Source: Parcubacteria group bacterium
GTDB lineage: Bacteria > Patescibacteriota > Patescibacteriia > UBA2169
Assembly (NCBI GenBank): GCA_016181765.1
Contig: JACOYR010000004.1
Span: forward strand, 201,853-265,852
Direction of reading: 5' to 3'
Length of the DNA stretch: 64,000 nucleotides
Shown: piece after piece, positions 1 to 64,000 of the stretch
Position numbering within the stretch: the first letter of the stretch is position 1
Layout of the letters: each line of letters begins with the position of its first letter
Translations under genes and position numbers: made by a program
Notes under the pieces: model-generated
The model's database searches: none
What the model was told of the DNA's origin: nothing
What the model saw: only the letters and a program-made list of their open reading frames with translations

Positions 1-1
1 C

Positions 2-1246
2 CTCACCAGGGAGAAGAGCGGCGCGCTCTGGAAGCTCATTGAGCCGTTCGCGGCCTACGGGTTCAACAAGGCGCACGCCTGCTCCTATGGCGTGGTCGCG
101 TACCAGACCGCGTATATGAAAGCCCACTACCCGGCCGAGTTCATGGCGGCCCTCATGAGCGCCGAGTCCGATGACATTGAGAAAGTCGCGGAAGCGGTCG
201 CGGAGTGCAAGGCCATGGCCATCACCGTGCTCCCCCCGGACGTGAATGAAAGCTTTGCGGACTTTACGGTGATTGACGACAAGACCATCCGCTTCGGGCT
301 CTCGGCCATCAAGAACATCGGCAGCCATATTGTTGACGTGATCATTGCCGAGCGCAAGCAGAACGGCGCGTACGCGGATGTTTCCAGTTTTTTAAGCCGC
401 GTAAAAGACCGGGACTTAAACCGCAAGTCCCTGGAGAGCTTCATTAAAGCCGGCGCCCTCTCAAGCCTGGAAAGCCGGGCCACGCTCTTTGCGAACATTG
501 ACAAGCTCCTGGATTTTGCGCGGGACAGCCACGAGGCAGCGGCCCGCAGCCAGGAGAGCTTGTTCGGCGGCGCGGAAACAAAAGGGCGCGGCCTCGCGCT
601 CGCGGAGGCCCAAGAGAACCAGGACCAGGAGCTTGCCTGGGAAAAAGAGCTCCTGGGCTTGTACCTCTCAAGCCACCCCCTGGAAAAGCACCGCGCCCTC
701 CTCGCCAAGAGCCCGAACCCTGTTGCAACCATCCAGCCCGAATCTACAACAAGCGCCACGTGCTTCGGGTACATCACGGGCGCCAAAGAAATCATCACCA
801 AAAAGGGAGACCCCATGGCCTTTGTCACGCTGGAGGATTTGACGGGCAGCCTTGAGCTCATCGTGTTCCCGCGGCTGTACCAGGAGCACCGCTTGCTCTG
901 GCAGGCGGATTCCCTGGTCGCGGTCACCGGAAAACCGGAAAACCGCCAGGGCAAACAGCAACTCATTGTGGACCGCGTGGAAGCCTTGGCAGAATCCGCG
1001 GCAACCGCAGGCCGGCGCGCCGAAGAGCGCGTCAGCGTGCACATCAGCCTCAATGAGCCCGCGGACCGCGCCCAGCTTGATAAAATCAAAAAAATATTGT
1101 ACCTTAAGAGTGGCGCCACGCCGGTCATTCTCCATGTCAACGGAACTGCCGCGCTCAAGCTCCCCCGCGGGGTGGACCTGAACGCGCACGCGCTCTTGGA
1201 GGAGCTCGCGACGCTCGTCGGAGACAGCCGCATCAGCATTAGGTAA
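2..1246 (+). CDS. dnaE: DNA polymerase III alpha subunit, C-terminal part (5' end lies outside the window)
   Basis: The frame is open from base 2. The translation (…FNKAHACSYGVVAYQTAYMKAHYPAEFMAAL…LPPDVNESFADF…) matches the DnaE C-terminal region including the OB-fold, and it is the continuous ORF in the track. Confidence 0.9.
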   Translation, partial: LTREKSGALWKLIEPFAAYGFNKAHACSYGVVAYQTAYMKAHYPAEFMAALMSAESDDIEKVAEAVAECKAMAITVLPPDVNESFADFTVIDDKTIRFGLSAIKNIGSHIVDVIIAERKQNGAYADVSSFLSRVKDRDLNRKSLESFIKAGALSSLESRATLFANIDKLLDFARDSHEAAARSQESLFGGAETKGRGLALAEAQENQDQELAWEKELLGLYLSSHPLEKHRALLAKSPNPVATIQPESTTSATCFGYITGAKEIITKKGDPMAFVTLEDLTGSLELIVFPRLYQEHRLLWQADSLVAVTGKPENRQGKQQLIVDRVEALAESAATAGRRAEERVSVHISLNEPADRAQLDKIKKILYLKSGATPVILHVNGTAALKLPRGVDLNAHALLEELATLVGDSRISIR

Positions 1247-1257
1247 CCAGTACTCAT

Positions 1258-2430
1258 ATGGCCATGGACATCGTCAAGAACACCAAGAAAAAGGTGGAAA
1301 CAACCAAAAAGAAGCTCGCCAAGACCATGGAACTCAAATCCTACCGCAAGCTCGCGGTTAACTTTTTGATTCTCACCGTAAATTTGATCATCATCATCCT
1401 GTACTTCTCCCTCTCCCAGGCAAAGGTGGTGGTGGTGCCGGCGCGGGACGTGGTATCGCACTCCGTGGCCATTGCCATTGCCCCGGACCCGGCAGCGAGC
1501 GAGGCTCCACTCGTCATTGCGGGCAGCGCCACCTCGGTTCCGGTTTCGCACACCCAGGAGTTTGCGGTTGATGAGTCCGCGACCGTTGATGCGCAGGCCC
1601 AGGGCATGATCACTGTTTTTAATACGACCGCGGACCGGGACCAGCTCCTGGTCGCGAACACGCGGTTCCAAAACGAGGCCGGCATACTGTTAAAGACGCG
1701 CGAGCAAATCACGGTCCCGCGCGGCAAGGAGCAAGCAGTAGCCGCGTACGCGGATAAGCCCGGAGCCGCGGGGAACGTGGGTACCTCCGCGGGGCGGTTC
1801 CAGATCGTGGCCCTGCCCCACCTCAAGGACAAAATTTACGCGGAAGTGTCCCGGGAGTTCGGAGGCGGCACGGTTGCGGCCCCATCCCTCACCCAGGGCG
1901 CCTACGACAGCGCGCGCGCTGATATGGAAAAAGCCCTGCGGGAAAAAGGGAGCGCCCTGCTCTCCGAAACCACGGGCGTTGATCCGGACAAGGTCGCGCT
2001 CGCGGTGGACGAGATCACCGCAAGCGCCAAAGTGGGCGACCGGAACATCAAAACATTTTCCTTAACCGCAAAGGGTACGGTAAGCGCATTTACTTATGAC
2101 GAGGCGCGGGCCCGGGAAATCATAAAGCAGGAGCTCGCGAAGCAGGTGCCCCCGGACAAGCTTTTGCTTGAATTTGATGAGAGCTCCTATGCCGCGGCCT
2201 TGTCCGAGGACGGCGCCTCGGTAACCGTCTCCATCAAAGCCGAGATCGCCCCCAAGATTCCGGACACCGTCCTCGCGCAGGAGGACATCATCGGCTTGAA
2301 CGAGGAGGAAGTCAGATTGCGCTTCACCAAGATCACCGGGATCCGGGACGTGCAGGTTGAGTTCTGGCCGTTCTGGGTGCGGAGCGTGCCGAATCTCAAA
2401 GACCACGTGAATATTGAGATAAAGCGGTAA
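1258..2430 (+). CDS. hypothetical membrane-anchored protein (one N-terminal TM helix, Ala/Val-rich ectodomain)
   Basis: It is a 390-aa ORF in the gene-dense + strand context with a hydrophobic segment LAVNFLILTVNLIIIILYF. A hairpin terminator follows it. No recognisable domain. Confidence 0.55.
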   Translation: MAMDIVKNTKKKVETTKKKLAKTMELKSYRKLAVNFLILTVNLIIIILYFSLSQAKVVVVPARDVVSHSVAIAIAPDPAASEAPLVIAGSATSVPVSHTQEFAVDESATVDAQAQGMITVFNTTADRDQLLVANTRFQNEAGILLKTREQITVPRGKEQAVAAYADKPGAAGNVGTSAGRFQIVALPHLKDKIYAEVSREFGGGTVAAPSLTQGAYDSARADMEKALREKGSALLSETTGVDPDKVALAVDEITASAKVGDRNIKTFSLTAKGTVSAFTYDEARAREIIKQELAKQVPPDKLLLEFDESSYAAALSEDGASVTVSIKAEIAPKIPDTVLAQEDIIGLNEEEVRLRFTKITGIRDVQVEFWPFWVRSVPNLKDHVNIEIKR

Positions 2431-2444
2431 GTTATAAAAAGATG

Positions 2445-2476
2445 AAGGGGCGGCTCGTGAGAGTCGCCCCTTTTCG
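2445..2476 (+). terminator. hairpin (ggggcggctc/gagtcgcccc) followed by TTTT after the 390-aa gene
   Basis: The inverted repeat with a 9/10 stem and the short T-run were read directly. Confidence 0.5.
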
Positions 2477-2512
2477 TGATGGCCTCTGCTGCGCAATCCG
2501 ACCCCGAGGGGG

Positions 2513-2920
2513 TTAGGACTCTGACGCAGCTCCGGTGTCCGGCAAAAGCCCAAGCTCATTGAGCAACGCGTCCAGCCACTCCTGCAGAGACGCGTCTCCT
2601 CCCGCCAGGGTCACCTGTATCGCGCCTGCAAAGGTGCGCTCCCCGACTGTGGTCTCCCAGGACTGCACCGTGTTGCCGGTACGCTGCCGCAACCCGGTGC
2701 AGATGGCATCCGCAACCTGGCTCACCGCACCCGTACCCCTGTGGTCCGACTGAACCGCACATTGCGCCATCCTGTCCGAGACTCGGCACACGCTCACCTG
2801 AACCTCGCACTGGACGCCCCCTGGGCCCGGTACCCAAACAGTGCGCTGCACGCGCGATGGAATGCTCCCGCCGCAGCACTCGCGCGTCTCGCTGGCTTCC
2901 TGCATCATCGGCATTGCCAA
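2513..2920 (-). CDS. hypothetical protein, possibly YkoF/MTH1187 (DUF77)-like
   Basis: It is a 135-aa ORF in the GC-rich gap between the 390-aa gene and thrS. The stretch HRGTGAVSQVADAICTGLRQRTGNTVQSWETTVGE weakly resembles the PLGTG…YVA.AI…G…PMGT.IEGE pattern. The start is uncertain. A 179-aa ORF overlaps it in another frame. Confidence 0.3.
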   Translation of the reverse strand: MAMPMMQEASETRECCGGSIPSRVQRTVWVPGPGGVQCEVQVSVCRVSDRMAQCAVQSDHRGTGAVSQVADAICTGLRQRTGNTVQSWETTVGERTFAGAIQVTLAGGDASLQEWLDALLNELGLLPDTGAASES

Positions 2921-3106
2921 CCCACATCCTCCTGGTTGCGTGGTGAGGGAAAACTACCGATGAACGCCACGATTGTGGCGCCGAAAGAACTGCACAAACT
3001 ATAGTAGCAATACTAACCAAACTACCAGACAACGGGCGCGCTGTCAATATGCGGCCGCGCCGCGCGAGCGCTTGTATTGCGCGCGAACAGCTCACTGTGC
3101 TACGAT

Positions 3107-4357
3107 ATGCGTATCATTCCTATGGCACACGGCGCGCCGCACGCACAATCCAATCAGGAGGAACAGGGCCGCGACCACAAGTCCTTGGGCACGCAGCTTG
3201 ATTTGTTCGTGTTCAATGATCTGGTGGGGCCCGGGCTGCCGCTATGGACGCCCAAGGGAACCATCCTGCGCGAGGAGCTGGATAATTTCGTGTGGAGCCT
3301 GCGCAAGAAGCACGGGTACCAGAAGGTGGAAATTCCGCACCTGGCCAAAAAAGATTTGTACGAAACCAGCGGGCACTGGGCAAAGTTCAAGGATGATTTG
3401 TTCCGCGTCAAAACGCGCGAGGGCCACGAGTTCGCCATCAAGCCCATGAACTGCCCGCACCACACGCAGATCTACAGCCGCCATCCCCAGAGCTACCGCA
3501 ACCTGCCGGTGCGCTACTGCAACACCACCATGTGCTACCGCGACGAGCAGACCGGCGAGCTCAACGGGCTCGCGCGCTTGCGCGCGTTCACGCAGGATGA
3601 TTCGCACGTGTTCTGCCGCACTAGCCAGGTGGAAGAAGAATTTTTGAAAATCTGGGACATTGTTGATGAGTTCTATTCCGCGTTCGGGTTTAAGCTCTCA
3701 CCCACGCTCTCGTTGTCCGACCCTAACAACATGGGCGCGTATCTGGGTGATGAAAAGCTTTGGAAGCAGGCAGAGGATGCATTGCGCAGCGTGGCAAAGA
3801 AGCGCAACGTGCAAGCTCCGGAAGTCCTCGGCGAGGCCGCGTTCTACGGACCGAAGATTGATTTTGCGGCAAAGGATTCGCTGGGCCGGGACTGGCAGGT
3901 GGCAACCATCCAGCTGGATATGAACATGCCCGAGCGCTTTAACTTGGCGTGCGTGAATGAGAAAGGCGAACCAGAGCGCATTGTGATGATCCACTACGCG
4001 GTGATGGGCGCCATTGAGCGGTTCCTCGCCATTTTACTGGAACACACGGCTGGCGTGTTCCCGGCGTGGCTCGCGCCCATCCAAATTAGCGTTGCCACGG
4101 TTTCCAACGAAAAGCACCTGGTGTACGCGCAAAAGCTTGCGAATGAACTTTCGGCCGCCGGAGCGCGCGTTTGGGTTGATGATTCAGATGAGTCAGTCGG
4201 CAAAAAGGTGCGAGCGAGCGAGCAGCAGAAAATCCCCTACACGCTCGTGATCGGGGACAAGGAAATGGCTGGCAAAAAACTCGCGGTCCGCGCTCACGGC
4301 GAACGAGACACGGTTGAAATGACGCCGGACGAGTTGGTTGCAAAACTCAAGCGATAA
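3107..4357 (+). CDS. thrS: threonyl-tRNA synthetase, catalytic core plus anticodon-binding domain only (no N-terminal TGS or editing domains)
   Basis: The motifs LDLF…KPMNCPHHTQIY…FTQDDSHVFC and a class II core followed by an anticodon-binding domain are present. The ORF opens at 3077, but the first Met at 3107 or 3122 is the more likely start. The protein is only about 415 aa. Confidence 0.9.
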   Translation: MRIIPMAHGAPHAQSNQEEQGRDHKSLGTQLDLFVFNDLVGPGLPLWTPKGTILREELDNFVWSLRKKHGYQKVEIPHLAKKDLYETSGHWAKFKDDLFRVKTREGHEFAIKPMNCPHHTQIYSRHPQSYRNLPVRYCNTTMCYRDEQTGELNGLARLRAFTQDDSHVFCRTSQVEEEFLKIWDIVDEFYSAFGFKLSPTLSLSDPNNMGAYLGDEKLWKQAEDALRSVAKKRNVQAPEVLGEAAFYGPKIDFAAKDSLGRDWQVATIQLDMNMPERFNLACVNEKGEPERIVMIHYAVMGAIERFLAILLEHTAGVFPAWLAPIQISVATVSNEKHLVYAQKLANELSAAGARVWVDDSDESVGKKVRASEQQKIPYTLVIGDKEMAGKKLAVRAHGERDTVEMTPDELVAKLKR

Positions 4358-4388
4358 TAGTTTTTTGTTATTTTTTTAACAAAAGAAA

Positions 4389-4420
4389 GAGGCCCGCGGA
4401 GCTTGCGCTCGTTGGGCCTC
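4389..4420 (-). terminator. GC hairpin (gaggcccgcggag…ttgggcctc) between convergent thrS and the 104-aa gene; the T-run lies on the minus-strand side
   Basis: The 7-bp stem is perfect. On the minus strand it is followed by tttcttttgtt. Confidence 0.5.
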
Positions 4421-4441
4421 GGTGAACGTGTCTGACGCTAT

Positions 4442-4756
4442 CTACAGCGTCGGGAGCACGGTGCGGACGAAGTGCCCGCCGTCGTTGCTGTGCGGCACGT
4501 ACGCACCATGCTGGACGTTGAACGTATAGTTCAGTGTCCAGAGAGCTCTGCGGACCTCGTCGGTGACGTCCCTCACCGACTTGATCCACGGCCGCCCCTC
4601 TTCATCGTAGATCACCACAACCCCATTGTTGCAGTCAAAGGTGTTTGGTGTTCCGTGTTTGACGTGCTGTTCCTCCTCGGAGTGTCCCGGGTGCTCGGAT
4701 GTGCCGAGCGCACAGAAGAGCCCGAGGTCCAACAGCCTGTGAGAGAGCTTACCCAT
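4442..4756 (-). CDS. small His-rich hypothetical protein (104 aa), probably highly expressed
   Basis: The ORF has an AAAGGAGG Shine-Dalgarno 8 nt upstream and a perfect consensus promoter (TTGACA-17-TATAAT with TGc extended -10). No recognisable domain. Confidence 0.6.
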   Translation of the reverse strand: MGKLSHRLLDLGLFCALGTSEHPGHSEEEQHVKHGTPNTFDCNNGVVVIYDEEGRPWIKSVRDVTDEVRRALWTLNYTFNVQHGAYVPHSNDGGHFVRTVLPTL

Positions 4757-4823
4757 CGCGCGCCTCCTTTGAAGGCATCATGCGGGTTTTTTACGCTAGG
4801 CACGCTTTGTACCTAACAATATA

Positions 4824-4852
4824 ATTATAGCATACTTCCTATTTCTTGTCAA
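4824..4852 (-). promoter_or_regulatory. consensus sigma70-type promoter: -35 TTGACA (4847-4852 rc), 17-bp spacer, extended -10 TGcTATAAT (4824-4829 rc)
   Basis: The minus strand reads agatatagTTGACAagaaataggaagtatgcTATAATtat. Confidence 0.7.
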
Positions 4853-4932
4853 CTATATCTAACATTAGCCAAAAAAGTGAAATGATTAAAAGTGCCGAAT
4901 TGACGTTTTGACTAGCGTAAATTCCCAATGAT

Positions 4933-5295
4933 ATGTATATCCAAGACCTGCAAAAATGCGACGAAATTATCGCGGGTGACGATTCCGTCCTCCGCGAACT
5001 TTTGCACCCAAACAAAGCGGACGTAGCATTCCGGTATAGTTTGGCGCACGCGATGGTTAAGAACGGCCTGTCATCTAAATCGCACAAACTAAAAACATCA
5101 GAGGTGTACTACATTCTGGAAGGCGAAGGCACCATGCATGTCAATGGCGAGGCTGCAAACGTTCGCGCGGGCCACGTTGTGTACATTCCCCCGAACGCAA
5201 CGCAATACATTGAAAACACCGGCAATGCGGATTTGAAATTTTTGTGCATTGTTGACCCGGCCTGGCGGCCAGAAGACGAAGCCGAAACGGAATAG
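4933..5295 (+). CDS. cupin-domain protein
   Basis: The 120-aa product carries a cupin 2 barrel motif (EVYYILEGEGTMHVNGE…GHVVYIPPNATQYIEN). Confidence 0.75.
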   Translation: MYIQDLQKCDEIIAGDDSVLRELLHPNKADVAFRYSLAHAMVKNGLSSKSHKLKTSEVYYILEGEGTMHVNGEAANVRAGHVVYIPPNATQYIENTGNADLKFLCIVDPAWRPEDEAETE

Positions 5296-5343
5296 GCAAA
5301 ACCAGCGGCTAGAGCCTGCCCCATACGTAATACGAGGGGCCGA

Positions 5344-6132
5344 TCACAGCGGGCTCTGAATCGCGGCCAGAGCAGATCGCGCCACCTTGGTGTACACCTG
5401 CGTGGTGGTAAGCCGCGCGTGGCCCAAGAGCTCCTGGATGTACCGAATGTCGGTGCCGTTCTCCAGCAAGTGCGTGGCAAACGAATGGCGCAAGCTGTGG
5501 CAGCTTGCCTGTTTTTTGATGCCCGAATCTTTGAGCGCGTGGGCAAATATCTTTTGAGCCGACCGTTCAGTCAGCTTCCCGCCGCGGCTGCTTTCAAACA
5601 CAAAATCGCGTGCGTCTTTTTTTGCAACATACCGCGCAAGCGGCGCGCTGACTTTTTCAGAAAACAAGGTAACCCGGTCTTTCCCTCCTTTGCCGCCGCG
5701 AACCATCACGGCTTGGTTATCAAAATCCAAATCCCCCACCTTGAGATTCACGGCTTCGGAAACCCGCAACCCGGCCGAGTACATCATCCCGAGCAGGAGC
5801 TTGTGCTTGGCGCTTTTGATGGTTCCGAGCAATAACCGCACTTCTTGTTTGGAGAGCACCACCGGAAGTTTTTTTGATGATTTGGCGCGCGGAATGGAAA
5901 CAAAAAATCTCCGCTTGAGCACGGAGCCAAAGTAAAACTTAAGGGCGCTGTACACGGTATTGAGTGTTGACGCGGACTTTCCCGCGTCCGCGAGCGCTTC
6001 CAGATACTTTCGGACATCAGCCGTAGTGGTTGCCCGGGGGCCTTTGCCCGCCGAGCGCAAAAAGCCTTTGACGTTCGTTATATACGAACTTTGGGTCATT
6101 GGGCTAAACCCCCGCAGTTTCATCTCCTGCAC
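5344..6132 (-). CDS. tyrosine site-specific recombinase (XerC/XerD/IntI branch)
   Basis: The C-terminal catalytic motifs HSLRHSFATHLLENGTDIRYIQELLGH…TTQVYTKV are present. The segment KKLPVVLSKQEV…GLRVSEAVNLKVGDLDFDNQAVMVRGGKGGKDR resembles XerD and IntI. At 262 aa it lacks the IntI-specific insertion. It is divergent from the adjacent AT-rich island. Confidence 0.9.
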   Translation of the reverse strand: MQEMKLRGFSPMTQSSYITNVKGFLRSAGKGPRATTTADVRKYLEALADAGKSASTLNTVYSALKFYFGSVLKRRFFVSIPRAKSSKKLPVVLSKQEVRLLLGTIKSAKHKLLLGMMYSAGLRVSEAVNLKVGDLDFDNQAVMVRGGKGGKDRVTLFSEKVSAPLARYVAKKDARDFVFESSRGGKLTERSAQKIFAHALKDSGIKKQASCHSLRHSFATHLLENGTDIRYIQELLGHARLTTTQVYTKVARSALAAIQSPL

Positions 6133-6179
6133 GAATTTCTCAAAGCCTTCCGTAAAAACAACCAGTTCGTATATAACTA

Positions 6180-6207
6180 GTTATAAGAAATTTAATTTGA
6201 AAGCCCT
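6180..6207. repeat. left copy of a 28-bp imperfect inverted repeat (gttataagaaatttaatttgaaagccct) flanking the deoxyribosyltransferase-like gene
   Basis: Its reverse complement pairs with 6633-6660 at 25 of 28 positions. Confidence 0.7.
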
Positions 6208-6237
6208 AAGAGGAATTAACAAGTAAATGCATGAAAT

Positions 6238-6630
6238 ATGAAAATAGTCATCTGCGGTTCTAGACGTTTCTTTGACGACATTCGCGACTTGGAACGCAAG
6301 TTGCGCGAGAACGGTCATATTGTCTTGGGACCCATACTCAACAGAAATAAATCTATCAGCGACCTGCCGAGTGATCTTAAAACATACGCTTTTTTAGGAT
6401 TGACGCTTCACCATTTTGAATTTATCCGCAAAGCCGACATCTGCTTCATGTACAACAAAGATGGTTATCTTGGCAACAGTGGTACTTTGGAGCTTGGTTT
6501 TGTGGTCGCCTGCGGTATTCCAATATACGCTCTGAATGAAGATAAAGACGAGGTTTGCAGGAATGTACTCTTTGACTTCGTGGTTAATGACATTGATGAA
6601 TTCGTTAAAATTGTTAATTCCAATAAATGA
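6238..6630 (+). CDS. nucleoside 2-deoxyribosyltransferase-like / SLOG-fold protein
   Basis: The 130-aa product starts MKIVICGS…, and the segment GYLGNSGTLELGFVVACGIPIYAL matches the catalytic-Glu region G.G.ELG(F/Y)A of the Nuc_deoxyrib_tr family. The gene is AT-rich (about 33% GC) and is bounded by inverted repeats. Confidence 0.65.
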   Translation: MKIVICGSRRFFDDIRDLERKLRENGHIVLGPILNRNKSISDLPSDLKTYAFLGLTLHHFEFIRKADICFMYNKDGYLGNSGTLELGFVVACGIPIYALNEDKDEVCRNVLFDFVVNDIDEFVKIVNSNK

Positions 6631-6632
6631 CA

Positions 6633-6660
6633 AGGGCTTTCAAATTAAACATCTTATAAC
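6633..6660. repeat. right copy of the 28-bp inverted repeat; it overlaps the start of palindromic element A copy 1
   Basis: The sequence agggctttcaaattaaacatcttataac is the reverse complement of the left copy at 6180-6207. Confidence 0.7.
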
Positions 6661-6839
6661 ACTGAATATGCGGTTCAAAAACATTGCCCATTAGATACGA
6701 TTGGTCGCAATGTTTTTTCACCCAAATGGCGCTTCTGATATCCGCGATTGATGTTGTCTATACTGTGCATCTGATGACCACACTCCTACTGATTAAGACG
6801 GCGCCACTTCGCATATTCAGGAACGTTGCGACGAAATAA
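6656..6839 (+). repeat. palindromic element A, copy 1 (about 184 bp): outer IR cactgaatatgcgg/cgcatattcag, inner perfect 11-bp hairpin aaaaacattgc/gcaatgttttt, 3' tail gaacgttgcgacgaaataa
   Basis: It is 5'-identical over about 68 bp to copy 2 at 11488, and it shares its architecture and 3' tail with copy 3 at 12786. Confidence 0.7.
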
Positions 6840-6980
6840 TTTTTTTTATAAGTTTTTCTCAATCGGCTTTTTAAGAAAAGGAATAAAATAAGTTTTTTAA
6901 GAATTAGGATTTTAGGAGGGGTAAAGCCAAGGTGGTTTTCTCCGCTTCGCTCCGAAAACGATTCATTAATTAATTTATGT

Positions 6981-7439
6981 ATGTCAAAAATTAATGTAGT
7001 TTATACGCCCAAAATTGATGAAGAAGAAAAAAGAATATTTGAAGAAGTATTCGGAAAAAATAAAGTAGTATTTGGGGAATATAAAATTAAAGGAATAACA
7101 TGGGGCGCATTTGACATTCAAATAATAATAGACGCCTTGAATGACCCCACCATAACAGCCTTACTACACGGCACAGAATTTGCGCGTTTAATTGCCGTAT
7201 TGGTTAAAAAATTATTTAGCAGAAATACTAAAAAAATAATGGATAATAAATCAAGACCCAGATACACGACTTTGGTTATAAGAAAAGAAACTAGTTCTGT
7301 CGTAGTATCAAATGTTAATCCCGGCAACAAAATTCTTATTTCTAAAATCACGGCTAATTTCGAGGAAATTAAAAAACAGTTTGAGAGCGGTGATGATAAA
7401 TATACAGATGAAAAACTTAATAACTACTTGGATAATTAA
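6981..7439 (+). CDS. hypothetical protein (152 aa)
   Basis: It is an AT-rich ORF in an operon-like arrangement with the next two ORFs, which are spaced 5 and 4 bp apart. Confidence 0.5.
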   Translation: MSKINVVYTPKIDEEEKRIFEEVFGKNKVVFGEYKIKGITWGAFDIQIIIDALNDPTITALLHGTEFARLIAVLVKKLFSRNTKKIMDNKSRPRYTTLVIRKETSSVVVSNVNPGNKILISKITANFEEIKKQFESGDDKYTDEKLNNYLDN

Positions 7440-7444
7440 AATTT

Positions 7445-7651
7445 ATGAAGTCAAAAATAATTAAAAGCAAACGACTAAAGGATCGCATAGTGGAGATAAT
7501 TGAGTATAAAGATGATTTTGGGAAAATTGTAAATTATTCTGTTATTAACGTAAACCATGGCGAAGGGGTCATTGCGGGTGCCGGTAAATTAGAAGAAAAT
7601 AATTTTTCTAATGAAGAGGAAGCAATGATATTTTTTAATAATCAAAATTAA
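7445..7651 (+). CDS. hypothetical small protein (68 aa)
   Basis: Its spacing to the neighbouring genes suggests translational coupling. Confidence 0.4.
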   Translation: MKSKIIKSKRLKDRIVEIIEYKDDFGKIVNYSVINVNHGEGVIAGAGKLEENNFSNEEEAMIFFNNQN

Positions 7652-7655
7652 ATCT

Positions 7656-10136
7656 ATGCAAAAACAGTTCACAATCTATTTTATTCTTATTTTTATTCTA
7701 GGATTAACTTCGCTTAATTTTATTCAAAAAGTAAAAGCGTCAGATATTCCTGTGCCTATTGCCTACTGGAACCTTAACGACCAGGATGCTATAAATGCTG
7801 GCTTAGCATCCGATCAAATGGGTAACTATAATATGCAAATAGTTGACGGTACTTGGGATAGTAATGCATATGATGGCGGTTCTGTTGTTTTTAGTTGCAT
7901 GAAAACTGATTATAATGCTTGCGGGGCAAAAATCAGTAACGCCCTGCCAGAATTGAGCAAGTTTACTATATTATACAGAGTAAAATTAAAAGGTCCTATT
8001 AACAATACTCTTCGCCGCATCGTTGATTCAACGGGAGGATTTCATACATATTTTGACGGAAACTCAATCATGATTTCAGGAAACGGCATGAAAAATAGTA
8101 TTGATGAACCAATCAGTGTCAGCGAAAATTGGTATCATTTCGCAGTTGTTTACGACAATGCCGATGGTTATTATTTTTATAAAAATGGAAATTTAGCTGA
8201 ATACTCTACGACATCAGGCAATAAGATAAGCAGTGGGATCTGGTCCTTTGGGTATGGTGGTGGTGTCCAGGGCGATGCGAGTGCAAATATTATCCAACTT
8301 GATGAAATAAAAATATATGACACAGCACTTACCTCAGATCAAATTTTAGAAGAAAATAATTACAACGAAATAAGGTGTAAAGCAGATATTTACCAATATG
8401 GTGAGTGGGGCTCATGTCAGCCTGACGGCACAAAAACCAGAACTGCGACCAAAACGTTTAACTGTCCTTATACAAATAATGAACCAGAAAATGCAACAAC
8501 AAGTTGTAGCTATATTCCGCCTACTTGTACTTCTTGGCAATACTCAAACTGGTCGCAGTGTTCGAATAGTGGCCAACAAATAAGAACTATTATTTCATCT
8601 TCGCCAAGTGGCTGTGTTGATGGAAAGCCAATTTTAAATCAAAGTTGTAATTATACTCCTGTTTGTACAGTCAATAATTGGTCGTGTGATAATTGGTCGG
8701 GTTGTTCTTCTGGTGGAACTCAAACCAGATCCTGTAATAAAATTTCAAATTGCGAGGGTGGAATTTCCGCCCCGACCACCTCTCAATCCTGTACCTACAC
8801 TCCGACTTGTTCGGCAGACACTTGGCAGTGTGAAAATTGGGGGTCTTGCTCGCCACAAGGAATACAGGCAAGAAGCTGTACCAGAACCTATGACTGCCCG
8901 TCCGCTGAAACAGCGGCCCCGGCGACATCGCAATATTGCGTAGCCCCAAACCAGCCCAAACAACAATCACCGACCGAGGATTTGGGCATAGTAAACCAAA
9001 GCACAATTATAAAATCCACAGTTAAGCTTGTTTGTCCCGTAAATAGCACCACCGCAAGCCAAGGTTCGGGCACAGTTATCAATTCAACCGGCTTAATTTT
9101 GACCAATAAACACGTCATTGACGATACAGCCGGATGTCTAGTCGGGTTTATTGATGATTATGGCGATGAACCGTATTTTGGCGACAGGCAGATCGCTGAT
9201 ATTTACAAAATATCCAGCGATGCTGATGTTGCTGTTTTGAAATTGAGAAATCCAAGCAACAAGCCGCTAACCTCGATCAGTATTTCTCAAAGCAACAGCA
9301 ACAACATCAAATTGGGAGAAATACTTACTACCTACGGCTATCCGGCAAAATTCGGCACAAAAATAACCTACACCAGCGGCGATTTTAGCGGCGTGGACGG
9401 CAATTATCTGAAAACAACCGCTATTATTGAGCACGGCAATTCCGGCGGAGGCGCGTATTTAAAAAATGGCGCGTTTATCGGCATTCCAACCGCCGTAGTA
9501 AAAGGCAGTTTAAACTCCTTGGGCTATTTACTGTCAATCAATAAAGTAAACAGCTGGCTTAATAATTCTATAGCATATAACTACAATAATAATGACAATA
9601 ATTATTCGCGGGTTTCGGCTTTGTTAGAAGATATAAATTTGAACACTCTTGATTCTTTGGGCCTGTTCTTGCCTGGAGATGAGAAAAATCTTAAAACCCA
9701 AACAGAAAGCCAAAGCGTAATAGCCGAAGAAAAATTGTTGACCACCAAAATTGACAGCAGTTTATCAAGAAGAGTGAGTGGAAATATTCTGTTGCAGGTG
9801 GAAAAGAAAGGCGAAGGGTGGTATGTATATCCGGATAATAAAAAGAAGTATTATTTAGGCCGTCCGGCAGACGCTTTTAGCATTATGCGGAATTTGGGAT
9901 TGGGAATCAAACACAGCGAACTTAGCATTTATCTCAATTCAAAATTTCCCAGCAGATTATCCGGGAAAATATTATTGGATGTTGAGCAAAAAGGCGAAGC
10001 GTATTATATCAATCCAAACGACTTAAAGGGCTACTACCTTAGCAAGCCAGCAGACGCATTCAGAATTATGCGAGAACTCGGGCTGGGAATCACTAATGAT
10101 GACATAAGGAAAATTGACGTTGGTGAGACAGAATAA
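7656..10136 (+). CDS. secreted multidomain protein with a signal peptide, a LamG/ConA-like lectin domain, three thrombospondin-type-1-like Cys repeats, a trypsin-like serine protease domain and two C-terminal repeats of about 60 aa
   Basis: The N-terminus has the hydrophobic segment MQKQFTIYFILIFILGLTSLNF. The LamG-like region reads NWYHFAVVYD…LDEIKIYDTAL. The WxxWxxCSxxGxQxR repeats are CTSWQYSNWSQCSNSGQQIR, WSCDNWSGCSSGGTQTR and WQCENWGSCSPQGIQAR. The TNKHVI segment (His) and the GNSGGGAY segment (Ser) indicate a trypsin-like protease. Tandem repeats at the C-terminus read GKILLDVEQKGEAYYINP… and SGNILLQVEKKGEGWYVYP…. Confidence 0.8.
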   Translation: MQKQFTIYFILIFILGLTSLNFIQKVKASDIPVPIAYWNLNDQDAINAGLASDQMGNYNMQIVDGTWDSNAYDGGSVVFSCMKTDYNACGAKISNALPELSKFTILYRVKLKGPINNTLRRIVDSTGGFHTYFDGNSIMISGNGMKNSIDEPISVSENWYHFAVVYDNADGYYFYKNGNLAEYSTTSGNKISSGIWSFGYGGGVQGDASANIIQLDEIKIYDTALTSDQILEENNYNEIRCKADIYQYGEWGSCQPDGTKTRTATKTFNCPYTNNEPENATTSCSYIPPTCTSWQYSNWSQCSNSGQQIRTIISSSPSGCVDGKPILNQSCNYTPVCTVNNWSCDNWSGCSSGGTQTRSCNKISNCEGGISAPTTSQSCTYTPTCSADTWQCENWGSCSPQGIQARSCTRTYDCPSAETAAPATSQYCVAPNQPKQQSPTEDLGIVNQSTIIKSTVKLVCPVNSTTASQGSGTVINSTGLILTNKHVIDDTAGCLVGFIDDYGDEPYFGDRQIADIYKISSDADVAVLKLRNPSNKPLTSISISQSNSNNIKLGEILTTYGYPAKFGTKITYTSGDFSGVDGNYLKTTAIIEHGNSGGGAYLKNGAFIGIPTAVVKGSLNSLGYLLSINKVNSWLNNSIAYNYNNNDNNYSRVSALLEDINLNTLDSLGLFLPGDEKNLKTQTESQSVIAEEKLLTTKIDSSLSRRVSGNILLQVEKKGEGWYVYPDNKKKYYLGRPADAFSIMRNLGLGIKHSELSIYLNSKFPSRLSGKILLDVEQKGEAYYINPNDLKGYYLSKPADAFRIMRELGLGITNDDIRKIDVGETE

Positions 10137-10259
10137 AAATATCCAATTATTTGTAGACATCTTTCTTGTCTTATTCTAATATATATGCTATTATTAGAAT
10201 AAGCTAATTCTTTATTATAACCGTTAGAATAACGAAACTCCTTATTCTAACCGCAAAAT

Positions 10260-11360
10260 ATGGCTAACCAACCCTTTAATCCGCCCGCCTTACCGCCAAA
10301 AATCAACTATGAGCCACTGATTGACCATATTATCAGGGCCCACCGCGCCCTGGCCGGGCTTGATTCCCTGCTTGGCGCTTTACCCAACCCGAACCTATTG
10401 GGCCGAACCATGCAAACCAAAGAAGCGGTGGAAAGTTCAAAAATAGAGGGTACCCAAGCCACGATCAACGAAGTCTTGGCGTATGAAGCGGAACCGGGGA
10501 AAAAGGAAGATGCCAAGAAAAAACAAGACATAAACGAGATTATAAATTACCGCCAGGCTTTGGACTTGGGAGTAAAAAGTTTAACCACACTGCCGTTGTC
10601 CGAAAACTTGATTAAAAAACTGCATGCCACCCTGCTTAAATCCGGCCGGGGCGCCAATAAAGCGCCGGGTGAATTTAGAAAAATACAGGTGTACATCGGC
10701 AAGCCCGGAGCCACTATTTCCGAAGCGTCATATATTCCCCCGGCTGCTAACGGCATAATCTCCTTATTCAGCAATTTGGAAAAATACCTTAATAGCGGCG
10801 ATGAAAAAGACAAATTAGTGCAAATCGCGGTGGCCCATTATCAATTTGAAGCTATCCACCCTTTTTTGGACGGCAACGGCCGGGTCGGCCGGCTGATTAT
10901 CTCTCTGTTTTTGTACGAGAAAAAATTATTATCGCACCCGTTTCTGTATTTGAGCGAATTTTTTGAGGAGCACCGCCGGGATTATTACGAATTATTGAGC
11001 AATGTGAGCGCCAAGCAGGATTGGGAAAGCTGGATAAAATTTTTCTTGAACGCCCTGGCCACCCAAGCCCAAAAAGCCGAAGCCATTGGCAAGGAAATTC
11101 TGAAACTCCACAGCGGCTATAAAGAAAAAATTATAGCCATCAACTCCATGTATGCCAATAACTTATTGGACGCGATTTTTATTCGGCCGATTTTTACCAC
11201 TGCCAGCCTGCGGCCGCACGTTAAAATGAAAAATACCCAGACATTTTTCAGCTTAGTGGCAAAATTCGCCGCCGCCGGAATTTTAGAAGAAGCCAACCCC
11301 AAAAAAAGACGCAATAAAGTTTATGTCTTCACGGAATTAATGAAGCTTTTGAATAAATAA
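10260..11360 (+). CDS. fic: Fic family AMPylase (Fido) with an N-terminal inhibitory motif
   Basis: The canonical HPFLDGNGRVGR motif is present. The upstream SSKIEG matches the (S/T)xxxE(G/N) auto-inhibition motif of class II Fic proteins. Confidence 0.9.
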   Translation: MANQPFNPPALPPKINYEPLIDHIIRAHRALAGLDSLLGALPNPNLLGRTMQTKEAVESSKIEGTQATINEVLAYEAEPGKKEDAKKKQDINEIINYRQALDLGVKSLTTLPLSENLIKKLHATLLKSGRGANKAPGEFRKIQVYIGKPGATISEASYIPPAANGIISLFSNLEKYLNSGDEKDKLVQIAVAHYQFEAIHPFLDGNGRVGRLIISLFLYEKKLLSHPFLYLSEFFEEHRRDYYELLSNVSAKQDWESWIKFFLNALATQAQKAEAIGKEILKLHSGYKEKIIAINSMYANNLLDAIFIRPIFTTASLRPHVKMKNTQTFFSLVAKFAAAGILEEANPKKRRNKVYVFTELMKLLNK

Positions 11361-11447
11361 AGAGTTTTGGGCAAAGGGCATTCACCCCTAACCCCTCTGC
11401 CCCTTGCCCAAAACAAAAAATAAATTTAAGATTTAAGAAAAAAAAGC
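11361..11447 (+). repeat. repeat B, copy 1: terminator-like hairpin ttttgggcaaagggca…tgccccttgcccaaaa plus an AT-rich tail, directly after fic
   Basis: It is about 90% identical over its first 53 bp to 12658-12745. Confidence 0.7.
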
Positions 11448-11487
11448 CTACCAAAAGACATCAAAAAAAATATTTTTAGAACAGCGT

Positions 11488-11605
11488 ATAACACTGAATA
11501 TGCGGTTCAAAAACATTGCCCCTTAGATATGATCGGTCGCAATGTTTTTTCACCCATATTTGCCTCCGCTACGCTTTGGCAAACATCGCATATTCAGGAA
11601 CGTTG
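11488..11605 (+). repeat. palindromic element A, copy 2
   Basis: The 5' 68 bp are near-identical to copy 1, and it ends with tcgcatattcaggaacgttg. Confidence 0.7.
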
Positions 11606-11943
11606 TAACCGCTCAACAAGACCGTAGAGACCAAAACGATTATTTCCATCAGCAAATAAACATATTCGTAAAAAATTTGAGTGACGGCAATGAGGTGCAA
11701 ATCCTGTCCACCCAAGGAGATGTAAGAGAAACGGGATGGGTTAGTGCAAGCTTTAGTCCTGACAGCAAATACGGCGTATACAATCTAAACAAGCAGCTCT
11801 GGATTCTTGACGCTGAAACTGGAGAAAAAACACAGCTTACAACCGAGTTGAGAGAGTACCGCGAACCTCGTTGGTCTACGGACGGAAATAAAATTATCTA
11901 TACTACGGGTGAAGAAGTAAGATTAATTAAACTGACATTTTGA
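11542..11943 (+). pseudogene. fragment of a TolB-like PD40 beta-propeller protein (probable gene remnant)
   Basis: The translation …SDGNEVQILSTQGDVRE…FSPDSKYGVYN…REPRWSTDGNKIIYTT contains PD40-type repeats. There are only about 100 aa of the domain, and the ORF's 5' end runs into repeat element A, so no credible start exists. Confidence 0.35.
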
Positions 11944-12032
11944 TTCTATCAAATACATATATTTCCCTTGAACCTGCCCATGAGGCGGGCAGACACCCCA
12001 TTAGTTCCCCTCCGCCCTTTACCTATCAATTC

Positions 12033-12563
12033 ATGAAACCAACACCAAACAACTTCGCCTACATTGACGCCGCCAACTTGCACCGGGGCGTTATTCAGCT
12101 TGGCTGGCAATTGGATTACAAGAAATTCCGGATCTGGCTGAAAGAGAAATACGGCGTTAGCCAGGCCTATCTTTTCATCGGTCTGGTGCCCAAGCACAAA
12201 GATTTATACACCAGCTTGCAGGAAGCCGGCTTTACCCTTGTCTATAAAGAAATAACCTATGACGGCGAGGGCAAGGTCAAAGGAAATTGCGACGCTGATT
12301 TGGTGCTTAAAACCACCCGCGACGCTTACGAAAACTCGTTTGCGCAAGCGATTTTGGTTTCCAGCGACGGCGATTACGCCGGCTTGGTTAAATTTTTGCT
12401 GGAAAGAAACAAGTTCATGGGCATTATTTCCCCGTCAGTTTCGGCCAAATGTTCGGTGCTATTGAAACGGACCGGCGCGCGCATAGCGTACATCAATGAC
12501 CAGAGGTCCATATTGGAAATTACAAAAGGCGGCCAAAAAGAAAAAGCCCCCGGCCGGGACTAA
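12033..12563 (+). CDS. NYN-domain (LabA-like) putative ribonuclease
   Basis: Conserved acidic residues of the NYN fold are seen in FAYIDAANL…GNCDADLV…VSSDGDYAGLV. The ORF opens at 11940, but the Met at 12033 is the likely start. Confidence 0.8.
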   Translation: MKPTPNNFAYIDAANLHRGVIQLGWQLDYKKFRIWLKEKYGVSQAYLFIGLVPKHKDLYTSLQEAGFTLVYKEITYDGEGKVKGNCDADLVLKTTRDAYENSFAQAILVSSDGDYAGLVKFLLERNKFMGIISPSVSAKCSVLLKRTGARIAYINDQRSILEITKGGQKEKAPGRD

Positions 12564-12657
12564 CCCCGGCAAGGGTCTTTTTCGTAGTGATAAATACAGT
12601 ATAGCAGTTTGAGGCAAAAAGTCAATATAACTTATAAACAGCCCAAAAACAGACAAA

Positions 12658-12745
12658 GAGTTTTGGGCAAAGGGCATTCACCCCTAACCCCTCTGCCCTT
12701 TGCCTAAAACGGAAAAAACTTATTTTAAAATTTAAGAAAAAGCCG
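12658..12745 (+). repeat. repeat B, copy 2 (after the NYN gene)
   Basis: It carries the same hairpin as copy 1 with one compensating mismatch, and the same aaatttaagaaaaagcc tail. Confidence 0.7.
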
Positions 12746-12785
12746 ATTGAAGAAAAATTCAAAGAAAAAAAATTACATCGCGCAA

Positions 12786-12910
12786 CAGCGCATATGAGGT
12801 TCGGGAAAAAGCGATAATTTGATATAATCAAGGTGTCGCCTTTCCCCTCTCCCAAACCCGCCAAGGAGGCGGGCTTCTCATATGCGCGAACGTTCTGCGA
12901 AATAAAATAA
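12786..12910 (+). repeat. palindromic element A, copy 3 (diverged): outer IR gcgcatatgag/ctcatatgcgc, 3' tail gaacgttctgcgaaataaaataa
   Basis: Its architecture and conserved 3' tail match copies 1 and 2. Confidence 0.55.
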
Positions 12911-12926
12911 TTTTATTCAATTTTTT

Positions 12927-13183
12927 ATGAGTATAGAAAGACCTGAAAACATACAAGAACAGCTTCGGGAAATTTTTTTAAAGGAAGAATATACCTGTCG
13001 CCGGAACAATTAAAAATCATTGATTTCTTGGACCAGATGGGGCGCATTGTCGTTAAAGACGCGGAAGAGATATTGTCCTGCCCGCGGCGCACGGCGCAAT
13101 TGCACTTGCAAAAATTAAAAAAGATTAAAATGATTAAAGCCACCGGCAAAGGCAAATCCACCGCCTATATCGCCAATAAATAA
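12927..13183 (+). pseudogene. winged-HTH regulator (…LSPEQLKIIDFLDQMGRIVVKDAEEILSCPRRTAQLHLQKLKKIKMIKATGKGKSTAYIANK) split by a frameshift in a T7 tract
   Basis: The ATG at 12927 gives MSIERPENIQEQLREIFLKEEYT and then a stop. Frame +2 (read relative to that ATG) continues from 12947 as an HTH with the typical GKG(K/R)ST.Y ending. The two frames join at aatttttttaaagg. Confidence 0.4.
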
Positions 13184-13213
13184 TAAGGGTGTTTAAGGCG
13201 CGCGGTATGTATG

Positions 13214-13813
13214 CTACGCCATAAGCACGTTCGCGCGCTGCGGCTTCCAGAGCACGGTGATGGCGCTCGCGAACGCGAGGCCGGACATCAACACAAACAG
13301 CGCGTCAAAGCCATACTTTGACGCAATCACGGCGCCGGCCACGGACCCGACTGCAGTGGTGTAGTAGGTCATGGCCTCCCACACGCCCCACTGGCGCGCC
13401 GGATGCCGGAAATCCAGGTGCTGGGAATACAACGCGGAAAACGGGGGCGCGTACACTGCCTGCCCGGCTCCGATCACCGCCTCAACGATAAGCAGGGTTG
13501 CGAACGAATCAACCAACGTGTACAAAGCAAACCCAAGTCCGATGATCGCGTACCCGATGCCCACGAACACCCTGCGCGAACCAGACCAGTCGCTCGCCTT
13601 CCCCACAACCAAGGTAAGGGTGCCCGCGACCACGGCGAACACCCCTCCGGCAATGCCCGCATTCAAAATAGAGCCGCCCACATCAGCGATAAACAGCGCG
13701 TAAATGGGCCCAAGCATTGCTTCGGCAAGGAAAATCAGCCCATTGGTGATGAGCAAAAACTGGCGGATTTTGTTGTGCTTCTTTGGTGCCATATCACGAT
13801 ACAAAAAACCCAC
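13214..13813 (-). CDS. MFS transporter, N-terminal six-TM half only (truncated?)
   Basis: Six hydrophobic helices and MFS motif A (GKASDWSGSRRV) are present. The protein is 199 aa, whereas a 12-TM MFS is about 400 aa. The stop lies about 15 bp from the AT-rich island boundary. Confidence 0.7.
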   Translation of the reverse strand: MGFLYRDMAPKKHNKIRQFLLITNGLIFLAEAMLGPIYALFIADVGGSILNAGIAGGVFAVVAGTLTLVVGKASDWSGSRRVFVGIGYAIIGLGFALYTLVDSFATLLIVEAVIGAGQAVYAPPFSALYSQHLDFRHPARQWGVWEAMTYYTTAVGSVAGAVIASKYGFDALFVLMSGLAFASAITVLWKPQRANVLMA

Positions 13814-13982
13814 ACGCTGACTAGCGCGAGCTTGATAATAATGAGGCCCCGGAAAGGTAGAAAATGATGTTTTGTCGGGGCATATATACTATACCACAGC
13901 TAATAAAAAAATACAAGCTTGTGCTCTTTCCGAAAAAATGTGATATAATAACACCGCATTTTTCATCACTTAAAAAACAGAT

Positions 13983-16712
13983 ATGCAACACAAACCATAC
14001 CTGGGCTTGATCATGGCGCTCGCGCTCGCGCTCGCATCCCCTGCCCTCGCGCAGGATGAAGCCACAACCGAGGAGGCTGCGGTGGACGCGGCCGTGCAGG
14101 AAGCAGCTGCTGAAGAAGCCGTGGACGCGGTCATTGAGGAAGTCGGGCTCTCTCCGGAAGCGCTGGAAGACGAAGTCGTCACCGAACAGGATCTGGAAGC
14201 CGAGACCCCGGGCAGGTTCCATTTCCTGACGAAAATCAAGCGCACGGTCCAGCGCACCATCACGCGCGATCCCATCAAAAAAGCCGAGTACCGCATTGAG
14301 GAGGCGCACGAGGAACTGTTGCGCGCCAAAAAGCTCGTGGAAGAGAACCCGGATGACGAGGGAGCGCAGGAGCGCGCCCAGGAAGCGCTCGGTGATTTTG
14401 AGCGCAATATAGAAAAGGTAAAAGACCAGGCAGCGGACATCAAAGAGAAAAAGGCGGACCAGGCCGGCGCGTTCTTGGAAAAAATAGCGGACTTCCAGAT
14501 CAAGCAGCAAAAAATGCTTGATAATTTGGAGGAGAAGCTTCCGGAGCAGGCCTTTGCAAAAGTGCAGGAAGCGCGCCAGCGGTCCATAGCGAACCAGTCC
14601 CAGGTCATGGCCCAGGTGGCCGAAAACCAACAGCAGATCGCAGAACGCTTCAGCGCGGCGTTTGAGAAGCAGCGCGGCAGTGAATTCCGGGACTTCAAAA
14701 ACATTGAAATGATGGAACAGATGTCCGAGTTCATTCCGGACGAAATGAAAACCGCCATTGAGCAGGCAAAAACAGAGGCCCGCGCCCGGTTTGAAACGCA
14801 GATCCAGTCCCTTTCTGGAGATGCGCGCAACCAGGGGTTCAAGCGGTACGTGGAAAACATTAGTGGAGATCCGGTCAGCCAGATGCGCGCCCTGGACAAC
14901 ATAAAATCCCAAGCCGACCTTCCGGACGAATTTTTCGCAAGCATGGAGGCCGCAAAGGAAAAAACCATCAATAAGTTTGAAGAGCGCTTCCGGAGGTTTG
15001 CGGATCCCGCAAACCGCGAAGCGTTCCTGAACGAGTTCTCAAACGGCAGCCCGGAAAATTTGCGCGCCATGCAGCAAATCCAGGAAAACGTGCCCCCGGA
15101 AATCAAGCAGGAAATAGAGCGCAAAGAAACCCAATCAATCCAGCGGTTCAAGGAGCGGTTTGTGGATGATCCGGATGCGCAGTCCCGCGCCGGCAAGTTC
15201 CAGGAGCTCGCCAAAAAAATGCGCGAAAACCCGGACCCCGCAACTTTCGCCGCCATCCAGCAGATTGAGCAGAACCTGCCCCCGGAACAGCGCGCGTTCG
15301 TAGAAGGCCTCAAGCAGGAAGCCCAGGCCGGGTTCCAAGAACAGTTCCGGCAAGACCAGGGCACGTTCCTCAAGCGCATCCAGAGCTTTGACCCGAACGC
15401 CATCCAGCAACTGCAACAGTTTGGCGGAGACGCTCCGGCAGAGTTCCAGGGGATCATCAGCCAGGCTGTAAACGGGCAAATTGATTTTACGCGCCAGCGG
15501 CTCCAGCAGTTTGACGATCCTGCAAGGTTTGAGCGGTTCAAACAGCAGATTGACCAGAACGCGGGCATCCGTCAGCAGATTGAGGCGCGGTACGCTGATT
15601 TCGGGAGCCAATTGCAGAACAAGGGCCAGGAAATAGAGGGCATCAAGCAGCAGATTGAACAGGGCTTCAGCCAGCGGATTGAACAGGAACGCCAGATGAG
15701 AACCGAGCAGGGCTTGCCTGACTTTTCGCAAGAGGAGCTTACAAACATCAAAGAGCGCTTCTTCCTGCGGCCCCAGCTCGGCATTGAACAGGGCGTGGCC
15801 GACCAGTTCCGCCAAGTGCAGGAACAACAGGTCCAGAGGGAGTTCCAAAACCAATTCCGCGAGCAAGCGGTACAGCAGGGCTTGCAGGGAGACCAGCTGA
15901 ATAATTTCCTGAAACAGCAGGGCATCAGCGAAGACGAACAGCGCTCGTTTGAGCAGGGCCCCCCGCAGGGCGGCCAGCAGTTCCGCGAGTTTCAGAATGT
16001 GCCGAGCGACATCCAGCAAAAGCTCCAGGAGCAGTTCCAGAACCGCGAGCAGGACCTCAAACAGCAGATCCAGCGCCAGGGCGCGGTTCCCCAGGAAATT
16101 CTGCAGAGGGTCCAGCAACAGCAGCAATTCCAGCAGTTCCGAGAGCAGAACCAAGGACAAAACAACCGAGAGCAAGGCGGCCAGCCTAATGAGGCCAGGA
16201 CCGAAAACAGCGGCCGCGCCATAGAAAACCAGCGCCAAGAGTCCGGGCGCTCCCTGGAGCAGCTGCGGGAAGACCTCAAGCAGAACAGCCCTTCCGGAAC
16301 CAAGATTAACGAGCAGCCGTTTGAGGATGCCAAACGCGCGGTGGAGCGCCAGGCCGAATTCCTAAAACAGCAGCAGGAAAACCAACGCGAAAGCCAGAAG
16401 CAGGAACAGCAATTCCAGCCGCCTTCTCAAAATTCTTTCCAGCCGCCCCGAACAGAGCAGCAACAACAGCCCCAGAGCTTCACCCAGCCGCAAGAGTTCA
16501 AACAGCCGGAGAACAGCGGACCATCATTCAATAGCGGCCCCTCATCTGGAGGTTCCGGGAGCTTTTCTCCCCCTCCGTCCGGCGGCAACTTCTCTTCGGG
16601 CGGCGGTGGCGGCAACACGCCGCCTCCTCCCCCGCCTTCCGGCGGCGGATCCTCAAGCGGGCCCGGCCCCTCGTCCGGCGGCGGCACTCCGCCTCCTCCC
16701 CCGCCGCAGTAA
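13983..16712 (+). CDS. secreted Gln/Glu-rich repeat protein (909 aa) with a signal peptide and a Gly/Ser/Pro-rich C-terminal tail
   Basis: The signal peptide is MALALALASPALAQD. There are about 50-aa internal repeats of the form (…DP…F…NxPPE…RF.E.F), and the protein ends …GGGGNTPPPPPPSGGGSSSGPGPSSGGGTPPPPPPQ. The antisense ORFs 13821-14912 and 13970-15568 are composition artefacts. Confidence 0.8.
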   Translation: MQHKPYLGLIMALALALASPALAQDEATTEEAAVDAAVQEAAAEEAVDAVIEEVGLSPEALEDEVVTEQDLEAETPGRFHFLTKIKRTVQRTITRDPIKKAEYRIEEAHEELLRAKKLVEENPDDEGAQERAQEALGDFERNIEKVKDQAADIKEKKADQAGAFLEKIADFQIKQQKMLDNLEEKLPEQAFAKVQEARQRSIANQSQVMAQVAENQQQIAERFSAAFEKQRGSEFRDFKNIEMMEQMSEFIPDEMKTAIEQAKTEARARFETQIQSLSGDARNQGFKRYVENISGDPVSQMRALDNIKSQADLPDEFFASMEAAKEKTINKFEERFRRFADPANREAFLNEFSNGSPENLRAMQQIQENVPPEIKQEIERKETQSIQRFKERFVDDPDAQSRAGKFQELAKKMRENPDPATFAAIQQIEQNLPPEQRAFVEGLKQEAQAGFQEQFRQDQGTFLKRIQSFDPNAIQQLQQFGGDAPAEFQGIISQAVNGQIDFTRQRLQQFDDPARFERFKQQIDQNAGIRQQIEARYADFGSQLQNKGQEIEGIKQQIEQGFSQRIEQERQMRTEQGLPDFSQEELTNIKERFFLRPQLGIEQGVADQFRQVQEQQVQREFQNQFREQAVQQGLQGDQLNNFLKQQGISEDEQRSFEQGPPQGGQQFREFQNVPSDIQQKLQEQFQNREQDLKQQIQRQGAVPQEILQRVQQQQQFQQFREQNQGQNNREQGGQPNEARTENSGRAIENQRQESGRSLEQLREDLKQNSPSGTKINEQPFEDAKRAVERQAEFLKQQQENQRESQKQEQQFQPPSQNSFQPPRTEQQQQPQSFTQPQEFKQPENSGPSFNSGPSSGGSGSFSPPPSGGNFSSGGGGGNTPPPPPPSGGGSSSGPGPSSGGGTPPPPPPQ

Positions 16713-16719
16713 CCCTTTC

Positions 16720-17595
16720 GTGGCCAAGCCAAAGCTGATAGCTATCTTAGGCCCGACCGCGAGCGGAAAATCAACGCTCGCTATTGGGCTTGCGCAAAAA
16801 TTTGGCGGCGAAATCATAAGCGCTGACTCGCGCCAGGTGTACCGCGGCTTGGACATTGGCGCCGGCAAAGTGACTATTGGCGAGCAGGCTGCGGTTCCGC
16901 ACCACTTGCTTGATATCGTTGAACCGGGTGATGACTTTAGCGTTGCCGGCTTCCAGCGCCTCGCGTGTGCCGCGATTGGCGATATTTTGGAACGCAACAA
17001 GATCCCCTTTCTGGCGGGCGGCACTGCCTTGTACGCGTACGCGGTGATTGATAACTACCAACTGGCGGACGTGCCACCGAATCCAAAACTCCGGAACGAG
17101 CTCGCAGCAAAATCCCTGGCAGAGCTCCAGGCAATGGTTCCGCCAGGCATACTGAATGAAGATGACTATCAAAACCCGCGCCGCCTCATCCGCGCCATAG
17201 AAAAGCTGCGCGCCGGCGCATCACTCGGTTCGGACAAATTGCCTCCGCGGTATGATGCGCTGATTCTTGGAATTGATGTGCCGCGAGAAGAGCTCTACAA
17301 AAAAATTGACCAGCGCGTTGATGAGCGCATTGAACAGGGCATGATTGAGGAGGTTGAGCGGCTGCGGCAAAATGGCGTGAGTGACGAATGGCTGGTTAAT
17401 CTCGGCCTTGAGTATGCGTGGATTACCGAGCATCTGCAGGGCGCCTGGCCAAAAGACAAAATGATTGAGCGCTTGAAAGGCGCCATCCACGCCTTTGCGC
17501 GCCGCCAGATGGCGTGGTTCAACCGCGACCAGCGCATCCACTGGGTGCAAAGTACAGAAGAAGCCCGAAGCGCGGTGCGCGAATTTCTTGCGTAA
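16720..17595 (+). CDS. miaA: tRNA dimethylallyltransferase
   Basis: The P-loop KLIAILGPTASGKST and the DSRQVYRGLDIGAGK segment are present. An in-frame GTG at 16720 avoids overlap with the upstream gene. The ORF as listed in the track starts at 16606. Confidence 0.9.
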   Translation: MAKPKLIAILGPTASGKSTLAIGLAQKFGGEIISADSRQVYRGLDIGAGKVTIGEQAAVPHHLLDIVEPGDDFSVAGFQRLACAAIGDILERNKIPFLAGGTALYAYAVIDNYQLADVPPNPKLRNELAAKSLAELQAMVPPGILNEDDYQNPRRLIRAIEKLRAGASLGSDKLPPRYDALILGIDVPREELYKKIDQRVDERIEQGMIEEVERLRQNGVSDEWLVNLGLEYAWITEHLQGAWPKDKMIERLKGAIHAFARRQMAWFNRDQRIHWVQSTEEARSAVREFLA

Positions 17596-17601
17596 AAAAA
17601 G

Positions 17602-17630
17602 AGGCCTGACTCGGAACATTGAGTCAGGCC
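17602..17630 (-). terminator. perfect 10-bp hairpin (aggcctgactc…gagtcaggcc) with a T7 run on the minus-strand side
   Basis: It is directly after the miaA stop. The A-run at 17590-17601 reads as a U-run for a minus-strand transcript. Confidence 0.45.
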
Positions 17631-17651
17631 GCGCCGCGAAACCAGGCGCGC

Positions 17652-18035
17652 CTAGCAGGCGCACAAGTTTCGGAAAGCGGCTTTGAGCGCGTGCGCGAGC
17701 GGCGCCACGGAAGGGGGCAGCTTATTCAGTGGCACATCCTGATGCTTCAACAACCACTGAATCCTCTCGCAGGTCTCTGCGTCAAAACTGCCGCAAGCGG
17801 CAAGGTAATCGTACGCATGCATCGCAGGCGATGCATGCTGCCACATGCGCAAACACGCGGTCAGAAGTTCTACTCTCTGTCCGTGCGTAAGCTCCCCGTT
17901 GAGACTACTGCGTCCCGGCATTCTACGAATCTCCCCGAATTCGTATGGTGAACGACTGGCCGCATGAGTATTGGGCGGCCAGGGCTTCGTACTGCGTACT
18001 CTGCTTGGCGTGCGTTCTCCGTTTTGAAAGGACAA
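17652..18035 (-). CDS. hypothetical protein (start uncertain)
   Basis: It is a 127-aa ORF between miaA and gatB. The 17602-17630 hairpin and U-run downstream of it on the minus strand lend some support. Its upstream edge abuts the gatB terminator, and an alternative + strand ORF exists. Confidence 0.3.
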   Translation of the reverse strand: MSFQNGERTPSRVRSTKPWPPNTHAASRSPYEFGEIRRMPGRSSLNGELTHGQRVELLTACLRMWQHASPAMHAYDYLAACGSFDAETCERIQWLLKHQDVPLNKLPPSVAPLAHALKAAFRNLCAC

Positions 18036-18061
18036 AAAACGGCTTCCCGTCAGGGAAGCCG
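18034..18061 (-). terminator. rho-independent terminator of gatB (cggcttccctgacgggaagccg followed by T6 on the minus strand)
   Basis: The perfect 9-bp stem and the U-run were read directly. Confidence 0.7.
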
Positions 18062-18230
18062 ATGTTCGTGAAATAATGAAATGCCGGTGTTGCCGGAGCA
18101 GAAACCCGGCTTGTTCGTCTTATGCTTTGTCTTGTTGTTCCGGGGCATTTCTACCAGTATACTCCCTGCCCCACTGCCGCGCAAATCCCGCTTGTGGACA
18201 ACTTTGACGCGGAGCATCTTCGCGATCCCG

Positions 18231-19775
18231 TCACTGCCGCTTGAGCGCTTTTTTGAGCAGTTTTGCCGCGAGAACCGGATCAGCCTTGCCGCGGGCCTCC
18301 TTCATCACCTGGCCCACAAAATACTGGAACACCGCCTTTTTGCCGGAGCCATACTCTGCCGCCTGCAAGGGGTTATTTTTGACGACCCCTGCGACAATGC
18401 CGGGAAGCGCACCCGAATCTCCCATGGCGCCCAAATCCTTTGACTCCAAAATATCCGTCGGGTCCCCGCCGGTTTTAACCATCTCCGAAAGTATGACCTG
18501 CGCGTTCGCTGCATTGACGCGCGACTGGTGCACCAGGGTGATGAGTTCAGCCATATTCTCGGGCGTGATCTTGATGTCCGCGATTGATGAACCGGCCGTG
18601 CGCAAAACGCCGAGCAGTTTGGACAAGAGCCAGCTTGAAACTAATCGCGCGAGTTTTTTCTTGTCCTGTTCCCATGCTTCTTCGCTGCTTTGGTCCGGGT
18701 CAAGCAAGGTAAGCCACACCTTGAGCTCGGAAATCACCTCCTCGCCGAAGCGTGCGAGCGCGCGATCAGACGCAAACGTCTTGGCATCAGCCGCGCTGAA
18801 TCCATACTCTTGGACAAACCGTTGGCGCAAATCACGCGGCAATTCAGGAATGCCTTTTTTGATGCGGGCAACCCAAGACTCATCAAAATCCAGCTCCGGA
18901 ATGTCCGGGTCAGGAAAGTACCGGTAATCAGCAGACCCCTCCTTGCCGCGCTGGACCACGGTTTTGGCGCTGTCCTCGTCCCAGCCACGCGTGCCCTGCT
19001 CGCCCGGCGCGTTGCCGGTCTCCTCCCACACTGCGGTTTGGCGCTTGATCTCGTAGACAAGAGCGCGCTCAACGGCCTTGAATGAATTCAAATTTTTGAT
19101 CTCAGTCTTGGGATACAGAACTTCCCCCTCCTTTACCAAGGAGGGGGTCGGGGGGTGGTTCTTGGAGTGCATAGGCCGCAAAGAAACATTGGCATCGCAC
19201 CGCAGATGCCCCTTTTCCATGTCCGCGTCCGACACCCCGAGGTAGCGCATAATCAAGCGGAGTTCGCGCAAAAACGCGCCCGCTTCTTCCGGAGACCGGA
19301 TGTCTGCTTCGGTCACGATTTCCATCAGGGGCGTGCCCCCGCGGTTGTAGTCCACGAATGAATCGCCTTTTTCGTTATGCAAAAGTTTTGCCGCGTCCTC
19401 TTCTAAATGCAGGCGGTGGATGCGGATCGCGCGCTCCTCCCCGCCTATGACGATGCTCATGGAGCCTTTCACGCCGATGGGCTCGTCAAACTGGGAAATC
19501 TGGTAGCCTTTGGGCAGGTCCGGGTAAAAGTAGTGCTTCCTGTCAAACTTGGAATGGGGGGGAATCTCGCACCCCAAAGCAAGCGCGGCCAACACGGCCC
19601 ACTCAATGGCCTGCTTGTTGGGAACCGGCAAGGTTCCCGGGTGCCCCAGGCACACCGGGCAGATAGTGGTGTTCGGGGCCTCGTTTTCGCCCTCATTTGA
19701 GCAACCGCAAAACATCTTGCTCTTGGTTTTGAGCTGCACGTGGATTTCCAGGCCAATGACCGGTTCAAGCTTCAT
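18231..19775 (-). CDS. gatB: Asp/Glu-tRNA amidotransferase subunit B
   Basis: MKLEPVIGLEIHVQLKTKSKMFCGCS… and the C-terminal GatB/YqeY domain are present. One GC palindromic mini-element (19124-19159) is inserted in frame and encodes …KNHPPTPSLVKEGE…. Confidence 0.95.
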   Translation of the reverse strand: MKLEPVIGLEIHVQLKTKSKMFCGCSNEGENEAPNTTICPVCLGHPGTLPVPNKQAIEWAVLAALALGCEIPPHSKFDRKHYFYPDLPKGYQISQFDEPIGVKGSMSIVIGGEERAIRIHRLHLEEDAAKLLHNEKGDSFVDYNRGGTPLMEIVTEADIRSPEEAGAFLRELRLIMRYLGVSDADMEKGHLRCDANVSLRPMHSKNHPPTPSLVKEGEVLYPKTEIKNLNSFKAVERALVYEIKRQTAVWEETGNAPGEQGTRGWDEDSAKTVVQRGKEGSADYRYFPDPDIPELDFDESWVARIKKGIPELPRDLRQRFVQEYGFSAADAKTFASDRALARFGEEVISELKVWLTLLDPDQSSEEAWEQDKKKLARLVSSWLLSKLLGVLRTAGSSIADIKITPENMAELITLVHQSRVNAANAQVILSEMVKTGGDPTDILESKDLGAMGDSGALPGIVAGVVKNNPLQAAEYGSGKKAVFQYFVGQVMKEARGKADPVLAAKLLKKALKRQ

Positions 19776-20263
19776 TTATCTAACTCCAAAAACGTTACGT
19801 GGTACTCATCCGTATCAAGTTCTTTCCTGCTTATCACTCTACCAAATTCTCCGTATTCTGGGAAGAATGTATCAGCTTCAAAATTGCCGTCTATGACGGT
19901 CAAATACAGCCGGTTGATGAGGTGCATGGCGAGCTTGAAAATCTCTGCTCCGCCGATGATAAAAATTTCTTGTTGATCATGTTTGCTCGCTTCTTCAATC
20001 GCGTCTTCAACGGATGATACGACAAGAGCGCCCTCGGCTTTGTAGTCCGGATTTCGGGTGATGACAATGTTCAAACGCCCGGGCAAAGGCTTGTGGATGC
20101 CGAGCGACTCAAAGGTCTTGCGCCCCATGATCACCGGGTGCCCCAGGGTGGTCTGTTTGAAGTGCTTCAAATCCTCCGGGACGTGCCAGGGGATGGTGCC
20201 GTTGGCCCCGAGCTCGCGGTTTTTGCCGATGGCCGCGATTGCGCTGATGACTGGCTTTTGCAT
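19772..20263 (-). CDS. folA: dihydrofolate reductase
   Basis: MQKPVISAIAAIGKNRELGANGTIPWHVPEDLKHFKQTTLGHPVIMGRKTF… matches DHFR. The ORF opens at 20281, and the Met at 20263 is the likely start. Confidence 0.9.
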   Translation of the reverse strand: MQKPVISAIAAIGKNRELGANGTIPWHVPEDLKHFKQTTLGHPVIMGRKTFESLGIHKPLPGRLNIVITRNPDYKAEGALVVSSVEDAIEEASKHDQQEIFIIGGAEIFKLAMHLINRLYLTVIDGNFEADTFFPEYGEFGRVISRKELDTDEYHVTFLELDK

Positions 20264-20270
20264 GCCTGTA

Positions 20271-21200
20271 TTATACCGCAATCGGCGCTTTTATGGCAGG
20301 GTGCGGGTCATAGCCAACCAGCTCAAAATCATCAAACTCAAAATCAAACACGTCTTTGACTTCTGGATTCAGCTTCACCTGCGGCAATAAGCGCGGCTCG
20401 CGGGAAAGCTGTTCCCCTGCCTGCTCAAGATGGTTCTTGTAGATGTGCGCGTCCCCGAACGTGTGCACAAAATCACCCAGCTTGAGGCCCGTGGTCTGGG
20501 CCATCATCATGGTCAAAAGCGCGTAGGACGCAATGTTGAACGGCACCCCAAGAAACATATCCGCAGTGCGCTGGTACATCTGGCACGAGAGTATTCCGCG
20601 GTTGACGTAAAACTGGAACATGGTGTGGCACGCGGGCGGGGAATTGGTTTTGCTTTTGACGAGCTCCTGGATATCAGCCACGTTCCACGCATTTACGATA
20701 ATGCGCCGCGAATCAGGGTTGTTGCGGATCATCTCCTGTGCCTGCGCAACTTGGTTAATGGTTGAGCCGTCCTTTGCTTCCCAACGGACCCACTGCTTGC
20801 CGTACACCGGCCCCAGATCACCCCACTCCTCGGCGAACGCCGCATCCTCTTTGATGCGCTCCACGAACTCTTTCATTTTCTCGTGCCACCCCTCCGTGTA
20901 CATGGGAAACTGTTCAGTGAGCCCCTGGGCTTTCAACCACGCCTGGAATGGCCACTCGTTCCAGATATTCACGCTATTGTCCACGAGGTACTTGATGTTG
21001 GTATCGCCCTTCAAAAACCACAAGAGCTCGTGCAGAATCAGGCGAATCGGCACTTTCTTTGTGGTCACCAGGGGGAATCCTTTGGACAGGTCAAACCGAA
21101 TCTGCCGGCCAAACACGCTGCGCGTGCCAATGCCGGTGCGGTCGCTCTTATCAATCCCGTTTTCCTTGATGTCGCGAAGAAGTTCTAAATACTGCTTCAT
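20271..21200 (-). CDS. thyA: thymidylate synthase
   Basis: The motifs [12 protein letters not shown]…[11 protein letters not shown]… are present. Confidence 0.95.
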
Positions 21201-21206
21201 ACGCCA

Positions 21207-22352
21207 TTATTGTAGCACGCGGCGCACCTGTTCCCAAATGAGCCCATGCACCTCCGGTATGGAGAGCAGGCGGCCGTCCGGCGCGCACTCAATGAGCTTG
21301 AAACCCGGAAACAGGGCGCACATTTCGCGGTAGGTCTGGGACGCAGCCTCAAGGTGGGAAACATCATCCTCGTGCACGTCGCGCGTGGCCCCGGACAAAT
21401 ACGCGCGCATCGCCTTTTGGTCAATGTTGAGCTGGCCGATCTGGGCCGGAACGTGCAGGACCACCGTGAGGTCGGGCCGCGGGATGCCGAACACCCCATA
21501 CTCGTATTGGTCCAACCACTCAAAGTACTGCTGGCGCGCCTCGCGCGTTCGGAACTTCGCGCCCTGGTGGCCCATGTTCGCGGACACGTACCGGTTCGCG
21601 ACCACCACCTTCCCCTGCTCAAGTTGTTCGGCCAGCCCGAAGCTCGCATCATACCGGTCCAGCATAAAAAAGAATGACGCAACATACGGGCTGACCTCGC
21701 CTCCGGTCCCGTACGCGCCGTTCAAATAGTTTTCAACCAAGCCCGCGGACTTTTTTCCGTACTGCGGAAAATCAGCTTTAACGGCAGCGTGCCCTTCCGC
21801 GCGCAAGCGCTCAATAAGCAGATCAGTCTGCGTCCCCTTGCCGCTCCCATCTATGCCATCTATGACAATAAATTTTCCACTTTCCTGCGGCGAGGCCGCT
21901 GATTGCGGAATTGACGAAACAGGCGCCCGATTGTCGGTTGACCCAAACCCTCCCCTGCCCGCATTGCCCGTGGCCAAAACCTCCTCCCACTCCGCCCGGC
22001 CGACCGGCAGAAACACGGCCTGGGCAACGCGGTCCCCGCGCTTGATGATGACGGGCGAATCGGTAGGGTTGTAGAACTGCAAAAGAATCTCGTCATTGTC
22101 CCCGCAAAAATCGCGGTCAATCACTCCCTCGGTGATAAGCAGTCCGGTCTTTTTCAAAGTGCTGGAGCGGTCCGTGACCCAGAGCATGTACCCCGCAGGA
22201 ATCTCCACCGCCACATTGGATGGCGCGCGTCCCATGCCGCGGGCGGGAATCACGGTATCCGTCCGCACCACAAAATCAAACGCAACCGCGCCCGAGGTCT
22301 CGTACTGCGGGAGCGGGAGCGATGGATCAATCCGTTTGATGCGCACCCGCAT
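21207..22352 (-). CDS. dut-tmk: bifunctional dUTPase-thymidylate kinase fusion protein
   Basis: The N-terminal about 150 aa carry dUTPase motifs (GVIDRDFCGD, RVAQ, RGGFGSTD). A Ser/Pro linker follows, then Tmk with the P-loop KFIVIDGIDGSGKGTQ and the DRY-type motif FFMLDRYD. It is a single 381-aa ORF. Confidence 0.85.
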   Translation of the reverse strand: MRVRIKRIDPSLPLPQYETSGAVAFDFVVRTDTVIPARGMGRAPSNVAVEIPAGYMLWVTDRSSTLKKTGLLITEGVIDRDFCGDNDEILLQFYNPTDSPVIIKRGDRVAQAVFLPVGRAEWEEVLATGNAGRGGFGSTDNRAPVSSIPQSAASPQESGKFIVIDGIDGSGKGTQTDLLIERLRAEGHAAVKADFPQYGKKSAGLVENYLNGAYGTGGEVSPYVASFFFMLDRYDASFGLAEQLEQGKVVVANRYVSANMGHQGAKFRTREARQQYFEWLDQYEYGVFGIPRPDLTVVLHVPAQIGQLNIDQKAMRAYLSGATRDVHEDDVSHLEAASQTYREMCALFPGFKLIECAPDGRLLSIPEVHGLIWEQVRRVLQ

Positions 22353-22354
22353 AC

Positions 22355-23473
22355 CTACTGCCAGGTCTGCTTAAAGTGCTTGGAGAGCTTGGGACCTGTG
22401 CCGGTGTAGGATGACCCGATTCCGGAACTGTACAAAACCTCCGGGACTTCCAGCATGTGCTCGTACACCATCTTGCAGATAATCTGCCCCCGCGTTAAGC
22501 GGAACGGCACGTTGTGCGCGCGCACCTCAAGCACCGCAGGCGTGCCCGCGCCCGCGCCGGCCTCGCCGAACCCCCAGCCCGGATCAAAGAATCCCGCATA
22601 GTGGGAACGCATCTCCCCGCTTGCGGTGTCGTAGGACGCCATTTCCCCGGCAAACGCCGGGGGGAACGTGATGCGCTCAATGCTCGCGAGCAAATAGAAG
22701 TTGTTGGGCACCAGAATCAGCTCCCCGTTCTTGGGGCGCAGGATGGGCTCCCAAAAATCACTGGGCTCATACTCGCCCACCAAGCCCAGGTCAATGGCCT
22801 TGGTGGTATCGTGCTTGGCGCGGAATCCGATCACCTCCCGGGTCTCAAGGTCAACGGTCAGCATCAAGCCCCCGCCATTGACGAGCAGCATGTTCTGCAT
22901 CACGGGCGTGCCGCTCTGGTTAAACAAAATCCCGTGCTTCGCGTGCGCGAGCCGCAAATCGCTCTCCCGCGCGAGGTAGGGCCCCGCGGTGCGGAACCGC
23001 ACCTGGTTTGCGGCAAGCCCGGGGTGGATCTTCACCACAAAATCCAAAGGGATCACCTCTAAATAGAGCTGGCCTTTGTACCCGGGGGGAATGTAGTCAA
23101 ACCGCGGCGTGTGGTCGCACAATAATCTGACAAACAAGCCCACGCGCCCGATGGAGCTCTTGGGGTTCGCATACGCGTACATGCCCGGCGCCAAATCCAC
23201 GTACTCGTTCAACGGGATGATGTAGGATGAGTTCGGCTCAAGAATGGTGCCGGGCTTGAGCTCAAAATCATAAAGCGTGCGCGCCTTCAAAATCTCCCAG
23301 ATGGTCTCATTGGGCTTGGGCAGAAAGCTGGAGCTGGTGCGGTACACGCGGTCAGAGAGCGTCAGGTCCAAGGACGCGGGCTGGATCTGTTTTTCCGCAA
23401 TCGCCCCTTTGGAAAAAATCATGGGGTTTGCCCCAAAAATGAGGTCTTTGATTTTTTGGTACGGCAGTGTCAT
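22355..23473 (-). CDS. dcd: 2'-deoxycytidine 5'-triphosphate deaminase, long (about 370 aa) DCD-family form
   Basis: The motif …KSSIGRVGLFV… and the overall length match the DCD family. It overlaps the dut-tmk start and is the first gene of the dTTP operon. Confidence 0.75.
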   Translation of the reverse strand: MTLPYQKIKDLIFGANPMIFSKGAIAEKQIQPASLDLTLSDRVYRTSSSFLPKPNETIWEILKARTLYDFELKPGTILEPNSSYIIPLNEYVDLAPGMYAYANPKSSIGRVGLFVRLLCDHTPRFDYIPPGYKGQLYLEVIPLDFVVKIHPGLAANQVRFRTAGPYLARESDLRLAHAKHGILFNQSGTPVMQNMLLVNGGGLMLTVDLETREVIGFRAKHDTTKAIDLGLVGEYEPSDFWEPILRPKNGELILVPNNFYLLASIERITFPPAFAGEMASYDTASGEMRSHYAGFFDPGWGFGEAGAGAGTPAVLEVRAHNVPFRLTRGQIICKMVYEHMLEVPEVLYSSGIGSSYTGTGPKLSKHFKQTWQ

Positions 23474-23474
23474 A

Positions 23475-23495
23475 CAAAAAAGGGGGCTCTCCCCC
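23475..23495 (-). terminator. hairpin gggggagagccccc plus a U6 run that ends 2 nt before the dcd start codon (rplA terminator or dcd leader attenuator)
   Basis: The + strand reads catacaaaaaagggggctctccccctcc. Confidence 0.5.
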
Positions 23496-23614
23496 TCCCT
23501 GGCCCTTTAGTGTACCAAAATACATTGTGATAAGACACTAGACAAAACCGCACGGCTGTTGGCTAATCCGTGATGTTCTCCACCACTTCTCCCCAGGAAC
23601 CTAAAAACCAGTGC

Positions 23615-24289
23615 TTACATCTGAACCGGAATGCCTGGACCCATAGTCGTGGCAAGGGTCACACTCTTGATGAACGTGCCTTTGGCTGCTGCGGGTTTTG
23701 CGGCTTTCACCGCGTCATACGCGGTCTGGATGTTCTCTTTGAGCTTGCCTGCGTCAAACGAAGCACGCCCCACCAGGATGTGGATGTTGCCCGTGTTGTC
23801 GTTCTTAAAGGAAATTTTTCCGCGGGAGAGCTCGTCAATGGCTTTTGCAATATCCGGGGAAACAGTGCCGTTCTTGGGAGAAGGCATCAAGCCGCGCGGC
23901 CCCAGGATTTTCGCAACCGGAGCAAGCTTTGGCATGAATGCGGGCTCCGCAACCAAGACGTCAAAATCCATCTTCCCGACCTGGATCTCTTTGATGAGCT
24001 CTTCCCCGCCCGCAATGTGCGCACCTGCGGCTTTGGCTGCGGCAGGGTTTGCGGTGATAGCAGCGATCTTCTGCTTCTTGCCCGTGCCGTGCGGCAGGCT
24101 CGCGGTTCCGCGCACCTGCTCGTCCGACTGCTTCACGTCTATGCCCGTGCGCACGTGGAGCTCCACGCCCGCGTCAAACTTAGTGTTGCCCGCATCTTCA
24201 AGCCGCGCCAACGCCTCGTCCAGGCTGTATGTTTTGCCAGCCTCAACTTTTTCTTTGAGCGCCCGGTAGCGCTTTGAATGTTTTGCCAT
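23615..24289 (-). CDS. rplA: 50S ribosomal protein L1
   Basis: MAKHSKRYRALKEKV…GPRGLMPSPKNGTV… matches L1. Confidence 0.95.
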   Translation of the reverse strand: MAKHSKRYRALKEKVEAGKTYSLDEALARLEDAGNTKFDAGVELHVRTGIDVKQSDEQVRGTASLPHGTGKKQKIAAITANPAAAKAAGAHIAGGEELIKEIQVGKMDFDVLVAEPAFMPKLAPVAKILGPRGLMPSPKNGTVSPDIAKAIDELSRGKISFKNDNTGNIHILVGRASFDAGKLKENIQTAYDAVKAAKPAAAKGTFIKSVTLATTMGPGIPVQM

Positions 24290-24376
24290 AGGTTCTTCAG
24301 CCGCTTACAACGGCCGGAGTGGTGCGAACGAACGGAGACGAATCCGCTCTCCCACATGCGAATGAATTAAATCAAC

Positions 24377-24805
24377 TTATTTTACCTCCAGCCCCATCTG
24401 CTTGGCCGTGCCCTCAATGGTCTTCATGGCGGCCTCAATGCCGTTGGCGTTCAGGTCAGGCATCTTCACCTCCGCGATCTCTCTGATCTGCGCCCGGGTC
24501 ACGGTGCCCACCTTTTTTGTGTTCGGCGTGCCGGACCCGCTCTTGATCTTCGCGGCTTTCTTCAATAATTCGGACGCGGGCGACGTTTTGAGGATGAACG
24601 AAAAGCTGCGGTCCGTGTAAATGGTAATCACCGCCGGAATCACCTCGCCTCTCTGGTCCTTGGTCTTGTCGTTGTACTGGGCGCAGAACTCGCCCATGTT
24701 CACGCCATGCGGCCCGAGCGCAGTTCCCACCGGAGGCGCCGGGTTTGCGGCTCCGGCCTGGAGCTGCAGCTTGACCACTGCTTTCACTTCTTTCTTTTTC
24801 GCCAT
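24377..24805 (-). CDS. rplK: 50S ribosomal protein L11
   Basis: [37 protein letters not shown]… matches L11. Confidence 0.95.
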
Positions 24806-24818
24806 ACGATTAAATCTT

Positions 24819-25364
24819 TTAAATCTTTTCTACCTGTAAAAAGTCCAGTTCAACCGGGGTTTCCCTGCCGAACATGGAGACCAGTACTTTAACTTTTCCG
24901 CGGGATTTGTCAACGTCGCTCACCTTGCCCTCAAATTCCTTGAACGGCCCGTCCACGATCTTCACCGGCTCGCCGGCCGAAAGGTCAACTTTGAACTCGG
25001 GCTCTTTCAGGCCCATGCGCTTCTGCATGGATGCGACTTCAGCCTCGGCAATGGGAGTCGGCGTGGTGCCGGTGCCAATGAACCCGGTCACGTTCGGGGT
25101 GTTGCGCACCACGTACCAGGAGTCGTCGGTCACGACCATCTCCACCAGCACGTAGCCGGGGTACACCTTTTCCGTCACCTGGGTGCGCTTGCCGTTCTTG
25201 ATCTTGATCTTGGTCTCGGTCGGCACCATCACGTCAAAAATTTTGTCCCCCATGTCCAGGGATTCAATGCGCTGCTTCAGGTTGCGCGCCACGTTCTCCT
25301 CATAGCCCGAGTACGTGTGCAGCACGTACCACCTCCGCCCTAAATTGCCGGTCTGCTTCGCCAT
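24819..25364 (-). CDS. nusG: transcription antitermination factor NusG
   Basis: The NGN domain starts at [16 protein letters not shown], and the KOW domain is at …[17 protein letters not shown]. The ATG at 25364 directly follows the secE stop. Confidence 0.9.
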
Positions 25365-25366
25365 AC

Positions 25367-25555
25367 TTAAAAGGCCGCGAGCGCGTACTCCAGAAGCCAG
25401 CTCAAGCCATAGTCTGCCCCGCCCAAAAATGCGGCAATGCCAACGGAAACTGCTATCACGAGGATCGTGGCATTCATGGTCTGCTGGCTTCCGGGCCACG
25501 TGACTTTGCGCAGTTCCTGGCGCGAATTCTTGAGGTATTGGATGATTGCGTTCAT
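25367..25555 (-). CDS. secE: preprotein translocase subunit SecE
   Basis: The 62-aa product (MNAIIQYLKNSRQELRKVTWPGSQQTMNATILVIAVSVGIAAF…) has a single C-terminal TM helix. Confidence 0.85.
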   Translation of the reverse strand: MNAIIQYLKNSRQELRKVTWPGSQQTMNATILVIAVSVGIAAFLGGADYGLSWLLEYALAAF

Positions 25556-25565
25556 GTTTTCTATC

Positions 25566-25588
25566 TAAAAATGCCCCCCAGGGGCACC
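25566..25588 (-). terminator. hairpin ggtgcccctggggggcat plus a U5 run, 10 nt upstream of the secE start (gyrB terminator or leader attenuator)
   Basis: The structure was read from the sequence. Confidence 0.45.
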
Positions 25589-25601
25589 AATTACTGCACC
25601 C

Positions 25602-25629
25602 ATTATACCATAATGGGAAAATAATGCAA
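25602..25629 (-). promoter_or_regulatory. candidate secE-nusG promoter: -35 TTGCAT, 16-bp spacer, extended -10 TGGTATAAT
   Basis: The minus strand reads cacTTGCATtattttcccattaTGGTATAATg. It lies, oddly, upstream of the hairpin and U-run. Confidence 0.4.
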
Positions 25630-25637
25630 GTGCCACG

Positions 25638-27647
<2,010 letters not shown>

Positions 27648-28085
27648 CTAGGCGTGCTTGTCTAAAAATGTGCTGTAAGAATCGGCAAACTGCTGAAAAA
27701 CATCAGGGGCTTTCTGCAAATACGCATACACTTTTTTAAAATCAACATCTGCATACTCATGAATAAGCAAATTTCTGAATTTTGTCATATCCTTATTCTC
27801 ATTGATTATTTGTTGCGGAACAACTCCGACTTCTCCCAAAAGGCGCACAATATCAGAGTAATCTTCGGCTGATTTTTGAAAAACAGTACTCAAAATATGA
27901 TTTCCCGCATCAGTTATAATCGCAATCCCAATCGCTAAATCAAACATAGCCGCCCCGTTCAACTTTTTGTCAGCGATAAAATCCTCTTGAGTTTGCGCCT
28001 CTTCGGCATATTCCCGCAAATCACTGATGAGATCTTGCAATTTCATCAATTTTTTTTGAATTGATTTTCTATCTAGTGGGGACAT
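27648..28085 (-). CDS. hepT: HepT-like (DUF86) toxin
   Basis: The Rx4HxY motif RNLLIHEY is present. The gene is AT-rich and overlaps the 3' end of the MNT gene. The start is uncertain (ORF to 28196; Met at 28085 or 28046). Confidence 0.75.
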   Translation of the reverse strand: MSPLDRKSIQKKLMKLQDLISDLREYAEEAQTQEDFIADKKLNGAAMFDLAIGIAIITDAGNHILSTVFQKSAEDYSDIVRLLGEVGVVPQQIINENKDMTKFRNLLIHEYADVDFKKVYAYLQKAPDVFQQFADSYSTFLDKHA

Positions 28086-28536
28086 ATATTTCCGGTTTGC
28101 CAAATGTTTTATGAACCAAATGTCGGCGCATGATTTGATACTGTGTTTCGCGGATGTGGTTTGTGTCTTCGTATTCTCTCCTGATTTTTTGCTCAATCAT
28201 AAATCGCTGTTCCTCATCAGTAACATACAGCGGCTTTGCGTAAAACACGGCGCGATGTTTCAACAGCGGGCTCTTGCATGTTTCCAAATTAACCACATCA
28301 ACGCGGTCAATCTTAAACACACTCCCAATATCGGACATCATGCTCAACTCCAAATCAAACTGCTTGTCTTTTGGTACTTTCTTGGAAAAAACCACGGCAA
28401 TGTCCACATCCGACAAAGGACCGACATTACCCCTGGCGCGCGAGCCAAACAAATACGCCAGCGCAACCTTGCGCTTTTCAAAAATCGGGGCCAGTTTTTG
28501 CTTGATTTCTTCAATGGTTTTGGTCATATAATCCAA
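28069..28536 (-). CDS. mnt: MNT (minimal nucleotidyltransferase) antitoxin
   Basis: The GSxxxG…DxD motif GSRARGNVGPLSDVDIAV is present. It lies upstream of, and overlaps, hepT. Confidence 0.8.
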   Translation of the reverse strand: MDYMTKTIEEIKQKLAPIFEKRKVALAYLFGSRARGNVGPLSDVDIAVVFSKKVPKDKQFDLELSMMSDIGSVFKIDRVDVVNLETCKSPLLKHRAVFYAKPLYVTDEEQRFMIEQKIRREYEDTNHIRETQYQIMRRHLVHKTFGKPEIYVPTR

Positions 28537-28663
28537 GTTTGGATGATGATGTCAGTATAACAGATATTTTTGATGAAATAAAGGGTTGATGATGCAGTTT
28601 TTGCGCTAATGTTGGGGAAAAATAAATGATGAAATATGGCTAATTTTAGCCTATCTTGTGCTA

Positions 28664-28692
28664 TTGACATTATTTTGTAGGTGTGGTATAAT
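28664..28692 (+). promoter_or_regulatory. consensus promoter TTGACA-17-TATAAT with extended -10 TGG (TGGTATAAT)
   Basis: The + strand reads ctaTTGACAttattttgtaggtgTGGTATAATagat. Confidence 0.7.
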
Positions 28693-28731
28693 AGATACAT
28701 AATCAAAAGCCAAAAAAACCGTTCTTTGATA

Positions 28732-28781
28732 GAGGTGTTGCGATGATTGCTTAAGCCCTTGAGCCATTATCGCAACACCTC
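28732..28781 (+). repeat. leader hairpin module, copy 1 (18-bp arms gaggtgttgcgatgattg / ccattatcgcaacacctc) in the 5'UTR
   Basis: The same architecture, with covarying arm sequence, is found at 29267-29322 and 30471-30528. Confidence 0.7.
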
Positions 28782-28881
28782 GCAAAATAAGGACTGCCCG
28801 CAGAGGGCGTATGGACACATTTCCGCAATTCCGCGGAGATGGTCCCACTCAATAACGCCCGACAGGGCAGGAGAAAAAACA

Positions 28882-29142
28882 ATGCGGTACCATTGGGCAA
28901 TCATGAATGAAGACGGCCGGCCCCTGGCGTACTGCCAGGAAGACACCCACATCGTCCCGCCAGAGGGACGACACCAAGAAGTTTGCATTCGGGGGTACTT
29001 CCTCCGGAGGATCGGGAAATCCTCCAGCCGCTTCGTCCGGACCATGGACGAGGCACTGGCCCTCGTACCCGGCGGGGTGAGGTACGAAGGCTGGTACCGC
29101 GGGGCTACCTGGCCCTGCGGTGACGGCGTGCCCGACTGGTGA
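28882..29142 (+). CDS. small Cys/Trp-rich hypothetical protein (86 aa)
   Basis: An AGGAG sits 8 nt upstream of the ATG. It is the first gene downstream of the strong promoter. The ORF is open from 28747. Confidence 0.5.
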   Translation: MRYHWAIMNEDGRPLAYCQEDTHIVPPEGRHQEVCIRGYFLRRIGKSSSRFVRTMDEALALVPGGVRYEGWYRGATWPCGDGVPDW

Positions 29143-29153
29143 CCCGTCACATC

Positions 29154-29322
29154 GGCAGTCGGACGAACTCAATGCAACCAATGCAACGAGTTTCGTCCGA
29201 CTGCCACCTTTCCCTGCCCTCAACCAAAGTTGAGGTTAGAGAAAAGATTAAAACCGCTCTTTAATTGGAAGGTGTTGCTATAATGGCTTAAAGTCATTTG
29301 AGAGATTATAGCAACATCTTCC
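29154..29322 (+). repeat. intergenic module, copy 2: perfect 17-bp hairpin ggcagtcggacgaactc…gagtttcgtccgactgcc, a small hairpin ctcaac…gttgag, and the long palindrome gaaggtgttgctataat…attatagcaacatcttcc
   Basis: It is near-identical to 30367-30528. There is no U-run after the first hairpin. Confidence 0.75.
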
Positions 29323-29361
29323 GTAGTTTTCACCCACCCTCGTACACAAGGAGATAAGACA

Positions 29362-30315
29362 GTGTTCACCCGTTTCGCAGTGCTCGCAGTAGCCGCGCTC
29401 GCGGCCATCACAGGGTGCGCGGGTCCTCGGACCCTCGCGCCCTCACACGTCGCTACCGACGACGGCGACTTCAACCACCCGCTCATCGAAGAGATGCAGG
29501 GGGTTGGTGCGGGCATCGCGCCCTCGCACAAAGAGCTGGCACGCATCACGGAGCTCGCCCGCGAAGCCGAAGCGTCGCTCAAGCAGGACCCCACCACAAT
29601 AGTGACGAGCCACACCAAGACGGCGCGGTTCTCAACCGGCGCCATTGCCACGTTCGCATGGGATCTGGATACCGGCGGCGATGCGGAGCTCACCGGAAGG
29701 ATGCTCATCAGCAGCAACACGGACACGGCAAACGATGAGCGCGATAGCGTGTTCACCTCGGTGCAGATCAAAGAGATGCGGACCACCCTCTTGGACGGCA
29801 GCGGACGGAGCAGTCGCACGGTCATCATATCCGTGTGGGCCAGCCGGATCGGCTGCGAGCCGCGCGAATCCAAACAGGAGCTCGCAAAGCTCCTCAAGGG
29901 GTTCGTCGGTTACTCAAGCAGCTATGTGGATATGGCGGAAGCCAACATCCACACCATCGCGTCTTGGCTCCGCGACGGCATGCCGGCCGCGGAAAACGTC
30001 AGTGTCCGGTTCACCGAGGAGAACGAACTCCGTCAGGCAGTCACGCGCGTGGCGCGCAACTGGCACACCTCGGTCCGCCGCGACAGCGTGTTCTATCGCG
30101 TGGTGAACGAGCTCTCGCGCGACGGCACGCGGCTCGTGCTTCCGTCCCACGTCAGCGAGCTCTCCCATGACCTGGAGGAGCTCAACGTCATCAGCGTGGC
30201 GGAAGAGCAGTGGGGCGCCGATGCCTGGCGCAAGCTCATCAAGTACCACGATGAGCAGGCGTTCGCCGCCGAGAAAGAGCGGCTCCTCGCCCTGGTGGAA
30301 CGGCTGAAGGGATAG
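29362..30315 (+). CDS. lipoprotein (lipobox LAAITGC), 317 aa, hypothetical
   Basis: The GTG start has AAGGAG 8 nt upstream. The signal peptide is followed by a Cys. Confidence 0.7.
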   Translation: MFTRFAVLAVAALAAITGCAGPRTLAPSHVATDDGDFNHPLIEEMQGVGAGIAPSHKELARITELAREAEASLKQDPTTIVTSHTKTARFSTGAIATFAWDLDTGGDAELTGRMLISSNTDTANDERDSVFTSVQIKEMRTTLLDGSGRSSRTVIISVWASRIGCEPRESKQELAKLLKGFVGYSSSYVDMAEANIHTIASWLRDGMPAAENVSVRFTEENELRQAVTRVARNWHTSVRRDSVFYRVVNELSRDGTRLVLPSHVSELSHDLEELNVISVAEEQWGADAWRKLIKYHDEQAFAAEKERLLALVERLKG

Positions 30316-30366
30316 CCGAACCACCACCCCCCCCCCGCTCCCGCGACCGCGCAGCAGTAGCGCACC

Positions 30367-30528
30367 GGCAGTCGGACGAACTCAAACCAACGAGTTTCGT
30401 CCGACTGCCACTATTCCCTGCCCTCAACGAAAGTTGAGGTTAGAGAAAAGATTAAAACCGCTCTTTTATCCGAAGGTGTTGCTATAATGACTTAACAAAT
30501 TGTTTGAGAGATTATAGCAACACCTTCG
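30367..30528 (+). repeat. intergenic module, copy 3 (same two hairpins plus the palindrome cgaaggtgttgctataat…attatagcaacaccttcg)
   Basis: It is a direct repeat of copy 2 and is preceded by a C10 homopolymer at 30327-30336. Confidence 0.75.
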
Positions 30529-30564
30529 TAGTATTCACCCCACCCTCCCACAAGGAGAAAACAG

Positions 30565-31158
30565 ATGTACCGATTCCGCTTCATCCTCGCGCTCGTGGCC
30601 GCCATGGCCATCGCAGTCGTGGCCTGCAGAGACAAGGCCGTGACCACGCTCAACGACATCGTCACCGACACGGTGATTGAGGTCGCCGTTGCCTCCCTCG
30701 CCCAGGACATCAAGGCGGGAGACGCGGGAAACTGGTCGTACGCCGACTCGTACGGCCCGACCTGGACCGCGAACACAAAGGCCCGGCACGCAATCTTCGC
30801 CGATCACCTCGGTGAGGATTGGTTCGACCTCGTGTACGACAACAAGACCGACTACCGGGAGCGGGCTATGCGCATCGCCCGCGAATCCCTGGACACGCCC
30901 GAGGAGCTGTGGGCCGCGTACCTTCGCCACAAGGCGAAGGTCATCGCCGAGATCCGAAAGCACGGCATCCAGGACGATGTCGTCAGATACTCAACCGCCG
31001 CCCTGCCCTACTTCTCGCCGCCGGGCGGCGAAGAGCTCACCGACCCCCACGGCGACCACGGAGCCAAGGAGTGGGCCGAACGTCGGCGAACCGAAGGCGG
31101 CGACGCCCTAGTCGTTGCCTGGGGCGAGGTCATCGCAGATCTCGCCAGTTCACTGTAG
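30565..31158 (+). CDS. lipoprotein (lipobox AVVAC), 197 aa, hypothetical
   Basis: The ATG has AAGGAGA upstream, and a signal peptide is present. Confidence 0.7.
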   Translation: MYRFRFILALVAAMAIAVVACRDKAVTTLNDIVTDTVIEVAVASLAQDIKAGDAGNWSYADSYGPTWTANTKARHAIFADHLGEDWFDLVYDNKTDYRERAMRIARESLDTPEELWAAYLRHKAKVIAEIRKHGIQDDVVRYSTAALPYFSPPGGEELTDPHGDHGAKEWAERRRTEGGDALVVAWGEVIADLASSL

Positions 31159-31188
31159 TCGCCCGCCCCCAACGGCGGCCGCATCATC

Positions 31189-31236
31189 GGCCCGCTGCCA
31201 AGCTAGAAGTTATAGCAAGGCAGCGGGTCTTTTTTT
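31189..31236 (+). terminator. rho-independent terminator (stem ggcccgctgcc/ggcagcgggtc, 19-nt loop, T7 run). Its loop-to-T-run part is duplicated at 32384-32422
   Basis: The structure was read from the sequence. Confidence 0.75.
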
Positions 31237-31246
31237 ATGCGCGGGC

Positions 31247-32335
31247 TTATTTCACCGCATAATTTTTCGCGGCAAACACGTACTGCTCTATGAAGATAGC
31301 CTTAAATGGAATAATTGAATTAACCTCGTAAAACACGAGGGTCGCTTCGCGGTAGTCTTTCTCCTTTACGCTCCGATAGGATAGAGGCGCGCAGTTGTGC
31401 GCCAGCAATATCGCGTTTGCCATAATGCGCGCGGTGCGCTTATTGCCGTCATTAAACGGCTGAATGTAGCTGATGCCGAGCAAGGCCAAGAGGGCTTTGG
31501 CATAGGGGGTTTTCGCCCTTGCCATGGCGGCCGCCAGCGCCTCTACCGCCTCTCTAATCTGATGCGCGTTGTCCAGCGGCCGATACTTGGAACCGGTTAC
31601 GCCGACCGGTTTTTGGCGCAATCCCGCGCCCACGCTTAAATCTTTCACTACCATGCCATGCAGTTGTTCAAGATTAGGGCGCGTCAGAACGCGAAACTCT
31701 TTCTTATGTTCGTACACAAACTCAAACGCGTCCTTGTGATTGAGAATCATGCGGGCTTCTTTTTTATCATGCCCAAGAGCTTCCTTGCGCTCTAAAATAA
31801 GCTTCTCCGTGTCAAGAAGCGTATACGTATTCCCCTCAATCTTTGATGATTTCCAGGACAGTTCTATGATGAGCCGTTCTAATTCTTTCTTTTGAATGGC
31901 CCGCGGTAACCGCGCCGTCCGCGCATGATATTCGTCGGTTGCCTTTTCAAGAGCGGCTTGTTCGGCCGGAGTGAAGATATCGGAGAGGAACGACGGCAGC
32001 AGATCAAAATTAAAACGCGCGAGCCCAAAGCGCTCGTCCGGTTCCGTGGCGCAGTAACGGTTCGCGTCCACCTCGCTCCAGATGCGCCCTAAAACGCTGA
32101 TGCCGTACGCGCGCGACCGGCCGCGGCCAAAAGCGGCCAAAAGCCCCGCCGCGGCCATGCGGGATAGTTCTCGCTTAATGGTTACCAGCGAGGTTTCTTG
32201 GCCTTCTCTGGCCAGGCGGCTGTGAACCTCTGAAGAACTTATGAAATCTTGGCGTAGAAATAAATCCAGTATTTTTTGCTGCTTTGAACTGATTATGGTC
32301 ATAATCGTATCATTTATACTAATTAATCGTATCAA
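31247..32335 (-). CDS. HTH-Fic family protein with a degenerate Fic motif (QPFNDGNKRTAR instead of HPFx[D/E]GNGR)
   Basis: An N-terminal winged HTH is followed by a Fic fold. The catalytic His is replaced by Gln and the second Gly by Lys. Confidence 0.75.
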   Translation of the reverse strand: MIRLISINDTIMTIISSKQQKILDLFLRQDFISSSEVHSRLAREGQETSLVTIKRELSRMAAAGLLAAFGRGRSRAYGISVLGRIWSEVDANRYCATEPDERFGLARFNFDLLPSFLSDIFTPAEQAALEKATDEYHARTARLPRAIQKKELERLIIELSWKSSKIEGNTYTLLDTEKLILERKEALGHDKKEARMILNHKDAFEFVYEHKKEFRVLTRPNLEQLHGMVVKDLSVGAGLRQKPVGVTGSKYRPLDNAHQIREAVEALAAAMARAKTPYAKALLALLGISYIQPFNDGNKRTARIMANAILLAHNCAPLSYRSVKEKDYREATLVFYEVNSIIPFKAIFIEQYVFAAKNYAVK

Positions 32336-32383
32336 AATGATACGATTATGTCAAACATATCGCCCGTAACCACTCACAATGGT

Positions 32384-32422
32384 AAGCTAGAAGTTATAGC
32401 AAGGTAGCGGGCCATTTTTTTT
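32384..32422 (+). repeat. direct repeat of 31200-31236 (aagctagaagttatagcaagg[c/t]agcggg…ttttttt) lacking the left stem arm
   Basis: About 34 of 37 positions are identical. Together with 31200-31236 it brackets the HTH-Fic gene. Confidence 0.7.
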
Positions 32423-32473
32423 GACTAAAATAGCTTGTAGTGTTAATCTAGTAGTATAGAGAATCCAATACAT

Positions 32474-32680
32474 ATGGAAACAGCAACAATGCCTAAAAAA
32501 ATAAGCTCCGCATCATTACACGAGCTTAAACCGTTTATTGTGCAGACAATTTCCGAAGTCTTGAACGACCCTGATTTTGGTTTAGAGCTAAGCGATCGGG
32601 CGCAGGCAAGGCTGCGGCAATCCAGAGAATCTTCGGATAAAACAATCTCGTTCAATGATGTCAAAAGAAAGTATCATTAA
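32474..32680 (+). CDS. putative antitoxin (68 aa) of the ParE-like toxin
   Basis: It is a small ORF 7 bp upstream of a ParE/RelE-family gene, in an AT-rich islet. The family is not recognised. Confidence 0.5.
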   Translation: METATMPKKISSASLHELKPFIVQTISEVLNDPDFGLELSDRAQARLRQSRESSDKTISFNDVKRKYH

Positions 32681-32686
32681 ACCCAT

Positions 32687-32956
32687 ATGGGGGAATGGGA
32701 GTTGGAATTTTCCGTTGCGGCCGAGGATGACCTCGCCGCGCTTGATAACGAACTGCGGCAGAGAATCATCAATAAGCTTGATTGGTTTTTGGAAAATTTT
32801 GATTCGCTTTCTCCTGAATCATTAACCGGCGAGTACAGGGAATTTTATAAATTGAGAGCGGGCCAGTGGAGAATATTCTATAAGGTCAACTGGCAACAAA
32901 AGACAATCACGGTCCACTATATTGACCCGAGAGACAAAGCGTACAGGAAAAGATAG
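32687..32956 (+). CDS. ParE/RelE-superfamily type II toxin
   Basis: The C-terminus …LRAGQWRIFYKVNWQQKTITVHYIDPRDKAY is characteristic of RelE/ParE. Confidence 0.75.
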   Translation: MGEWELEFSVAAEDDLAALDNELRQRIINKLDWFLENFDSLSPESLTGEYREFYKLRAGQWRIFYKVNWQQKTITVHYIDPRDKAYRKR

Positions 32957-33022
32957 CGAGTGATGCGCACGCGGAAAACAACGCCATATTTTTATGCCGT
33001 TTTTTTATTCGCCGCCGTTTTT

Positions 33023-33051
33023 TTGACAATTCCGTGTTTTTGTAGTAATAC
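33023..33051 (+). promoter_or_regulatory. candidate promoter TTGACA-17-TAATAC
   Basis: The + strand reads tttTTGACAattccgtgtttttgtagTAATACaaag. It lies upstream of the 78-aa ORF and STAS operon. Confidence 0.4.
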
Positions 33052-33169
33052 AAAGAAACACGCTGCCCGCAAAAACAGCGCAACGCAACAAAAATTGACC
33101 TTTACATAACCACAAAGTGTAGAACGATTCATCAAACCCTTCCCCGAAAGGGAGAAAGAGCATAGGCTC

Positions 33170-33406
33170 ATGAGCGGCGCAGGCACCGAAGAGGTCCCTT
33201 GGGCAAGTGCCGTAGTTGTCGTTACGGTCAGCGACAGCAACAACGACTTGGAGTGCGTACGGAAATTCGTGCGCGGGATATCCGCGCCCGATGCAGACCC
33301 GGCCGACTGTTGTGTGGATGTGGATGAGGTGCGGCAGTACAAAAACCGCCGGGGTGAACAGTGCACCGAGCTTTACCTGTTCCGCCCCCAAACCCCAAAA
33401 CCCTAA
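33170..33406 (+). CDS. small Cys-rich hypothetical protein (78 aa)
   Basis: It is an ORF with a weak GGGAG upstream. No similarity was recognised. Confidence 0.3.
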   Translation: MSGAGTEEVPWASAVVVVTVSDSNNDLECVRKFVRGISAPDADPADCCVDVDEVRQYKNRRGEQCTELYLFRPQTPKP

Positions 33407-33417
33407 GGAGGCAAGGC

Positions 33418-33777
33418 ATGAACCTCACCCAGGAACAGCACGGAAATGTGGTTGTGGTCACGTTCCACGGCGATGTACTGGATGCGCGCAACGTCAAGGA
33501 ATTCCGCCAGGCCATGGACCCCATCCTTGAGCAGCACGACACCATGATCCTGGACATGTCCGAGATTACATTCGTGGACTCCTCGGGTCTGGGCAGCCTC
33601 TTGGACTGCCTGCGCAAGCTCACTACTGACCGCGACGGCAGATTTGATCTCTGCAGCCTCACGAGGCCAGTGCGCACGCTCTTTGAGATGGTGCGCATAC
33701 ACCGCATTTTTGAGATCCATAACACCCGCGAAGATGCACTTCAGAGGCGCCAAAAAAAAGGCGCAGACACAGAGTAG
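33418..33777 (+). CDS. STAS-domain anti-sigma-factor antagonist (SpoIIAA-like)
   Basis: The motif …ITFVDSSGLGSLL… is present, and AAGGAGG sits 8 nt upstream of the ATG at 33418. Confidence 0.8.
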   Translation: MNLTQEQHGNVVVVTFHGDVLDARNVKEFRQAMDPILEQHDTMILDMSEITFVDSSGLGSLLDCLRKLTTDRDGRFDLCSLTRPVRTLFEMVRIHRIFEIHNTREDALQRRQKKGADTE

Positions 33778-33810
33778 TGTTTTTCCATCACGCACAAGGA
33801 GAGAAAAGGC

Positions 33811-34809
33811 ATGAACATGGGTCGCACGGTGTTCGGGTACCACGCGGGCCGGGCAGGCTTGGACGCGGCCGGAGGAACTGCCGGGCCGCCGGTTGGCCTG
33901 GATGACCTCCGCAAGAGCGCGTACACGCATGTGGGCGTTCCCATGGACCACGCGGATTCCTACGTCCAAACACTCATCAGTGTTGCCGGAGTGAGAGTCA
34001 TCCGCACCATGGAAGCGCAGTGGAACCCGGGCCTGAACAAGAGAGACCTCGGCCGCATCATCCTGGACTTTGTTGATGTGCACCAGCCGGGCCCGTTCCT
34101 CTCTACCTGGCTCATCAACATTCAGGAGCCGTGCCACGGGTTTGCCTGGAATCTGGAGCACGACATCACGGACGCGAGCCTGTACCCCATCACCGCGGCG
34201 GACATGCATCTCGCCAGGCTCTGGAAGTTCAACCTCGCGGTTCCTGCCCAGTACGTCGCGTTCCGGTGCCAGCAGTTTACAATCATCGCCCGGCTCATGA
34301 AAAAGCTGGGCGCCGCGCACTGGGGCGAGTTTACGGTCATCATCTACTCCGAGTACGGGGAGGGGGCGCGCGAACGGTACGGCTGTGACTGGAACCAGCT
34401 CTCAAACCCGTTCCTCAAGCTGGGCGCAGAGGCCTTGCCGCTCATTGACTACGCCCACTGCGCCTACTTCGGCGGGGTAAAGCTCTCTCCCGAGTACCGG
34501 AACTGGCTTGCGAGCCTGCCCGAGAACGGGCTCAAGGTCCTGCACAACACCCAACTGCCGCATCCCTTAAACACCCCGGAGGGCCACCGCGGCCAGGTCG
34601 CGGACAGGCTCGGGCTGATGGCAAACCGCCCGGGAGACGGGTTCGGAAGCTGCGACGCCGAGGCGGGAAAAGGCCAGCTGCACCTCTGGGACGACCCGGA
34701 CCGGGACGTGAGCCGCGCCATCACCCAGGGCATGCGCCTTGCCAAGGACCCGGGCCTCGCCGTGCTGCAAAGCATGAGCTGGGGCCAGATCAAGGCGAGC
34801 ATGGCGTAA
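33811..34809 (+). CDS. hypothetical protein (332 aa) co-operonic with the STAS protein
   Basis: AAGGAGAG precedes the ATG, and a terminator follows the gene. No kinase, phosphatase or other known domain was recognised. Confidence 0.6.
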   Translation: MNMGRTVFGYHAGRAGLDAAGGTAGPPVGLDDLRKSAYTHVGVPMDHADSYVQTLISVAGVRVIRTMEAQWNPGLNKRDLGRIILDFVDVHQPGPFLSTWLINIQEPCHGFAWNLEHDITDASLYPITAADMHLARLWKFNLAVPAQYVAFRCQQFTIIARLMKKLGAAHWGEFTVIIYSEYGEGARERYGCDWNQLSNPFLKLGAEALPLIDYAHCAYFGGVKLSPEYRNWLASLPENGLKVLHNTQLPHPLNTPEGHRGQVADRLGLMANRPGDGFGSCDAEAGKGQLHLWDDPDRDVSRAITQGMRLAKDPGLAVLQSMSWGQIKASMA

Positions 34810-34837
34810 CGCGCGCCGCGCTCGCAGTACAACAAAC

Positions 34838-34876
34838 GGACTCCCTGCCGCTCTGGCCGGGAGTCCAATTTTTTTT
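34838..34876 (+). terminator. rho-independent terminator (ggactccc…gggagtcc plus T8) between convergent genes
   Basis: The structure was read from the sequence. Confidence 0.75.
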
Positions 34877-34886
34877 AAGGGCGAGG

Positions 34887-35846
34887 TTATCCCCAAAACT
34901 TGACGCTGTACACCGCGTACAAGAGGTACCCCATCACCAAGACCGCGCCCTCAAACCGCGTCAGCGTGTGGTGGGACTTGAAGAGTGCGGCAACCAGGAT
35001 CGCGGCAAAGATGAACGCCGGAAAGTCAAAAATCAAAAGGTCCGGGTTGATGGCAATGGGCGAAATGAGCGCGGCAACGCCCACCACCAAATGGATGTTC
35101 ATCACGTTGGAGCCGATCACATTGCCGATGCCGATGCCGGGCTGGTGCTTGGCAGCGGACACCAGGGTTACCACGAGCTCGGGGATGGACGCGCCGATTG
35201 CGATCACGAGAATGCCCACCAAGAGCTCGGACACGTTAAACTGCACGGCAAGCGCAAGGCTTGAATCAACAAACAATTTTGCGCCGAGGATGATGAGGAC
35301 AAGCCCGAGTACAATCCGCACCCAGGCCCTGCCGGTTTTGAGCGCTTCCTTCTTGCGGCGCCGGTGCTTGTGCGCGCCCAGTTCCTTGCGCATCTCCGCG
35401 TGGGACGTGCGGATGGAGTACCACTGGAACGCAATGCCGAGGAGTATGAGGATGATGGCGTCCCCGCGGCTGACCGTAAGGTCAAACGCCAGAAAGTAGA
35501 TGAGCACTGCGGCAAGCATGACCCAGGGAAACTCGTGCTTGAGGGTGCTTGCGTGGATGCGCAAAGGGGCTATCACCGCGGCCAAGCCGAACACGAGCGC
35601 GAGCTTGAGCACCGAGGAGCCGATGGCATTGCCGATGATGAGGTCATTCGCCCCGGAGAGCGAGGCCGTGATAGCGATGGACGTCTCGGGCATGATGCCC
35701 CCGAGCGTGACCACGGACAATCCCACCACCGCGGTTGAGACGCCCATTTTCGCGGCAAGCGCGGACGCGTGCGACACGAGCAAGTCAGCGCCCTTGTACA
35801 GGGCAAGTATGCCGATGCCAAAAAACAGGATTACGAAAAACATCAT
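34887..35846 (-). CDS. Na+/Ca2+ exchanger (CaCA family, YrbG-like)
   Basis: There are two alpha-repeat motifs (…GNAIGSSVLKLALVFG… and …GNVIGSNVMNIHLVVG…) and about 10 TM helices. Confidence 0.85.
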   Translation of the reverse strand: MMFFVILFFGIGILALYKGADLLVSHASALAAKMGVSTAVVGLSVVTLGGIMPETSIAITASLSGANDLIIGNAIGSSVLKLALVFGLAAVIAPLRIHASTLKHEFPWVMLAAVLIYFLAFDLTVSRGDAIILILLGIAFQWYSIRTSHAEMRKELGAHKHRRRKKEALKTGRAWVRIVLGLVLIILGAKLFVDSSLALAVQFNVSELLVGILVIAIGASIPELVVTLVSAAKHQPGIGIGNVIGSNVMNIHLVVGVAALISPIAINPDLLIFDFPAFIFAAILVAALFKSHHTLTRFEGAVLVMGYLLYAVYSVKFWG

Positions 35847-35890
35847 TGCAAACGTAGGTTAGTTTCTGTTTTGGTTTTGCGGAACTGCGG

Positions 35891-36202
35891 CTATGATGCG
35901 GCCGGTGGCGCTTCTTTTTCTTTCTTTTCCGCGGGCTCTGCGTCTTCCAGCAAGCGGAAATCCAGGTGGAATCCGCCCCAGCGCTTGGACGAAAAGTTGT
36001 ACGCCCACGCCACAACGGCGCCCACAACGGCCCCGATGATCCCGAAGAGCACAATGCCGATAACGAGCGACACCGCGCCCGTGCCGAACGCCGTGGTTCC
36101 GGTTGCCAGGGAAATGATCGCAAAGATCACGTACACCACCACCGCGAGAAAGCCAGCCACGCGGGCTGATGATTTTAGGGAAACTGTTTTTAGTTCATAC
36201 AT
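35891..36202 (-). CDS. small membrane protein (103 aa, 2 TM), hypothetical
   Basis: It is an ORF with two hydrophobic helices and a Lys/Glu-rich tail. Confidence 0.45.
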   Translation of the reverse strand: MYELKTVSLKSSARVAGFLAVVVYVIFAIISLATGTTAFGTGAVSLVIGIVLFGIIGAVVGAVVAWAYNFSSKRWGGFHLDFRLLEDAEPAEKKEKEAPPAAS

Positions 36203-36211
36203 ATGTTTTAC

Positions 36212-38581
36212 TTACCTAAACGAAACGTTGTATTTTTTTGCGAGTACTGACCGCAGTTTTTCCATAATCACATCAACTTCTTTTGATTCTAACGTCCGGT
36301 CCGTGGAGAAACAGGTGAGGCGCACGGTCAGGCTCGCGCTTGTTTCCAGGCCGTGGTAGGAATCAAACAACTCAACCTTTTTTATGAGCGGATTAAAATG
36401 GGAAATCGTAGCCTCAAGCTCCCTGTATTCTACCACAGAAGGCACGGAAAGCGAAAGGTCGCGCTCCACAACCGGGTAAAACGGAATAGGGGCGTATACT
36501 GCTTTTCCCTTTGCGCGGGCACCGGAGAGCGCCTCCACGTCAAGGAATGAGATTGCGCACGAGCTCCGAAACCGCAGTCCCGGAACCGTTCCTCTGGGAT
36601 GGATGGTGATGAATCCAATGGGACGCTTGCGGACGCCTATGCGGTACGTGCCGCGCTCCTTTTCCATGGTCAGCTGCTCACCCGTGAATGACGCGATGAT
36701 TCCGACTAAGGTGCGGAACAGTTCCTCGTCTGACTGTTTCGTGTTGATGAGCCCAATGGCCGCTTTCCAGGACTCGCCTTTTGTTTTGCGGAACACCTTG
36801 CCGATCTCAAACAAGCGGAACGCATCGCGCGAGAGCAGTGATGAATTCTTGGAAAGTTTTTCCAGCATCCACGGCCCAAGCGAAGTTCGCAGGTACGGAA
36901 ATTCATCGTTGACCGGGTTGGTAAGCTTGATGTGCTCCGCCTTTGCGTGGCCCGAAAGTTTGATGGCGCTTTCCTGGTAGAACGAGTACGTCAAAAGCTC
37001 CGTGAATCCGAGGCCCGCCAAAAAGTGGCGCAACGCATGCCGCAGCTCGTGCAAGGGTAGAACCCTCGGGCTTGCAAGCGTTGCCATGGGCAAGGTCTTG
37101 GGGAGCTTGTTGTAATCAAGCATCCTGCCGATTTCTTCTATGAGGTCAGCTTCCTCACGTGTGTCATGCATCCGCCATGACGGAATCTTGACCTCTAATT
37201 TCCCCCCTTTGCCAAGGGGGGGACGAAGGGGGGGTCTTGACGTGCCAGCCACGACAAATCCCAGTGATTGCAGGATTGACTTGATTTTTGATGCCGGAAC
37301 CGCAACTCCGAGCAAGCGATGCGCTTCAGCCACTGACAATTTGATGGAGCGCTTGGGAACTTCCGCGCTTCCGGATGACACAATGCCTTTGAGCACCACG
37401 CCGCCTGCCAGGTCGCGGATAGAGGCGGCGGCGCGGTCAATCGCCTCTTCTACGATACTTGGGTCCACGCCTTTTTCAAATCTGCTGGATGATTCACTGC
37501 GCAATCCAAGAGCTTTTGACGTTGCGCGCACAGATGCGCTATTGAACACCGCAGCCTCCAGGATGATGTTCTGGGTGCCGTTATTGATGCCGGATTCTTT
37601 ACCCCCCATAACCCCGGCAATTGCCGCGGCGCGCTTCTCATCAGCCACCACGAGCATGCTTTCCGTGAGCGTGTAGGTTGCATCGTCCAAGGCAATGATT
37701 TTTTCCCCGCGCTTTGCGCGCCTAACAGTTATCGTGTCCCCTGCCATCTTGTTCGCGTCAAATGCGTGCAAGGGGTGGCCCAACTCGTACATCACGTAGT
37801 TTGTCGCGTCAACCACGTTGTTGATGGATGCAATGCCAGCCTGGGCGAGCCGGTTGGAAAGCCACAGCGGAGACGGCGCGACTGAAACGCCCTGGATCAC
37901 GCGGGCGCAATAGAGCGGGCAGAGCTTCTTGTCCGCGATTTTAACGGTGAGAGATGATGATGCGCTGGTGCCGCTTTCCTTTATTCCCCCTCCTTTATTA
38001 AGGAGGGGGCGAGGGGGTGGTTTGAGCTTGAGCCCATACAGCGCCGCAACCTCCCTCGCAAGCCCGCGTATGGAAAAACAGTCGCTGCGGTTCGGGGTAA
38101 TGGCAAGCTCCAGCACAGCCTCATCTAATCCAAGAAATTTGACCGCGTCAGCCCCTATTTTCGCGTCTTTGGGAAGAATAAAAATGCCGGAGTGGTCATC
38201 GTTTATGCCCAGTTCTCTTGGTGAGGCCAACATGCCGTGTGATTTGATGCCGCGCACGGATCTAGCCTCTATCTTCAAGCCCGGAACGCTTCCGCCAACC
38301 AAAACGCAGGGAACCTTTTGGCCGACCGCAATGTTCGGGGCGCCGCACACAATTTCCAGCAATGACTTGTTGCCCACATCAACGTACGCGATCTGCAACT
38401 TGTCCGCGTTCGGGTGCGGCTTAATGTTTTTGATCTGGCCCACCACGATTTTTGACAAACCATTGGCATTGTCCGTAATCTTCTCAACTTCTGAACCGGA
38501 CAGCGTTAAGCGCTCCGCAATCTCGTGCGGTTTCGCTTTCACGTTCACAAATTCTTTCAGCCAACTGATTGGTAGATTCAT
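36212..38581 (-). CDS. pheT: phenylalanyl-tRNA synthetase beta subunit
   Basis: The N-terminal tRNA-binding domain (MNLPISWLKEFVNVKAKPHEIAERLTLSGSEVEKI), the B3/4, B5 and FDX-ACB regions are present. Two GC palindromic elements (37201-37236 and 37986-38022) are inserted in frame. Confidence 0.95.
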   Translation of the reverse strand: MNLPISWLKEFVNVKAKPHEIAERLTLSGSEVEKITDNANGLSKIVVGQIKNIKPHPNADKLQIAYVDVGNKSLLEIVCGAPNIAVGQKVPCVLVGGSVPGLKIEARSVRGIKSHGMLASPRELGINDDHSGIFILPKDAKIGADAVKFLGLDEAVLELAITPNRSDCFSIRGLAREVAALYGLKLKPPPRPLLNKGGGIKESGTSASSSLTVKIADKKLCPLYCARVIQGVSVAPSPLWLSNRLAQAGIASINNVVDATNYVMYELGHPLHAFDANKMAGDTITVRRAKRGEKIIALDDATYTLTESMLVVADEKRAAAIAGVMGGKESGINNGTQNIILEAAVFNSASVRATSKALGLRSESSSRFEKGVDPSIVEEAIDRAAASIRDLAGGVVLKGIVSSGSAEVPKRSIKLSVAEAHRLLGVAVPASKIKSILQSLGFVVAGTSRPPLRPPLGKGGKLEVKIPSWRMHDTREEADLIEEIGRMLDYNKLPKTLPMATLASPRVLPLHELRHALRHFLAGLGFTELLTYSFYQESAIKLSGHAKAEHIKLTNPVNDEFPYLRTSLGPWMLEKLSKNSSLLSRDAFRLFEIGKVFRKTKGESWKAAIGLINTKQSDEELFRTLVGIIASFTGEQLTMEKERGTYRIGVRKRPIGFITIHPRGTVPGLRFRSSCAISFLDVEALSGARAKGKAVYAPIPFYPVVERDLSLSVPSVVEYRELEATISHFNPLIKKVELFDSYHGLETSASLTVRLTCFSTDRTLESKEVDVIMEKLRSVLAKKYNVSFR

Positions 38582-38582
38582 A

Positions 38583-39608
38583 TTAAAACTGCTCAATAAA
38601 CCGCAAATCCCCGCCGTATGAGAGGCGGATGTCATCAACCCCGTAATACAGCATCATCAAGCGGTCAATGCCCAGGCCGAACGCAAAGCCGGACCACTGT
38701 GCGGGGTCAACCCCCATATTAGCCAATACATTCGGGTGCACCATGCCCGAGCCGAGCGTCTCTATCCAGCCTGACTGCTTGCAGAACGAACAGCCCTTTC
38801 CCCTGCACAGTAAACAGCTCATATCAATGTCCATGGACGGCTCCGTAAACGGGTAAAAGTGCGGGCGCACACGGATTTTGACCGCATCTCCGTACAAGCG
38901 TTTGAGGAAGAGTTCCAGGGTTCCCATGAGGTCGGTCACGCTGATGGCGCGGTCAATCACCAGGCCCTCCACTTGGTAGAACGTGGTTTCGTGCCCCGCA
39001 TCCGTTCGCTCGTTGCGGAACACGCGCCCCGGAACCAGTAATCGCACCGGCGGCTTACGCGTCTTCATGGCGCGGATTTGCACGGGAGACGTGTGTGTGC
39101 GCAGCACTAAGGGGCGGCCGCGCTTGTCAGCCTTGCCAACGTAAAACGTGTCCTGGATGTCGCGCGAGGGGTGGTCGCGCGGCACGTTCAGCAAATCAAA
39201 ATTATACTCCTGGGTCTCCATCTCCGGGCCCTCCACCACCTCATACCCCATCGGAACGAAAATAGCTTCTATCTTTTCCAAAAAAAGGGTGATGGGGTGC
39301 ACATGCCCGACTGCGGGCGCAATTCCCGGAAGCGTGTGGTCAAACTTACGTGACGTTGATGTGCCTGCTGGCGAAACAGATTTCTTTTTTTGGATGATGT
39401 CCAAAATGTCTTTTTTGACGTCATTGATGAGCTTCCCGACTGCCGGGCGTTCCGCGTCAGCCAAAGATTTCATTTCCTTGGAGATGCGCGCGAGCTCTGC
39501 TTTGCGCCCCAAAAACTGCGTGTACAGCTTTTCAATGGCTGCCGCGTCAGTTGCTTTCTCAAACGCAGCCATTGCGTCCTTCCGCAGTTGTTCCAGGCGC
39601 TTCTTCAT
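38583..39608 (-). CDS. pheS: phenylalanyl-tRNA synthetase alpha subunit
   Basis: Class II motifs …FYQVEGLVID… and …FTEPSMDID… are present. Confidence 0.95.
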   Translation of the reverse strand: MKKRLEQLRKDAMAAFEKATDAAAIEKLYTQFLGRKAELARISKEMKSLADAERPAVGKLINDVKKDILDIIQKKKSVSPAGTSTSRKFDHTLPGIAPAVGHVHPITLFLEKIEAIFVPMGYEVVEGPEMETQEYNFDLLNVPRDHPSRDIQDTFYVGKADKRGRPLVLRTHTSPVQIRAMKTRKPPVRLLVPGRVFRNERTDAGHETTFYQVEGLVIDRAISVTDLMGTLELFLKRLYGDAVKIRVRPHFYPFTEPSMDIDMSCLLCRGKGCSFCKQSGWIETLGSGMVHPNVLANMGVDPAQWSGFAFGLGIDRLMMLYYGVDDIRLSYGGDLRFIEQF

Positions 39609-39979
39609 AGCCCCTGCGCCTCCTCCTTGCCGATGAAGAACACCTCAATCAGCACCACCGCAATAATGAGGATCCCTGCGTTCCACCAGGTGAGCAGTTC
39701 AAAGCGCGAGAGATACAAAGCCAGCACCACCACGATTGACAAAAATGACGCTTGGCGCAGGCTTACGGCGACTGGCCGATCTTTCTTGCGCAAGCGGCGT
39801 GTTGCGAGCATGAGCGTGCCGAGCAAGCCCCATAAAAACAAAAACAGAGATGCGGTCACAAACACAAACCCGGTCCACGCCGCTGACCTCGGATCAACAT
39901 TGGTGAGGCCGAAAAACAAGAGCCCCGCAAAAACGAGGGTCGTAACCAACATGCCGATGATGGCGTTTTTGTGTTCCAT
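39605..39979 (-). CDS. hypothetical membrane protein (about 125 aa, 4 TM)
   Basis: The ORF opens at 40120, and the Met at 39979 (MEHKNAIIGMLVTTLVF…) is the likely start. It is translationally coupled to pheS. Confidence 0.5.
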   Translation of the reverse strand: MEHKNAIIGMLVTTLVFAGLLFFGLTNVDPRSAAWTGFVFVTASLFLFLWGLLGTLMLATRRLRKKDRPVAVSLRQASFLSIVVVLALYLSRFELLTWWNAGILIIAVVLIEVFFIGKEEAQGL

Positions 39980-40028
39980 ACAGCCTGTATTGTAATAGAA
40001 ACACGCCCTTTTGACAATACGGGGCGCC

Positions 40029-43000
40029 CTAGATGATGCCCGCCTCCCCCAAATCACGGAGGTACTCCACGTCTTCGGACGGGAAAAACCGGTCCTCGGA
40101 AGGGCTAAAGTCGCTCTCATGGATGCGCTTGATCACGCCTAATATCCAGTCTTTCACTTCCTGCTTGTCTTTGTCCGTCCCGATGAATGGCACGAGATTT
40201 TCTCCAGACTTAATGTTCTCGGCATCAATATAGTGGTACGCCAGCTCGCCAATTTTTTCCCTGAACACCTCTTCCGCCGCAATCTGGTAGATGAGGAGCT
40301 GGAACTTGTCCTCTTTGGAGAGCGCTTTTTTGGGCGTGCCGGTCTTGTAGTCAACGATCCTAATGGAGCCGTCAGCCAGCTGGTCGCAGCGGTCCATCCT
40401 GCCCACAATGGTATACTCCCCGACTTTGATGCTGAATCCGCGCTCAAGCGCTTTTACCTGCGGGACAACGCCGGATTGAGAGAGGTGTTCGTAAAAATCC
40501 TTGAGCCGGCTTGCGCCTTGCTTGCGGTATTTTTCTTTCTGCTCCGCGTCCTCGTACCAGTCATCAATCCAGCTCTTTTCATAGATGTCCAACAGCTCAT
40601 CAAGCGCCACGCTTAATCCGTTTTTTGGCGATTCAGTGCGGTTGCCGAACAAATCAGTCTGCCCTGCCCGCTGCTTCTGCGAAACCAGCTGGAAAAACTG
40701 CTGCAAGGCGGCGTGCATGGTGGAGCCGTAGCTGAACACGTACTTCCCTTTCATAGGCACCTTGTAGATGAACTGCAGTTTGTACTCAAACGGGTCAGCG
40801 TCAAAAATTTTAAGCTGGGTGAACGAAAAGCGCGTGGGAATCGGGAGCTTGAACGGCGCTGTCGGGCCGCGGCGGGCGCGGGGCAAAAAGCTCGTGTGGT
40901 CTCCGGCCAGGGCCTTAACGCTCGGCGCAAACGGCTTGTGCGCTTCTCCAAGTTCAACCAAAAAACGCGATAATTTTTTCTTCTGCGTTCCGCCGTAGCT
41001 CTCGGCAGAGGTAAAAAAGAGCCCACTCTTCGCGCGCGTCATGGCCACGTAAAACAACCGTCGCTCTTCCTCCAGGTGGTGGTCCCCCTCGGGAATCACT
41101 TCTTTGATGAGCGCATCCGGAATCTCAATAGCCTCGCGGCGTTCAATGGTCGGAAACCTCCGGTCCACCAGGTTGGTGACGAATACATATTTGAATTCCA
41201 AGCCTTTGGCGCTGTGTATGGTCATGACCCGCACCATTTCCGGCCCGCTTTCCGCATCCGGCGGCAGGGACCCGGAATCCCCGGAATCGCGTTCCTGTTT
41301 GATGATGCTGACGATATCTTTGACGCGGCCGTCCCCGATCGCGGCCTCAATTTCCTTGAGATGCTCCCAAAAGTAGCGCAAGTACCGGTATTCGCGCATT
41401 GAATCCGCATCCGGCATAGCGTTCAGATAATCAAAGTACCCCTCATCCTGCATCCAATCAAATAATAGTGAGGTTGGCTTTTGGGTCTTGGCTGCATCCC
41501 CGTACTTTTCAATCCAGGACCGCACGCGTTGCATCTCAAGCAGCGCGTCACTGTCCGAAATACCGGCCCGCTGGGGCGCGCGCAAAAGCTCGTACAAGGC
41601 AACATTCTTTTTTGATGCGTAGTGCGTAAGCTTGATGATATCCTCAATCGGGATAGTTAAAAACAGAAGATTCAGCAAGCGGAATATGGCGCGCGACTCG
41701 TGGTAATCGTCCAACACGTCAAAAAACGCGAGAATGTTCGCCACAATGGTGGTTTTGTACAGCCCGGATGCCGCATAATTTTGGTGCGGGATGTTGATTG
41801 ATGCGAGCGCATCTTCAAAAATCGCGGCTTGACTGTTTGCGCGGACCAAAACCGCAAAATCGTTCCAGGTAGCATCCTTGTCCCGCTTTTTTAATTCGGC
41901 GATTGTTTCCGCCACAACGCGCGCCTCGTCCGGCGCTGACGCGCAGTGCAAGTGCTCAACTTTCGCAATTTCCTTGGTCTGTGATACAAGCTTTTTATTT
42001 AGATCAAACTGCTTGGCAGCCTCCAGGCGGTTCGGGTTGTTGAGCTGGATAAAGTCGTACGCCGCGTCCAGAATGGCCTGGCCGCTGCGGTAATTTTTTA
42101 CGAGCGCCACCGTGGCCACATCCTTATAGTCTTTTGAAAATTGAATGACATTGGACATGCTTGCCCCGCGGAACCGGTAAATGGACTGGTCATCATCCGC
42201 CACCACCGTAAGATTGTCCTGGGGCTTGGCCAGCATTTTCACCAATTCATACTGCGCCCAGTTCGTGTCCTGGAACTCGTCAACCAGCACGTGCTTGAAC
42301 TGCTCCTGGTACTTTTTGAGCACGCCCGGGCGCTCGCGGAACAGCTTCAAGGTATAGTTGATGAGATCCCCGAAATCCATCTTGTTATTATCCAGCAAGA
42401 GCTGCTGGTAGGCGTGATACGCATTCGCCATTTCCACGACGCGACACGCCTCCTCCGAATCCCTCTTCTCTGTCTTTGAACTTTGAGCTTTGAACTTTGA
42501 ACTTTTGCCGCCGCTCGCCTCCATGTCATCAGATGATGCCCGCAAAGATTCCGCATATTCTAAATACGCCTCCGGCGTTATCTCTTCATCTTTCAAACGC
42601 GAAAAGTGCGAGAGCATGGAGCGGATGAACTTGGTGGGATTGTTCGTGGGCTGGTAGTAGTCCAAATTAAATTTCTGCAAGTGCGCGCGCACCAAGAGCC
42701 ACTGGCCCGTGCCATCCAAGAGCTCAACATCCCCGGGCAAGCCAATGTCCAGGGCATGGCTGTCCAAAATACGCTGGCAGAACGTGTGGAACGTGGACAC
42801 CCACAAATCCACGTACCCGTACGGCAGAAGCTTATCGCAGCGCTCAATCATTTCATCAGCCGCCTTGTTGGTGAAGGTCAAGGCCAATATCTCGTCCGGC
42901 TTGATGCCTTGCTCCATAATCAACCAGGCAATCCTACGGGTGATAACCGTGGTTTTGCCGGTGCCGGCTCCGGCCACAATCAAAAGTGGCTTGCCTTTGT

Positions 43001-43091
43001 GCTCAACCGCCTTTTTCTGTTCCGGATTGAGCCCTTCTAATATCTCCCCTACTCGCTGAGGAGGGGGCGAGGAGGTGATTTCTGTTTCCAT
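40029..43091 (-). CDS. UvrD/PcrA-family helicase fused to a C-terminal PD-(D/E)xK (RecB/Cas4-like) nuclease domain
   Basis: The Walker A segment is LLIVAGAGTGKTTVI, and UvrD motifs follow. The C-terminus …GRMDRCDQLADGSIRIVDYKTG… matches the nuclease. The product is 1020 aa. Confidence 0.85.
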   Translation of the reverse strand: METEITSSPPPQRVGEILEGLNPEQKKAVEHKGKPLLIVAGAGTGKTTVITRRIAWLIMEQGIKPDEILALTFTNKAADEMIERCDKLLPYGYVDLWVSTFHTFCQRILDSHALDIGLPGDVELLDGTGQWLLVRAHLQKFNLDYYQPTNNPTKFIRSMLSHFSRLKDEEITPEAYLEYAESLRASSDDMEASGGKSSKFKAQSSKTEKRDSEEACRVVEMANAYHAYQQLLLDNNKMDFGDLINYTLKLFRERPGVLKKYQEQFKHVLVDEFQDTNWAQYELVKMLAKPQDNLTVVADDDQSIYRFRGASMSNVIQFSKDYKDVATVALVKNYRSGQAILDAAYDFIQLNNPNRLEAAKQFDLNKKLVSQTKEIAKVEHLHCASAPDEARVVAETIAELKKRDKDATWNDFAVLVRANSQAAIFEDALASINIPHQNYAASGLYKTTIVANILAFFDVLDDYHESRAIFRLLNLLFLTIPIEDIIKLTHYASKKNVALYELLRAPQRAGISDSDALLEMQRVRSWIEKYGDAAKTQKPTSLLFDWMQDEGYFDYLNAMPDADSMREYRYLRYFWEHLKEIEAAIGDGRVKDIVSIIKQERDSGDSGSLPPDAESGPEMVRVMTIHSAKGLEFKYVFVTNLVDRRFPTIERREAIEIPDALIKEVIPEGDHHLEEERRLFYVAMTRAKSGLFFTSAESYGGTQKKKLSRFLVELGEAHKPFAPSVKALAGDHTSFLPRARRGPTAPFKLPIPTRFSFTQLKIFDADPFEYKLQFIYKVPMKGKYVFSYGSTMHAALQQFFQLVSQKQRAGQTDLFGNRTESPKNGLSVALDELLDIYEKSWIDDWYEDAEQKEKYRKQGASRLKDFYEHLSQSGVVPQVKALERGFSIKVGEYTIVGRMDRCDQLADGSIRIVDYKTGTPKKALSKEDKFQLLIYQIAAEEVFREKIGELAYHYIDAENIKSGENLVPFIGTDKDKQEVKDWILGVIKRIHESDFSPSEDRFFPSEDVEYLRDLGEAGII

Positions 43092-43184
43092 AGCTCTATT
43101 GTATCACAACCTTGCGAATTTACAGCCATATTAGCGAAAAATCATTATTTTAGGCTAATTAAAGCCCTATTTTACTACCGGTAT

Positions 43185-43213
43185 TTGACTATTTTCTATG
43201 GGTATGGTATAAT
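43185..43213 (+). promoter_or_regulatory. near-consensus promoter TTGACT-17-TATAAT with extended -10 TGGTATAAT
   Basis: The + strand reads gtatTTGACTattttctatgggtaTGGTATAATtat. Confidence 0.65.
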
Positions 43214-43302
43214 TATATAGTGAATTGAGGGCTTGAGAGAACAAATAGAGATTCTTGTTCCATATTCCGCCAGAAAGGCGGACACATTTGGGGAGGTGTG
43301 AT

Positions 43303-43638
43303 ATGCAACGTCTTGCAGGAGCGGTGTTGCTCGCCATCGTGGCGGGCGTTGTGATGTACAGCATGCACGTGGACCGCCAGTACGAGGTCATGGCGGCCCG
43401 CGCGGCGTGGGAGGAAGCCGCGACACTCAACCGGCCGAGCGCCACAGCGCAAACCCTCCTGTGCCGCATAGAGCGGCACAAGGACACCATCATCGCGGAT
43501 GGCATTGCGTCCGCAGACTCGTTTCAGGCCGTCCAGAGCCGCCTGGATATGCTGTGGGAGGCCTACTGCTGGCTGGAAGACGAGCGGCTCGCGGCATCGC
43601 CAGCCGCAGGGGGCGAGGTCACGCTCGGCAACGAGTAA
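43303..43638 (+). CDS. small membrane-anchored hypothetical protein (111 aa)
   Basis: GGGGAGG sits 7 nt upstream of the ATG at 43303, and there is an N-terminal TM helix (LAGAVLLAIVAGVVMY). The ORF is open from 43255. Confidence 0.5.
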   Translation: MQRLAGAVLLAIVAGVVMYSMHVDRQYEVMAARAAWEEAATLNRPSATAQTLLCRIERHKDTIIADGIASADSFQAVQSRLDMLWEAYCWLEDERLAASPAAGGEVTLGNE

Positions 43639-43885
43639 CACCGCGGGCGCCGCGCCAACACTGGACTGACCCCCCTCCCCCGAAGCCCGACTGGACTCAC
43701 GTCCGCCGGGCTTCTTTATTTTTGTGTGAATGGCCCTATTGCTTAATCTTCCTTATAAACTCCTCGGGCGCAACAACAGTTGTAGGGCTCTCACTCGCGC
43801 TTGCAACAAGGTAGGGTGTATTGTTGTATTCTTCGTACATTATTGCTATAATGCAATTATTGATAACTCCTTACCTTTCAAACCT

Positions 43886-44167
43886 ATGAATAACGATGAA
43901 GAACTAATTAAAAAAGCCGATATTCAGAGGATAGCAGAAGAAGGGGCGAAGATTTACGACCAGATTAAGGTCAATTATGACCCCAAAGAAAGGGGCAAGT
44001 TTTTGGCTATTGATATTGATAGCAAAAAGGCATATCTCGGCAACACAAGTGCTGAAGCGTTGGAGCTGGCAAGACAAAATCATCCCAATAAGGTCTTTTA
44101 TGTTGTGAAGATAGGATTTGATGTTGCCGAAACAATGGCGAAAACATTTACTGACAGCTTTAAGTAA
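43886..44167 (+). CDS. hypothetical small protein (94 aa)
   Basis: It lies in an AT-rich islet, and the Met at 43886 is the likely start. It is paired with the downstream aspartic-protease-like gene. Confidence 0.45.
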   Translation: MNNDEELIKKADIQRIAEEGAKIYDQIKVNYDPKERGKFLAIDIDSKKAYLGNTSAEALELARQNHPNKVFYVVKIGFDVAETMAKTFTDSFK

Positions 44168-44175
44168 TTTGTAAA

Positions 44176-44544
44176 ATGATTAGCGGCGTATTTGTAGAAA
44201 ACATACCCTTAATAAAAGTTGTAGTGGCTTGGGGGCAATCAGTGCAAGCCCCTTTTGTTATTTTGGACACTGGTTTTACTGGTGATTTTCAAGTAACACC
44301 CAAGATAGCAGGAGAACTCGGTCTCCAAGTTGCTGGTGTTACAAAAACACAAATTGCCAATGGCGATGTTATTGAAGTTCCCGTAGCTCTCGCAGTTGCG
44401 GCGATGGAAGGGGCGGTAAATTACATTCAAGTTTTAATATCTGAAAGTATGCCGTTAGCTGGTATCAGCTTTTTGTCTAAATTTGGCTATAAGGCAAGTA
44501 TAGATTGTAAATACAGAACTGTGGCATTGGAGAGAATGATATAG
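44176..44544 (+). CDS. retropepsin-like (clan AA) aspartic peptidase domain protein
   Basis: The ILDTGFTGDF segment carries a D-T-G active-site signature typical of A2 retropepsin-like proteases. The product is 122 aa. Confidence 0.6.
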   Translation: MISGVFVENIPLIKVVVAWGQSVQAPFVILDTGFTGDFQVTPKIAGELGLQVAGVTKTQIANGDVIEVPVALAVAAMEGAVNYIQVLISESMPLAGISFLSKFGYKASIDCKYRTVALERMI

Positions 44545-44646
44545 TGACTAGTGCGGTGGGTTTAAGTTGCCGAGGACGTGATGCAAAAATCCATGCACCG
44601 GAACACTAATCATGAGCAGTGGCGGTTCCCCATAACTAGAGAGCGC

Positions 44647-45075
44647 CTACGGCTTCGGCAGCTTGCGGTACTTGTTAGCCACGCGCACGCGGGCAAATTC
44701 CTTTTCCAGCTTTGCTTGCAAGGCCGCGTAATCAACGTCTTCGTGGTGGCGCGCCTCGGACATCAGTTTCTCGGCGCGCTCATGCGCTTCCTTGGCGCGC
44801 GCCACGTCAATTTCTTCGGCGCGCTCGGCCGTGTCCGCCAGCACCACCAAAGAATTGTCCGGCCGCACCTCGCAAAATCCGCCGGAGACGGCCAGGGCGT
44901 ATTCTTCCTCCCCTTTCTTGCAGCGCAATTCACCGCTTTGCAAAACCGTAACCAACGGTATATGCCCGGGTAAAACAGTAATTTCGCCGGACGTGGTCAT
45001 CATGGTAACTTGGTCAATCTGGTCTTCAAAAACCACGCGCTCCGGAGTGATAATTTTGAAGTTAATCGTGCCCAT
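44647..45075 (-). CDS. atpC: ATP synthase F1 epsilon subunit
   Basis: A conserved N-terminal beta-sandwich (…ITPERVVFEDQ…) is present, and the gene follows atpD. Confidence 0.9.
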   Translation of the reverse strand: MGTINFKIITPERVVFEDQIDQVTMMTTSGEITVLPGHIPLVTVLQSGELRCKKGEEEYALAVSGGFCEVRPDNSLVVLADTAERAEEIDVARAKEAHERAEKLMSEARHHEDVDYAALQAKLEKEFARVRVANKYRKLPKP

Positions 45076-45077
45076 GG

Positions 45078-47324
<2,247 letters not shown>

Positions 47325-47335
<11 letters not shown>

Positions 47336-48812
47336 AGTCCTCGCACGCAGTCTTTAATTCGCCTTCTATGGAATCGTCCCACTCGCCTTTCCCAATCTTA
47401 TCAAGCAAATGCTTATGGGTTTTATTCATGTGGCTGTGAAACTTTTCTTCCCAAACGCGGATATCCGGCACCCCTACGTTATTGGCAAAGCCGTTGGAGA
47501 TGGCGTAAATCACGGCCACTTGGTTGGCCGCGGGCAGGGGCGCAAACTGCGGCTGTTTTAGAATTTCAACCAGGCGCTGACCCAAATCAATCTGCTTTTT
47601 GGTTTCCGGATCCAAATCGCTTGAGAACTGGGCAAAGGCTTCCAGCTCGCGGAACTGGGCCATGGCAAGCTTCATCTTGCCGGCCACTTTCTTCATGGGT
47701 TTAATCTGCGCGGCCGCGCCCACGCGGGACACGGAAATGCCGATATTAAGAGCCGGTCGGATGCCGCGGTAGAACAAATCGGTTTCCAGGAAAATCTGGC
47801 CGTCCGTAATGGAAATGACGTTGGTCGGGATGTAGGCGGTCACGTCCCCGGCTTGGGTTTCAATAATCGGCAAAGCCGTGATGGAGCCGCCGCCCGACTC
47901 CTTATTACGACGACAAGCCCGCTCCAGCAGGCGGGAATGTAAATAAAATACATCCCCCGGATAAGCCTCGCGGCCCGGCGGGCGGCGCAGCAAGAGCGAA
48001 ATTTCGCGATAGGCCCAGGCCTGCTTGGATAAATCGTCGTAAATCACCAGCACGTCTTTCCCTTGATCCATAAAATATTCGGCCATAGCCACGCCCGCGT
48101 ACGGCGCAATATAGAGGAGCGAGGCCGGATCCGAAGCGCCGGCCGAAACCACAATCGTATAATCCATGGCCCCGGTTTCTTTAAGTTTCGCCACCAAGCG
48201 CGCCACCTTGGATTCTTTCTGCCCGATGGCCACGTACACGCACACCATGTCCTGGCCTTTTTGGTTGATGATCGTGTCAATCGCCACCGCGGTTTTGCCG
48301 GTCTGCCTGTCGCCGATGATGAGCTCGCGCTGGCCGCGGCCGATCGGAATCATGGCGTCAATGGCCTTGATGCCGGTCTGAACCGGTTGCGACACGCCCT
48401 GGCGGGTCGCAACTCCGGGCGCGATCCGTTCAATAGGATAGAATTTTTTTGATTTGATGGGAGATCCCCCGTCAATGGGCGCGCCCAGGGGATTGACGAC
48501 GCGGCCGATCAGCTCTTCGCCCACGGGCACGGACAAGATGCGGCCCGTGCGCTTAACCGTATCCCCTTCTTTAATATGGGCATATTCGCCCAAGAGCACG
48601 GCGCCGATGGTTTCTTCTTCCAGGTTCAGAGCCACGCCAAAGGTAGCGCCGGGAAACTCCAACATTTCATTAAACTGGCAGCGCGTTAAGCCTGACAAGC
48701 GGGCAATGCCGTCCCCGACTTCAATCACCGCGCCCACCTCCTCAACGTGGACCGCGCTCTCAAAGCCCTCTATCTGTTTTTTTAGTTGTTCAACAATGGC
48801 ATTGATTGACAT
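47325..48812 (-). CDS. atpA: ATP synthase F1 alpha subunit
   Basis: The P-loop GDRQTGKTA and its overall similarity support the call. Confidence 0.97.
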
Positions 48813-48816
48813 AGGT

Positions 48817-49206
48817 TTAAGAAGCTAGCTTCATCGTTAAGTTGCGTAATTGGGTGGCCGCACTGGCGTCAAAAATGGTATCCCGGCTCCGCACCACCAC
48901 ACCGCCCAGGAGGCGCGCGTTGCGCGTGGTTGTGGCCTCCGCTTTTTCGCCGAAAATTTTTTTTATGCGGCCCACTGTTGCCCCATCCAGCAGAAAGGCG
49001 CTCTCTATGTGAATCTCCGCAATCCCTTCTTGGGCCTTGGCGTAATGGATGAATGCGCCGATGATCCTGTCCGCGCGCCGGAGCGCGCGCTCGCGCGCCA
49101 GGAGCGCCGCAAAATGCCGAATGGCTTTTTCCAAGGCCGCGCCGCGCTTATTGGCCGTGATTTCGTACAGGGCGCGCGCATAGGTTTGGGGAGTTCTGGT
49201 ATCCAT
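48817..49206 (-). CDS. atpH: ATP synthase delta (OSCP) subunit, short form
   Basis: The 129-aa product lies between atpF and atpA and has an OSCP-like helical N-terminus. Confidence 0.75.
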
Positions 49207-49207
49207 A

Positions 49208-49705
49208 CTACGCTTTGAGCTTGCTGATGATGCCCGCGATCAGCTTCTTGTCTTTTTCTGCGGTCATCTTTTCGCCAATGAGCTTCTCTAAAGCCGCGCC
49301 CACCACCCCTGCCGCCTCTTCCTTGAAAGCCGCCATCATCTCTTCTTTTTCCGCCTGGACCGTGCGCTTGGCTTGCGCAACCAGGCGCTCTATCTCCACG
49401 CGCGCCTTGGCTTTCAGCTCCTCGGATACTGCCCCGGCCTCGTTCGCCGCAGCAATCAGCACTTTTTCCGCTTCCACTCTGGCCGCGTGCATGCGTTTTT
49501 TGTAGTCAGCCTCGGACGCGGCCAGGCGGCCCTGGATCTTCTCGGCGTTGTCCAGGCTCTGGTCAATGACGTTTTTCCGTTCCTCAAGTTTTTTTGCGAG
49601 CGGCTTTAAAATCAGCCACCACAGTATGGCCGCCACCAAAACGAAGTTCCCAAGCTGGAATAAAAACAGGCGCACATCAAGCCCGAACGAGGCTAAAATA
49701 TCCAT
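49208..49705 (-). CDS. atpF: ATP synthase F0 B subunit
   Basis: An N-terminal TM helix is followed by a long charged helix. Confidence 0.8.
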   Translation of the reverse strand: MDILASFGLDVRLFLFQLGNFVLVAAILWWLILKPLAKKLEERKNVIDQSLDNAEKIQGRLAASEADYKKRMHAARVEAEKVLIAAANEAGAVSEELKAKARVEIERLVAQAKRTVQAEKEEMMAAFKEEAAGVVGAALEKLIGEKMTAEKDKKLIAGIISKLKA

Positions 49706-49755
49706 AAAAAAATAATCTTATTCGGGCTGTCCAGCAAGTGAACGGCCCAATAAAA

Positions 49756-49977
49756 CTACTTCAAAGTGAACACCACCACCAACGCGTAAATGGCGATGGA
49801 CTCGGCAAACGCCGCGCCCAAGAGCATGGGCACAAACACCTTGCCCGATGCCTCGGGGTTGCGGCCGATTGACTCCAGGGCTTTGGCCACCAGGCGGCCG
49901 ATGGCGAGCGCGGGCCCCAGGCCGCCGATCGCTATGGCAAAGGCCTTGGCCAGGACCACGACTGATTCATGTTCCAT
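49756..49977 (-). CDS. atpE: ATP synthase F0 C subunit
   Basis: The 73-aa helical hairpin carries the conserved Glu (…AAFAESIAIYALVVVF). Confidence 0.9.
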   Translation of the reverse strand: MEHESVVVLAKAFAIAIGGLGPALAIGRLVAKALESIGRNPEASGKVFVPMLLGAAFAESIAIYALVVVFTLK

Positions 49978-50058
49978 ATCATTTCCTTTCTTACGGGCGC
50001 GTCCGGCCGAGGGGAAGTATGTTTAACCTCGCCGCGGCGCCCACTCTGATAAGTAATG

Positions 50059-50841
50059 CTAATGCGCCTCTTCGTGGACCGGCGCGGTGGTTGCAACCGT
50101 CAGGTACATCAACGCGAGCATCGCGAATACTCCGGCCTGGACCACGCCCACCAAAAGCTCCAGCAGCATAAACGGCGCCGGCACCGCCACACCAACCAAA
50201 CTCGCCATCACCGAGAGCAGCACCTCGCCCGCGAACACGTTGCCAAAGAGCCGCAAGGACAAGGAGAGCACCTTGGCAAGCTCGCTCACTATCTCAATCA
50301 GGCCCACGCCCAGCTCAATGATGGCCGTAAAAATAGCCACCGGCCCTTTTCTTAAGCTCTTGATGAAGCTGCCGATTTGGATAAATTTGTTCAGATGGGT
50401 GAACACGCCAACTGTGATGAATCCGTACGCGTGCGACAGCGCCACCGCCGAAATGGCCATGGCAGCCGTTAAATTCAAGTCCGTATTGGCCGGGCGCAGG
50501 ACAAACTCGTGGTTCCAGGTTAAGCTGCCGGTGCCGGGCAAAAGGCCGAGCCAATTGGAGAGCAGGATGAAAAAAAACACGCTGCCCGCGATAGGCAAGA
50601 AGGTGAGCGTTTTCTTCCGGTCGCCCGTCACCTGGTCAAAATACCCAAGCATGGTCTCCAAAAAAAACTCCAGGGCGTTCTGCAATCCAGCCGGCCGCAG
50701 GGAGAGGCGCACGCGGACCGCGATGCCGAGCGCCAAAAAAATCACGATCGCGAGCCACGCGTTGATGATGGTGTTGGTAATGCCAAAACTGCCGAGGTGG
50801 AAAACAACATCAGGAGCCAATGTGGGGATATGGAATTCCAT
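50059..50841 (-). CDS. atpB: ATP synthase F0 A subunit
   Basis: The 260-aa polytopic product carries a conserved Arg region (…LSLRLFGNVFAGEVLL…). Confidence 0.9.
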   Translation of the reverse strand: MEFHIPTLAPDVVFHLGSFGITNTIINAWLAIVIFLALGIAVRVRLSLRPAGLQNALEFFLETMLGYFDQVTGDRKKTLTFLPIAGSVFFFILLSNWLGLLPGTGSLTWNHEFVLRPANTDLNLTAAMAISAVALSHAYGFITVGVFTHLNKFIQIGSFIKSLRKGPVAIFTAIIELGVGLIEIVSELAKVLSLSLRLFGNVFAGEVLLSVMASLVGVAVPAPFMLLELLVGVVQAGVFAMLALMYLTVATTAPVHEEAH

Positions 50842-50847
50842 GGGTAA

Positions 50848-51111
50848 TTACTTGCTCGTGCCTAACTTCTGGTACTCCGCGCCGTAGCGCTTGGCTTTGC
50901 GGTAGATAACCGTGCCGGACAAGAAAGCCGCCAGGATGAAAGCCAGAACCGTAAAAAGCCAGCCCCCCTGGTACCGCTCATCAAGCCATCTGCCTGCGAG
51001 CACGAACAGGACCACGGGCACGGCAATGGCGGCGCCAAAATCGCCTATGATGCGGAACGCGAGCAGGTGGTAGCTCCGGTCGGGCGATGAAGAGAGTTTC
51101 GGCTCGTTCAT
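50848..51111 (-). CDS. AtpI/AtpZ-like small membrane protein upstream of atpB
   Basis: It is an 87-aa, 2-TM protein in the usual atpI position. Confidence 0.5.
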   Translation of the reverse strand: MNEPKLSSSPDRSYHLLAFRIIGDFGAAIAVPVVLFVLAGRWLDERYQGGWLFTVLAFILAAFLSGTVIYRKAKRYGAEYQKLGTSK

Positions 51112-51142
51112 AACTAAAAAAAGTAGGTAACTGTGTACGGTG

Positions 51143-51171
51143 CCCTAACCACATTAAGAACCCTTTCCGCG
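51143..51171 (-). promoter_or_regulatory. candidate atp operon promoter: -35 TTGACA, 17-bp spacer, -10 CTTAAT
   Basis: The minus strand reads gcaTTGACAcagccgcggaaagggttCTTAATgtgg. Confidence 0.3.
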
Positions 51172-51211
51172 GCTGTGTCAATGCTCCTTAGCCCTTGATT
51201 TTTTTCCGAAA

Positions 51212-51670
51212 CTATAGTATATGGAGCACCCCCAGGCTCGCGAGCGCCACCGCCAAACCGGCAAGGAGCACTCCCGAAAAAATGAGCCCGAGCGAACGCC
51301 AGAACGGCAACCCGAGCAAATAGGCCGCAACAGAGCCGCTCCAGGCTCCGGTCAGGGGCAGCGGAATCGCCACAAACACCACAAGCGCAATGGAGCCGTA
51401 CACTTCCCACTTCCCGGTAATTTTGCGGCGCGTGCGGCTGAACACCCACGCAAAAAAACGCTCCCAGAGCCGGGAGCGGCTCGCGAGGAACGTGGACACC
51501 GCATCCAAAAAAAGCAGTAAAAAAACGACCGGCACCATGTTTCCCAGTACCGAGAGCGCGTAGGCTTCGGCTATGGAGAGGCCGAGCGATCCCAATGCCA
51601 GGGGAATAGCCAAACGCAGTTCCCCGATTGGGGTCATAGCCGCGAGCGCTGTTTGTAGGTATGGATCCAT
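51212..51670 (-). CDS. small multidrug-export-like membrane protein (COG2426-like)
   Basis: The 4-TM product has Met 51670 (MDPYLQTALAAMTPIGELRLAIPLAL…) as its likely start. The ORF is open to 51820. Confidence 0.45.
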   Translation of the reverse strand: MDPYLQTALAAMTPIGELRLAIPLALGSLGLSIAEAYALSVLGNMVPVVFLLLFLDAVSTFLASRSRLWERFFAWVFSRTRRKITGKWEVYGSIALVVFVAIPLPLTGAWSGSVAAYLLGLPFWRSLGLIFSGVLLAGLAVALASLGVLHIL

Positions 51671-51759
51671 GGTGTACTCTGCTTCCGCGGCTGCAAAGCC
51701 AGAAAAATGGGGCCAGGACCCATTTTTCCTTGCATGAAAAATCTTTTCTCGGCGCGCTA

Positions 51760-51936
51760 TCCCTTGCTCATCTCGCCGGCGACCAAGACCACGCCAAACG
51801 CGACCAAGACCACGGGCCACACCGGAAAGTCAATATCCACAAATCCCATCTGGCGCGCGTAGAGCAGAATCCCGAGGATGATCAAAAATACGCCGAACGT
51901 GATCTGCGCGGAGTGTGCCATCAACTTTTTTGCCAT
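51760..51936 (-). CDS. small membrane protein (59 aa), hypothetical
   Basis: The ORF translates as MAKKLMAHSAQITFGVFLIILGILLYARQMGFVDIDFPVWPVVLVAFGVVLVAGEMSKG and is below the track's 60-aa cut-off. Confidence 0.3.
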
Positions 51937-52015
51937 AGTTTTATTTTATTTTTTTAGTGCCCGGGTACGACTTTTCCACAGGCGGTTATAGTATAGCACA
52001 TTTTGCGCCATCCGG

Positions 52016-52979
52016 CTACTCATCAACTTTTTCCGGCCCCTCAATCAGTTCAGGCATAACCCCGGATTCAGTGCGGCCCGTGATTTTCATCACGTCCTTA
52101 TCTATCTTCCCGAGCTCCCGGAACGACGTATTGTACGCATTGACCGTGGTTGCGAGGTGCCCGCCGAGCTTGCGGACGTACTCCTCGTAATTCACGATGT
52201 GCTTTCCCAAAGCCTCCACCTGCGTGCGGATCGCCTGGGCGTCCTTTTCTATCTGCAAGGCTTTCAAGCCCTGGAGCACGGTCTGCAGGTACGCGAGAAA
52301 CGACGTGGGGGACACAATGATGACGTGCTTCCGCTTGAACGCGTACTCAATCAAATCTTCGGTTGAGATTTTTACGGCCCCAACTTTGTTGATGAGCAGG
52401 TCATAGTAAATGCCCTCGCTCGGGATGAACATGAACGCAAAATCCATGGTCCCCTCGCTCGGGCGGATGTACTTTGCGGTCTCGTCAATCCTGTTCTTGA
52501 GGTCGTTCTTGAACACCTTCTCGTGCCGGTTCCGGTCCTCTTCTGTGTCCGCGGCAATCACGCGGTTGTAGTTTTCCAGGGAAAATTTTGAATCAACAGG
52601 CACGATCTTCTCGTCAATGAACACGGCCGCGTCAACGATTTCCCCGTCCTTGAATTTGTACTGCATCTGGTAGCTGCCTGTTGGTCTCGTCCAACTTGGT
52701 GAGGCGCTCGGTCACGTCTTTCAGGATCTGGTGGGACTGGCCCGTGATCCCCTGGATGATTTTTGAGGACTGCCCGAATTGCGCTTGCATCATCTTGGTT
52801 GATTCCCCGAGCTTGGAATCCAGGGTGCGCGTAAGCTCATTAAGCTGGTTCTGCAGCAATTGCAGGCCTTGTGTGTCCGGCGGCTTTTGCATTTCGCGGA
52901 TGCGCCCGATCAGCACAAATACAAGCGCGCTAAAGCCCGCCAAAAGGATGATGATAATGATTAAAAATGTTACATCCAT
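52016..52979 (-). pseudogene. rmuC: DNA recombination protein RmuC, split into two overlapping ORFs by a frameshift near 52650
   Basis: The N-terminal part (52632-52979) carries a TM helix and a coiled coil. The C-terminal part (52016-52666) carries the RmuC domain. The frames overlap by 35 bp. Confidence 0.7.
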
Positions 52980-53061
52980 AATGTCATTGCGAGGGAGCGA
53001 TAGCTCCCGCGGCAATCCTTGGTCCCGAGCGAAGCGTGGGGATCATCAACGCGCTAAGGCT

Positions 53062-54246
53062 CTAGATTCCAAAAAAGCGTCTAGCGTTCTCCGTAGTTTG
53101 GGAAGCCACTGTATCATAGTCCTGCCCCCGAATGAACGCAATACCCCTGGCCACATATTCAACATATGACGGTTCATTTTGCTTTCCGCGGTAGGGCTCG
53201 GGCGCCAAATAAGGTGAATCAGTCTCAATCATCATCCGATCCATGGGAATATTGCGTACTACCTCCTTTAATGTTTCGCTGGCGTTTTTGAATGTCACAA
53301 TGCCGGTAAAGGAAAGCATCAGCCCCAAATCCAAAAACTTTTTAGCCATCGCCCAGTCCCCGCCATAGCAGTGCAGAACGCACTTGAAATACCCGAAGTC
53401 TTTGATGATATTATAGAGATGTTCGTAAGCCGTAAGACCACCCCCCAGTCCCCTCTGTCGTGCCGGAATGGGAATCTCCTCTGATACCATTCCCCCTCCT
53501 GTAACCAGGAGGGGGTTAGGGGGTGGTGCTTTGGATTCTGTTTTACTATCACGCGAATGCAGTATGACAGGCAGTTTTTTATCCCGCGCAATGGTTAAAT
53601 GCGCCCGCAATAAATCTTCCTGTTTTTTTAAGATAACTTCGCGCTGATTCTCGTCAATATGGAAATGGTCAATCCCGGTCTCCCCGATTGCCACAACTTT
53701 TGGATGATCAGCCGCTTTGTTAAACCAGTCAAAATCGAACTCCTCATCCGTGTGCGTCGGATGCACGCCCAAGGCGGCAAAAACGCCATCGCTGGATTCC
53801 GCGATGGCGATGGATTTTTCACTCGTGGCCTTAGCCGCGCCCACGGCAATCATCTGAATATCTTTCTCCCGGGCGCGTTTGACCACCTCGGGCCAGGAAT
53901 CGTCAAAAGCTTTAAACGCTAAATGGCAATGGGTGTCGATGAGCATAATTAATTGAGGAAAGTGAACAGGGAGTCCTAATTCCGTTGAACCAGTTAATTT
54001 TGTTGCTACAATGCCATTGAGGTCGTACTTCTCTGACTGATAAATGGAACTGACTTGTTGGCCGCCGATAATTCCGTCTTTATTGTATTTCTGAATAAAG
54101 TCGTCAAGCTTAACATTCCCTACTGATATTCCAAAACTTGCTGTATATAACTTCTCTTCTCTTAGACCTGTATATGTTACCCCTCTAGACTCATCGGACG
54201 AACCAGTTACCTCCCAATCAACGGTTGGAGCTAACTTCTTGTTCAT
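53062..54246 (-). CDS. tatD: TatD-family metal-dependent DNase with an about 100-aa N-terminal extension and an internal Pro/Gly-rich insertion
   Basis: TatD motifs MLIDTHCHL… and …GETGIDHF… are present. The insertion KAPPPNPLLVTGGGMVSEEIPIPARQRGLGGG is encoded by GC palindromic elements at 53442-53527. Confidence 0.85.
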   Translation of the reverse strand: MNKKLAPTVDWEVTGSSDESRGVTYTGLREEKLYTASFGISVGNVKLDDFIQKYNKDGIIGGQQVSSIYQSEKYDLNGIVATKLTGSTELGLPVHFPQLIMLIDTHCHLAFKAFDDSWPEVVKRAREKDIQMIAVGAAKATSEKSIAIAESSDGVFAALGVHPTHTDEEFDFDWFNKAADHPKVVAIGETGIDHFHIDENQREVILKKQEDLLRAHLTIARDKKLPVILHSRDSKTESKAPPPNPLLVTGGGMVSEEIPIPARQRGLGGGLTAYEHLYNIIKDFGYFKCVLHCYGGDWAMAKKFLDLGLMLSFTGIVTFKNASETLKEVVRNIPMDRMMIETDSPYLAPEPYRGKQNEPSYVEYVARGIAFIRGQDYDTVASQTTENARRFFGI

Positions 54247-54343
54247 ACGGTCGGTTTTAGGTAATAGAAATCTTAAGTTTGCCGTCCAACGCCTTGGCGA
54301 CTTTGCGCAACAAGCGACGGGCTTGGAAACTGGTCATCCGAAG

Positions 54344-54559
54344 CTAATTAATCTTTTCCAACTGCCCAAAATCCACGGGCACGCCGGTTTTTTCAGCTAT
54401 GGCCTTAACCCACTGGGCGATCAGCGCATCACGGTGTTTGAGCTCAAAATACCGTTTATCGGAAAGGTATGAAATATCCAAACTATCCAAGGTCATTTGT
54501 TTTTTACTGATATCTTCCATAGACTCGCCTATCATACCACGCGGCCGCGCAAAAAACAA
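54344..54559 (-). CDS. hypothetical small protein
   Basis: It is a 58-71-aa ORF between cvpA and tatD. Confidence 0.3.
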   Translation of the reverse strand: MFFARPRGMIGESMEDISKKQMTLDSLDISYLSDKRYFELKHRDALIAQWVKAIAEKTGVPVDFGQLEKIN

Positions 54560-54580
54560 CCCCGCAACAAGCCGCTCACA

Positions 54581-55099
54581 CTATATCAAAGACTGGATCT
54601 GCTTGATGGCGTCCGGCAGAAGCGGCTGGACGATTCCCGCAATCCCGAGAAGAATGGGCGCAACCCGGGAACCGTCAAAAAAATTTTCCACCAAGCCCCC
54701 GAACGGAAACCGCGCCGCAAAATAGAGCACCAAGCCAAGGAGGATGGAGGACTGCAAGAGCCCTAAGGCCGCGCCGAGCAAGCGGTTGCCGAACTGCATG
54801 AACGGCAGCACCGCGACTGACGTGTACACGCGCTCCGCGAGCGAAACGATGAAGCCCACAAGGTAGTTGACCGCGATCAAAAGCGCCACAAACGCGATCA
54901 TGCGCGCCAGGTTGAGGTTGTGGTCAAACCCGATAATCGGCGCGATGAACTCCGCAGCTGGCTCATAGTACCGGCTCGCGAGCGCCACGGCGCCGACCAA
55001 ACCCACAATGCCCCCCACGGACCGGATAAGGCCTTTCCGAAACCCCCAGACCGTGGACCAACCCACCATGGCGAGTAAAATGTAGTCAACGACAAGCAT
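54581..55099 (-). CDS. cvpA: CvpA-family membrane protein
   Basis: The 172-aa, 4-TM product (MLVVDYILLAMVGWSTVWGFRKGLIRSV…) matches CvpA. Confidence 0.8.
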   Translation of the reverse strand: MLVVDYILLAMVGWSTVWGFRKGLIRSVGGIVGLVGAVALASRYYEPAAEFIAPIIGFDHNLNLARMIAFVALLIAVNYLVGFIVSLAERVYTSVAVLPFMQFGNRLLGAALGLLQSSILLGLVLYFAARFPFGGLVENFFDGSRVAPILLGIAGIVQPLLPDAIKQIQSLI

Positions 55100-55119
55100 G
55101 GGAATAGTGTACCAAATAT

Positions 55120-56461
55120 TTACTTCCGGGGGAACAATGGTTTTGCCTTTTTGACCGGCGAACTGCTGAACTGCTCCATAATATATTCCGCGGTTTCAGG
55201 CAAGAACGGCTGCAGGAGAACGGCAATATTCAGAATCTGCTGGCTCACCGGCTCAAGCACTTGCTTTTTCTCGCCTGCTGATTCCATCTCCCAGGGCTTT
55301 GATTCGGCAAGCGTTTCATCAACCCTTGAGAGCTCCCGCCAGAGCACGGCGAGCGCTTCGTTGAACTGGTAGCGCTCCATTGCGGATGAGACGGCCGTAG
55401 CGAGCTTCTTGTCGCTGCCCGGCGCGATGGAAACCGTGATTGCGTCTTTTTCCAAAAGCGTTGAAACGCGGGAGATAACATTCCCCAGGCCATTGGCGAG
55501 GTCTCCGTTGTAGCGCTGTTCAAATTTTTCAATGGTGGTCTATGACCGCACCGCTTGACTTGGACATCTTTTTGCCTTCGCTCGTGATGAATCCGTGGAT
55601 CAGGATCTGTTTGGAATTCGGCAGCCCGGCGGACAAGAGCATTGCCTGCCACATGGATGCCTGCTGGCGCAAATTGTCCTTGCCCGCGATTTGCACGCCC
55701 GGCCAGAACTTTTTGAACATTGCCTCATCGCTTGGCCAGCCGAGCGTGGAAATATAGTTGACCAAGGCATCAAACCACACGTACATCACCTGGCGCTCAT
55801 CCCCGGGAACCGGAACGCCCCAGGGCATTTTCTCCCGCAACCGCGAGACGCTGAAATCTTCCAGCCCGGATTTCACGAACTCCGTAATCTCTTTTAGCCG
55901 GTGCGGGGGCAGCACAAAATCGCTCTGCGATTCATACAGCTTCAAAAGCGGCTCCTGGTACTTTGAAAAACGGAAAAAATAATTTTCCTCGTCTATAGTT
56001 TCAAGGGCTGTATCCGGGTGCAGAGGGCACTTCCCATCCGCAAGTTCTGATTCAGTCTTTTCCAGTTCGCACCCAACGCAGTATTTGACCTTGTAATTTT
56101 TCTTGTAGATGTCCCCTGCCGCCTCGCACCGCTTCCAGAACTCCTGGGCCGCGGCTTTGTGGGCCGGATCAGTGGTGCGGATGAACGCGTTATAGCTCAA
56201 GTTCAGAGCAGCCTTAAGATCATCAAACCGTTGCGCGTGCTTGTCTGTGTACGCCTGCGGATCCTCGTGGGCCTCCTGGGCCTTGCGGTAGATTTTGAGG
56301 CCATGCTCGTCCGTGCCCGTGTTGAAAAACACCTCATCCCCCTGCAAGCGGCGGTAGCGCGCAATGGCGTCCGCCTGCGCGATTTCCAGCGCAAACCCGA
56401 TGTGCGGGCTCGCGTTTACGTACGGAAGGGTGGTGGTGATGTAGAATGGCTTTGCCATCAA
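55120..56461 (-). pseudogene. metG: methionyl-tRNA synthetase (minimal form) interrupted by a frameshift and stop just after the KMSKS motif
   Basis: The 5' ORF (55529-56461) has HIGH-type P-loop PHIGFALE and KMSKS. The 3' ORF (55120-55455) has the anticodon-binding helices FEQRYNGDLANGLGNVISRV. About 30 aa expected between KMSKS and this helix are absent. Confidence 0.8.
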
Positions 56462-57519
56462 GAAGATTTTTCGCCCCTAATCTCCTCAACCATCACCCCA
56501 AACCAGTCGCCTGCAATGGTCATCACCGCAACCGCAACCGGAATGGAGAGGATGGCGCCCAAAATCCCGGCAAGTTTCGCGCCGAGCAGAATGACGACAA
56601 TCACCACAATCGGGTTCATGCCCACGGCGCGCTGCATGACCTTGGGCACAATGATGTTGCCTTCAAGCTGCTGGATCACGAGGTACAGAATGACGACCAA
56701 GAGCGCTTTAATCGGGGACTGCAAAAACGCGAGGAGCACGGCGGGTATGGCGCCGATAATAGGGCCCAAAAACGGAATGACCTCGGTGATGCCCGCAATC
56801 AAGGCAAGCACCAGCGAGTACTTGACCCCGAGCGCCAAGAGCCCGATCCAGGTGACCGCAAAAATAATTCCGGAAAGCAGGAGCTGGCCGCGCAGCCACA
56901 GCCCGAGCTTGTCCTGGATGCGGACAAACATGCTTTCCACATACTTCTGGTGGCTCGCGGGCGTCACGGAGCGGATGAAATACTTGAGGCCGTCGCGGCG
57001 GGCGGAAAAGTAAAACGTAAGCACCAGCACTAGGATGAGGGTGGTGAGCCCACCGAAGATGCCGGAGAGGGTTGCCACCACCGAACCGGTGTACGAGGAC
57101 AGGGTCTGGCCAATGGAGCGCAAGTTGCTCTGGAACGCCTCGCCGAAATCGCTCTGGATCTGCAAATTCCCGAACAGGTTTATCAGCCGCTCGTAGTAGA
57201 ACGGGAACGTGGCAGCCAGCTGGTCAATCTGCTCCGTGATTGGGGGGATGAGGAGCACAATCACCAGGCTCAACACGAACACCAGAGCCACGTAGATGAG
57301 GAGGATACCGGCTCCCCGCGGAACGCGCTTCTTCTCCAGCCAGTCAATGGACGGGCCGAGTGATGCGGCAAACACGAGCGACACGAACAAGAGCACCACA
57401 ATGTCCCACACCAGGTAAAAAAACGTAAGCACCGCGAGCACCGCCAGGATTTTGACGATGCTCAACGTTGAGAGGTGTATGGTGGTTGAGTCTTTTGGGT
57501 CTGAAAACGGATTTGCCAT
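56458..57519 (-). CDS. AI-2E family transporter (PerM/UPF0118)
   Basis: The 353-aa, 8-TM product has the typical AI-2E topology. Confidence 0.85.
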   Translation of the reverse strand: MANPFSDPKDSTTIHLSTLSIVKILAVLAVLTFFYLVWDIVVLLFVSLVFAASLGPSIDWLEKKRVPRGAGILLIYVALVFVLSLVIVLLIPPITEQIDQLAATFPFYYERLINLFGNLQIQSDFGEAFQSNLRSIGQTLSSYTGSVVATLSGIFGGLTTLILVLVLTFYFSARRDGLKYFIRSVTPASHQKYVESMFVRIQDKLGLWLRGQLLLSGIIFAVTWIGLLALGVKYSLVLALIAGITEVIPFLGPIIGAIPAVLLAFLQSPIKALLVVILYLVIQQLEGNIIVPKVMQRAVGMNPIVVIVVILLGAKLAGILGAILSIPVAVAVMTIAGDWFGVMVEEIRGEKSS

Positions 57520-57531
57520 ACGCTGATTATA

Positions 57532-58697
57532 CTAGAATTGCAAAAAACGAGCAAACTGCTTTACGGACTTGAACGGGCTTAAGGTGGTGAGGTGCAGTTT
57601 TTTGCGCTGGATAATTTTGTTCGCAACTGCTTTGACGTCGGCAAGCTTGACCTTGTCAATTCTGCGAAACACCTCCTCCGGAGTTTTAATTTTTTTGGCA
57701 AACAGCGCTTGGGACCCGTAGAATGACGCCACGTCCAGAGAATCTTCCTGGCTCAAAGCCATCTTGCCTTTGATGTACTCCTTTGCGCTCGCAAGCTCGT
57801 CTCCCTTGACCCCATTGGCTTTGATGTCCGCAAGCTCAATGCTGATTGCCTCAAGCGCCTTATCAAATTTTTTGAGGTCCAAGCCCGCCTGGATGGTGAA
57901 CGTGCCCGTGTCCTCCAGTGTATCGGATGAGGAGCGGATGAAGTAGCACAGCCCCAAGCGCTCGCGCACCTGGATGAAGAGCCTTGAGCTCATGTTGCCG
58001 CCGAGGATTATGGAAAGCAATCCCAGGGCGTACTTGTCCTTGTGCTCGCCCGCGACCCCCGGAAACCCGAGCACGGCATGAGCCTGGCTCGTCTCTTTGC
58101 GGTGCGCGCTAAATGATTGCTTGTTGATTTCGCGCGAGAGCGGAGCAACGCGGTTGCGGCTGCCGCGTCTGATTGAGCCGAACTGCTTTTGCAGGAGTGA
58201 TAAAACGCGGGCCTTTTGGAAGTTGCCGGCAATGCTTATGGCGATATTGTTGGCGTGGTAGTGCTTCTGCCAGTAATTGACGAGTTGCGAACGCTTCATC
58301 TGCGTGATGGTGTGCGGCGTGCCAATCACGTGCTGGCCAAGTTTTGAACCGCTGCCGAACAAATCCTCTTCAAACAGGTCCTCAACCTTTGCCATGGGAT
58401 TATGGGAAGATGGGTATTCTCGGCCTTGATGTAGTACCCGGTGCTCTCCTTGCCGGTCCAGGCATTGTAGTCCGCGCCGATTGAATCCAGCTCCTTGGAG
58501 ATGATGAGCGTGCTCGGCCGCTTGGCAGTGCCCTTGAACAAGAGGTGCTCCACAAAGTGCGAAATGCCGTTGATGGGATTGGCCTCAAACCGCGAACCCA
58601 CTTTAATCAACACCAAAATGGAAACCGCCCGGGTGGCGGTATTCGGCGAAAGAATTACCTTAATGCCGTTCTTGAGTTTGGTTTGATGAAATGCCAT
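57532..58697 (-). pseudogene. M16-family (insulinase-like) metallopeptidase split by a frameshift near 58330-58395
   Basis: The N-terminal ORF carries the HxxEH zinc motif (HFVEHLLFKGT). The C-terminal ORF (57532-58395) overlaps it by 70 bp in another frame. Confidence 0.7.
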
Positions 58698-58737
58698 GCT
58701 GAAATAGTATCGTTTTTGGGGTAAAATTGCAATGCCC

Positions 58738-59256
58738 TCAAACAACAACAAACCGATACTTCCTTTTCGCCCACACAGGTCCCGCATAGTCCACGCCAAT
58801 GCGCGGAAGGCGCTTGATATCGCTTTTTTTGACGACAACTCCCCTGTCCTCAATCCATAATCCAGTAATGCGGCTCGCGGGCTTTGCGTTGAATGTTTTG
58901 GTGATGGAGAGCGCCTTGGTGAGTTTAGCCGGGCCATTGATACTACCTGCGCCACGGATGAGTATTGCGGCTGGATACTCGCGAGCGCCAGTGACGATAT
59001 TCAGCATCCAGTGCATGCCATACACCAAATACACATACCAAAACCCGGCATCCCCGAACATGGGCGCGTTCCGGAGGGTATTCCCCCTGCTCGCGTGGGA
59101 CGCTTTGTCGTTAAAACCATCATATGCCTCCACTTCCGTAATAGGCAGGCTGATTTCCCTGCTCCCGATTCTGCGGACAAGAAACATGCCCAAAAGCTCT
59201 TCTGCAACTTTGAGCGTGGGGCGGTTGAAAAATACTTGCTTCACTATCGCTCCCAT
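58738..59256 (-). CDS. mpg: DNA-3-methyladenine glycosylase (AAG/Mpg family)
   Basis: The segment …EVEAYDGFNDKASHASRG… matches the family over all 172 aa. Confidence 0.85.
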   Translation of the reverse strand: MGAIVKQVFFNRPTLKVAEELLGMFLVRRIGSREISLPITEVEAYDGFNDKASHASRGNTLRNAPMFGDAGFWYVYLVYGMHWMLNIVTGAREYPAAILIRGAGSINGPAKLTKALSITKTFNAKPASRITGLWIEDRGVVVKKSDIKRLPRIGVDYAGPVWAKRKYRFVVV

Positions 59257-59276
59257 AGAAACAATCAGAATTCAAA

Positions 59277-59621
59277 CTATAGTAACAAACGCTCTTTTAT
59301 TATGGCAATCAACTCTTTCTCATGCTTGTAAATTCCATGCCGCGAAAAGACCAGCAGTGTGGCCGCTTGAGGTGACGCCATTTGAAACGCAAGGCGGTAG
59401 CCGTGCGACTTGCCCACGTTCTCCCCGAGCGGCACGACCCGCGCTTTGTACACGCGCTCATTGCCGAACTCGTTGAACTGCTCAATGCCGGGTGTCTCGG
59501 CTAAACCCTTAACGCAAAACAAGCGCACCCACGCCTGGAGCGATTCTTCCGGAGCTGGGTAGCGCTTGAGTTTTTTAAAATCTTTCTTGATGCCATCGTG
59601 CCGCTCCACCTCCATACTCAC
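59277..59621 (-). CDS. putative toxin partner of the Panacea-domain antitoxin (RelE/ParE-like fold suspected)
   Basis: The 114-aa ORF overlaps the stop of the upstream Panacea gene by 4 bp. Its C-terminus reads YRLAFQM…LLVFSRHGIYKHEKEL. Confidence 0.45.
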   Translation of the reverse strand: MSMEVERHDGIKKDFKKLKRYPAPEESLQAWVRLFCVKGLAETPGIEQFNEFGNERVYKARVVPLGENVGKSHGYRLAFQMASPQAATLLVFSRHGIYKHEKELIAIIKERLLL

Positions 59622-60124
59622 ACCTTCGCCATCTCTCCATACGTATTGCGATAGTAGGACAAATTGTAATCAATCACGCCGTCCGGCTTGGTGGCAATCC
59701 AGGGCGCCTCGCCGTGGCTCGCGTTCTTCATTTCGGCGCCGGAAAACTTTTCCCATTTGCCAGCAATCTCCTCAAGCATCAAGAGTTCTTCTCTGCTGAA
59801 CGCGGAAACGTCAAACGGCTTGAGGGGTTCTATGAGCTGCTGCTCCCGGTATCCGTCCACAACAGCGCGCCTGCTGATTTTGATGTCCCGGCCATCCATC
59901 TTCTTGAGCATCTTTTCCGCCATGCGCGGCACCGGCCCGTTCTCAAACCGCAGGTACTGGTCGCCGGTAACTGACCTACCGTATTTCTCAAAAAAATCAA
60001 AATCCAAAAAGTAGAGCAGCTTCATGAGTTTGAGCTTCCCTAGTGTCCCGTTGCGAACTTTATTAGCAAAAAAAAGTACTGCGTTGCGGTACTTTTTCTC
60101 ATTGATTCGGAATCGTGCGGTCAT
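59618..60124 (-). CDS. Panacea-domain (DUF4065, SocA/GepA-like) antitoxin
   Basis: The segment KLMKLLYFLDFDFFEKYGRSVTGDQYLRFENGPV matches the Panacea/DUF4065 core. The ORF is open to 60154. Confidence 0.65.
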   Translation of the reverse strand: MTARFRINEKKYRNAVLFFANKVRNGTLGKLKLMKLLYFLDFDFFEKYGRSVTGDQYLRFENGPVPRMAEKMLKKMDGRDIKISRRAVVDGYREQQLIEPLKPFDVSAFSREELLMLEEIAGKWEKFSGAEMKNASHGEAPWIATKPDGVIDYNLSYYRNTYGEMAKV

Positions 60125-60254
60125 AGCGCTTACAGTATATAACAAAAACGGCATGGCCGCAACACAGCCCTATTCCGCTGCTAAGCGCCACCTACTCACG
60201 CTCGCCCACGCCCGGCTGGAACCGCCAATAGCAATGATGTATTTTTTTGGCATG

Positions 60255-61574
60255 TCAATTAAGTTTCTCCCGCACATACCCCGCAAGTTCCCCAACCTTG
60301 ACGCGCACTTGCTGCATAGTGTCGCGGTCCCGGATGGTGGCTGTGTCGTCCTCAAGCGTGGTAAAGTCTATGGTGATGCAGTAGGGCGTGCCGATCTGGT
60401 CCTGGGAGTAGTAGCGCTTGCCCACATTGCCCCTATCATCCCAGACAGCCATGAACTTCTGGCGCAGGTCCTGGTAGATACTTTGCGCTTTTGCAACGAG
60501 CTCGGGCTTGTTGCGCATGAGCGGAAACACCGCAACTTTGTAGGGCGCGAGCTTTGGAGCGAGTTTGAGCACTTCCCTATCACCCTCTTGGCTGTAGCTG
60601 CTTGCGAGGATAGCAAGCAAGGTGCGGTCAACGCCCAATGATGGCTCTATCACGTGCGGCCAAAAATCTTCGCCTGATGCAGGGTCTTTGTACGGAGCTT
60701 CCTTAAAGTGGTTTTTGAGGTCAAAGTCCGTGCGGTACGCAAGCCCGTACAACTCGTCTTTTCCGAACGGAAAATCAAACTGGAAATCAACAGTCTTTTT
60801 TGAGTAGTGCGCCAACTCATCCTTGGGCACGTCAAACTCATGCACCTTGCCGGAATTGATGCCGCAAGCTTTGATCCATTCATGCATTTCTTTTACCCAC
60901 ATTGCAAACGGCTCCTCCCAATCCTTGTCGTCTTTTGGCGCGGGAATAAAGTACTCAATCTCCATCTGCTCAAACTCGCGCGTGCGGAAAATGAAGTTGC
61001 CTGGAGTGATTTCGTTGCGGAACGCTTTTCCGATTTGCGCAATGCCGAACGGCAATGTCTTGCGCGAAGTTTGCAGTACGTTTTTAAAATCAACAAAAAT
61101 CGCCTGCGCGGTTTCCGGGCGCAGGTACACAACATTGCTCTCATCCTCAACCGGCCCCAAGTGCGTGCGGAACATCATGTTAAACTGCGCTGGCGCAGTG
61201 AGTTCCCCCGCGCACTCCGGACAAGAACCACCCCCTGACCCCCTCCTCGTTTGAGGAGGGGGAAGTTTATCGGCGCGGAAACGCGAGTGGCACTTTTTGC
61301 ACTCAACCATGGGGTCATTGAACTCGGAAACATGGCCGCTCGCCTCCCACACTTTTGGGTTCATAATCAATGCCGCGTCCAAGCCCACCATGTCATCCCG
61401 CCTGCGCACAAACAGGTCCCACCAGAGCGCTTTGATGTTGTTTTTGAGCTCAACCCCCAAGGGGCCATAGTCCCAGGAGTTGGCAAGGCCCCCGTAAATT
61501 TCGCTTCCCGGGTAGATAAATCCCCGCTGCTTGGCCAGAGAAATAATTTTTTCCATGAGGTCTTGTTTTTGCAT
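60255..61574 (-). CDS. glyQS: glycyl-tRNA synthetase (dimeric GlyQS type)
   Basis: …GGLANSWDYGPLGVELKNNI… and class II motifs are present. A GC palindromic element (61227-61262) is inserted in frame and encodes ADKLPPPQTRRGSGGGS. Confidence 0.95.
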   Translation of the reverse strand: MQKQDLMEKIISLAKQRGFIYPGSEIYGGLANSWDYGPLGVELKNNIKALWWDLFVRRRDDMVGLDAALIMNPKVWEASGHVSEFNDPMVECKKCHSRFRADKLPPPQTRRGSGGGSCPECAGELTAPAQFNMMFRTHLGPVEDESNVVYLRPETAQAIFVDFKNVLQTSRKTLPFGIAQIGKAFRNEITPGNFIFRTREFEQMEIEYFIPAPKDDKDWEEPFAMWVKEMHEWIKACGINSGKVHEFDVPKDELAHYSKKTVDFQFDFPFGKDELYGLAYRTDFDLKNHFKEAPYKDPASGEDFWPHVIEPSLGVDRTLLAILASSYSQEGDREVLKLAPKLAPYKVAVFPLMRNKPELVAKAQSIYQDLRQKFMAVWDDRGNVGKRYYSQDQIGTPYCITIDFTTLEDDTATIRDRDTMQQVRVKVGELAGYVREKLN

Positions 61575-61639
61575 ACAATAGCTCTATGATAGCACGAAAG
61601 CTTGACAAAAATCAATCAATGTGCAAGTATACACGTACT

Positions 61640-62190
61640 TTCGCGATTCCCCGCTCCTTAACACGCCAGGCTAGCCCCCTCTCTTCAGAGAGCCTGGCCG
61701 GCCCGGCAGGCCTCGCCCTGCGGACGCACGTCCGTGCCTGTCCGGGCCACTGTACTTCGGCCTCGTTGCAATCAGCTGCCTTGGCTGCCCCCCAGCCAGT
61801 GCTTTGTCCGCTGATTGAGGCCGGAAGCCCAGCTTCTTTGCTCGCAACACCCCTCCGCGAGCACGGCGACAAGAAGCTGGCGCTGCGCGGAGGGTGCGGC
61901 GCTAGACGCACCCTCCGCGCTCATCTGCTCTTCTTAAAAAACCCACGTCGGTTGCCGCCGCGCGAGCAGATCGCCATCTGCTTTCTCCCTTGGCAGCCGA
62001 CACGCCGGCGGGCGTTTCTCATCTCGTCGCCCGCCGGCACCTTCCGCCGACCCGCTCCTCGGGCCCCAGCCGCAAAACGGCGGGAAAAGAATGGGTCGGC
62101 CGCCATGGCAGGCCTTCATCCTGGCATGGCAAGCCCGGCGGGTGGTGCTTTGCGGCTTCGGTCGCATTGCATCACCCCCGGGTCTTTTTT
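61640..62190 (+). other. about 550-bp, about 70% GC, hairpin-dense non-coding region ending in a T7 run (candidate structured RNA or decayed element)
   Basis: There are several perfect 8-14-bp stems (gcgcggagggtgcg…cgcaccctccgcgc, gccggcgggcg…cgcccgccggc, caatcagc…gctgattg). Only Arg/Ala/Pro-rich junk ORFs are found here. Confidence 0.3.
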
Positions 62191-62193
62191 TAC

Positions 62194-63285
62194 TTACAGT
62201 TTTCCCTTGCTGACGGCAGTGCGGATGCGGCGCATCAATTCAAGGTAAAAATCCACGTTATTGAGCGTGGCGAGCCGCACTGCGAGCGGCTCTTGTGTTT
62301 TGAAAAGGTGGTGCAGGTACGCGCGCGAATACGTTTGCAGCTCTTTGATGTGTGATTGCGCGTTGATGGGAACAAAGGACTTTGCGAATCGCGCGTTGGT
62401 GATGGATGCGGCTTCGTACCCGAATCCCGCGCCTTTCCAAAAGTACAGCCGAGCGTGCCTGGCTTCGCGCGTGGGAATCACGCAGTCAAACAAATCAATG
62501 CCGCGTTTTACGGCCGCAACAATCTGTTCCGGCTTGCCCACGCCCATAAGGTAGCGCGGCTTTTCGGCCGGAAGTTCGGGGACCGTGTACTCAAGGACTT
62601 TGAACATGTCGCTTGCCGGCTCGCCGACCGCCAAACCGCCGATGGCATACCCGTCAAAATCCAGATTGACCAATTCGCGCGCTGATTTAAGGCGCAAGTC
62701 CGGATGGATTGAACCCTGTACAATTGCAAACAACAGTGCGTTATTAAGATTGCCGCGTCGCTTCGCTCCTCGCAATGACATAGTAGCCCACTTCGTCGTC
62801 AACTCTACTGCGCGTTCCGCTTCTTTGCGGGAGCAGGGGTACGCCGGGCACACGTCAAGGACCATGCGGATGTCCGAACCGATCACTTCCTGGATCTCCA
62901 GGGCTTTTTTCGGAGTCAGCAAAAACTCTCTGCCGTCTCTGTGCGACCGAAACCGGACGCCTTCCGGGAGAATCTTGCGGATCTTTGCCAGTGAAAAAAC
63001 CTGGAACCCGCCCGAGTCCGTAAGCAACGGGCCGTGCCAATCCATGAACTTGTGCAAGCCTCCTGCCTTTTTCAAAATTAACAGCCCGGGCTGCAACAGC
63101 TGGTGATACGTATTTGAGAGGATGATCTGCGCTTTGAGATTGCGCATATCATCTCCGGTCAAAGATTTGACCGCGCCCTTGGTTGCGATGGGGCAAAAAA
63201 ACGGCGTCTGGATAGAGCCGTGCGGCGTCTTGAGCGTGCCGAGCCGCGCCAGTGAGCGCCTGGATTGTTTGCGGATAGCGAACAT
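62194..63285 (-). CDS. tgt: queuine tRNA-ribosyltransferase
   Basis: The motif …GSIQTPFFCPIATKGAVK… and the zinc-binding C-terminus are present. Confidence 0.95.
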   Translation of the reverse strand: MFAIRKQSRRSLARLGTLKTPHGSIQTPFFCPIATKGAVKSLTGDDMRNLKAQIILSNTYHQLLQPGLLILKKAGGLHKFMDWHGPLLTDSGGFQVFSLAKIRKILPEGVRFRSHRDGREFLLTPKKALEIQEVIGSDIRMVLDVCPAYPCSRKEAERAVELTTKWATMSLRGAKRRGNLNNALLFAIVQGSIHPDLRLKSARELVNLDFDGYAIGGLAVGEPASDMFKVLEYTVPELPAEKPRYLMGVGKPEQIVAAVKRGIDLFDCVIPTREARHARLYFWKGAGFGYEAASITNARFAKSFVPINAQSHIKELQTYSRAYLHHLFKTQEPLAVRLATLNNVDFYLELMRRIRTAVSKGKL

Positions 63286-63932
63286 TACTCAATGTTTCCC
63301 AATGTCACGCCGTTCAGAAACAGCTCCATTGCCTCCCCGGCCGCATCATCAACCACTTTGAATTCACTGCGCTCAAGGAGGGCCGCGGAATCCGAAAGCG
63401 CGGACGTTGGAGTAACGCCGATCTTGAAGCGCACCTCAATGGGCAGCTCAAGCGCTGGCACGCGTGATGCCTTCCACACAACGTTCCGCGTGCCTGGGTC
63501 AAAGCTGATTTCGCCGACCGCGAGGCTTGTATCGTCTTTCCACGAAACAGGGCTCGGCAGCCGTACTGCGAGCGTAAGGTCGCGCAAGCCGGACGTGGTT
63601 GGCCCAATGTTCCACTGCATGACGTACACCGTCTCCTGGCCCGGGAGCGGCGGGTGCGGGCCCGATCCCAGAACCGCGCCTTCAGGGCTCGTATACAAGC
63701 CCATGATGTCAAAATCAATATCCGCGAGAATGTTGATGAGATGCTCTTCGCTTACGACAGAAACCTCCTGGTCCCCGAGCTTGGCTTTAACCTCTGCCCC
63801 GGCAACCAAGCGAGGCACTCCGGCAAATCCGCGCGGCGGCCGCTTGGCTGTGGTGAGGCTCAAGCGCAGCGCGGCACTTGCGTCCGGGCGCAACGAATCC
63901 AGAGCCGGCGTTGTGGCGGTGTCCCAGAACAC
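63285..63932 (-). CDS. hypothetical protein (215 aa; may extend upstream beyond the listed start)
   Basis: The GC-rich ORF overlaps the tgt start by 1 bp. No domain was recognised. Confidence 0.45.
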   Translation of the reverse strand: MFWDTATTPALDSLRPDASAALRLSLTTAKRPPRGFAGVPRLVAGAEVKAKLGDQEVSVVSEEHLINILADIDFDIMGLYTSPEGAVLGSGPHPPLPGQETVYVMQWNIGPTTSGLRDLTLAVRLPSPVSWKDDTSLAVGEISFDPGTRNVVWKASRVPALELPIEVRFKIGVTPTSALSDSAALLERSEFKVVDDAAGEAMELFLNGVTLGNIE

Positions 63933-64000
63933 GCTGCCGGATTCGTAGAACCCCCCGTTCTGAATGTTGAGGGATGCGGAGTCCCACAGGCTCTCGCTGG

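Follow-up and report, generated by a model that had tools for sequence, protein, structure and literature searches.

The described systems that come closest to the locus analyzed here are integrons (IntI/attI/attC), especially sedentary chromosomal ones, modules with a single Xer-type recombinase, CTXphi-type IMEXs (integrative mobile elements exploiting Xer), which use dif in Vibrio (review PMC5357621; PMC3442271), and the pdif (XerC/D-site) modules of Acinetobacter plasmids, for which movement via the host's Xer recombination has been proposed (PMC7399989, PMC5790767). Here, we analyzed an AT-rich island in a stretch of 64,000 nucleotides from a Parcubacteria group bacterium (hereafter the window). 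An earlier note had ascribed to this island the geometry of an integron or cassette array next to a XerC/XerD/IntI-like recombinase. This observation was partly confirmed: the sites, the co-oriented arrays and a signature of circular flanks were found, but the recombinase failed the tests for the integron family. With a probability of about 70%, the island consists of a few mobile cassettes that accumulated as an array at a site beside a conserved XerA-type recombinase. A cassette platform of this kind, integron-like or CTXphi-like and based on a Xer-type recombinase, is apparently undescribed. Such an integron-like layout without an integron integrase recurs in scores of contigs from uncultured bacteria.

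The mean GC content of the island is 0.404 (6187-12894) or 0.403 (6140-13200) vs. 0.555 in the remaining window. The low GC content was thus reproduced, but the previously given value of about 33% applies only to ~6750-8000, where the minimum of 0.29 is located. ORFs and Pfam matches placed all island genes on the + strand and agreed with the labels given before, namely a nucleoside-deoxyribosyltransferase (a weak match, E 7e-4, below the cut-off), an 826-aa protein with LamG and trypsin-like domains, Fic_N and Fic, a PD40 fragment, NYN, and a small HTH fragment. With 21 promoter-like matches vs. 17.6 ± 4 expected, the island did not depart from chance. The right chromosomal flank, outside the array, is formed by an MFS gene on the - strand (13214-13813), which had been described as half-length. 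It is intact and not truncated, since 31 of 31 homologues have 183-224 aa (~190 aa), and it belongs to a half-size MFS family conserved in CPR. The MFS gene and the genes rightward are syntenic in the relatives L088-L090, and the array side differs there.

On the left side, the proposed tyrosine recombinase gene (5344-6132, - strand) was borne out by its ORF and by Pfam (Phage_integrase and Phage_int_SAM_4), and its product passed the XerA-type model NF040815 with a score of 229.8 (cut-off 220). In a canonical integron, this recombinase would be IntI, the palindromic A elements described below would be attC, and the site next to the recombinase gene would be attI. In favor of this, a divergent recombinase gene adjoins a co-oriented cassette array, and the recombinases score 212-240 bits on the IntI model TIGR02249 vs. 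180-200 on XerC/XerD HMMs. Nevertheless, the comparison of IntI and Xer profiles, which had been suggested as a check, went against IntI: both IntI HMMs stayed under their curated cut-offs (211.6 < 265 for TIGR02249; 158 < 435), and TIGR02249 matched in two stretches, with the split exactly where the IntI-specific insertion lies. The alignment to XerA 4a8e runs in one stretch, whereas that to IntI4 2a3v is split by a 60-versus-17-residue gap, with chain residues 181-241 of VchIntIA (2a3v) opposite query residues 169-186; the ~40-residue IntI insertion of VchIntIA is thus absent from the recombinase in this alignment. The patch KVGDLDFDNQAVMVRGGKGGKDR, regarded before as an IntI/XerD sign, is an ordinary conserved beta-hairpin/lysine region, which aligns equally to XerA. 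IntI identity was rejected because of the sub-cut-off HMM scores, the split match and the missing insertion. Also, the recombinase is ~60-65% identical across thousands of Patescibacteria, and its gene is neighbored in relatives by those for ThrRS and DnaE, i.e., it has a housekeeping neighborhood. The recombinase is a widely conserved XerA-type enzyme of the Patescibacteria, and a canonical integron is rather improbable.

Just upstream of the recombinase gene (xer), a putative double-stranded recombination site (dif-like / attI-like) shared with relatives is located at 6159-6182. It comprises CAACCAGTT (6159-6167), CGTATAT (6168-6174) and AACTAGTT (6175-6182) followed by the crossover point, directly after which cassette 1 starts with ATAA-GAAAT (6183-6191). 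This xer-proximal site is also present upstream of xer in L003, L004-L006, L010 and L013, and the two species-representative genomes holding it have a single copy apiece. Past its ...AGTT end, every genome has a different sequence. In L003 (recombinase 94% identical), a different gene follows immediately after AACTAGTT. In L004-L006, the site is directly followed by sequence matching the window from 6828 onward, and compared to them the window has 645 extra nucleotides ending in the first A element (A1). The comparison of syntenic loci recommended in the earlier note thereby placed the left junction after AACTAGTT. As a point against the cassette reading, the close relative CG10_46_32 (L004) carries 7.4 kb of variable genes and no A element beside the site. 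The xer-proximal site may also serve chromosome-dimer resolution. The recombinase frame in the window is open up to 6171, but the native start is gone: relative to the sibling contigs L001/L002, a 70-nt deletion at the recombinase start eliminated the promoter together with the ATG and 7 initial codons. Since the gene has neither promoter nor start codon, the array in the window may be frozen.

Same-population Logan contigs break inside A1, L011/L012 start inside the xer-proximal site, and such repeats do confuse assemblers, as would be expected if chimeric repeat joins during metagenome assembly or binning had put low-GC foreign pieces beside the recombinase gene. Such an artefact is extremely improbable, as both junctions of the window recur unchanged in independent assemblies, with L001/L002 spanning xer, site and cassette 1 and L091/L092 spanning 12669-15037 at 100% identity, and as samples and assemblers by the dozen, NCBI MAGs among them, show the same architecture.

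The three palindromic repeats reported before are real, with covariance model matches at 6646-6839, 11478-11616 and 12772-12906, all on the + strand, and the model detected no further A elements elsewhere in the 64-kb window. A strict pattern search yielded 74 metagenome contigs as seed loci, and a scan of 543 kb with the covariance model R1 gave 202 elements, i.e., ~200 copies on 66 independent public contigs. The seed pattern fixes AACA, ATATR, GGTTC, YATAT and GAACGTT, so that invariance at these positions is partly by construction; the extra covariance model matches and L093-L096 are free of this constraint. The best 150 R1 elements come from 65 sources (64 public contigs and the window), and their orientation is never mixed within a contig, with up to 10 elements per contig. 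The median spacing is 961 nt.

Each A element folds into AAC, an 11-bp stem enclosing two hairpins, a 4-nt GAAC bulge and GTT; the 5′ order is ACATC-N4′-AAC and then the stem. This fold is conserved: paired cells make up 94.3% vs. 69.5% when shuffled and 34-55% when slid, and cells changed on both sides amount to 699 vs. 212 in shuffles. Of 148 elements, 137 have the more stable fold on the bottom strand, but G-T vs. A-C counts are symmetric after removal of one invariant pair. The arms resemble the xer-proximal site: the 5′ arm CTTATAAC-ACTGA-ATATGCG-GTTC is similar to the - strand of the site, CTTATAAC-TAGTT-ATATACG-AACTGG, and the 3′ arm TTCGCATAT...GAACGTT to the xer-proximal TTCGTATAT-AACTAGTT. 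The shared AAC...GTT core with the flank consensus RYMY-AAC / GTT-RKRY, close to RYYYAAC / GTTRRRY, and the lengths of 77-204 nt (median 109) would again suit a canonical integron. However, the textbook attC layout differs from that of the A site with its 11-bp inner stem, 1-versus-4-nt spacer, three-way junction and conserved single-stranded motifs (GGTTC and CACCCAWATTT).

The units delimited by A elements have a common layout, with an N4-GAAAT start after one GTT, one or few + strand genes, a terminal A element and the next GTT. The N4 before AAC is perfectly complementary to the N4 after the previous GTT in 56.5% of 85 consecutive pairs, vs. 7.2% when the flank downstream of the same element is used and 6.4% when pairs are drawn at random. 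This complementarity appears to be the mark of a circular cassette with crossover at GTT. Identical cassettes occur in different contexts with exact identity over 1269, 576 and 306 nt, beyond which unrelated sequence starts exactly after GTT. Assemblers can switch paths inside repeats, and some of these cases of the same cassette with different neighbors could be chimeras, which would dilute the N4 signature rather than generate it. The cassette ORFs are predominantly co-oriented (131 vs. 15 opposite), and the genes carried are of many kinds (NUDIX, methyltransferases, GNAT, Fic, NYN and others). Many cassettes share conserved starts of ~135 nt and conserved ends of ~250 nt. Together, these data strongly support the A elements as putative cassette-terminal recombination sites.

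Their very strong covariation, the single-stranded motifs, which are conserved as in many RNAs, and the position always downstream of genes on the coding strand could also point to a structured non-coding RNA, a 3′-UTR/terminator element or a REP/MITE-like repeat within ordinary horizontally acquired DNA. However, an Rfam search of the A elements gave nothing at E ≤ 1, and neither an RNA nor a REP model would lead one to expect pairing of N4 with the 4 nt downstream of the previous element, a loss of identity between contigs precisely at GTT, the resemblance of both arms to the xer-proximal site, or the start of arrays at that site. This explanation is therefore very improbable for the island, and an RNA role may exist besides the DNA role.

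Within the window, the A elements had been described as separators of the gene blocks. None lies between the 826-aa gene and Fic, and the blocks were redrawn as 6183-6827, 6828-11604 and 11605-12894 with a tail at 12895-13200. Cassette 1 (6183-6827, + strand, 645 nt; delimited by comparison with L004-L006) comprises the 130-aa nucleoside-deoxyribosyltransferase-like gene (6238-6630) and A1 (6649-6827, + strand; 82.9 bits, E 1e-16) with the flank ACATC-TTAT, AAC at 6658-6660, the 11-bp stem with two hairpins, the GAAC bulge, and GTT at 6825-6827. Its N4 ATAA is complementary to the TTAT before the AAC of A1, and a 28-nt inverted repeat (6180-6207 / 6633-6660; 93% complementary) connects the cassette start with the 5′ flank of A1. 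The second block (6828-11604, + strand, 4777 nt) begins with a conserved non-coding segment ('seg', 6828-6960), which is ~95% identical to the sequence after the xer-proximal site in CG10_46_32 (L004-L006) and has homologous copies in L010 and L013. It continues with genes for proteins of 152 aa (6981-7439) and 68 aa (7445-7651), the secreted LamG/trypsin-like 826-aa protein (7656-10136) and Fic (10260-11360), a B hairpin (11364-11414) and A2 (+ strand; AAC 11490-11492, GTT 11602-11604). The N4 of A2 (GTAT) mismatches the block start (GCGA), and therefore this block is not a clean single cassette. The third block (11605-12894, + strand, 1290 nt) contains the PD40 fragment, the NYN gene (11940-12563), which is 93-95% identical to copies in the arrays L019 and L029 ending in an A2-type site, a B hairpin (12660-12710), an inverted copy of the seg start (12713-12786) and A3 (+ strand; AAC 12784-12786, GTT 12892-12894). 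The 5′ flank of A3 is complementary to 6825-6898 (78% over 77 nt, E 3e-7), so that 6828-12894 behaves as one composite unit. The tail (12895-13200, + strand) consists of a degenerate cassette start (CTGC-GAAAT...) and the frameshifted HTH gene (~12928-13183), and no covariance model match for a terminal A element was found from 12906 to the MFS gene. A clean circular signature in the window is thus seen for cassette 1 only, and the remaining 6.1 kb look rearranged or composite.

This 6.1-kb unit, whose start is joined to the A3 flank by a ~75-nt inverted repeat, could instead indicate that the island is one IMEX-type element or two in tandem, i.e., plasmid- or phage-like DNA hijacking Xer at dif, with no cassette array. 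The uniformly low GC content and integration adjoining the site of a Xer-type enzyme are consistent with this, and each A element consists of inverted site copies 75-135 nt apart. Paired inverted site copies are also the layout reported by Val et al. (2005) for the CTXphi attP region. We regard an IMEX as unlikely, because the Pfam domain search found no replication, capsid or transfer genes in the island, cassette 1 has just 645 nt, and A sites elsewhere bound units of ~0.3-2 kb with one or two unrelated small genes each, in stacks of up to 10 that are unlike known IMEXs.

In support of a cassette array at the xer-proximal site, the geometry is fixed among contigs: 8 pattern-derived contigs, L010 and the window all have an NF040815-type recombinase gene that is divergent to the array and upstream of it, and no contig showed any other arrangement of recombinase and array. 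L093-L096 from two other lineages, fetched only via recombinase homologues, have 4-5 A elements on the expected side and strand, and in both lineages the N4 of the first cassette pairs with the N4′ of the first A element. In the mechanism we propose, an excised cassette would be a circle with N4′ paired with N4. One strand of its A site would fold into a hairpin, the stem of which, composed of a TCGCATAT arm, an 8-nt central region and an N4-GAAAT arm, would imitate the xer-proximal site. We infer both the single-stranded nature of the A substrate and the strand used. The XerA-type recombinase would probably catalyze the exchange of one strand between folded A site and xer-proximal site, at or inside GTT, and the joint would be resolved by replication. 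Insertion would regenerate the site beside xer, where new cassettes could stack, the same pattern as in integron attI × attC recombination and CTXphi integration at dif.

Since the recombinase fails the IntI tests, the locus would work like an integron and stand outside the integron family as defined. Like integrons, it has a divergent tyrosine recombinase with an adjoining double-stranded site, co-oriented arrays of small, mostly single-gene cassettes with the newest next to the recombinase, an imperfect palindrome with 5′ AAC and 3′ GTT at the cassette end, first cassette bases that pair with the far side of the cassette's own site due to the GTT crossover, and the same kind of cargo (GNAT, NUDIX, methyltransferases, toxin-like genes). 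Unlike in integrons, the IntI-specific insertion (I2 helix) is missing from the recombinase, which fails the IntI cut-offs and is the XerA-type enzyme conserved in this lineage, with a housekeeping neighborhood; the inner stem of the A site comprises 11 bp with an invariant ATAT core, and the site further shows a 1-versus-4-nt spacer, a three-way junction and conserved motifs in its loops; many cassettes share ~135-nt starts and ~250-nt ends; and the hosts are Patescibacteria. With CTXphi-type IMEXs, the locus shares incoming elements without integrase (PMC5357621; PMC3442271), an attachment region of two inverted host-site copies that can fold into a forked hairpin, tandem stacking by entry at a host Xer site that regenerates a usable site, and differing central regions of the partners, which fits single-strand exchange. 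It differs by one recombinase instead of XerC plus XerD, units of 0.3-5 kb without phage or plasmid genes, arrays many units deep, and a site immediately beside the recombinase gene. XerS/difSL and some archaeal xerA/dif modules (PMC5357621) likewise combine one Xer-type recombinase with a gene-linked double-stranded site, and in the case of XerL/dif from Legionella (PMC9765430) a mobile element with a site mimic (the LME-1 dif mimic) can integrate. Hairpin-ended cassette arrays are not reported in these modules (PMC5357621; PMC9765430), and dimer resolution is a presumptive role of the xer-proximal site here. Finally, pdif modules are also small gene modules bounded by Xer-type sites (PMC7399989, PMC5790767), but theirs are short double-stranded sites of 28 bp in inverted orientation on plasmids, whereas the locus described here has one long structured site per unit, all co-oriented, in a chromosomal array beside the recombinase gene.

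The window belongs to a Parcubacteria-group contig (Patescibacteria/CPR), which is also the name borne by its closest proteins. The GC content from 6187 to 12894 is 0.404, compared with 0.555 in the remainder of the window. The low-GC island described in the earlier note is therefore real, but its value of about 33% was too strong, since 0.29–0.33 is reached only in a trough around 6750–8000. The labels given to the island genes and their layout exclusively on the + strand agree with the Pfam matches of the island proteins, which are a weak nucleoside-deoxyribosyltransferase-like (NDT-like) match, LamG plus trypsin-like domains in a protein of 826 aa, Fic_N plus Fic, a PD40 fragment, NYN, and an HTH fragment. 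Beside them, a tyrosine recombinase was identified by Pfam on the − strand (5344–6132). The 152-aa and 68-aa island genes gave no Pfam match, and by Pfam no replication or morphogenesis domains of phages, satellites or plasmids were detected in the island proteins. No recombinase of its own was found inside the island. A tRNA scan detected no tRNA in the window, and thus the island is not tRNA-targeted. An Rfam search of 4000–15000 (E ≤ 1) gave no match, and a promoter consensus scan of the island gave 21 matches with 17.6 ± 4 expected, which is chance level.

The MFS gene at the right flank (13214–13813) is not a broken half. All of its 31 homologues have a length of 183–224 aa, and the possibility that the island cut this gene was ruled out, because the homologues are uniformly ~190 aa long. 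The protein is a six-helix 'half' and belongs to a conserved ~190-aa family of Parcubacteria and Roizmanbacteria; it may act as a dimer. To the right of it, 13983–16712 encodes a low-complexity protein of 909 aa that is rich in Q and E and has a signal-like N-terminus and a tail rich in G, P and S (80–86% nucleotide identity in relatives), and the long ORFs antisense to this gene are compositional artefacts.

The palindromic repeats noticed earlier, here termed A elements (A1, A2 and A3; putative cassette-terminal recombination sites ending in GTT at 6825–6827, 11602–11604 and 12892–12894), were verified with the A-element covariance model R1 and by repeat searches, and they are the sole copies in 64 kb. 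Three more low-GC patches (0.44–0.48) at 28000–29000, 32000–33000 and 44000–45000 are without A elements. Cassette 1 (6183–6827) consists of the NDT-like gene and A1 and has a clean signature. Block 2 (6828–11604) contains the genes for the 152-aa, 68-aa and 826-aa proteins, Fic, a hairpin termed B, and A2, whose N4′ (the 4 nt before the AAC of an A element), GTAT, is unpaired with the start GCGA. Block 3 (11605–12894) comprises the PD40 fragment, NYN, another B hairpin and A3, the flank of which pairs with the start at 6828. The tail (12895–13200), with the degenerate start CTGC-GAAAT and the frameshifted HTH gene, is without a terminal A element and adjoins the intact MFS gene. Since the 5′ flank of A3 (12713–12786) is an inverted copy of 6825–6898 (78% over 77 nt, E 3e-7), 6828–12894 looks composite or rearranged, with A2 trapped inside.

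The two B hairpins (11364–11414 and 12660–12710) consist of a stem of 17 bp with a conserved loop of 17 nt (TTCACCCCTAACCCCTC). A2 and A3 follow them at a distance of ~70 nt, and in ten or more other contigs A elements are likewise preceded by a B hairpin. An imperfect inverted repeat with TATAAC-C-GTT-AGAA...GAAAC (10194–10250) was observed between the 826-aa and Fic genes and may represent a collapsed junction of cassettes; from ~10172 onwards, the sequence is homologous to the Fic cassette of the public contig L050.

Directly upstream of the recombinase gene, the xer-proximal site (6159–6182) reads CAACCAGTT-CGTATAT-AACTAGTT or, alternatively, TTCGTATAT-AACTAGTT-ATAAGAAAT. It has the architecture of Xer/dif sites, i.e. 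a double-stranded core with two inverted arms around a central region of 6–8 bp. Among the public contigs compared (L001–L096), the same or a similar site is present at the same position in L003, L004–L006 (CG10_46_32), L010 and L013, and the position is also kept in L094 and L095. The exact site sequence is single-copy in both species-representative genomes carrying it. The sequence following ...AGTT is ATAAGAAAT... in the window, ATGTGAAAT... in L003 and GCGACGAAAT... in L004. In L004–L006, the ~135 nt after the site are ~95% identical to 6828–6960 of the window, which follow directly after A1 (...GGAACGTT, then GCGACGAAAT). Because this conserved non-coding segment ('seg') adjoins the site in L004–L006 but A1 in the window, 6183–6827 with the small gene and A1 is an insertion. 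Through a 28-nt inverted repeat (6180–6207 and 6633–6660; 93% complementary), the beginning of cassette 1 is complementary to the sequence flanking its A1 on the 5′ side. Judged from the sequence, this pairing would be expected if the cassette had been circular and carried one recombination site.

The 'seg' element ends in GGAGGGGTAAAGCCAAGGTGGTTTTCTCCGCTTCGCTCCGAAAACGATT and was located at ~7190–7324 in L004, ~3390–3525 in L010 and ~1425–1557 in L013. In three relatives it stands after the xer-proximal site, and in the arrays of L016, L019, L022, L045 and L055 after A elements. Genomes with GC contents of 46% and 56% share it at ~95% identity; it could be a promoter/leader, an accessory sequence, or an RNA. 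The loop of the B hairpin is similar to the complement of the GGAGGGGT part of 'seg'.

Reading the xer-proximal site as two AACYRGTT arms around CGTATAT misplaced the crossover, and distant loci favour TTCGYATAW, an 8-nt centre ending in AGTT, and N4-GAAAT, where N4 denotes the 4 nt after GTT, i.e. the cassette start. Under this second reading, the observed junction would correspond to the bottom-strand cleavage position.

Several independent assemblies end in or beside this site or the first A element (L011/L012, the sibling contigs L001/L002 of the same population, and L003, each at position 1), and CPR metagenome assemblies appear to break recurrently because of the xer-proximal locus. At ~17600–18230, the long ORFs flip from the + to the − strand, which is compatible with a nearby replication terminus; the GC skew over the 64 kb has no clear switch.

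Within the window, A1 and A2 share 93% identity over 80 nt. A3 is diverged, with compensatory changes in the outer stem from CTGAATATGCG/CGCATATTCAG to GCGCATATGAG/CTCATATGCGC. In the fold of each A element, an outer stem of 11 bp surrounds two hairpins (z-scores of −2.6 to −5.7). The A elements mimic the xer-proximal site: the 5′ arm, CTTATAAC-ACTGA-ATATGCG-GTTC, corresponds to CTTATAAC-TAGTT-ATATACG-AACTGG on the − strand of the site, and the 3′ arm, TTCGCATAT-TCAG-GAAC-GTT, to TTCGTATAT-AACTA-GTT. By this alignment, both arms are taken to be copies of the site. The similarity of the 5′ flank of A2 to L010 is 25 nt longer.

A pattern derived from the three window copies matched 74 metagenome contigs from many habitats and gave 0 matches in viral contigs. 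With R1, 202 elements were detected in 543 kb of fetched loci, and the best 150 were aligned for array statistics. The consensus is ACATC-N4-AACA-N4-ATATG-N-GGTTC-(hairpin)-CACCCAWATTT-(hairpin)-AAACWTCGCATAT-N4-GAAC-GTT, followed by N4-GAAAT of the next unit, with lengths of 77–204 nt. AAC is present in 149 and GTT in 144 of the 150 elements, flanked as RYMY-AAC and GTT-RKRY, while the full attC-type cores RYYYAAC and GTTRRRY are matched in 25% and 22%, respectively. The structure is supported by strong covariation (RNAalifold and pair counts): 94.3% of cells are paired vs 69.5% after shuffling and 34–55% with a slid partner, and 699 cells are changed on both sides vs 212 in shuffles. The bottom strand is the more stable one in 137 of 148 elements (mean 2.9 kcal/mol, p = 7e-24), and counts of wobbles (G-T vs A-C) did not confirm a strand preference.

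The best 150 of the 202 elements come from 65 sources (64 public contigs and the window), none of which has elements in mixed orientation. Up to 10 elements per contig were found (L057), with 7–9 each in L037, L081, L058 and L078, at a median spacing of 961 nt. Inside the units, 131 ORFs of at least 60 aa are on the element strand and 15 on the opposite strand. The cargo comprises 119 Pfam families in 123 proteins, foremost NUDIX, SAM/DNA methyltransferases, GNAT, Fic, NYN and the metallo-beta-lactamase fold; among the 25 commonest Pfam families of these 123 proteins from other arrays, none is for phage or plasmid replication or morphogenesis.

Units of this kind are cassettes with defined boundaries. 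In 56.5% of 85 consecutive pairs, N4′ is perfectly complementary to the N4 after the previous GTT, vs 7.2% for the own downstream flank and 6.4% for random pairs, and the trend is the same over 7 and 12 nt. According to this complementarity, the boundary between units lies at GTT or inside it, and the two ends of each unit were once connected. Exactly after GTT, near-identical cassettes continue into unrelated sequence, with exact identity over 1269 nt (L014/L038), 576 nt (L020/L072) and 306 nt (L021/L037), and A2-type ends with the same 5′ flank have five different downstream sequences. The NYN cassette of the window is 93–95% identical in L019 and L029 and 90% in L080, where it ends in an A2-type site; housekeeping flanks of relatives have 73–86% identity. 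Some of these pairs of the same cassette with different neighbours could also result from chimeric assembly at repeats, which cannot generate the N4 statistic.

The locus was also compared between relatives. The order recombinase–ThrRS–390 aa–DnaE is kept, and the opposite, divergent side is different in every genome. The right flank is shared with the relative L089/L090, where the order is A–NYN–115 aa–MFS, and in L088 a glycosidase gene adjoins MFS. Neither an A element nor an inverted 'seg' was found within 7.4 kb in L004. The differing array-side genes indicate that the array content turns over while both flanks are conserved. On the other side of the recombinase gene, a cupin gene and a 104-aa gene (4442–5295; GC down to 0.45) lie before ThrRS; these are present in the window and L001 and absent from L003 and L004, forming a second small variable spot. 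ThrRS itself (3077–4357 in the window) has 411–426 aa without the tRNA_SAD editing domain in the window, L001 and L003, and its CG10_46_32 orthologue (L004:8266–10047) has 593 aa with tRNA_SAD present.

For the recombinase, the earlier note had suggested an XerC/XerD/IntI-like enzyme, and profile HMMs of IntI and Xer type decided against an IntI. The protein passed the XerA-type profile NF040815 (229.8; cut-off 220) and missed the IntI cut-offs (TIGR02249, 211.6 < 265; NF011946, 158 < 435). The TIGR02249 match falls in two stretches, and the alignment to VchIntIA (2a3v) is likewise split, with residues 4–169 on chain residues 13–181 and 186–262 on 241–317, leaving 60 chain residues (181–241) opposite 17 query residues (169–186). 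From this two-piece alignment, the IntI-specific insertion (I2 helix, ~35–40 residues) is absent. Pyrococcus XerA (4a8e) aligned in a single stretch (E 2.6e-44) with the catalytic residues and the motifs GLRVSE, GKGGKDR, HSLRHSFATH, LGH and YT kept. The peptide flagged as IntI/XerD-like is an ordinary conserved hairpin common to XerA. More than 7,900 homologues were scored, and the best 120 are 59–100% identical and come from many Patescibacteria lineages. No second recombinase of the same kind is present within the 64-kb window. The PGAP label 'tyrosine recombinase/integron integrase' shows that the likeness of the protein to IntI was already noticed earlier.

An exact-sequence look-up of the 262-aa recombinase ORF gave no match, because the full protein has 275 aa and the window copy is truncated. 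Compared with L001/L002, L003 and L004, 70 nt are absent between the xer-proximal site and the gene (at 6149/6150; compare L001:584–660), comprising a promoter-like TATAAT, the ATG and the first 7 codons (MKQSKGG). The ends of this deletion have CCTT microhomology. Expression of the window recombinase may be low, or the enzyme may lack activity; alternatively, the deletion may represent a variant confined to a minority or to the assembly.

The geometry of recombinase and array is fixed. In eight of the contigs obtained with the A pattern, a recombinase encoded on the opposite strand precedes the first detected A element by 0.5–3.5 kb, which is also the layout of the window, and no other arrangement was found in any recombinase-bearing contig examined. 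These array-adjacent recombinases have 270–294 aa and are 39–46% identical to the window enzyme; the four that were profiled (L050, L068, L075, L079) are of the NF040815 type with the IntI match split as in the window. Beside them, the sites read TTCGCATAW, 8 nt ending in AGTT, then N4 and GAAAT or GACAT. In single-cassette cases, the flank of the A element is complementary to the first 4–7 nt of the cassette, namely in L079 (gtcc/ggac), L050 (gtac/gtac) and L075 (atat/atat). The order in L010, a Staskawiczbacteria contig with a recombinase of 82% identity, is site, two genes, A element, methylase. As an unbiased test, Falkowbacteria- and Moranbacteria-type contigs were fetched by recombinase homologues only (P0039, P0020). 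One side of each is housekeeping: one contig has SmpB, IF3, L35 and L20 there, the other MurJ and a kinase-like gene. The divergent side carries 4–5 A elements in the predicted orientation with a small gene before each. In both contigs, N4 after the xer-proximal GTT pairs perfectly with N4′ of the first A element, and 5/8 consecutive junctions are perfect.

A mechanism can be proposed from these features. The site would be read as a TTCGYATAT arm, the 8-nt central region AACTAGTT, and an N4-GAAAT arm. A folded A element would offer the same three parts, i.e. the ATATGCG/CGCATAT stem, a central strand, and an N4/N4′ plus ACATC/GAAAT arm; in the central part, AAC-A-N4 would lie opposite N4-GAAC-GTT with GAAC bulged out. 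The excised circle of cassette 1 would read GGAACGTT joined to ATAAGAAATTTAATTTG, i.e. A1 joined to the cassette-1 start, and the empty xer-proximal junction AACTAGTT joined to GCGACGAAATAAT. As the central regions of A element and site differ, the second strand exchange would be blocked, in agreement with the exchange of one strand and its subsequent resolution by replication. This route is established for the attC × attI reaction of integrons and for CTXphi at dif (PMC3442271, PMC4792948, PMC5357621). The analysis shows the cassette structure with its boundaries, the mimicry of the site and the fixed geometry with the recombinase, and the steps of the mechanism are inferred.

With a probability of about one half, CPR commonly carry an undescribed gene-capture platform, in which an I2-less XerA-type recombinase and its adjacent site act as the counterparts of an integron integrase and attI, capturing circular cassettes via a folded ~110-nt three-way-junction mimic of the site. 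If true, either the integron principle was invented independently here or a relative of the Xer-to-IntI transition has survived, and the platform could be a main route of gene flux in minimal CPR genomes. Integron integrases are thought to derive from Xer-like enzymes by one added helix, enabling the use of folded single-stranded sites (PMC4792948, PMC7790495). An insertion-less Xer-type enzyme beside hairpin-ended arrays would make this transition testable, and would show either that cassettes can be captured in the absence of the extra helix or how the transition was achieved. The tiny genomes and episymbiotic lifestyle of CPR raise the question of where their accessory genes come from, and the platform would mark a dedicated acquisition locus for cargo including Fic, NYN, NUDIX, DNA methylases and GNATs. 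With the covariance model, CPR cassettes could be collected by the thousands from metagenomes, and a recurrent cause of contig breaks beside the recombinase could be flagged. No description of hairpin-ended cassette arrays beside an Xer-type recombinase in CPR was found in the full-text literature searched, which is weak evidence for novelty as subscription journals mostly lie outside it.

Linked xer/site modules are known from XerS/difSL and some archaeal XerA (PMC5357621), and mobile elements mimicking the dif site of a single-recombinase system from Legionella (PMC9765430). In pdif modules, two short inverted Xer sites are present, whereas here each unit has one long site and all point in the same direction. 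Like CTXphi-type IMEX, the units have no integrase of their own and mimic a host site by two inverted folding copies; unlike these, they lack phage and plasmid functions and are cassette-sized and stacked. With integrons, the system shares the co-oriented cassette array with a divergent recombinase, unit boundaries at or within GTT, and a cassette start that pairs with its own site. The inner architecture of the A elements differs from that of attC, and the defining feature of integron integrases, the I2-helix insertion, is lacking in the window recombinase, which also scores below the IntI cut-offs. The system thus works like an integron and like a CTXphi-type IMEX, and is neither an integron by the integrase criterion nor a known IMEX.

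Follow-up and report, generated by a model that had tools for sequence, protein, structure and literature searches.

The 645-nt segment at positions 6181-6825 of the window (the whole 64-kb stretch of DNA that was analysed) is probably, at a rough probability of three in four, the cassette nearest to the recombinase in an integron-like array that is built on a XerA-like tyrosine recombinase and a dif-like core site. The 28-bp inverted repeat around the deoxyribosyltransferase-like gene of this cassette is, judged from its sequence, best read as the outer stem of the cassette's own hairpin recombination site, and neither as an invertible switch nor as a pair of transposon ends. The features of the locus are listed in Table 1.

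Table 1. Features of the recombinase and cassette array locus (positions in the window)
Feature	Positions	Strand	Remarks
XerA-like tyrosine recombinase ORF, 5'-truncated in the window	5344-6132	-	Pfam, NCBIfam, structure alignment
Inverted copy of core-site left arm plus AAC (GTTATATACGAACT)	6077-6090		Inside recombinase ORF; 14/14 match; also in L089
70-nt gap of the window relative to five Logan contigs	6150-6151		Contig comparison
28-bp dif-like core site (J0), AGTTCGTATAT AACTAG TTATAAGAAAT	6164-6191	+	Conserved just upstream of recombinase gene
Left arm of inverted repeat	6180-6207	+	First 12 nt are core-site right arm plus preceding G; putative 3' half of outer stem
Cassette 1, 645 nt	6181-6825	+	Exact insertion relative to L089 arrangement
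Low-GC cassette array	6181-13200	+	GC 0.40 vs 0.55 in rest of window
Cassette gene, nucleoside 2-deoxyribosyltransferase-like, 130 aa	6238-6630	+	ORF and homologues
Right arm of inverted repeat	6633-6660	+	Ends ACATC-TTA-TAAC; putative 5' half of outer stem
Hairpin unit U1	6658-6827	+	AAC 6658-6660, A 6661, 5' stem CTGAATATGCG 6662-6672, 3' stem CGCATATTCAG 6810-6820
Second inverted-repeat pair, left arm, ~80 nt	6825-6908	+	Partner 12703-12786
Hairpin unit U2	11490-11604	+	Ends 96-100% identical to those of U1
Second inverted-repeat pair, right arm	12703-12786	+	Ends ACATCGCGCAAC; abuts U3
Hairpin unit U3	12784-12894	+	U1 architecture; four compensatory double changes in 11-bp stem

The inverted repeat is real. 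Its arms (GTTATAAGAAATTTAATTTGAAAGCCCT and AGGGCTTTCAAATTAAACATCTTATAAC, at 6180-6207 and 6633-6660) are 28 nt each with a spacing of 425 nt, and two matches to the arm were found in none of 100 dinucleotide-preserving shuffles, which served as the control for the inverted repeat. On recount 26 of the 28 positions are matched, where the initial annotation had given 25. The arms bracket the gene as had been described there, the stop codon (6628-6630) ending 2 nt short of the right arm. The distance of 47 nt between the recombinase gene and the left arm was also given correctly, but the end of the gene that lies nearest to the arm is the 5' end (the start) and not the 3' end. No third copy of the 28-nt arm is present in the 64-kb window, and among the 212 loci that were fetched copies are confined to the same locus. 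A small mobilised cassette with terminal repeats had been offered as one of two explanations; the cassette part of it comes close. The repeats, however, do not form the ends of the cassette, which lie at arm position 2 on the left and 165 nt past the right arm on the right.

The core site has the consensus AGTTCGYATAT, AACTAG, TTANNNGAAAT, in an 11-6-11 layout. A site of 28 bp with two 11-bp arms and a 6-bp centre, beside the gene of a Xer-family recombinase, has the make-up of a Xer/dif site, binding itself being predicted. It resembles the dif site of Escherichia coli, which we take to be GGTGCGCATAA TGTATA TTATGTTAAAT. The crossover window G|TT falls at 6180|6181, and its G is also the first base of the repeat's left arm. 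In seven CPR genomes (window, L089, L093, L094, L096, L099 and L101) the sequence is conserved up to ...AGTTCGYATATAACTAG|TT and is unrelated thereafter. The recombinases of these genomes are 59-100% identical; identities to that of the window are 95%, 82%, 80% and ~60% among L093, L094, L089, L096, L099 and L101. A metagenome scan for TTCGYATATAACTAGTT returned 102 stretches, 61 of which keep the left context. At these 61 loci the right side reads GTT-R-NNN-G(A/C)AAT and is followed by at least 35 unrelated continuations. A primary site that adjoins the recombinase gene, with unrelated DNA beyond it at the 7 and the 61 loci and with strain-level insertion at the site itself, corresponds to the attI site of integrons.

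The boundaries of cassette 1 are given by comparison with L089, where the DNA that follows window position 6825 (GTTGCGACGAAATAATTTTTTTT...) directly abuts the core site. There the core site is followed by GTTGCGACGAAATAATTTTTTTTATAAG...; the window counterpart begins at 6825, after ...CGCATATTCAGGAAC, and is 86% identical over ~150 nt. The sequence GTTGCGACGAAATAA... thus comes after the ...CAGGAAC of U1 in the window and straight after the core site in L089. Since the shared sequence abuts the core site in L089 and starts at 6825 in the window, the window has the L089 arrangement plus 6181-6825. Within the inserted segment the two arms frame the deoxyribosyltransferase-like gene, and the right arm leads into a hairpin unit (AAC-A-11 nt stem...stem-GAAC-G). 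Turnover of cassettes at the strain level is also observed elsewhere, and with the same boundaries. The recombinase-side flanks of L158 and L147 are 99.7% identical over 600 nt, and L158 carries an extra cassette of ~1 kb, ending ...CAGATAGCCCG-ATAC-G, between ...AACTAG and the first cassette of L147 (TTATGTGAAATAGCC...). A third first cassette is found in L200 in the same L147/L158 background.

In U1 the loop holds an inner hairpin (6672-6687 / 6707-6722), and the 3' stem is followed by a 4-nt bulge GAAC (6821-6824) and by GTT (6825-6827). The junctions of the array follow the formula ACATC-NNN-YAAC, A, 11-nt stem, loop, AACTT, complementary stem, 4-nt bulge, G|TT-R-NNN-GAAAT, in which the bulge is GAAC, AAAC, ATAC or ATGC. 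The architecture AAC-A-stem...stem-NNAC-GTT is common to 12 units in 5 arrays. A strict hairpin pattern gave 22 matches in 1.16 Mb, against 0-4 in shuffles. A relaxed pattern (161 matches against ~55 in shuffles) was set aside for its high background, and the strict pattern and motif counts were used. In 26 units AAC and GTT are invariant (26/26), and changes on both sides occur at 10 of the 11 inner-stem pairs; these units were picked by complementarity, so that their 98.6% pairing holds by construction, and independent support comes from the flanking motifs outside the search pattern and from polarity. The unpaired spacer is asymmetric, with 1 nt on one side and 4 nt on the other, and the RYYYAAC/GTTRRRY rule of integrons is not followed strictly (e.g. 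TTATAAC / GTTATAA). The strict pattern also finds a canonical attC array (GCCTAAC...GTTAGGC, 9-10 sites) in a MAG of the Ignavibacteriota (L031), so the units appear structurally attC-like. That array adjoins a gene for a 316-aa recombinase, which is likewise without the IntI insert (250.7 bits with TIGR02249, below the cut-off of 265).

In 15 first cassettes, including that of the window (28 nt), the sequence at the cassette start recurs as its reverse complement just ahead of the cassette's own AAC; in 13 further first cassettes the arms are 9-43 nt long. The second pair of the window (6825-6908 and 12703-12786, ~80 nt) follows the same rule. About 40 of the 61 first cassettes have no clean arm partner under the criteria applied. 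The two mismatches of the window's arms (TG vs AA) sit in the GAAAT motif. The same mismatch at positions 10-11, with GAAAT at the junction and GATGT beside the hairpin unit, is the sole inner mismatch of 8-9 unrelated cassettes among these 15, that of the window included. By its recurrence the double mismatch is a conserved feature, the left copy keeping the recombinase-arm motif and the right copy lacking it. When the cassette ends are joined in silico the 28-bp arms pair and are followed by the 11-bp stem. The folded site has a centre of 6 nt on one strand (CACTGA) and of 9 nt on the other (TCAG-GAAC-G), the latter with three extra bases. As double-stranded DNA, the array junctions have a 9-nt central region, which is the wrong spacing relative to the 11-6-11 core. 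Because folding restores the 6-nt centre where the double-stranded junction has 9, the geometry argues for a folded single-stranded substrate. The G.T wobbles show no strand bias (6 vs 5) and give no support for one particular folding strand.

According to the ORFs of the window, all genes of the array lie on the + strand, in the direction that leads away from the recombinase. They comprise the deoxyribosyltransferase-like gene, two unknowns of 152 and 68 aa, an 826-aa LamG/trypsin protein, a Fic protein (SoFic defence model, E 2.5e-114), a PD40 fragment and an NYN protein; a frameshifted small HTH gene is also present. Downstream of the core site, 36 junction motifs lie on the + strand and 5 on the - strand; the recombinase side has 0 and 1. 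A polar, co-oriented array without a promoter above chance level in cassette 1 has the polarity of an integron. The distal cassettes of the window are rearranged: the second one lacks the partner of U2's 5'-side arm, which is found only in L094, and relative to L094 the SoFic segment (10142-11351) is inserted in the window. No tRNA genes were found. In five independent Logan assemblies of the same population the contigs all stop at 6684, and those that continue the sequence downstream set in at 6660. These shared ends are due to a 35-nt exact repeat (6655-6689 = 11487-11521) in combination with assembly at k=31, and were therefore dismissed as signs of population heterogeneity or inversion. 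The 25-nt direct repeat 6660-6684 / 11492-11516 had been considered as the att core of a large island, an idea superseded by the hairpin-unit model.

The recombinase contains the Pfam domains Phage_integrase and Phage_int_SAM_4. It scores 233.9 bits with the NCBIfam equivalog XerA_Arch, above the cut-off of 220. The integron integrase model TIGR02249 gives 212.8 bits, below the cut-off of 265, with the match split into two stretches. In the alignment to VchIntIA/IntI4 (PDB 2A3V) query residues 183-198 (16 aa) stand opposite chain residues 182-240 (59 aa), and an alignment to an IntI1 sequence has the same gap. XerA of Pyrococcus abyssi (4A8E) aligns to the recombinase end to end in one piece. 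On these alignments the IntI-specific additional domain (around patch III), which in integron integrases binds the extrahelical bases of attC, is absent. Members of the family are ~275-280 aa long, and between Parcubacteria, Moranbacteria and Falkowbacteria they are ~60-65% identical. Being XerA-like, the recombinase falls in the Xer-like 'Cand' subgroup of the candidate phyla. This subgroup was described by Smyshlyaev et al. (bioRxiv 10.1101/542381) as simple tyrosine recombinases near Xer that are confined to candidate phyla, with cassette arrays unmentioned. In a contig scan with recombinase alignment, relatives among the matches listed were at most 48% identical, and CPR recombinase genes were found at contig ends. 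The 70 nt that are absent from the window are present in all five Logan contigs (5/5) and hold the start codon of the recombinase (MKQSKGGEGFEKF...) together with a TATAAT-like box; the full-length protein starts MRASKVNHTPVMKQSKGGEGFEKF... in these contigs. Either a true deletion that inactivates the gene or a fault of the assembly may account for the loss. As the recombinase of the window has neither start codon nor promoter, the array may here be frozen.

In the proposed model a cassette is composed, in this order, of TT-R-NNN-GAAAT with an extension; an optional gene; the reverse complement of the extension with ACATC-NNN-YAAC; A; a stem; a loop; a stem; a bulge; and G. The loop between the two 11-nt stems sometimes also holds a gene. 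In the excised circle the cassette ends would meet, with the junction ...CGCATATTCAGGAACG|TTATAAGAAATTTAATTTG, and the arms would pair as the outer stem of a long attC-like single-stranded hairpin. The folded hairpin would mimic the core site, the inner stem standing for the left arm and the outer stem, with its conserved double mismatch (C.A/A.A), for the right arm; the centre would have 6 nt on one strand versus 9 nt on the other. Recombination with the core site at G|TT, which in its empty state would read ...TATATAACTAG|TTGCGACGAAATAA, would insert the cassette beside the recombinase. Insertion at G|TT would split the palindrome and leave one arm at the cassette start and the other after the gene, so that the arms bracket the gene. 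The adjacent recombinase presumably catalyses the reaction. By analogy with the attC sites of integrons and the attP site of CTX phage, the substrate would be folded single-stranded DNA that is resolved by replication. The cassette gene would be expressed from outside the cassette. Within the repeats of cassette 1 no promoter above chance level was found.

The 130-aa protein matches Pfam Nuc_deoxyrib_tr weakly (E 7e-4, under the cut-off), most of its 143 homologues carry PF05014, and it has no match in PADLOC or NCBIfam. An 82% homologue in L204 lies in an ordinary context where the repeat is absent. A 72% homologue in L205 is part of a long array, where it occupies the apical loop of a unit and is flanked by a different repeat (GGTTC-GCGGAC...GTCCGC-TCACCCAAAT). 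Since homologues occur without the repeat, or with another repeat in the other loop, the repeat belongs to the cassette and not to the gene. In L205 and L158 genes are seen to be able to occupy either hairpin loop. A simple one-gene cassette model was given up on account of these apical-loop genes and widened to two gene slots.

Another interpretation, which we hold to be unlikely, takes the core site as the chromosomal dimer-resolution dif site of a single housekeeping Xer recombinase and the array as non-replicative elements that exploit Xer, such as CTX, TLC and the gonococcal island (IMEX). The inverted repeat would then still be the folded attP-like site of an inserted element. The dif geometry of the core site and its likeness to the E. 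coli site given above fit this interpretation. So does the recombinase, whose score exceeds the cut-off of the XerA equivalog and whose conservation is that of a housekeeping gene. The position that Smyshlyaev et al. (bioRxiv 10.1101/542381) give to the 'Cand' subgroup, adjacent to Xer, counts in the same direction. Adjacency of dif to the recombinase gene is also a trait of XerS/difSL systems. The genes of the window converge on the island, and this suggested a dif location at the replication terminus. However, the sign of the GC skew is kept across the locus in flanks of up to 10 kb (L099 +0.146/+0.207, L101 +0.118/+0.116, window -0.014/-0.049), and the core genes on either side of it in L099 and L101 keep a single direction; within flanks of this length the terminus location is not supported. 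The cassettes moreover are 0.5-1 kb long, single-gene and without replication or phage genes, and form arrays of at least three, which is integron-like rather than IMEX-like.

It is very improbable that the arms and stems act at the level of RNA, by stabilising or terminating the mRNA, and that the arrays arise in some other way. One putative transcript would contain both arms, in its 5' and its 3' untranslated part, and the stems covary, as such an element would have it; but the exact polymorphisms of the DNA junctions at G|TT beside the recombinase need DNA recombination, no Rfam matches were obtained at the gathering or E-value thresholds, and the coding strand shows no G.U bias.

The initial annotation had compared the locus to the invertible fim switch and to Bacteroides invertons, in which the recombinase would flip 6208-6632 between the arms and so switch gene expression. 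An inverted repeat beside a tyrosine recombinase, and two inversely oriented sites that both have the 11-6-11 layout, do recall such systems. The proposal is nevertheless barely credible in view of the single orientation in the metagenome assemblies (5/5 from Logan) and of the unequal central regions (AACTAG vs TCAGTG), with GAAAT lost in the right copy of the window and of 8 other cassettes. The repeat encloses a whole gene without a promoter above chance level, the same layout occurs in many array cassettes, and the XerA-like recombinase reaches only 61 and 52 bits with the models for tyrosine-type DNA invertases, the cut-offs of which are 222 and 221 (61 vs 222 for the FimB/E-type). A MITE- or IS-like cassette with terminal inverted repeats and a transposase in trans, which the tight fit of the 28-bp repeat around one gene might bring to mind, is hardly tenable, given that the flanks (...AACTA and ACTGA...) form no target-site duplication, that neither the window nor, the same locus aside, any of the 212 fetched loci contains another copy, that the 17-mer matches in viral contigs stop at the 17-mer and are chance matches, and that the presence/absence boundary (6825) lies 165 nt past the right arm.

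Whether the integron-like array represents a widespread analogue of integrons in Patescibacteria, perhaps also in other phyla (the attC array of the Ignavibacteriota adjoins a similarly short recombinase), is a matter of even odds in our estimate. Such an analogue would be inherited along with the chromosome and would have a Xer-type integrase without the IntI domain, a dif-like attI and two-loop cassettes, and it would be either an ancestral form of the integron or an independent reinvention. The defining trait of integrons is an integrase that has a special additional domain, and their descent is thought to be from Xer recombinases. We know of no intermediate between Xer/dif and integrons. 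If the reading is true, a cassette platform on a plain Xer-like enzyme and a dif-like site would make the origin of integrons directly testable. It would also provide a route by which episymbiotic bacteria with tiny genomes exchange accessory and anti-phage genes (SoFic in this array), and it would explain the frequent breaks of CPR metagenome contigs next to the recombinase gene. Integron finders that are based on attC and require the IntI domain would class such arrays at best as orphan attC clusters. No integrons or cassette arrays in Patescibacteria were found in the literature searched, the coverage of which was incomplete, so that a prior description is possible.

With integrons the locus shares a tyrosine recombinase gene that is transcribed divergently from a polar array, the cassettes of which have one orientation, mostly a single gene and a foreign composition. 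It also shares a primary site by the recombinase gene where new cassettes appear, with a G|TT crossover, and a cargo of accessory and defence genes (here SoFic, methylases, an antitoxin and NUDIX). The imperfect palindrome at the cassette end, in which AAC...GTT is invariant, the inner stem covaries and the unpaired spacer is asymmetric, resembles attC. It differs from integrons in its XerA-like enzyme without the IntI-specific domain (~43 residues), in a primary site that is a symmetric 28-bp dif-like site, and in its host, a member of the Patescibacteria. The crossover lies in the middle of the palindrome and would leave 9-80 nt of the site at the cassette start, as compared with 6 nt in integrons; genes occur in either hairpin loop, and the outer stem has a conserved double mismatch. 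With IMEX of the CTX type, in which a folded attP enters dif, the shared features are a Xer-family recombinase, a dif-like target, tandem integrated elements and a forked hairpin formed from two inverse half-sites ~100 nt apart that mimics the target. The cassettes described here are sub-kilobase and non-autonomous, the recombinase gene is always in cis beside the site, and the site lies away from the GC-skew switch at the loci that have both flanks (up to 10 kb). The pdif modules of Acinetobacter plasmids are likewise single-gene modules between inversely oriented 28-bp Xer-type sites. They consist of single double-stranded sites that alternate in orientation on plasmids, in contrast to the paired half-palindromic sites at each boundary and the chromosomal polar arrays anchored to the recombinase gene that are found here. 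Invertons (the fim switch, Bacteroides promoters and shufflons) have in common with the locus an inverted repeat that adjoins a tyrosine recombinase, but here one orientation is seen, the centres are not identical, a whole gene and not a promoter is enclosed, and the recombinase is of another family.

In the cassettes of L205 (800-9600) and L158, two of the compared loci, both hairpin loops can house genes, so that there are two gene slots, one between the outer arms (the inverted repeat of the cassette) and the other in the apical loop, bounded by GGTTC... and ...TCACCCAAAT. In the first cassettes of L105, L108, L129/L183 and L162, the outer arms are only ~15-25 nt apart and apparently enclose no gene. 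The core site of L135 (the dif-like site at the array junction) is of the GATGT variant (GTTATGTGATGTAGCCAG), whereas the related L147 and L142 have GAAAT. In 8-9 of 15 first cassettes, GAAAT marks the junction copy of the outer arms and GATGT the copy beside the hairpin unit; the junction of L135 looks as if it were occupied by the 'wrong' palindrome arm. In the last cassette of the window, a small winged-helix/HTH-like ORF (12928-13183) is frameshifted, leaving an ORF of 28 aa with the remainder in another frame.

Two conserved elements were identified in the cassette arrays (see table). In several arrays unrelated to one another, cassettes carry the leader ahead of their first ORF; it gave no match in Rfam. 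The GC-rich hairpin is positioned after ORFs in the cassette arrays of many CPR genomes. Compared with the otherwise collinear cassette of L094, the window contains an insertion (10142-11351) of a SoFic-type defence gene and a palindrome. The centre of this palindrome is AAC-N-GTT, and no standard hairpin unit (attC-like, AAC to GTT) was found within it.

Conserved and repeated elements in the window
Element	Position	Length	Sequence or context	Also found in
Leader with small hairpin, conserved	6917-6972	~55 nt	GGGGTAA.ACCAAGGTGGTTTTCTCCGCTT.GCTCCGAAAACGATT	L094, L089, L099, L180, L188
GC-rich hairpin, conserved	11352-11420; 12648-12716	~70 nt	GTTTTGGGCAAAGGGCA-TTCACCCCTAACCCCTC-TGCCCCTTGCCCAAAAC	L094, L096, L103, L104, L148, L154, L174, L180, L186, L205
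Perfect inverted copy of core-site left arm + AAC	6077-6090	14 nt	inside recombinase coding region, codons SSYITN	L089
Palindrome in SoFic insertion	10194-10250	57 nt	...TTATTATAAC G GTTAGAATAA...	

The start codon of the XerA-like recombinase gene and a TATAAT-like box lie within a stretch of 70 nt that is present in all five Logan contigs of this locus (L001-L005) and absent from the window at 6150/6151. The microhomology CCTT(C/G)CC is found on both sides of the missing stretch, and the gap is either a true inactivating deletion or an artefact of assembly. The inverted copy of the core-site left arm may be an accessory binding site or an autoregulatory site. In CPR MAGs (L009, L011, L012, L014, L015, L018, L020, L057, L093) the contig very often ends only 100-600 nt from the recombinase gene on its 5' side, which fits assembly breaks from repeated units or from strain variation of the array.

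Further low-GC patches are located at 28000-29000, 32000-33000 and 44000-45000 of the window (GC 0.44-0.48 vs ~0.55), and none of the three contains hairpin-unit repeats.

An Ignavibacteriota MAG (L031) encodes a 316-aa recombinase in which the IntI insert is missing and whose score falls short of the cut-off for integron integrases. Immediately downstream, in the same orientation, lies an array (9141-15340) of 9-10 canonical-looking attC sites, GCCTAAC...GTTAGGC.

Follow-up and report, generated by a model that had tools for sequence, protein, structure and literature searches.

The locus and its recombinase

The window, the whole 64,000-nucleotide stretch of Parcubacteria (Patescibacteria/CPR) DNA analysed here, contains an island at 6.1–13.2 kb with a GC content of 40% (range 32–44%), against ~56% in the rest of the window and genome. 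The island starts at a dif-like site beside the divergent gene of a Xer-type tyrosine recombinase and carries three copies of a palindromic element, A, each closing a gene-bearing segment (Table 1). The original prediction described these elements; it overlooked the gene of the recombinase, the dif-like site of entry and the logic of the cassettes. The cumulative GC skew has no turning point at 6 kb of the kind expected for a dif site at the replication terminus, in a comparison with just 6 kb on one side and an island of foreign DNA.

The recombinase gene lacks 70 nt present in four relatives (junction 6149|6150), and with them its start codon and the conserved stretch upstream, so the array in this genome may be frozen. 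In relatives the full-length protein has 275 residues, and its nearest relatives among the matches listed measure 260–302 residues, mostly ~278. The catalytic R, K, HxxR, H and Y motifs are seen in the translation, Pfam assigns a Phage_integrase and a SAM-like N domain, and the C-terminus reads ...SPL, as in IntI. With ~60% identity across classes, the protein is so strongly conserved that it may be mainly a housekeeping Xer. It passes the cut-off of NCBIfam NF040815 (XerA/‘integron integrase’; 229.8 against 220) and stays under that of TIGR02249 (integron integrase; 211.6, in two stretches, against 265). The best relative of solved structure is Pyrococcus abyssi XerA (4A8E, E 2.6e-44), followed by VchIntIA (2A3V), whose alignment is split (query 4–169 with chain 13–181; query 186–262 with chain 241–317). 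VchIntIA residues 181–241 (~60 residues) thus lie opposite only 16 residues of the recombinase, showing that the IntI-specific insertion is absent. This is the domain by which integron integrases read folded attC sites, and its absence counts against an attC-like reading of the A elements. It is held to be both defining and necessary for integron integrases (PMC9668308).

The right arm of the dif-like site doubles as the first bases of cassette 1, with the entry crossover at 6180|6181. Counted by hand, the two arms are identical to those of Escherichia coli dif at 7/11 and 8/11 positions, and the arms of the relatives’ consensus site are symmetric at 8/11. Most of the 80 loci covering this stretch show, by eye, a comparable site ~70–90 nt 5' of the recombinase gene. 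The same arrangement, with dif adjoining the xer gene, is known from the single-recombinase XerS and XerH systems (PMC9765430). In 39 of the 80 loci less than 700 nt of sequence precedes the recombinase gene before it breaks off, mostly at a contig end, which is what a hypervariable and repeat-rich locus should produce.

Table 1. Features of the island and of its left boundary, in window coordinates
Feature	Position	Strand	Details
Xer-type tyrosine recombinase gene	5344–6132	−	5'-truncated; divergent from array
dif-like entry site (putative attI equivalent)	6164–6191	+	Conserved to ATAACTAGTT in four relatives, divergent straight after; left arm AGTTCGTATAT 6164–6174, centre AACTAG 6175–6180, right arm TTATAAGAAAT 6181–6191
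Array	6181 to ~13200	+	Starts at AGTTCGTATAT-AACTAG|TTATAAGAAAT
Cassette 1 (645 bp)	6181–6825	+	SLOG/nucleoside-deoxyribosyltransferase-like ORF 6238–6630; A copy 1
A copy 1 (putative attC-like site)	6649–6838	+	72.4 bits, E 2e-14, absent from training set; R'' ACATCTTATAAC 6649–6660; A 6661; L'' 6662–6672; hairpin 1 arms 6677–6687 and 6707–6717; junction motif CACCCAAAT 6719–6727; hairpin 2 ~6728–6805; L' 6810–6820; bulge GAAC 6821–6824; crossover 6825|6826
Cassette ‘2’ (4.8 kb, mosaic)	6826–11602	+	5' leader; ORFs 6981–7439, 7445–7651, 7656–10136 (LamG + trypsin-like secreted protein); SoFic 10260–11360; repeat B; A copy 2
Conserved cassette 5' leader	6914–6959	+	AGGAGGGG...GGTGGTTTTCTCCGCTTCGCTCCGAAAAC
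Repeat B copy 1	11364–11414	+	Hairpin with 17-bp arms, upstream of A copy 2
A copy 2	11481–11615	+	80.5 bits, E 2.8e-16; R'' ACAGCGTATAAC 11481–11492; L'' 11494–11504; L' 11587–11597; bulge GAAC 11598–11601; crossover 11602|11603
Cassette ‘3’	11603–12892	+	TolB/PD40-like ORF fragment (to 11943); NYN ORF 11940–12563; repeat B; A copy 3
Repeat B copy 2	12660–12710	+	Upstream of A copy 3
A copy 3	12775–12905	+	73.9 bits, E 9e-15; R'' ACATCGCGCAAC 12775–12786; L'' GCGCATATGAG 12788–12798; L' 12877–12887; bulge GAAC 12888–12891; crossover 12892|12893
Last cassette-like segment	12893–13200	+	Small HTH ORF 13028–13183; island ends at GC rise

Anatomy of the A elements

All three copies share the order ACATC-NNNN-AAC-A-(11-bp arm)-(two hairpins)-(arm')-GAAC-G|TT, and lie where they had been placed: after the SLOG gene, after fic and repeat B, and after the NYN gene and repeat B. 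The likeness of copies 1 and 2, first put at about 68 bp of the 5' end, extends to 80 nt at 93% identity (6648–6727 and 11480–11559) and includes the expected perfect 11-bp inner hairpin, AAAAACATTGC/GCAATGTTTTT. The predicted outer inverted repeat is also present, 11 bp long and free of mismatches in 3/3 copies. Its arms are CTGAATATGCG/CGCATATTCAG in copies 1 and 2 and GCGCATATGAG/CTCATATGCGC in copy 3, so that 4 of 11 pairs have changed on both sides. The common ending aacgtt(n2-3)cgaaataa did not survive inspection. After AACGTT, copy 1 continues GCGA-CGAAATAA (n = 4) and copy 3 CTG-CGAAATAA (n = 3), whereas copy 2 reads AACGTTGTAACCGCTCAAC, with no CGAAATAA tail. The bases 3' of G|TT, CGAAATAA included, are the start of the next cassette and lie outside the A element.

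The + strand of the window contains GAACGTT at three positions, each inside an A copy; as ~4 occurrences are expected by chance, the count by itself is weak evidence. What is meaningful is the same register, AAC-A-arm...arm'-GAAC-GTT, together with covariance-model scores of 72–80 bits (E 2e-14 to 3e-16). Folded as single-stranded DNA, copy 1 forms a three-way junction (z −3.45), as does copy 2 (z −3.3 and −3.8 on the two strands); the z-scores of copy 3 are −4.9 and −5.5.

Distribution and covariation of the site family

A loose scan for AAC...arm...arm'...GTT hairpins gave 357 matches against 308 on the other strand, a level of noise attributable to AT-rich DNA, and was therefore replaced by a strict subclass and then by a covariance model, R1. 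In the window the model finds the three A copies and no other match at E ≤ 1. On 82 loci of relatives (925 kb) it finds 91 matches, of which 82, in 34 Patescibacteria loci, lie upstream of the recombinase gene and on the opposite strand; in ~580 kb of downstream flank of that gene in the relatives’ loci there are none. The median spacing of sites in the relatives’ arrays is 812 nt. Metagenome and viral contigs add 180 model matches in 85 further loci, on one strand per locus throughout, and the family motif is present in at least 120 metagenome stretches. The absence of further copies, named beforehand as grounds for doubt, thus holds within the window and fails outside it: relatives and metagenomes have many.

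The 91-site alignment bears out the consistent fold anticipated by the original prediction: it describes a three-way junction with compensatory changes in 20 of 21 pairs. Its cells are 93% paired, a percentage inflated by the choice of the 24 seed sites for complementary arms and by the fitting of the alignment to the model. The covariation score is 0.609, compared with 0.144 for shuffles (0/500 reach 0.609) and 0.06–0.11 for slid partners, and the L stem by itself has compensatory changes in 9 of 11 pairs. Pairing kept through sequence change indicates that the structure of the A sites is under selection.

The junction carries two variable hairpins and the conserved motifs GTTC, CACCCAWAT and AACWTC. 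Its L stem, of 11–12 bp, has a conserved RTAT and no bulged bases, and the core holds a 1x4 internal loop (A opposite NNAC) located where the spacer of an attC site would sit. Among the seed sites AAC is invariant and GTT is found in 18/24, with ATT in the remainder; the RYYYAAC/GTTRRRY consensus is obeyed only partly. The R box, TC-NNNN-AAC, has its partner, GTT-NNNN-GA, in the first bases of its own cassette, with which it pairs after circularization.

Selfish palindromic repeats (REP/MITE-like), or functionless leftovers of tandem duplication, could account for the 93% identity of copies 1 and 2 and for a duplicated module of repeat B plus spacer. Such an origin is scarcely credible for A: the other 57 kb of the window and the ~580 kb of opposite flanks hold no copy, more than 270 further sites outside the window, spread over many lineages, preserve the structure through changes of sequence, and four compensated pairs separate copy 3 from the other two. 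Dispersal of the REP/MITE kind was rejected, all 82 Patescibacteria matches having one orientation and lying on one side of the recombinase gene.

Crossover point and partner rule

Five genomes share ...AGTTCG(T/C)ATATAACTAG and diverge past the GTT, one of them exactly without the SLOG cassette. The window reads ...ATAACTAG|TTATAAG...(SLOG)...CAGGAACG|TTGCGACGAAATAA, and bacterium CG10_46_32 (L004–L009) reads ...ATAACTAG|TTGCGACGAAATAA with no SLOG insert between. Relative to this genome cassette 1 is a precise 645-bp insertion: ATAACTAG there abuts TTGCGACGAAATAATTTTTTTTATAAG, the sequence 3' of A copy 1 in the window. A 94%-identical relative continues ...ATAACTAG|TTATGTG into a methyltransferase, and locus L010 reads ...ATAACTAG|TTATACGC...A site...GAACG|TTAGCTG. 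Because cassette content switches between relatives exactly at G|TT, the crossover is assigned to this point, at a resolution limited to the shared GTT. The contigs of two loci with an identical recombinase (L001 and L002) break inside A copy 1, with nothing beyond. Neither circular cassettes nor reads across an empty site were seen for this species.

In integrons, a linear cassette opens with the final bases of its own site, whose R' box the crossover splits. Among 81 consecutive pairs here, 45 have four bases past (G/A)TT that are complementary to R'' of the site that follows, whereas 2000 shuffles give a mean of 6.1 and a maximum of 14. The complementarity of cassette ends reaches ~20–25 nt, with a conserved 2x2 mismatch at positions 10–11 of the R stem; inside the window it extends over 28 nt and ~80 nt. 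A transposon with terminal inverted repeats of these lengths was considered and rejected: there is neither a transposase nor a target duplication, and end pairing is a general property of cassettes across the family.

Only cassette 1 has ends that match each other within the window, its first 28 nt (6180–6207) being 93% complementary to 6633–6660; the other two are mosaic. In cassette ‘2’ the left end (6828–6908) finds its complement at 12703–12781, upstream of A copy 3 and not of copy 2, so that an extra assumption is needed: that conserved cassette ends have undergone homologous recombination with one another. The right end of cassette ‘2’ has its homologue in the first cassette of L010. Cassette ‘3’ begins within a gene fragment, the truncated TolB/PD40-like ORF, and for the bases with which it starts (TTGTAACC) the array offers no partner R''. 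The last segment has no terminal A site, the model giving no match past 12905. Repeat B, which also stands upstream of the A site in L010, is part of the cassette 3' end that is complementary to cassette 5' ends. The 5' leader of cassette ‘2’ has an exact degenerate match in seven distant loci, in cassette orientation every time, and is recognizable in many first cassettes too. In CG10_46_32 (L004), 7.4 kb upstream is free of A sites though the same cassette left end is there, so not every array is dense.

The three-way junction might alternatively act in the transcript and not as DNA, where it would, for example, stabilise a 3' UTR, direct processing or termination, or be a small RNA. The conserved junction motifs and the closing G.U (G.T) pair, found at 63/91 sites, are compatible with such a role, the sites run in the same direction as the cassette genes, and the shuffle z-scores of the folds are significant. 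We nevertheless hold a structured RNA to be very unlikely. At the variable positions of the L stem G.U pairs stay below 1%, so that full pairing is kept on both strands, and no T-run follows the stem within the element. Rfam 15 gives no match at gathering scores over the 64 kb, nor at E ≤ 1 over 6100–13300. An RNA would also leave the G|TT switching, the partner rule and the restriction to recombinase-side arrays unexplained. The original prediction had left the choice between an RNA fold and a recombination site: selection for structure and the recombination site have stood, and an RNA role is neither needed nor supported, although one could coexist with a role in DNA.

A probable integron-like array built on Xer and dif

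Content switches at G|TT, one-directional arrays beside a tyrosine recombinase gene and the pairing of cassette starts together argue for recombination sites. From the sequences compared, the A elements are probably (about 0.75) attC-like, structure-specific recombination sites, each at the end of a gene cassette in an integron-like, Xer/dif-based array.

As in sedentary chromosomal integrons, the recombinase gene is divergent from the entry site and faces a one-directional array of small cassettes. The A sites resemble attC sites as imperfect palindromes that end cassettes and keep structure over sequence, with AAC...GTT boxes and a G|TT crossover, and the first bases of a cassette pair with its own R''. 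The cargo, too, is of the kind usual in cassette arrays (defence, toxin-like and unknown genes), here a SoFic defence gene, an NYN nuclease, a SLOG-like protein and an HTH protein. It is highly improbable, however, that the array is a classical integron of IntI, attI and attC, for all its shared layout, boxes and crossover, the ...SPL terminus and the strong sub-threshold TIGR02249 match. The frequent TCGCCTAAC/GTTAGGCGA also match the canonical integron inverse core/core, GCCTAAC/GTTAGGC. Yet a recombinase that lacks the IntI-specific domain, and scores below the integron-integrase cut-off, does not make a classical integron. The entry site is dif-like, with an 11+6+11 layout, and the A sites depart from attC in their 1x4 loop, unbulged L stem, long R stem (~20–25 bp with a 2x2 mismatch), three-way junction and motifs. 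Some lineages, moreover, alternate gene cassettes with ORF-less GC-rich elements, unlike integrons.

A parallel for the entry reaction is the integration of IMEX such as phage CTX of Vibrio cholerae, in which the enzyme is of Xer type and its chromosomal target dif-like. There as here (on our reading), the incoming site would be a folded single strand, a dif mimic with unpaired central bases, and exchange of one strand would give stable integration. IMEX differ in carrying phage genomes, where small cassettes in long arrays are found here, and in using XerC plus XerD, where one recombinase is found here; the A-site family, moreover, is conserved across a whole phylum. XerS/difSL, XerH/difH and archaeal XerA share the single enzyme type, XerA being the best solved match and NF040815 being passed, but those systems are known for chromosome dimer resolution only and have no cassette arrays. 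Gene modules bounded by Xer-type sites recall the pdif modules of Acinetobacter, whose sites are inverted, duplex 28-bp plasmid sites; those here are direct, structured and confined to the recombinase side.

The dif-like entry site and the Xer-type recombinase also invite a reading in which the A sites are double-stranded dif-like sites for a housekeeping Xer, in the style of IMEX or pdif, with incidental or accessory hairpins. On the top strand, J3+L' (ACTTCGCATAT) is a near-copy of the left arm AGTTCGTATAT and is followed by the right arm TTNNNNGAAAT. We consider this unlikely. The arms lie 9–10 bp apart rather than 6, and tyrosine recombinases use a central spacing of 6–8 bp. The central regions of A site and entry site are non-homologous, making a second strand exchange unlikely. 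The covariation of L'' with L' and of cassette start with R'' would have no purpose in a duplex site, and every site is in direct orientation, unlike those of pdif modules.

On the attC-like reading, the spacing along the R''-A-L'' strand (arm complement, 6 nt, ATATGCG) equals that of the dif-like bottom strand, so the folded strand would mimic dif, carrying three extra bases on one side. The adjacent recombinase would bind this folded single strand and cleave the bottom strand at AA|C, equivalent to G|TT on the top strand. That single strand may then be exchanged with the dif-like site, and the resulting junction would be resolved by replication. Single-strand exchange of this kind is the established mode of integrons (attI x attC) and of phage CTX (Xer, dif and folded attP).

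Possible implications for gene flow in CPR bacteria

Searchable literature on integrons or Xer/dif in Patescibacteria, CPR and Parcubacteria gives no description of such a platform, and an integron look-alike based on Xer/dif appears to be undescribed in those papers. The sole related item there is a ‘Cand’ Xer-related subgroup. Standard integron finders need the IntI domain and the classical attC model; such arrays would be missed or called orphan sites, and metagenomic pools of integron-like genes may be undercounted. About half of the sampled loci have an assembled sequence that stops just 5' of the recombinase gene, mostly at a contig end, and a hypervariable, repeat-rich array there would explain this.

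The array bears on two open questions, namely how Xer-like recombinases gave rise to integrons and by what process gene cassettes and their sites come about. It joins the layout and G|TT crossover logic of integrons to an ordinary Xer-type recombinase and an entry site resembling dif, which makes the link between integrons and Xer directly testable. That Patescibacteria (CPR) and some Spirochaetota run a gene-capture platform on Xer/dif, with a distinct family of attC-like three-way-junction sites throughout the phylum, as a proto-integron or an independent reinvention, and as a main route of gene flow and defence-gene turnover in such tiny genomes, is a proposal for which we judge the odds evenly balanced. 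If it is true, a living proto-integron would show how integrons arose from Xer/dif, and CPR bacteria would have a concrete means by which to acquire and reshuffle their accessory and defence genes.

A palindromic element in an AT-rich island

The three palindromic A elements (copies 1–3) are present where the original prediction placed them, within an island of 32–44% GC adjoined at its left edge by a tyrosine recombinase gene on the opposite strand; the remainder of the window is ~56% GC. As predicted, copies 1 and 2 are alike at their 5' ends (93% identity over 80 nt, 6648–6727 vs 11480–11559) and carry a perfect 11-bp inner hairpin (AAAAACATTGC/GCAATGTTTTT), and all three copies have an outer inverted repeat, of 11 bp with zero mismatches. 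Copies 1 and 2 have the outer arms CTGAATATGCG/CGCATATTCAG; in copy 3 the arms are GCGCATATGAG/CTCATATGCGC, with four of the 11 pairs changed on both sides. The register common to all three is ...AAC-A-arm-G...T-arm'-GAAC-GTT. The + strand of the window has three GAACGTT strings, one in each A copy; chance alone would give a 7-mer about that often, and what is informative is that their context is identical. The CGAAATAA tail ascribed to every copy is missing from copy 2, which runs on as GTTGTAACCGCTC, and where the tail does occur it is 4 nt (copy 1) or 3 nt (copy 3) from AACGTT, against the predicted 2–3 nt. Folded as ssDNA, both strands of each copy form a stem closing two hairpins (shuffle z −3.3 to −5.5).

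Features discussed in the text (window coordinates unless a locus is named)
Feature	Location	Strand	Remarks
Island	~6.1–13.2 kb		
Recombinase gene	5344–6132	−	Xer-type
Inverted left-arm copy	6077–6090		matches 6164–6177
Entry site	6164–6191		dif-like; crossover between 6180 and 6181
A copy 1	6649–6838	+	
A copy 2	11481–11615	+	
A copy 3	12775–12905	+	
Cassette 1	6181–6825		645 bp
Cassette '2'	6826–11602		
Cassette '3'	11603–12892		
Last segment	12893–~13200		
Cassette 5' leader	6914–6959		6-bp stem, CGCT-rich loop
Two 30-nt repeats	10194–10253		ahead of Fic gene
Fic gene	10260–11360		SoFic
Repeat B	11364–11414; 12660–12710; L010 1244–1294		17-bp-arm hairpin and A-rich spacer
TolB/PD40-like ORF	11603–11943		truncated
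Small HTH frame	12927–13183		apparently frameshifted in T run
Chromosomal gene	13214–13813		GC-rich
Spirochaetota arrays	L075 8235–9565; L076 7494–8825; L086 11724–16051		same site family
ORF-less element	L045 107–295; 925–1103	cassette orientation	GC-rich, ~190 nt

Copy 1 ends a discrete insertion

The crossover point (marked ^ below) was located by comparing contigs that encode the identical recombinase with those of 94%, 82% and 81% identical relatives. The sequence is common to all relatives up to ...AGTTCG(T/C)ATATAACTAGTT and diverges immediately beyond: the window continues as ^TTATAAGAAATTT and then the SLOG-like gene, the 94% relative as ^TTATGTGAAATTG and then a methyltransferase, and a further relative, locus L010, as ^TTATACGCAATTC. 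The related bacterium CG10_46_32 continues as ^TTGCGACGAAATAATTTTTTTTATAAGTTTTTCTCAATCGG, which is what comes after copy 1 in the window (...CAGGAACG^TTGCGACGAAATAA...). Because CG10_46_32 joins the entry site directly to the post-copy-1 sequence, cassette 1 is a discrete insertion with G^TT at both ends, the crossover being resolved to anywhere within the shared GTT. Copy 1 is the terminal part of this segment, and the stretch of 28 nt that ends in copy 1's AAC shows 93% complementarity to the segment's opening 28 nt. The segment follows the logic of an integron cassette, whose first bases, in the circular form, pair up to finish the outer stem of the site that it carries. The circular SLOG cassette would carry the junction CATATTCAGGAACG^TTATAAGAAATTTAATTTG, and its excision would leave the empty junction ATATAACTAG^TTGCGACGAAATAATTTT.

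A site family with a conserved fold

Relatives of the recombinase were sought in one genome per species, and 80 loci (L011–L090) were kept. A strict pattern, AAC-A-arm...arm'-NNAC-(G/A)TT, found 38 distinct sites in ~25 genomes, with conservation outside the search pattern: ACATC (or GGGTC/CCCTC) four bases ahead of AAC, RTAT within the arm and GTTC past it, CACCCAWAT between the inner hairpins, AACWTC ahead of the second arm, and GAAAT four bases past GTT. Twenty-four of these sites served to build a covariance model, which matched the three A copies in the window (80.5, 73.9 and 72.4 bits; copy 1 lay outside the training set) and no further A site there at E<=1. Across 82 loci (925 kb), the model found 91 sites at E<=0.001. 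Eighty-two of them belong to 34 Patescibacteria loci (at most eight per locus, median spacing 812 nt), and every one is upstream of the recombinase gene and on the strand opposite to it; ~580 kb of the other flank gave no match. The other nine form arrays in three Spirochaetota loci, where a related recombinase gene precedes them on the same strand; its product is 351 or 435 aa long, is extended at the N-terminus and, by eye, apparently lacks the IntI insertion. A metagenome scan with the family motif returned at least 120 stretches, and 85 loci from metagenome and viral-contig scans hold 180 model sites, on a single strand within each locus. The A elements make up a family larger than the three copies. 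One contig catalogued as viral, L212 (IMGVR_UViG_3300037796_000177), carries six family sites on one strand; it could be a misclassified array, or the array may ride on a mobile element.

In the seed alignment, the 11-bp L stem (the pairing of the 11-bp arms) is 97% paired with nine of 11 pairs changed on both sides, of which only the variation is informative, since the seed sites were picked for complementary arms. The 91-site alignment, which is biased towards pairing because it was fitted to the model, has 93% of cells paired and compensatory changes in 20 of 21 pairs; its covariation score is 0.609, against 0.144 when shuffled (0 of 500 as high) and 0.06–0.11 with partners slid by 1–3 columns. 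Pairing is therefore kept while the sequence changes, as the original prediction held for the three copies, and the choice it left between an RNA fold and a recombination site is informed by the base pairs themselves: G.U makes up <1% of variable L-stem positions in the 91 sites, which implies full complementarity on both strands, as would be expected of a DNA element more than of an RNA. The closing pair departs from this, being G.T in 63 of the 91 sites.

In 45 of 81 consecutive pairs of sites, counting the step from the entry site to the first site, the four bases ahead of AAC in the second site are matched by their exact complement straight after (G/A)TT of the first (shuffled partners: mean 6.1, maximum 14 in 2000 trials). 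The Spirochaetota arrays obey this R-box rule too, and its failures cluster at probably missed sites, such as a repeated ORF-less element between cassettes. Complementarity to the own partner is 68% at nt 13–20 and 47% at nt 21–30, compared with ~28–30% for shuffled partners, and a double mismatch is conserved in the R stem at nt 10–11. Since complementarity extends outward in this way, the outer stem is ~20–25 bp, whereas the R box of classical attC is much shorter, at 7 bp; in the window the stem reaches 28 nt and ~80 nt.

The ORF-less element, seen in L045, L082, L034 and L062, alternates with gene cassettes in some lineages. Its two left halves resemble R''-L'', there is a single right half, and the end is CCC-A^TT, not AAC-G^TT.

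A dif-like entry site and its predicted folded mimic

The entry site, the attI equivalent, can be written as 11+6+11: AGTTCGTATAT-AACTAG-TTATAAGAAAT. Its arms match those of E. coli dif, GGTGCGCATAA-TGTATA-TTATGTTAAAT (PMC3025954), at 7/11 and 8/11 positions by hand count. A partial mutual symmetry of the two arms was likewise counted by hand. The crossover falls at the boundary of the centre and right arm, which in Xer and integron chemistry is where the right-arm monomer cuts the bottom strand (AA^C). By eye, a similar site lies ~70–90 nt upstream of the gene start in most of the 80 loci that have that stretch, with the consensus AAGTTCGCATATAACTAGTT then NNNCGAAAT. In 39 of the 80, the sequence stops, mostly at contig ends, <=700 nt upstream of the recombinase gene, as expected if a variable, repeat-rich array begins there; assemblies of Patescibacteria MAGs seem to break systematically here. 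Placement beside the recombinase gene is shared with single-recombinase Xer systems, in which dif adjoins xer (PMC9765430). The left arm AGTTCGTATATAAC also has a perfect 14-nt inverted copy in the recombinase 5' coding region, conserved in relatives and a candidate site for accessory binding or autoregulation.

The R''-A-L'' strand of the A sites reads [ACATC-NNNN-AA][C-A-NNNN][RTATNNG]. Its spacing (arm complement, six bases, complement of the left arm's inner end) is that of the entry-site bottom strand, and the opposite strand has three extra bases, the NNAC bulge. From this match and the bulge, the folded strand would be expected to mimic dif, its centre unpaired and asymmetric. Classical attC sites have a central spacer and the attP of phage CTX is folded; both resemble the predicted mimic.

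The recombinase

With 229.8 bits the recombinase, 275 aa in relatives, clears the cut-off of 220 set for NF040815, an NCBIfam model of XerA type named 'site-specific tyrosine recombinase/integron integrase', and it scores 211.6 bits, under the cut-off of 265, with the integron-integrase model TIGR02249. Its best relatives of solved structure are Pyrococcus XerA (E 2.6e-44) and then the Vibrio integron integrase, residues 181–241 of which, the IntI-specific domain, align opposite 16 recombinase residues. This domain is held to be defining and necessary for integron recombination (PMC9668308). Membership of the integron family as now defined was therefore rejected, the IntI domain being absent and the curated model score not reached. 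Homologues of ~60% identity, mostly ~278 aa, number thousands in Patescibacteria and are the 'Cand' Xer-related subgroup of a published classification (PMC8138268). At sequence level, recombinase and entry site read as a single-recombinase Xer/dif module. A position at the replication terminus did not show in the cumulative GC skew, which does not turn at 6 kb in a window that gives 6 kb on one side of this point and the foreign island on the other.

Compared with four relatives, among them contigs whose gene is identical in other respects, 70 nt are missing from the window at the junction of 6149 and 6150. The gap removes the start codon and the conserved upstream region, leaving as the only start an internal GTG, 13 codons shorter. 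The loss could be a true strain variant or an assembly artefact; the window's gene may be silent and its array no longer active.

A mosaic array

Cassette 1 is clean, and the array is mosaic between copies 1 and 3: the partner of the left end at 6826 is sequence upstream of copy 3 and not of copy 2. Cassette '2' shares homology with L010's first cassette at its right end (secreted-protein gene, repeat B, spacer, copy 2) and differs from it in its left end and in an additional Fic gene matching the SoFic anti-phage defence model (E 2.5e-114). The two 30-nt repeats ahead of that gene, which also form an inverted repeat, are probably an operator. Repeat B and its spacer lie upstream of copies 2 and 3, and ~80–135 nt of the repeat B 3' module are complementary to the 5' end of cassette '2' (6826–6960), so that cassette ends are very long inverted repeats. 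Cassette '3' has a truncated TolB/PD40-like ORF right after the copy 2 crossover; either a cassette was joined at a secondary GTT inside the gene or the array was rearranged. Homologous recombination between conserved cassette ends, or secondary-site insertion, would explain the mosaic. In the last segment, where a small HTH reading frame lies, no terminal A site precedes the chromosomal gene.

The cassette 5' leader, GAGGGG...GGTG(G/T)TTTCTCCGCTYCGCTMCGAAAAC, recurs at cassette starts in L010, L032, L041, L060, L064, L074 and L078, always in cassette orientation; no Rfam family matched it.

A probable integron-like platform

We infer the catalysis, strandedness and resolution of the following scheme. 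A cassette, circular or transferred, would be bound by the recombinase as a folded single strand and cut at AA^C of the R' box; the cleaved strand would be exchanged with the entry site, and replication would resolve the junction. Such a mechanism would explain why all sites are directly oriented, why the R' box is split, why the central regions are unaltered to either side of each junction, and why the arrays are stable. By analogy, the platform would work like an integron and like an IMEX. A sites differ from integron sites in four respects: the loop is 1x4, the L stem has no bulged bases, the R stem is long and has a double mismatch at a fixed place, and the three-way junction is conserved.

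No description of such arrays was found in searchable full texts on integrons, attC, Xer or dif in Patescibacteria, CPR or Parcubacteria, whose coverage is incomplete, and an earlier description is possible. A 2026 study reported that most metagenomic 'integron-type' recombinases are without detectable attC and that novel sites are possible (PMC13323075). The element first noticed here is real and of more interest than was supposed. It is highly probable that A elements are site-specific recombination sites bounding mobile cassettes; with a probability of roughly three in four, they are the attC-like sites of a Xer/dif-based, integron-like cassette platform widespread in Patescibacteria.
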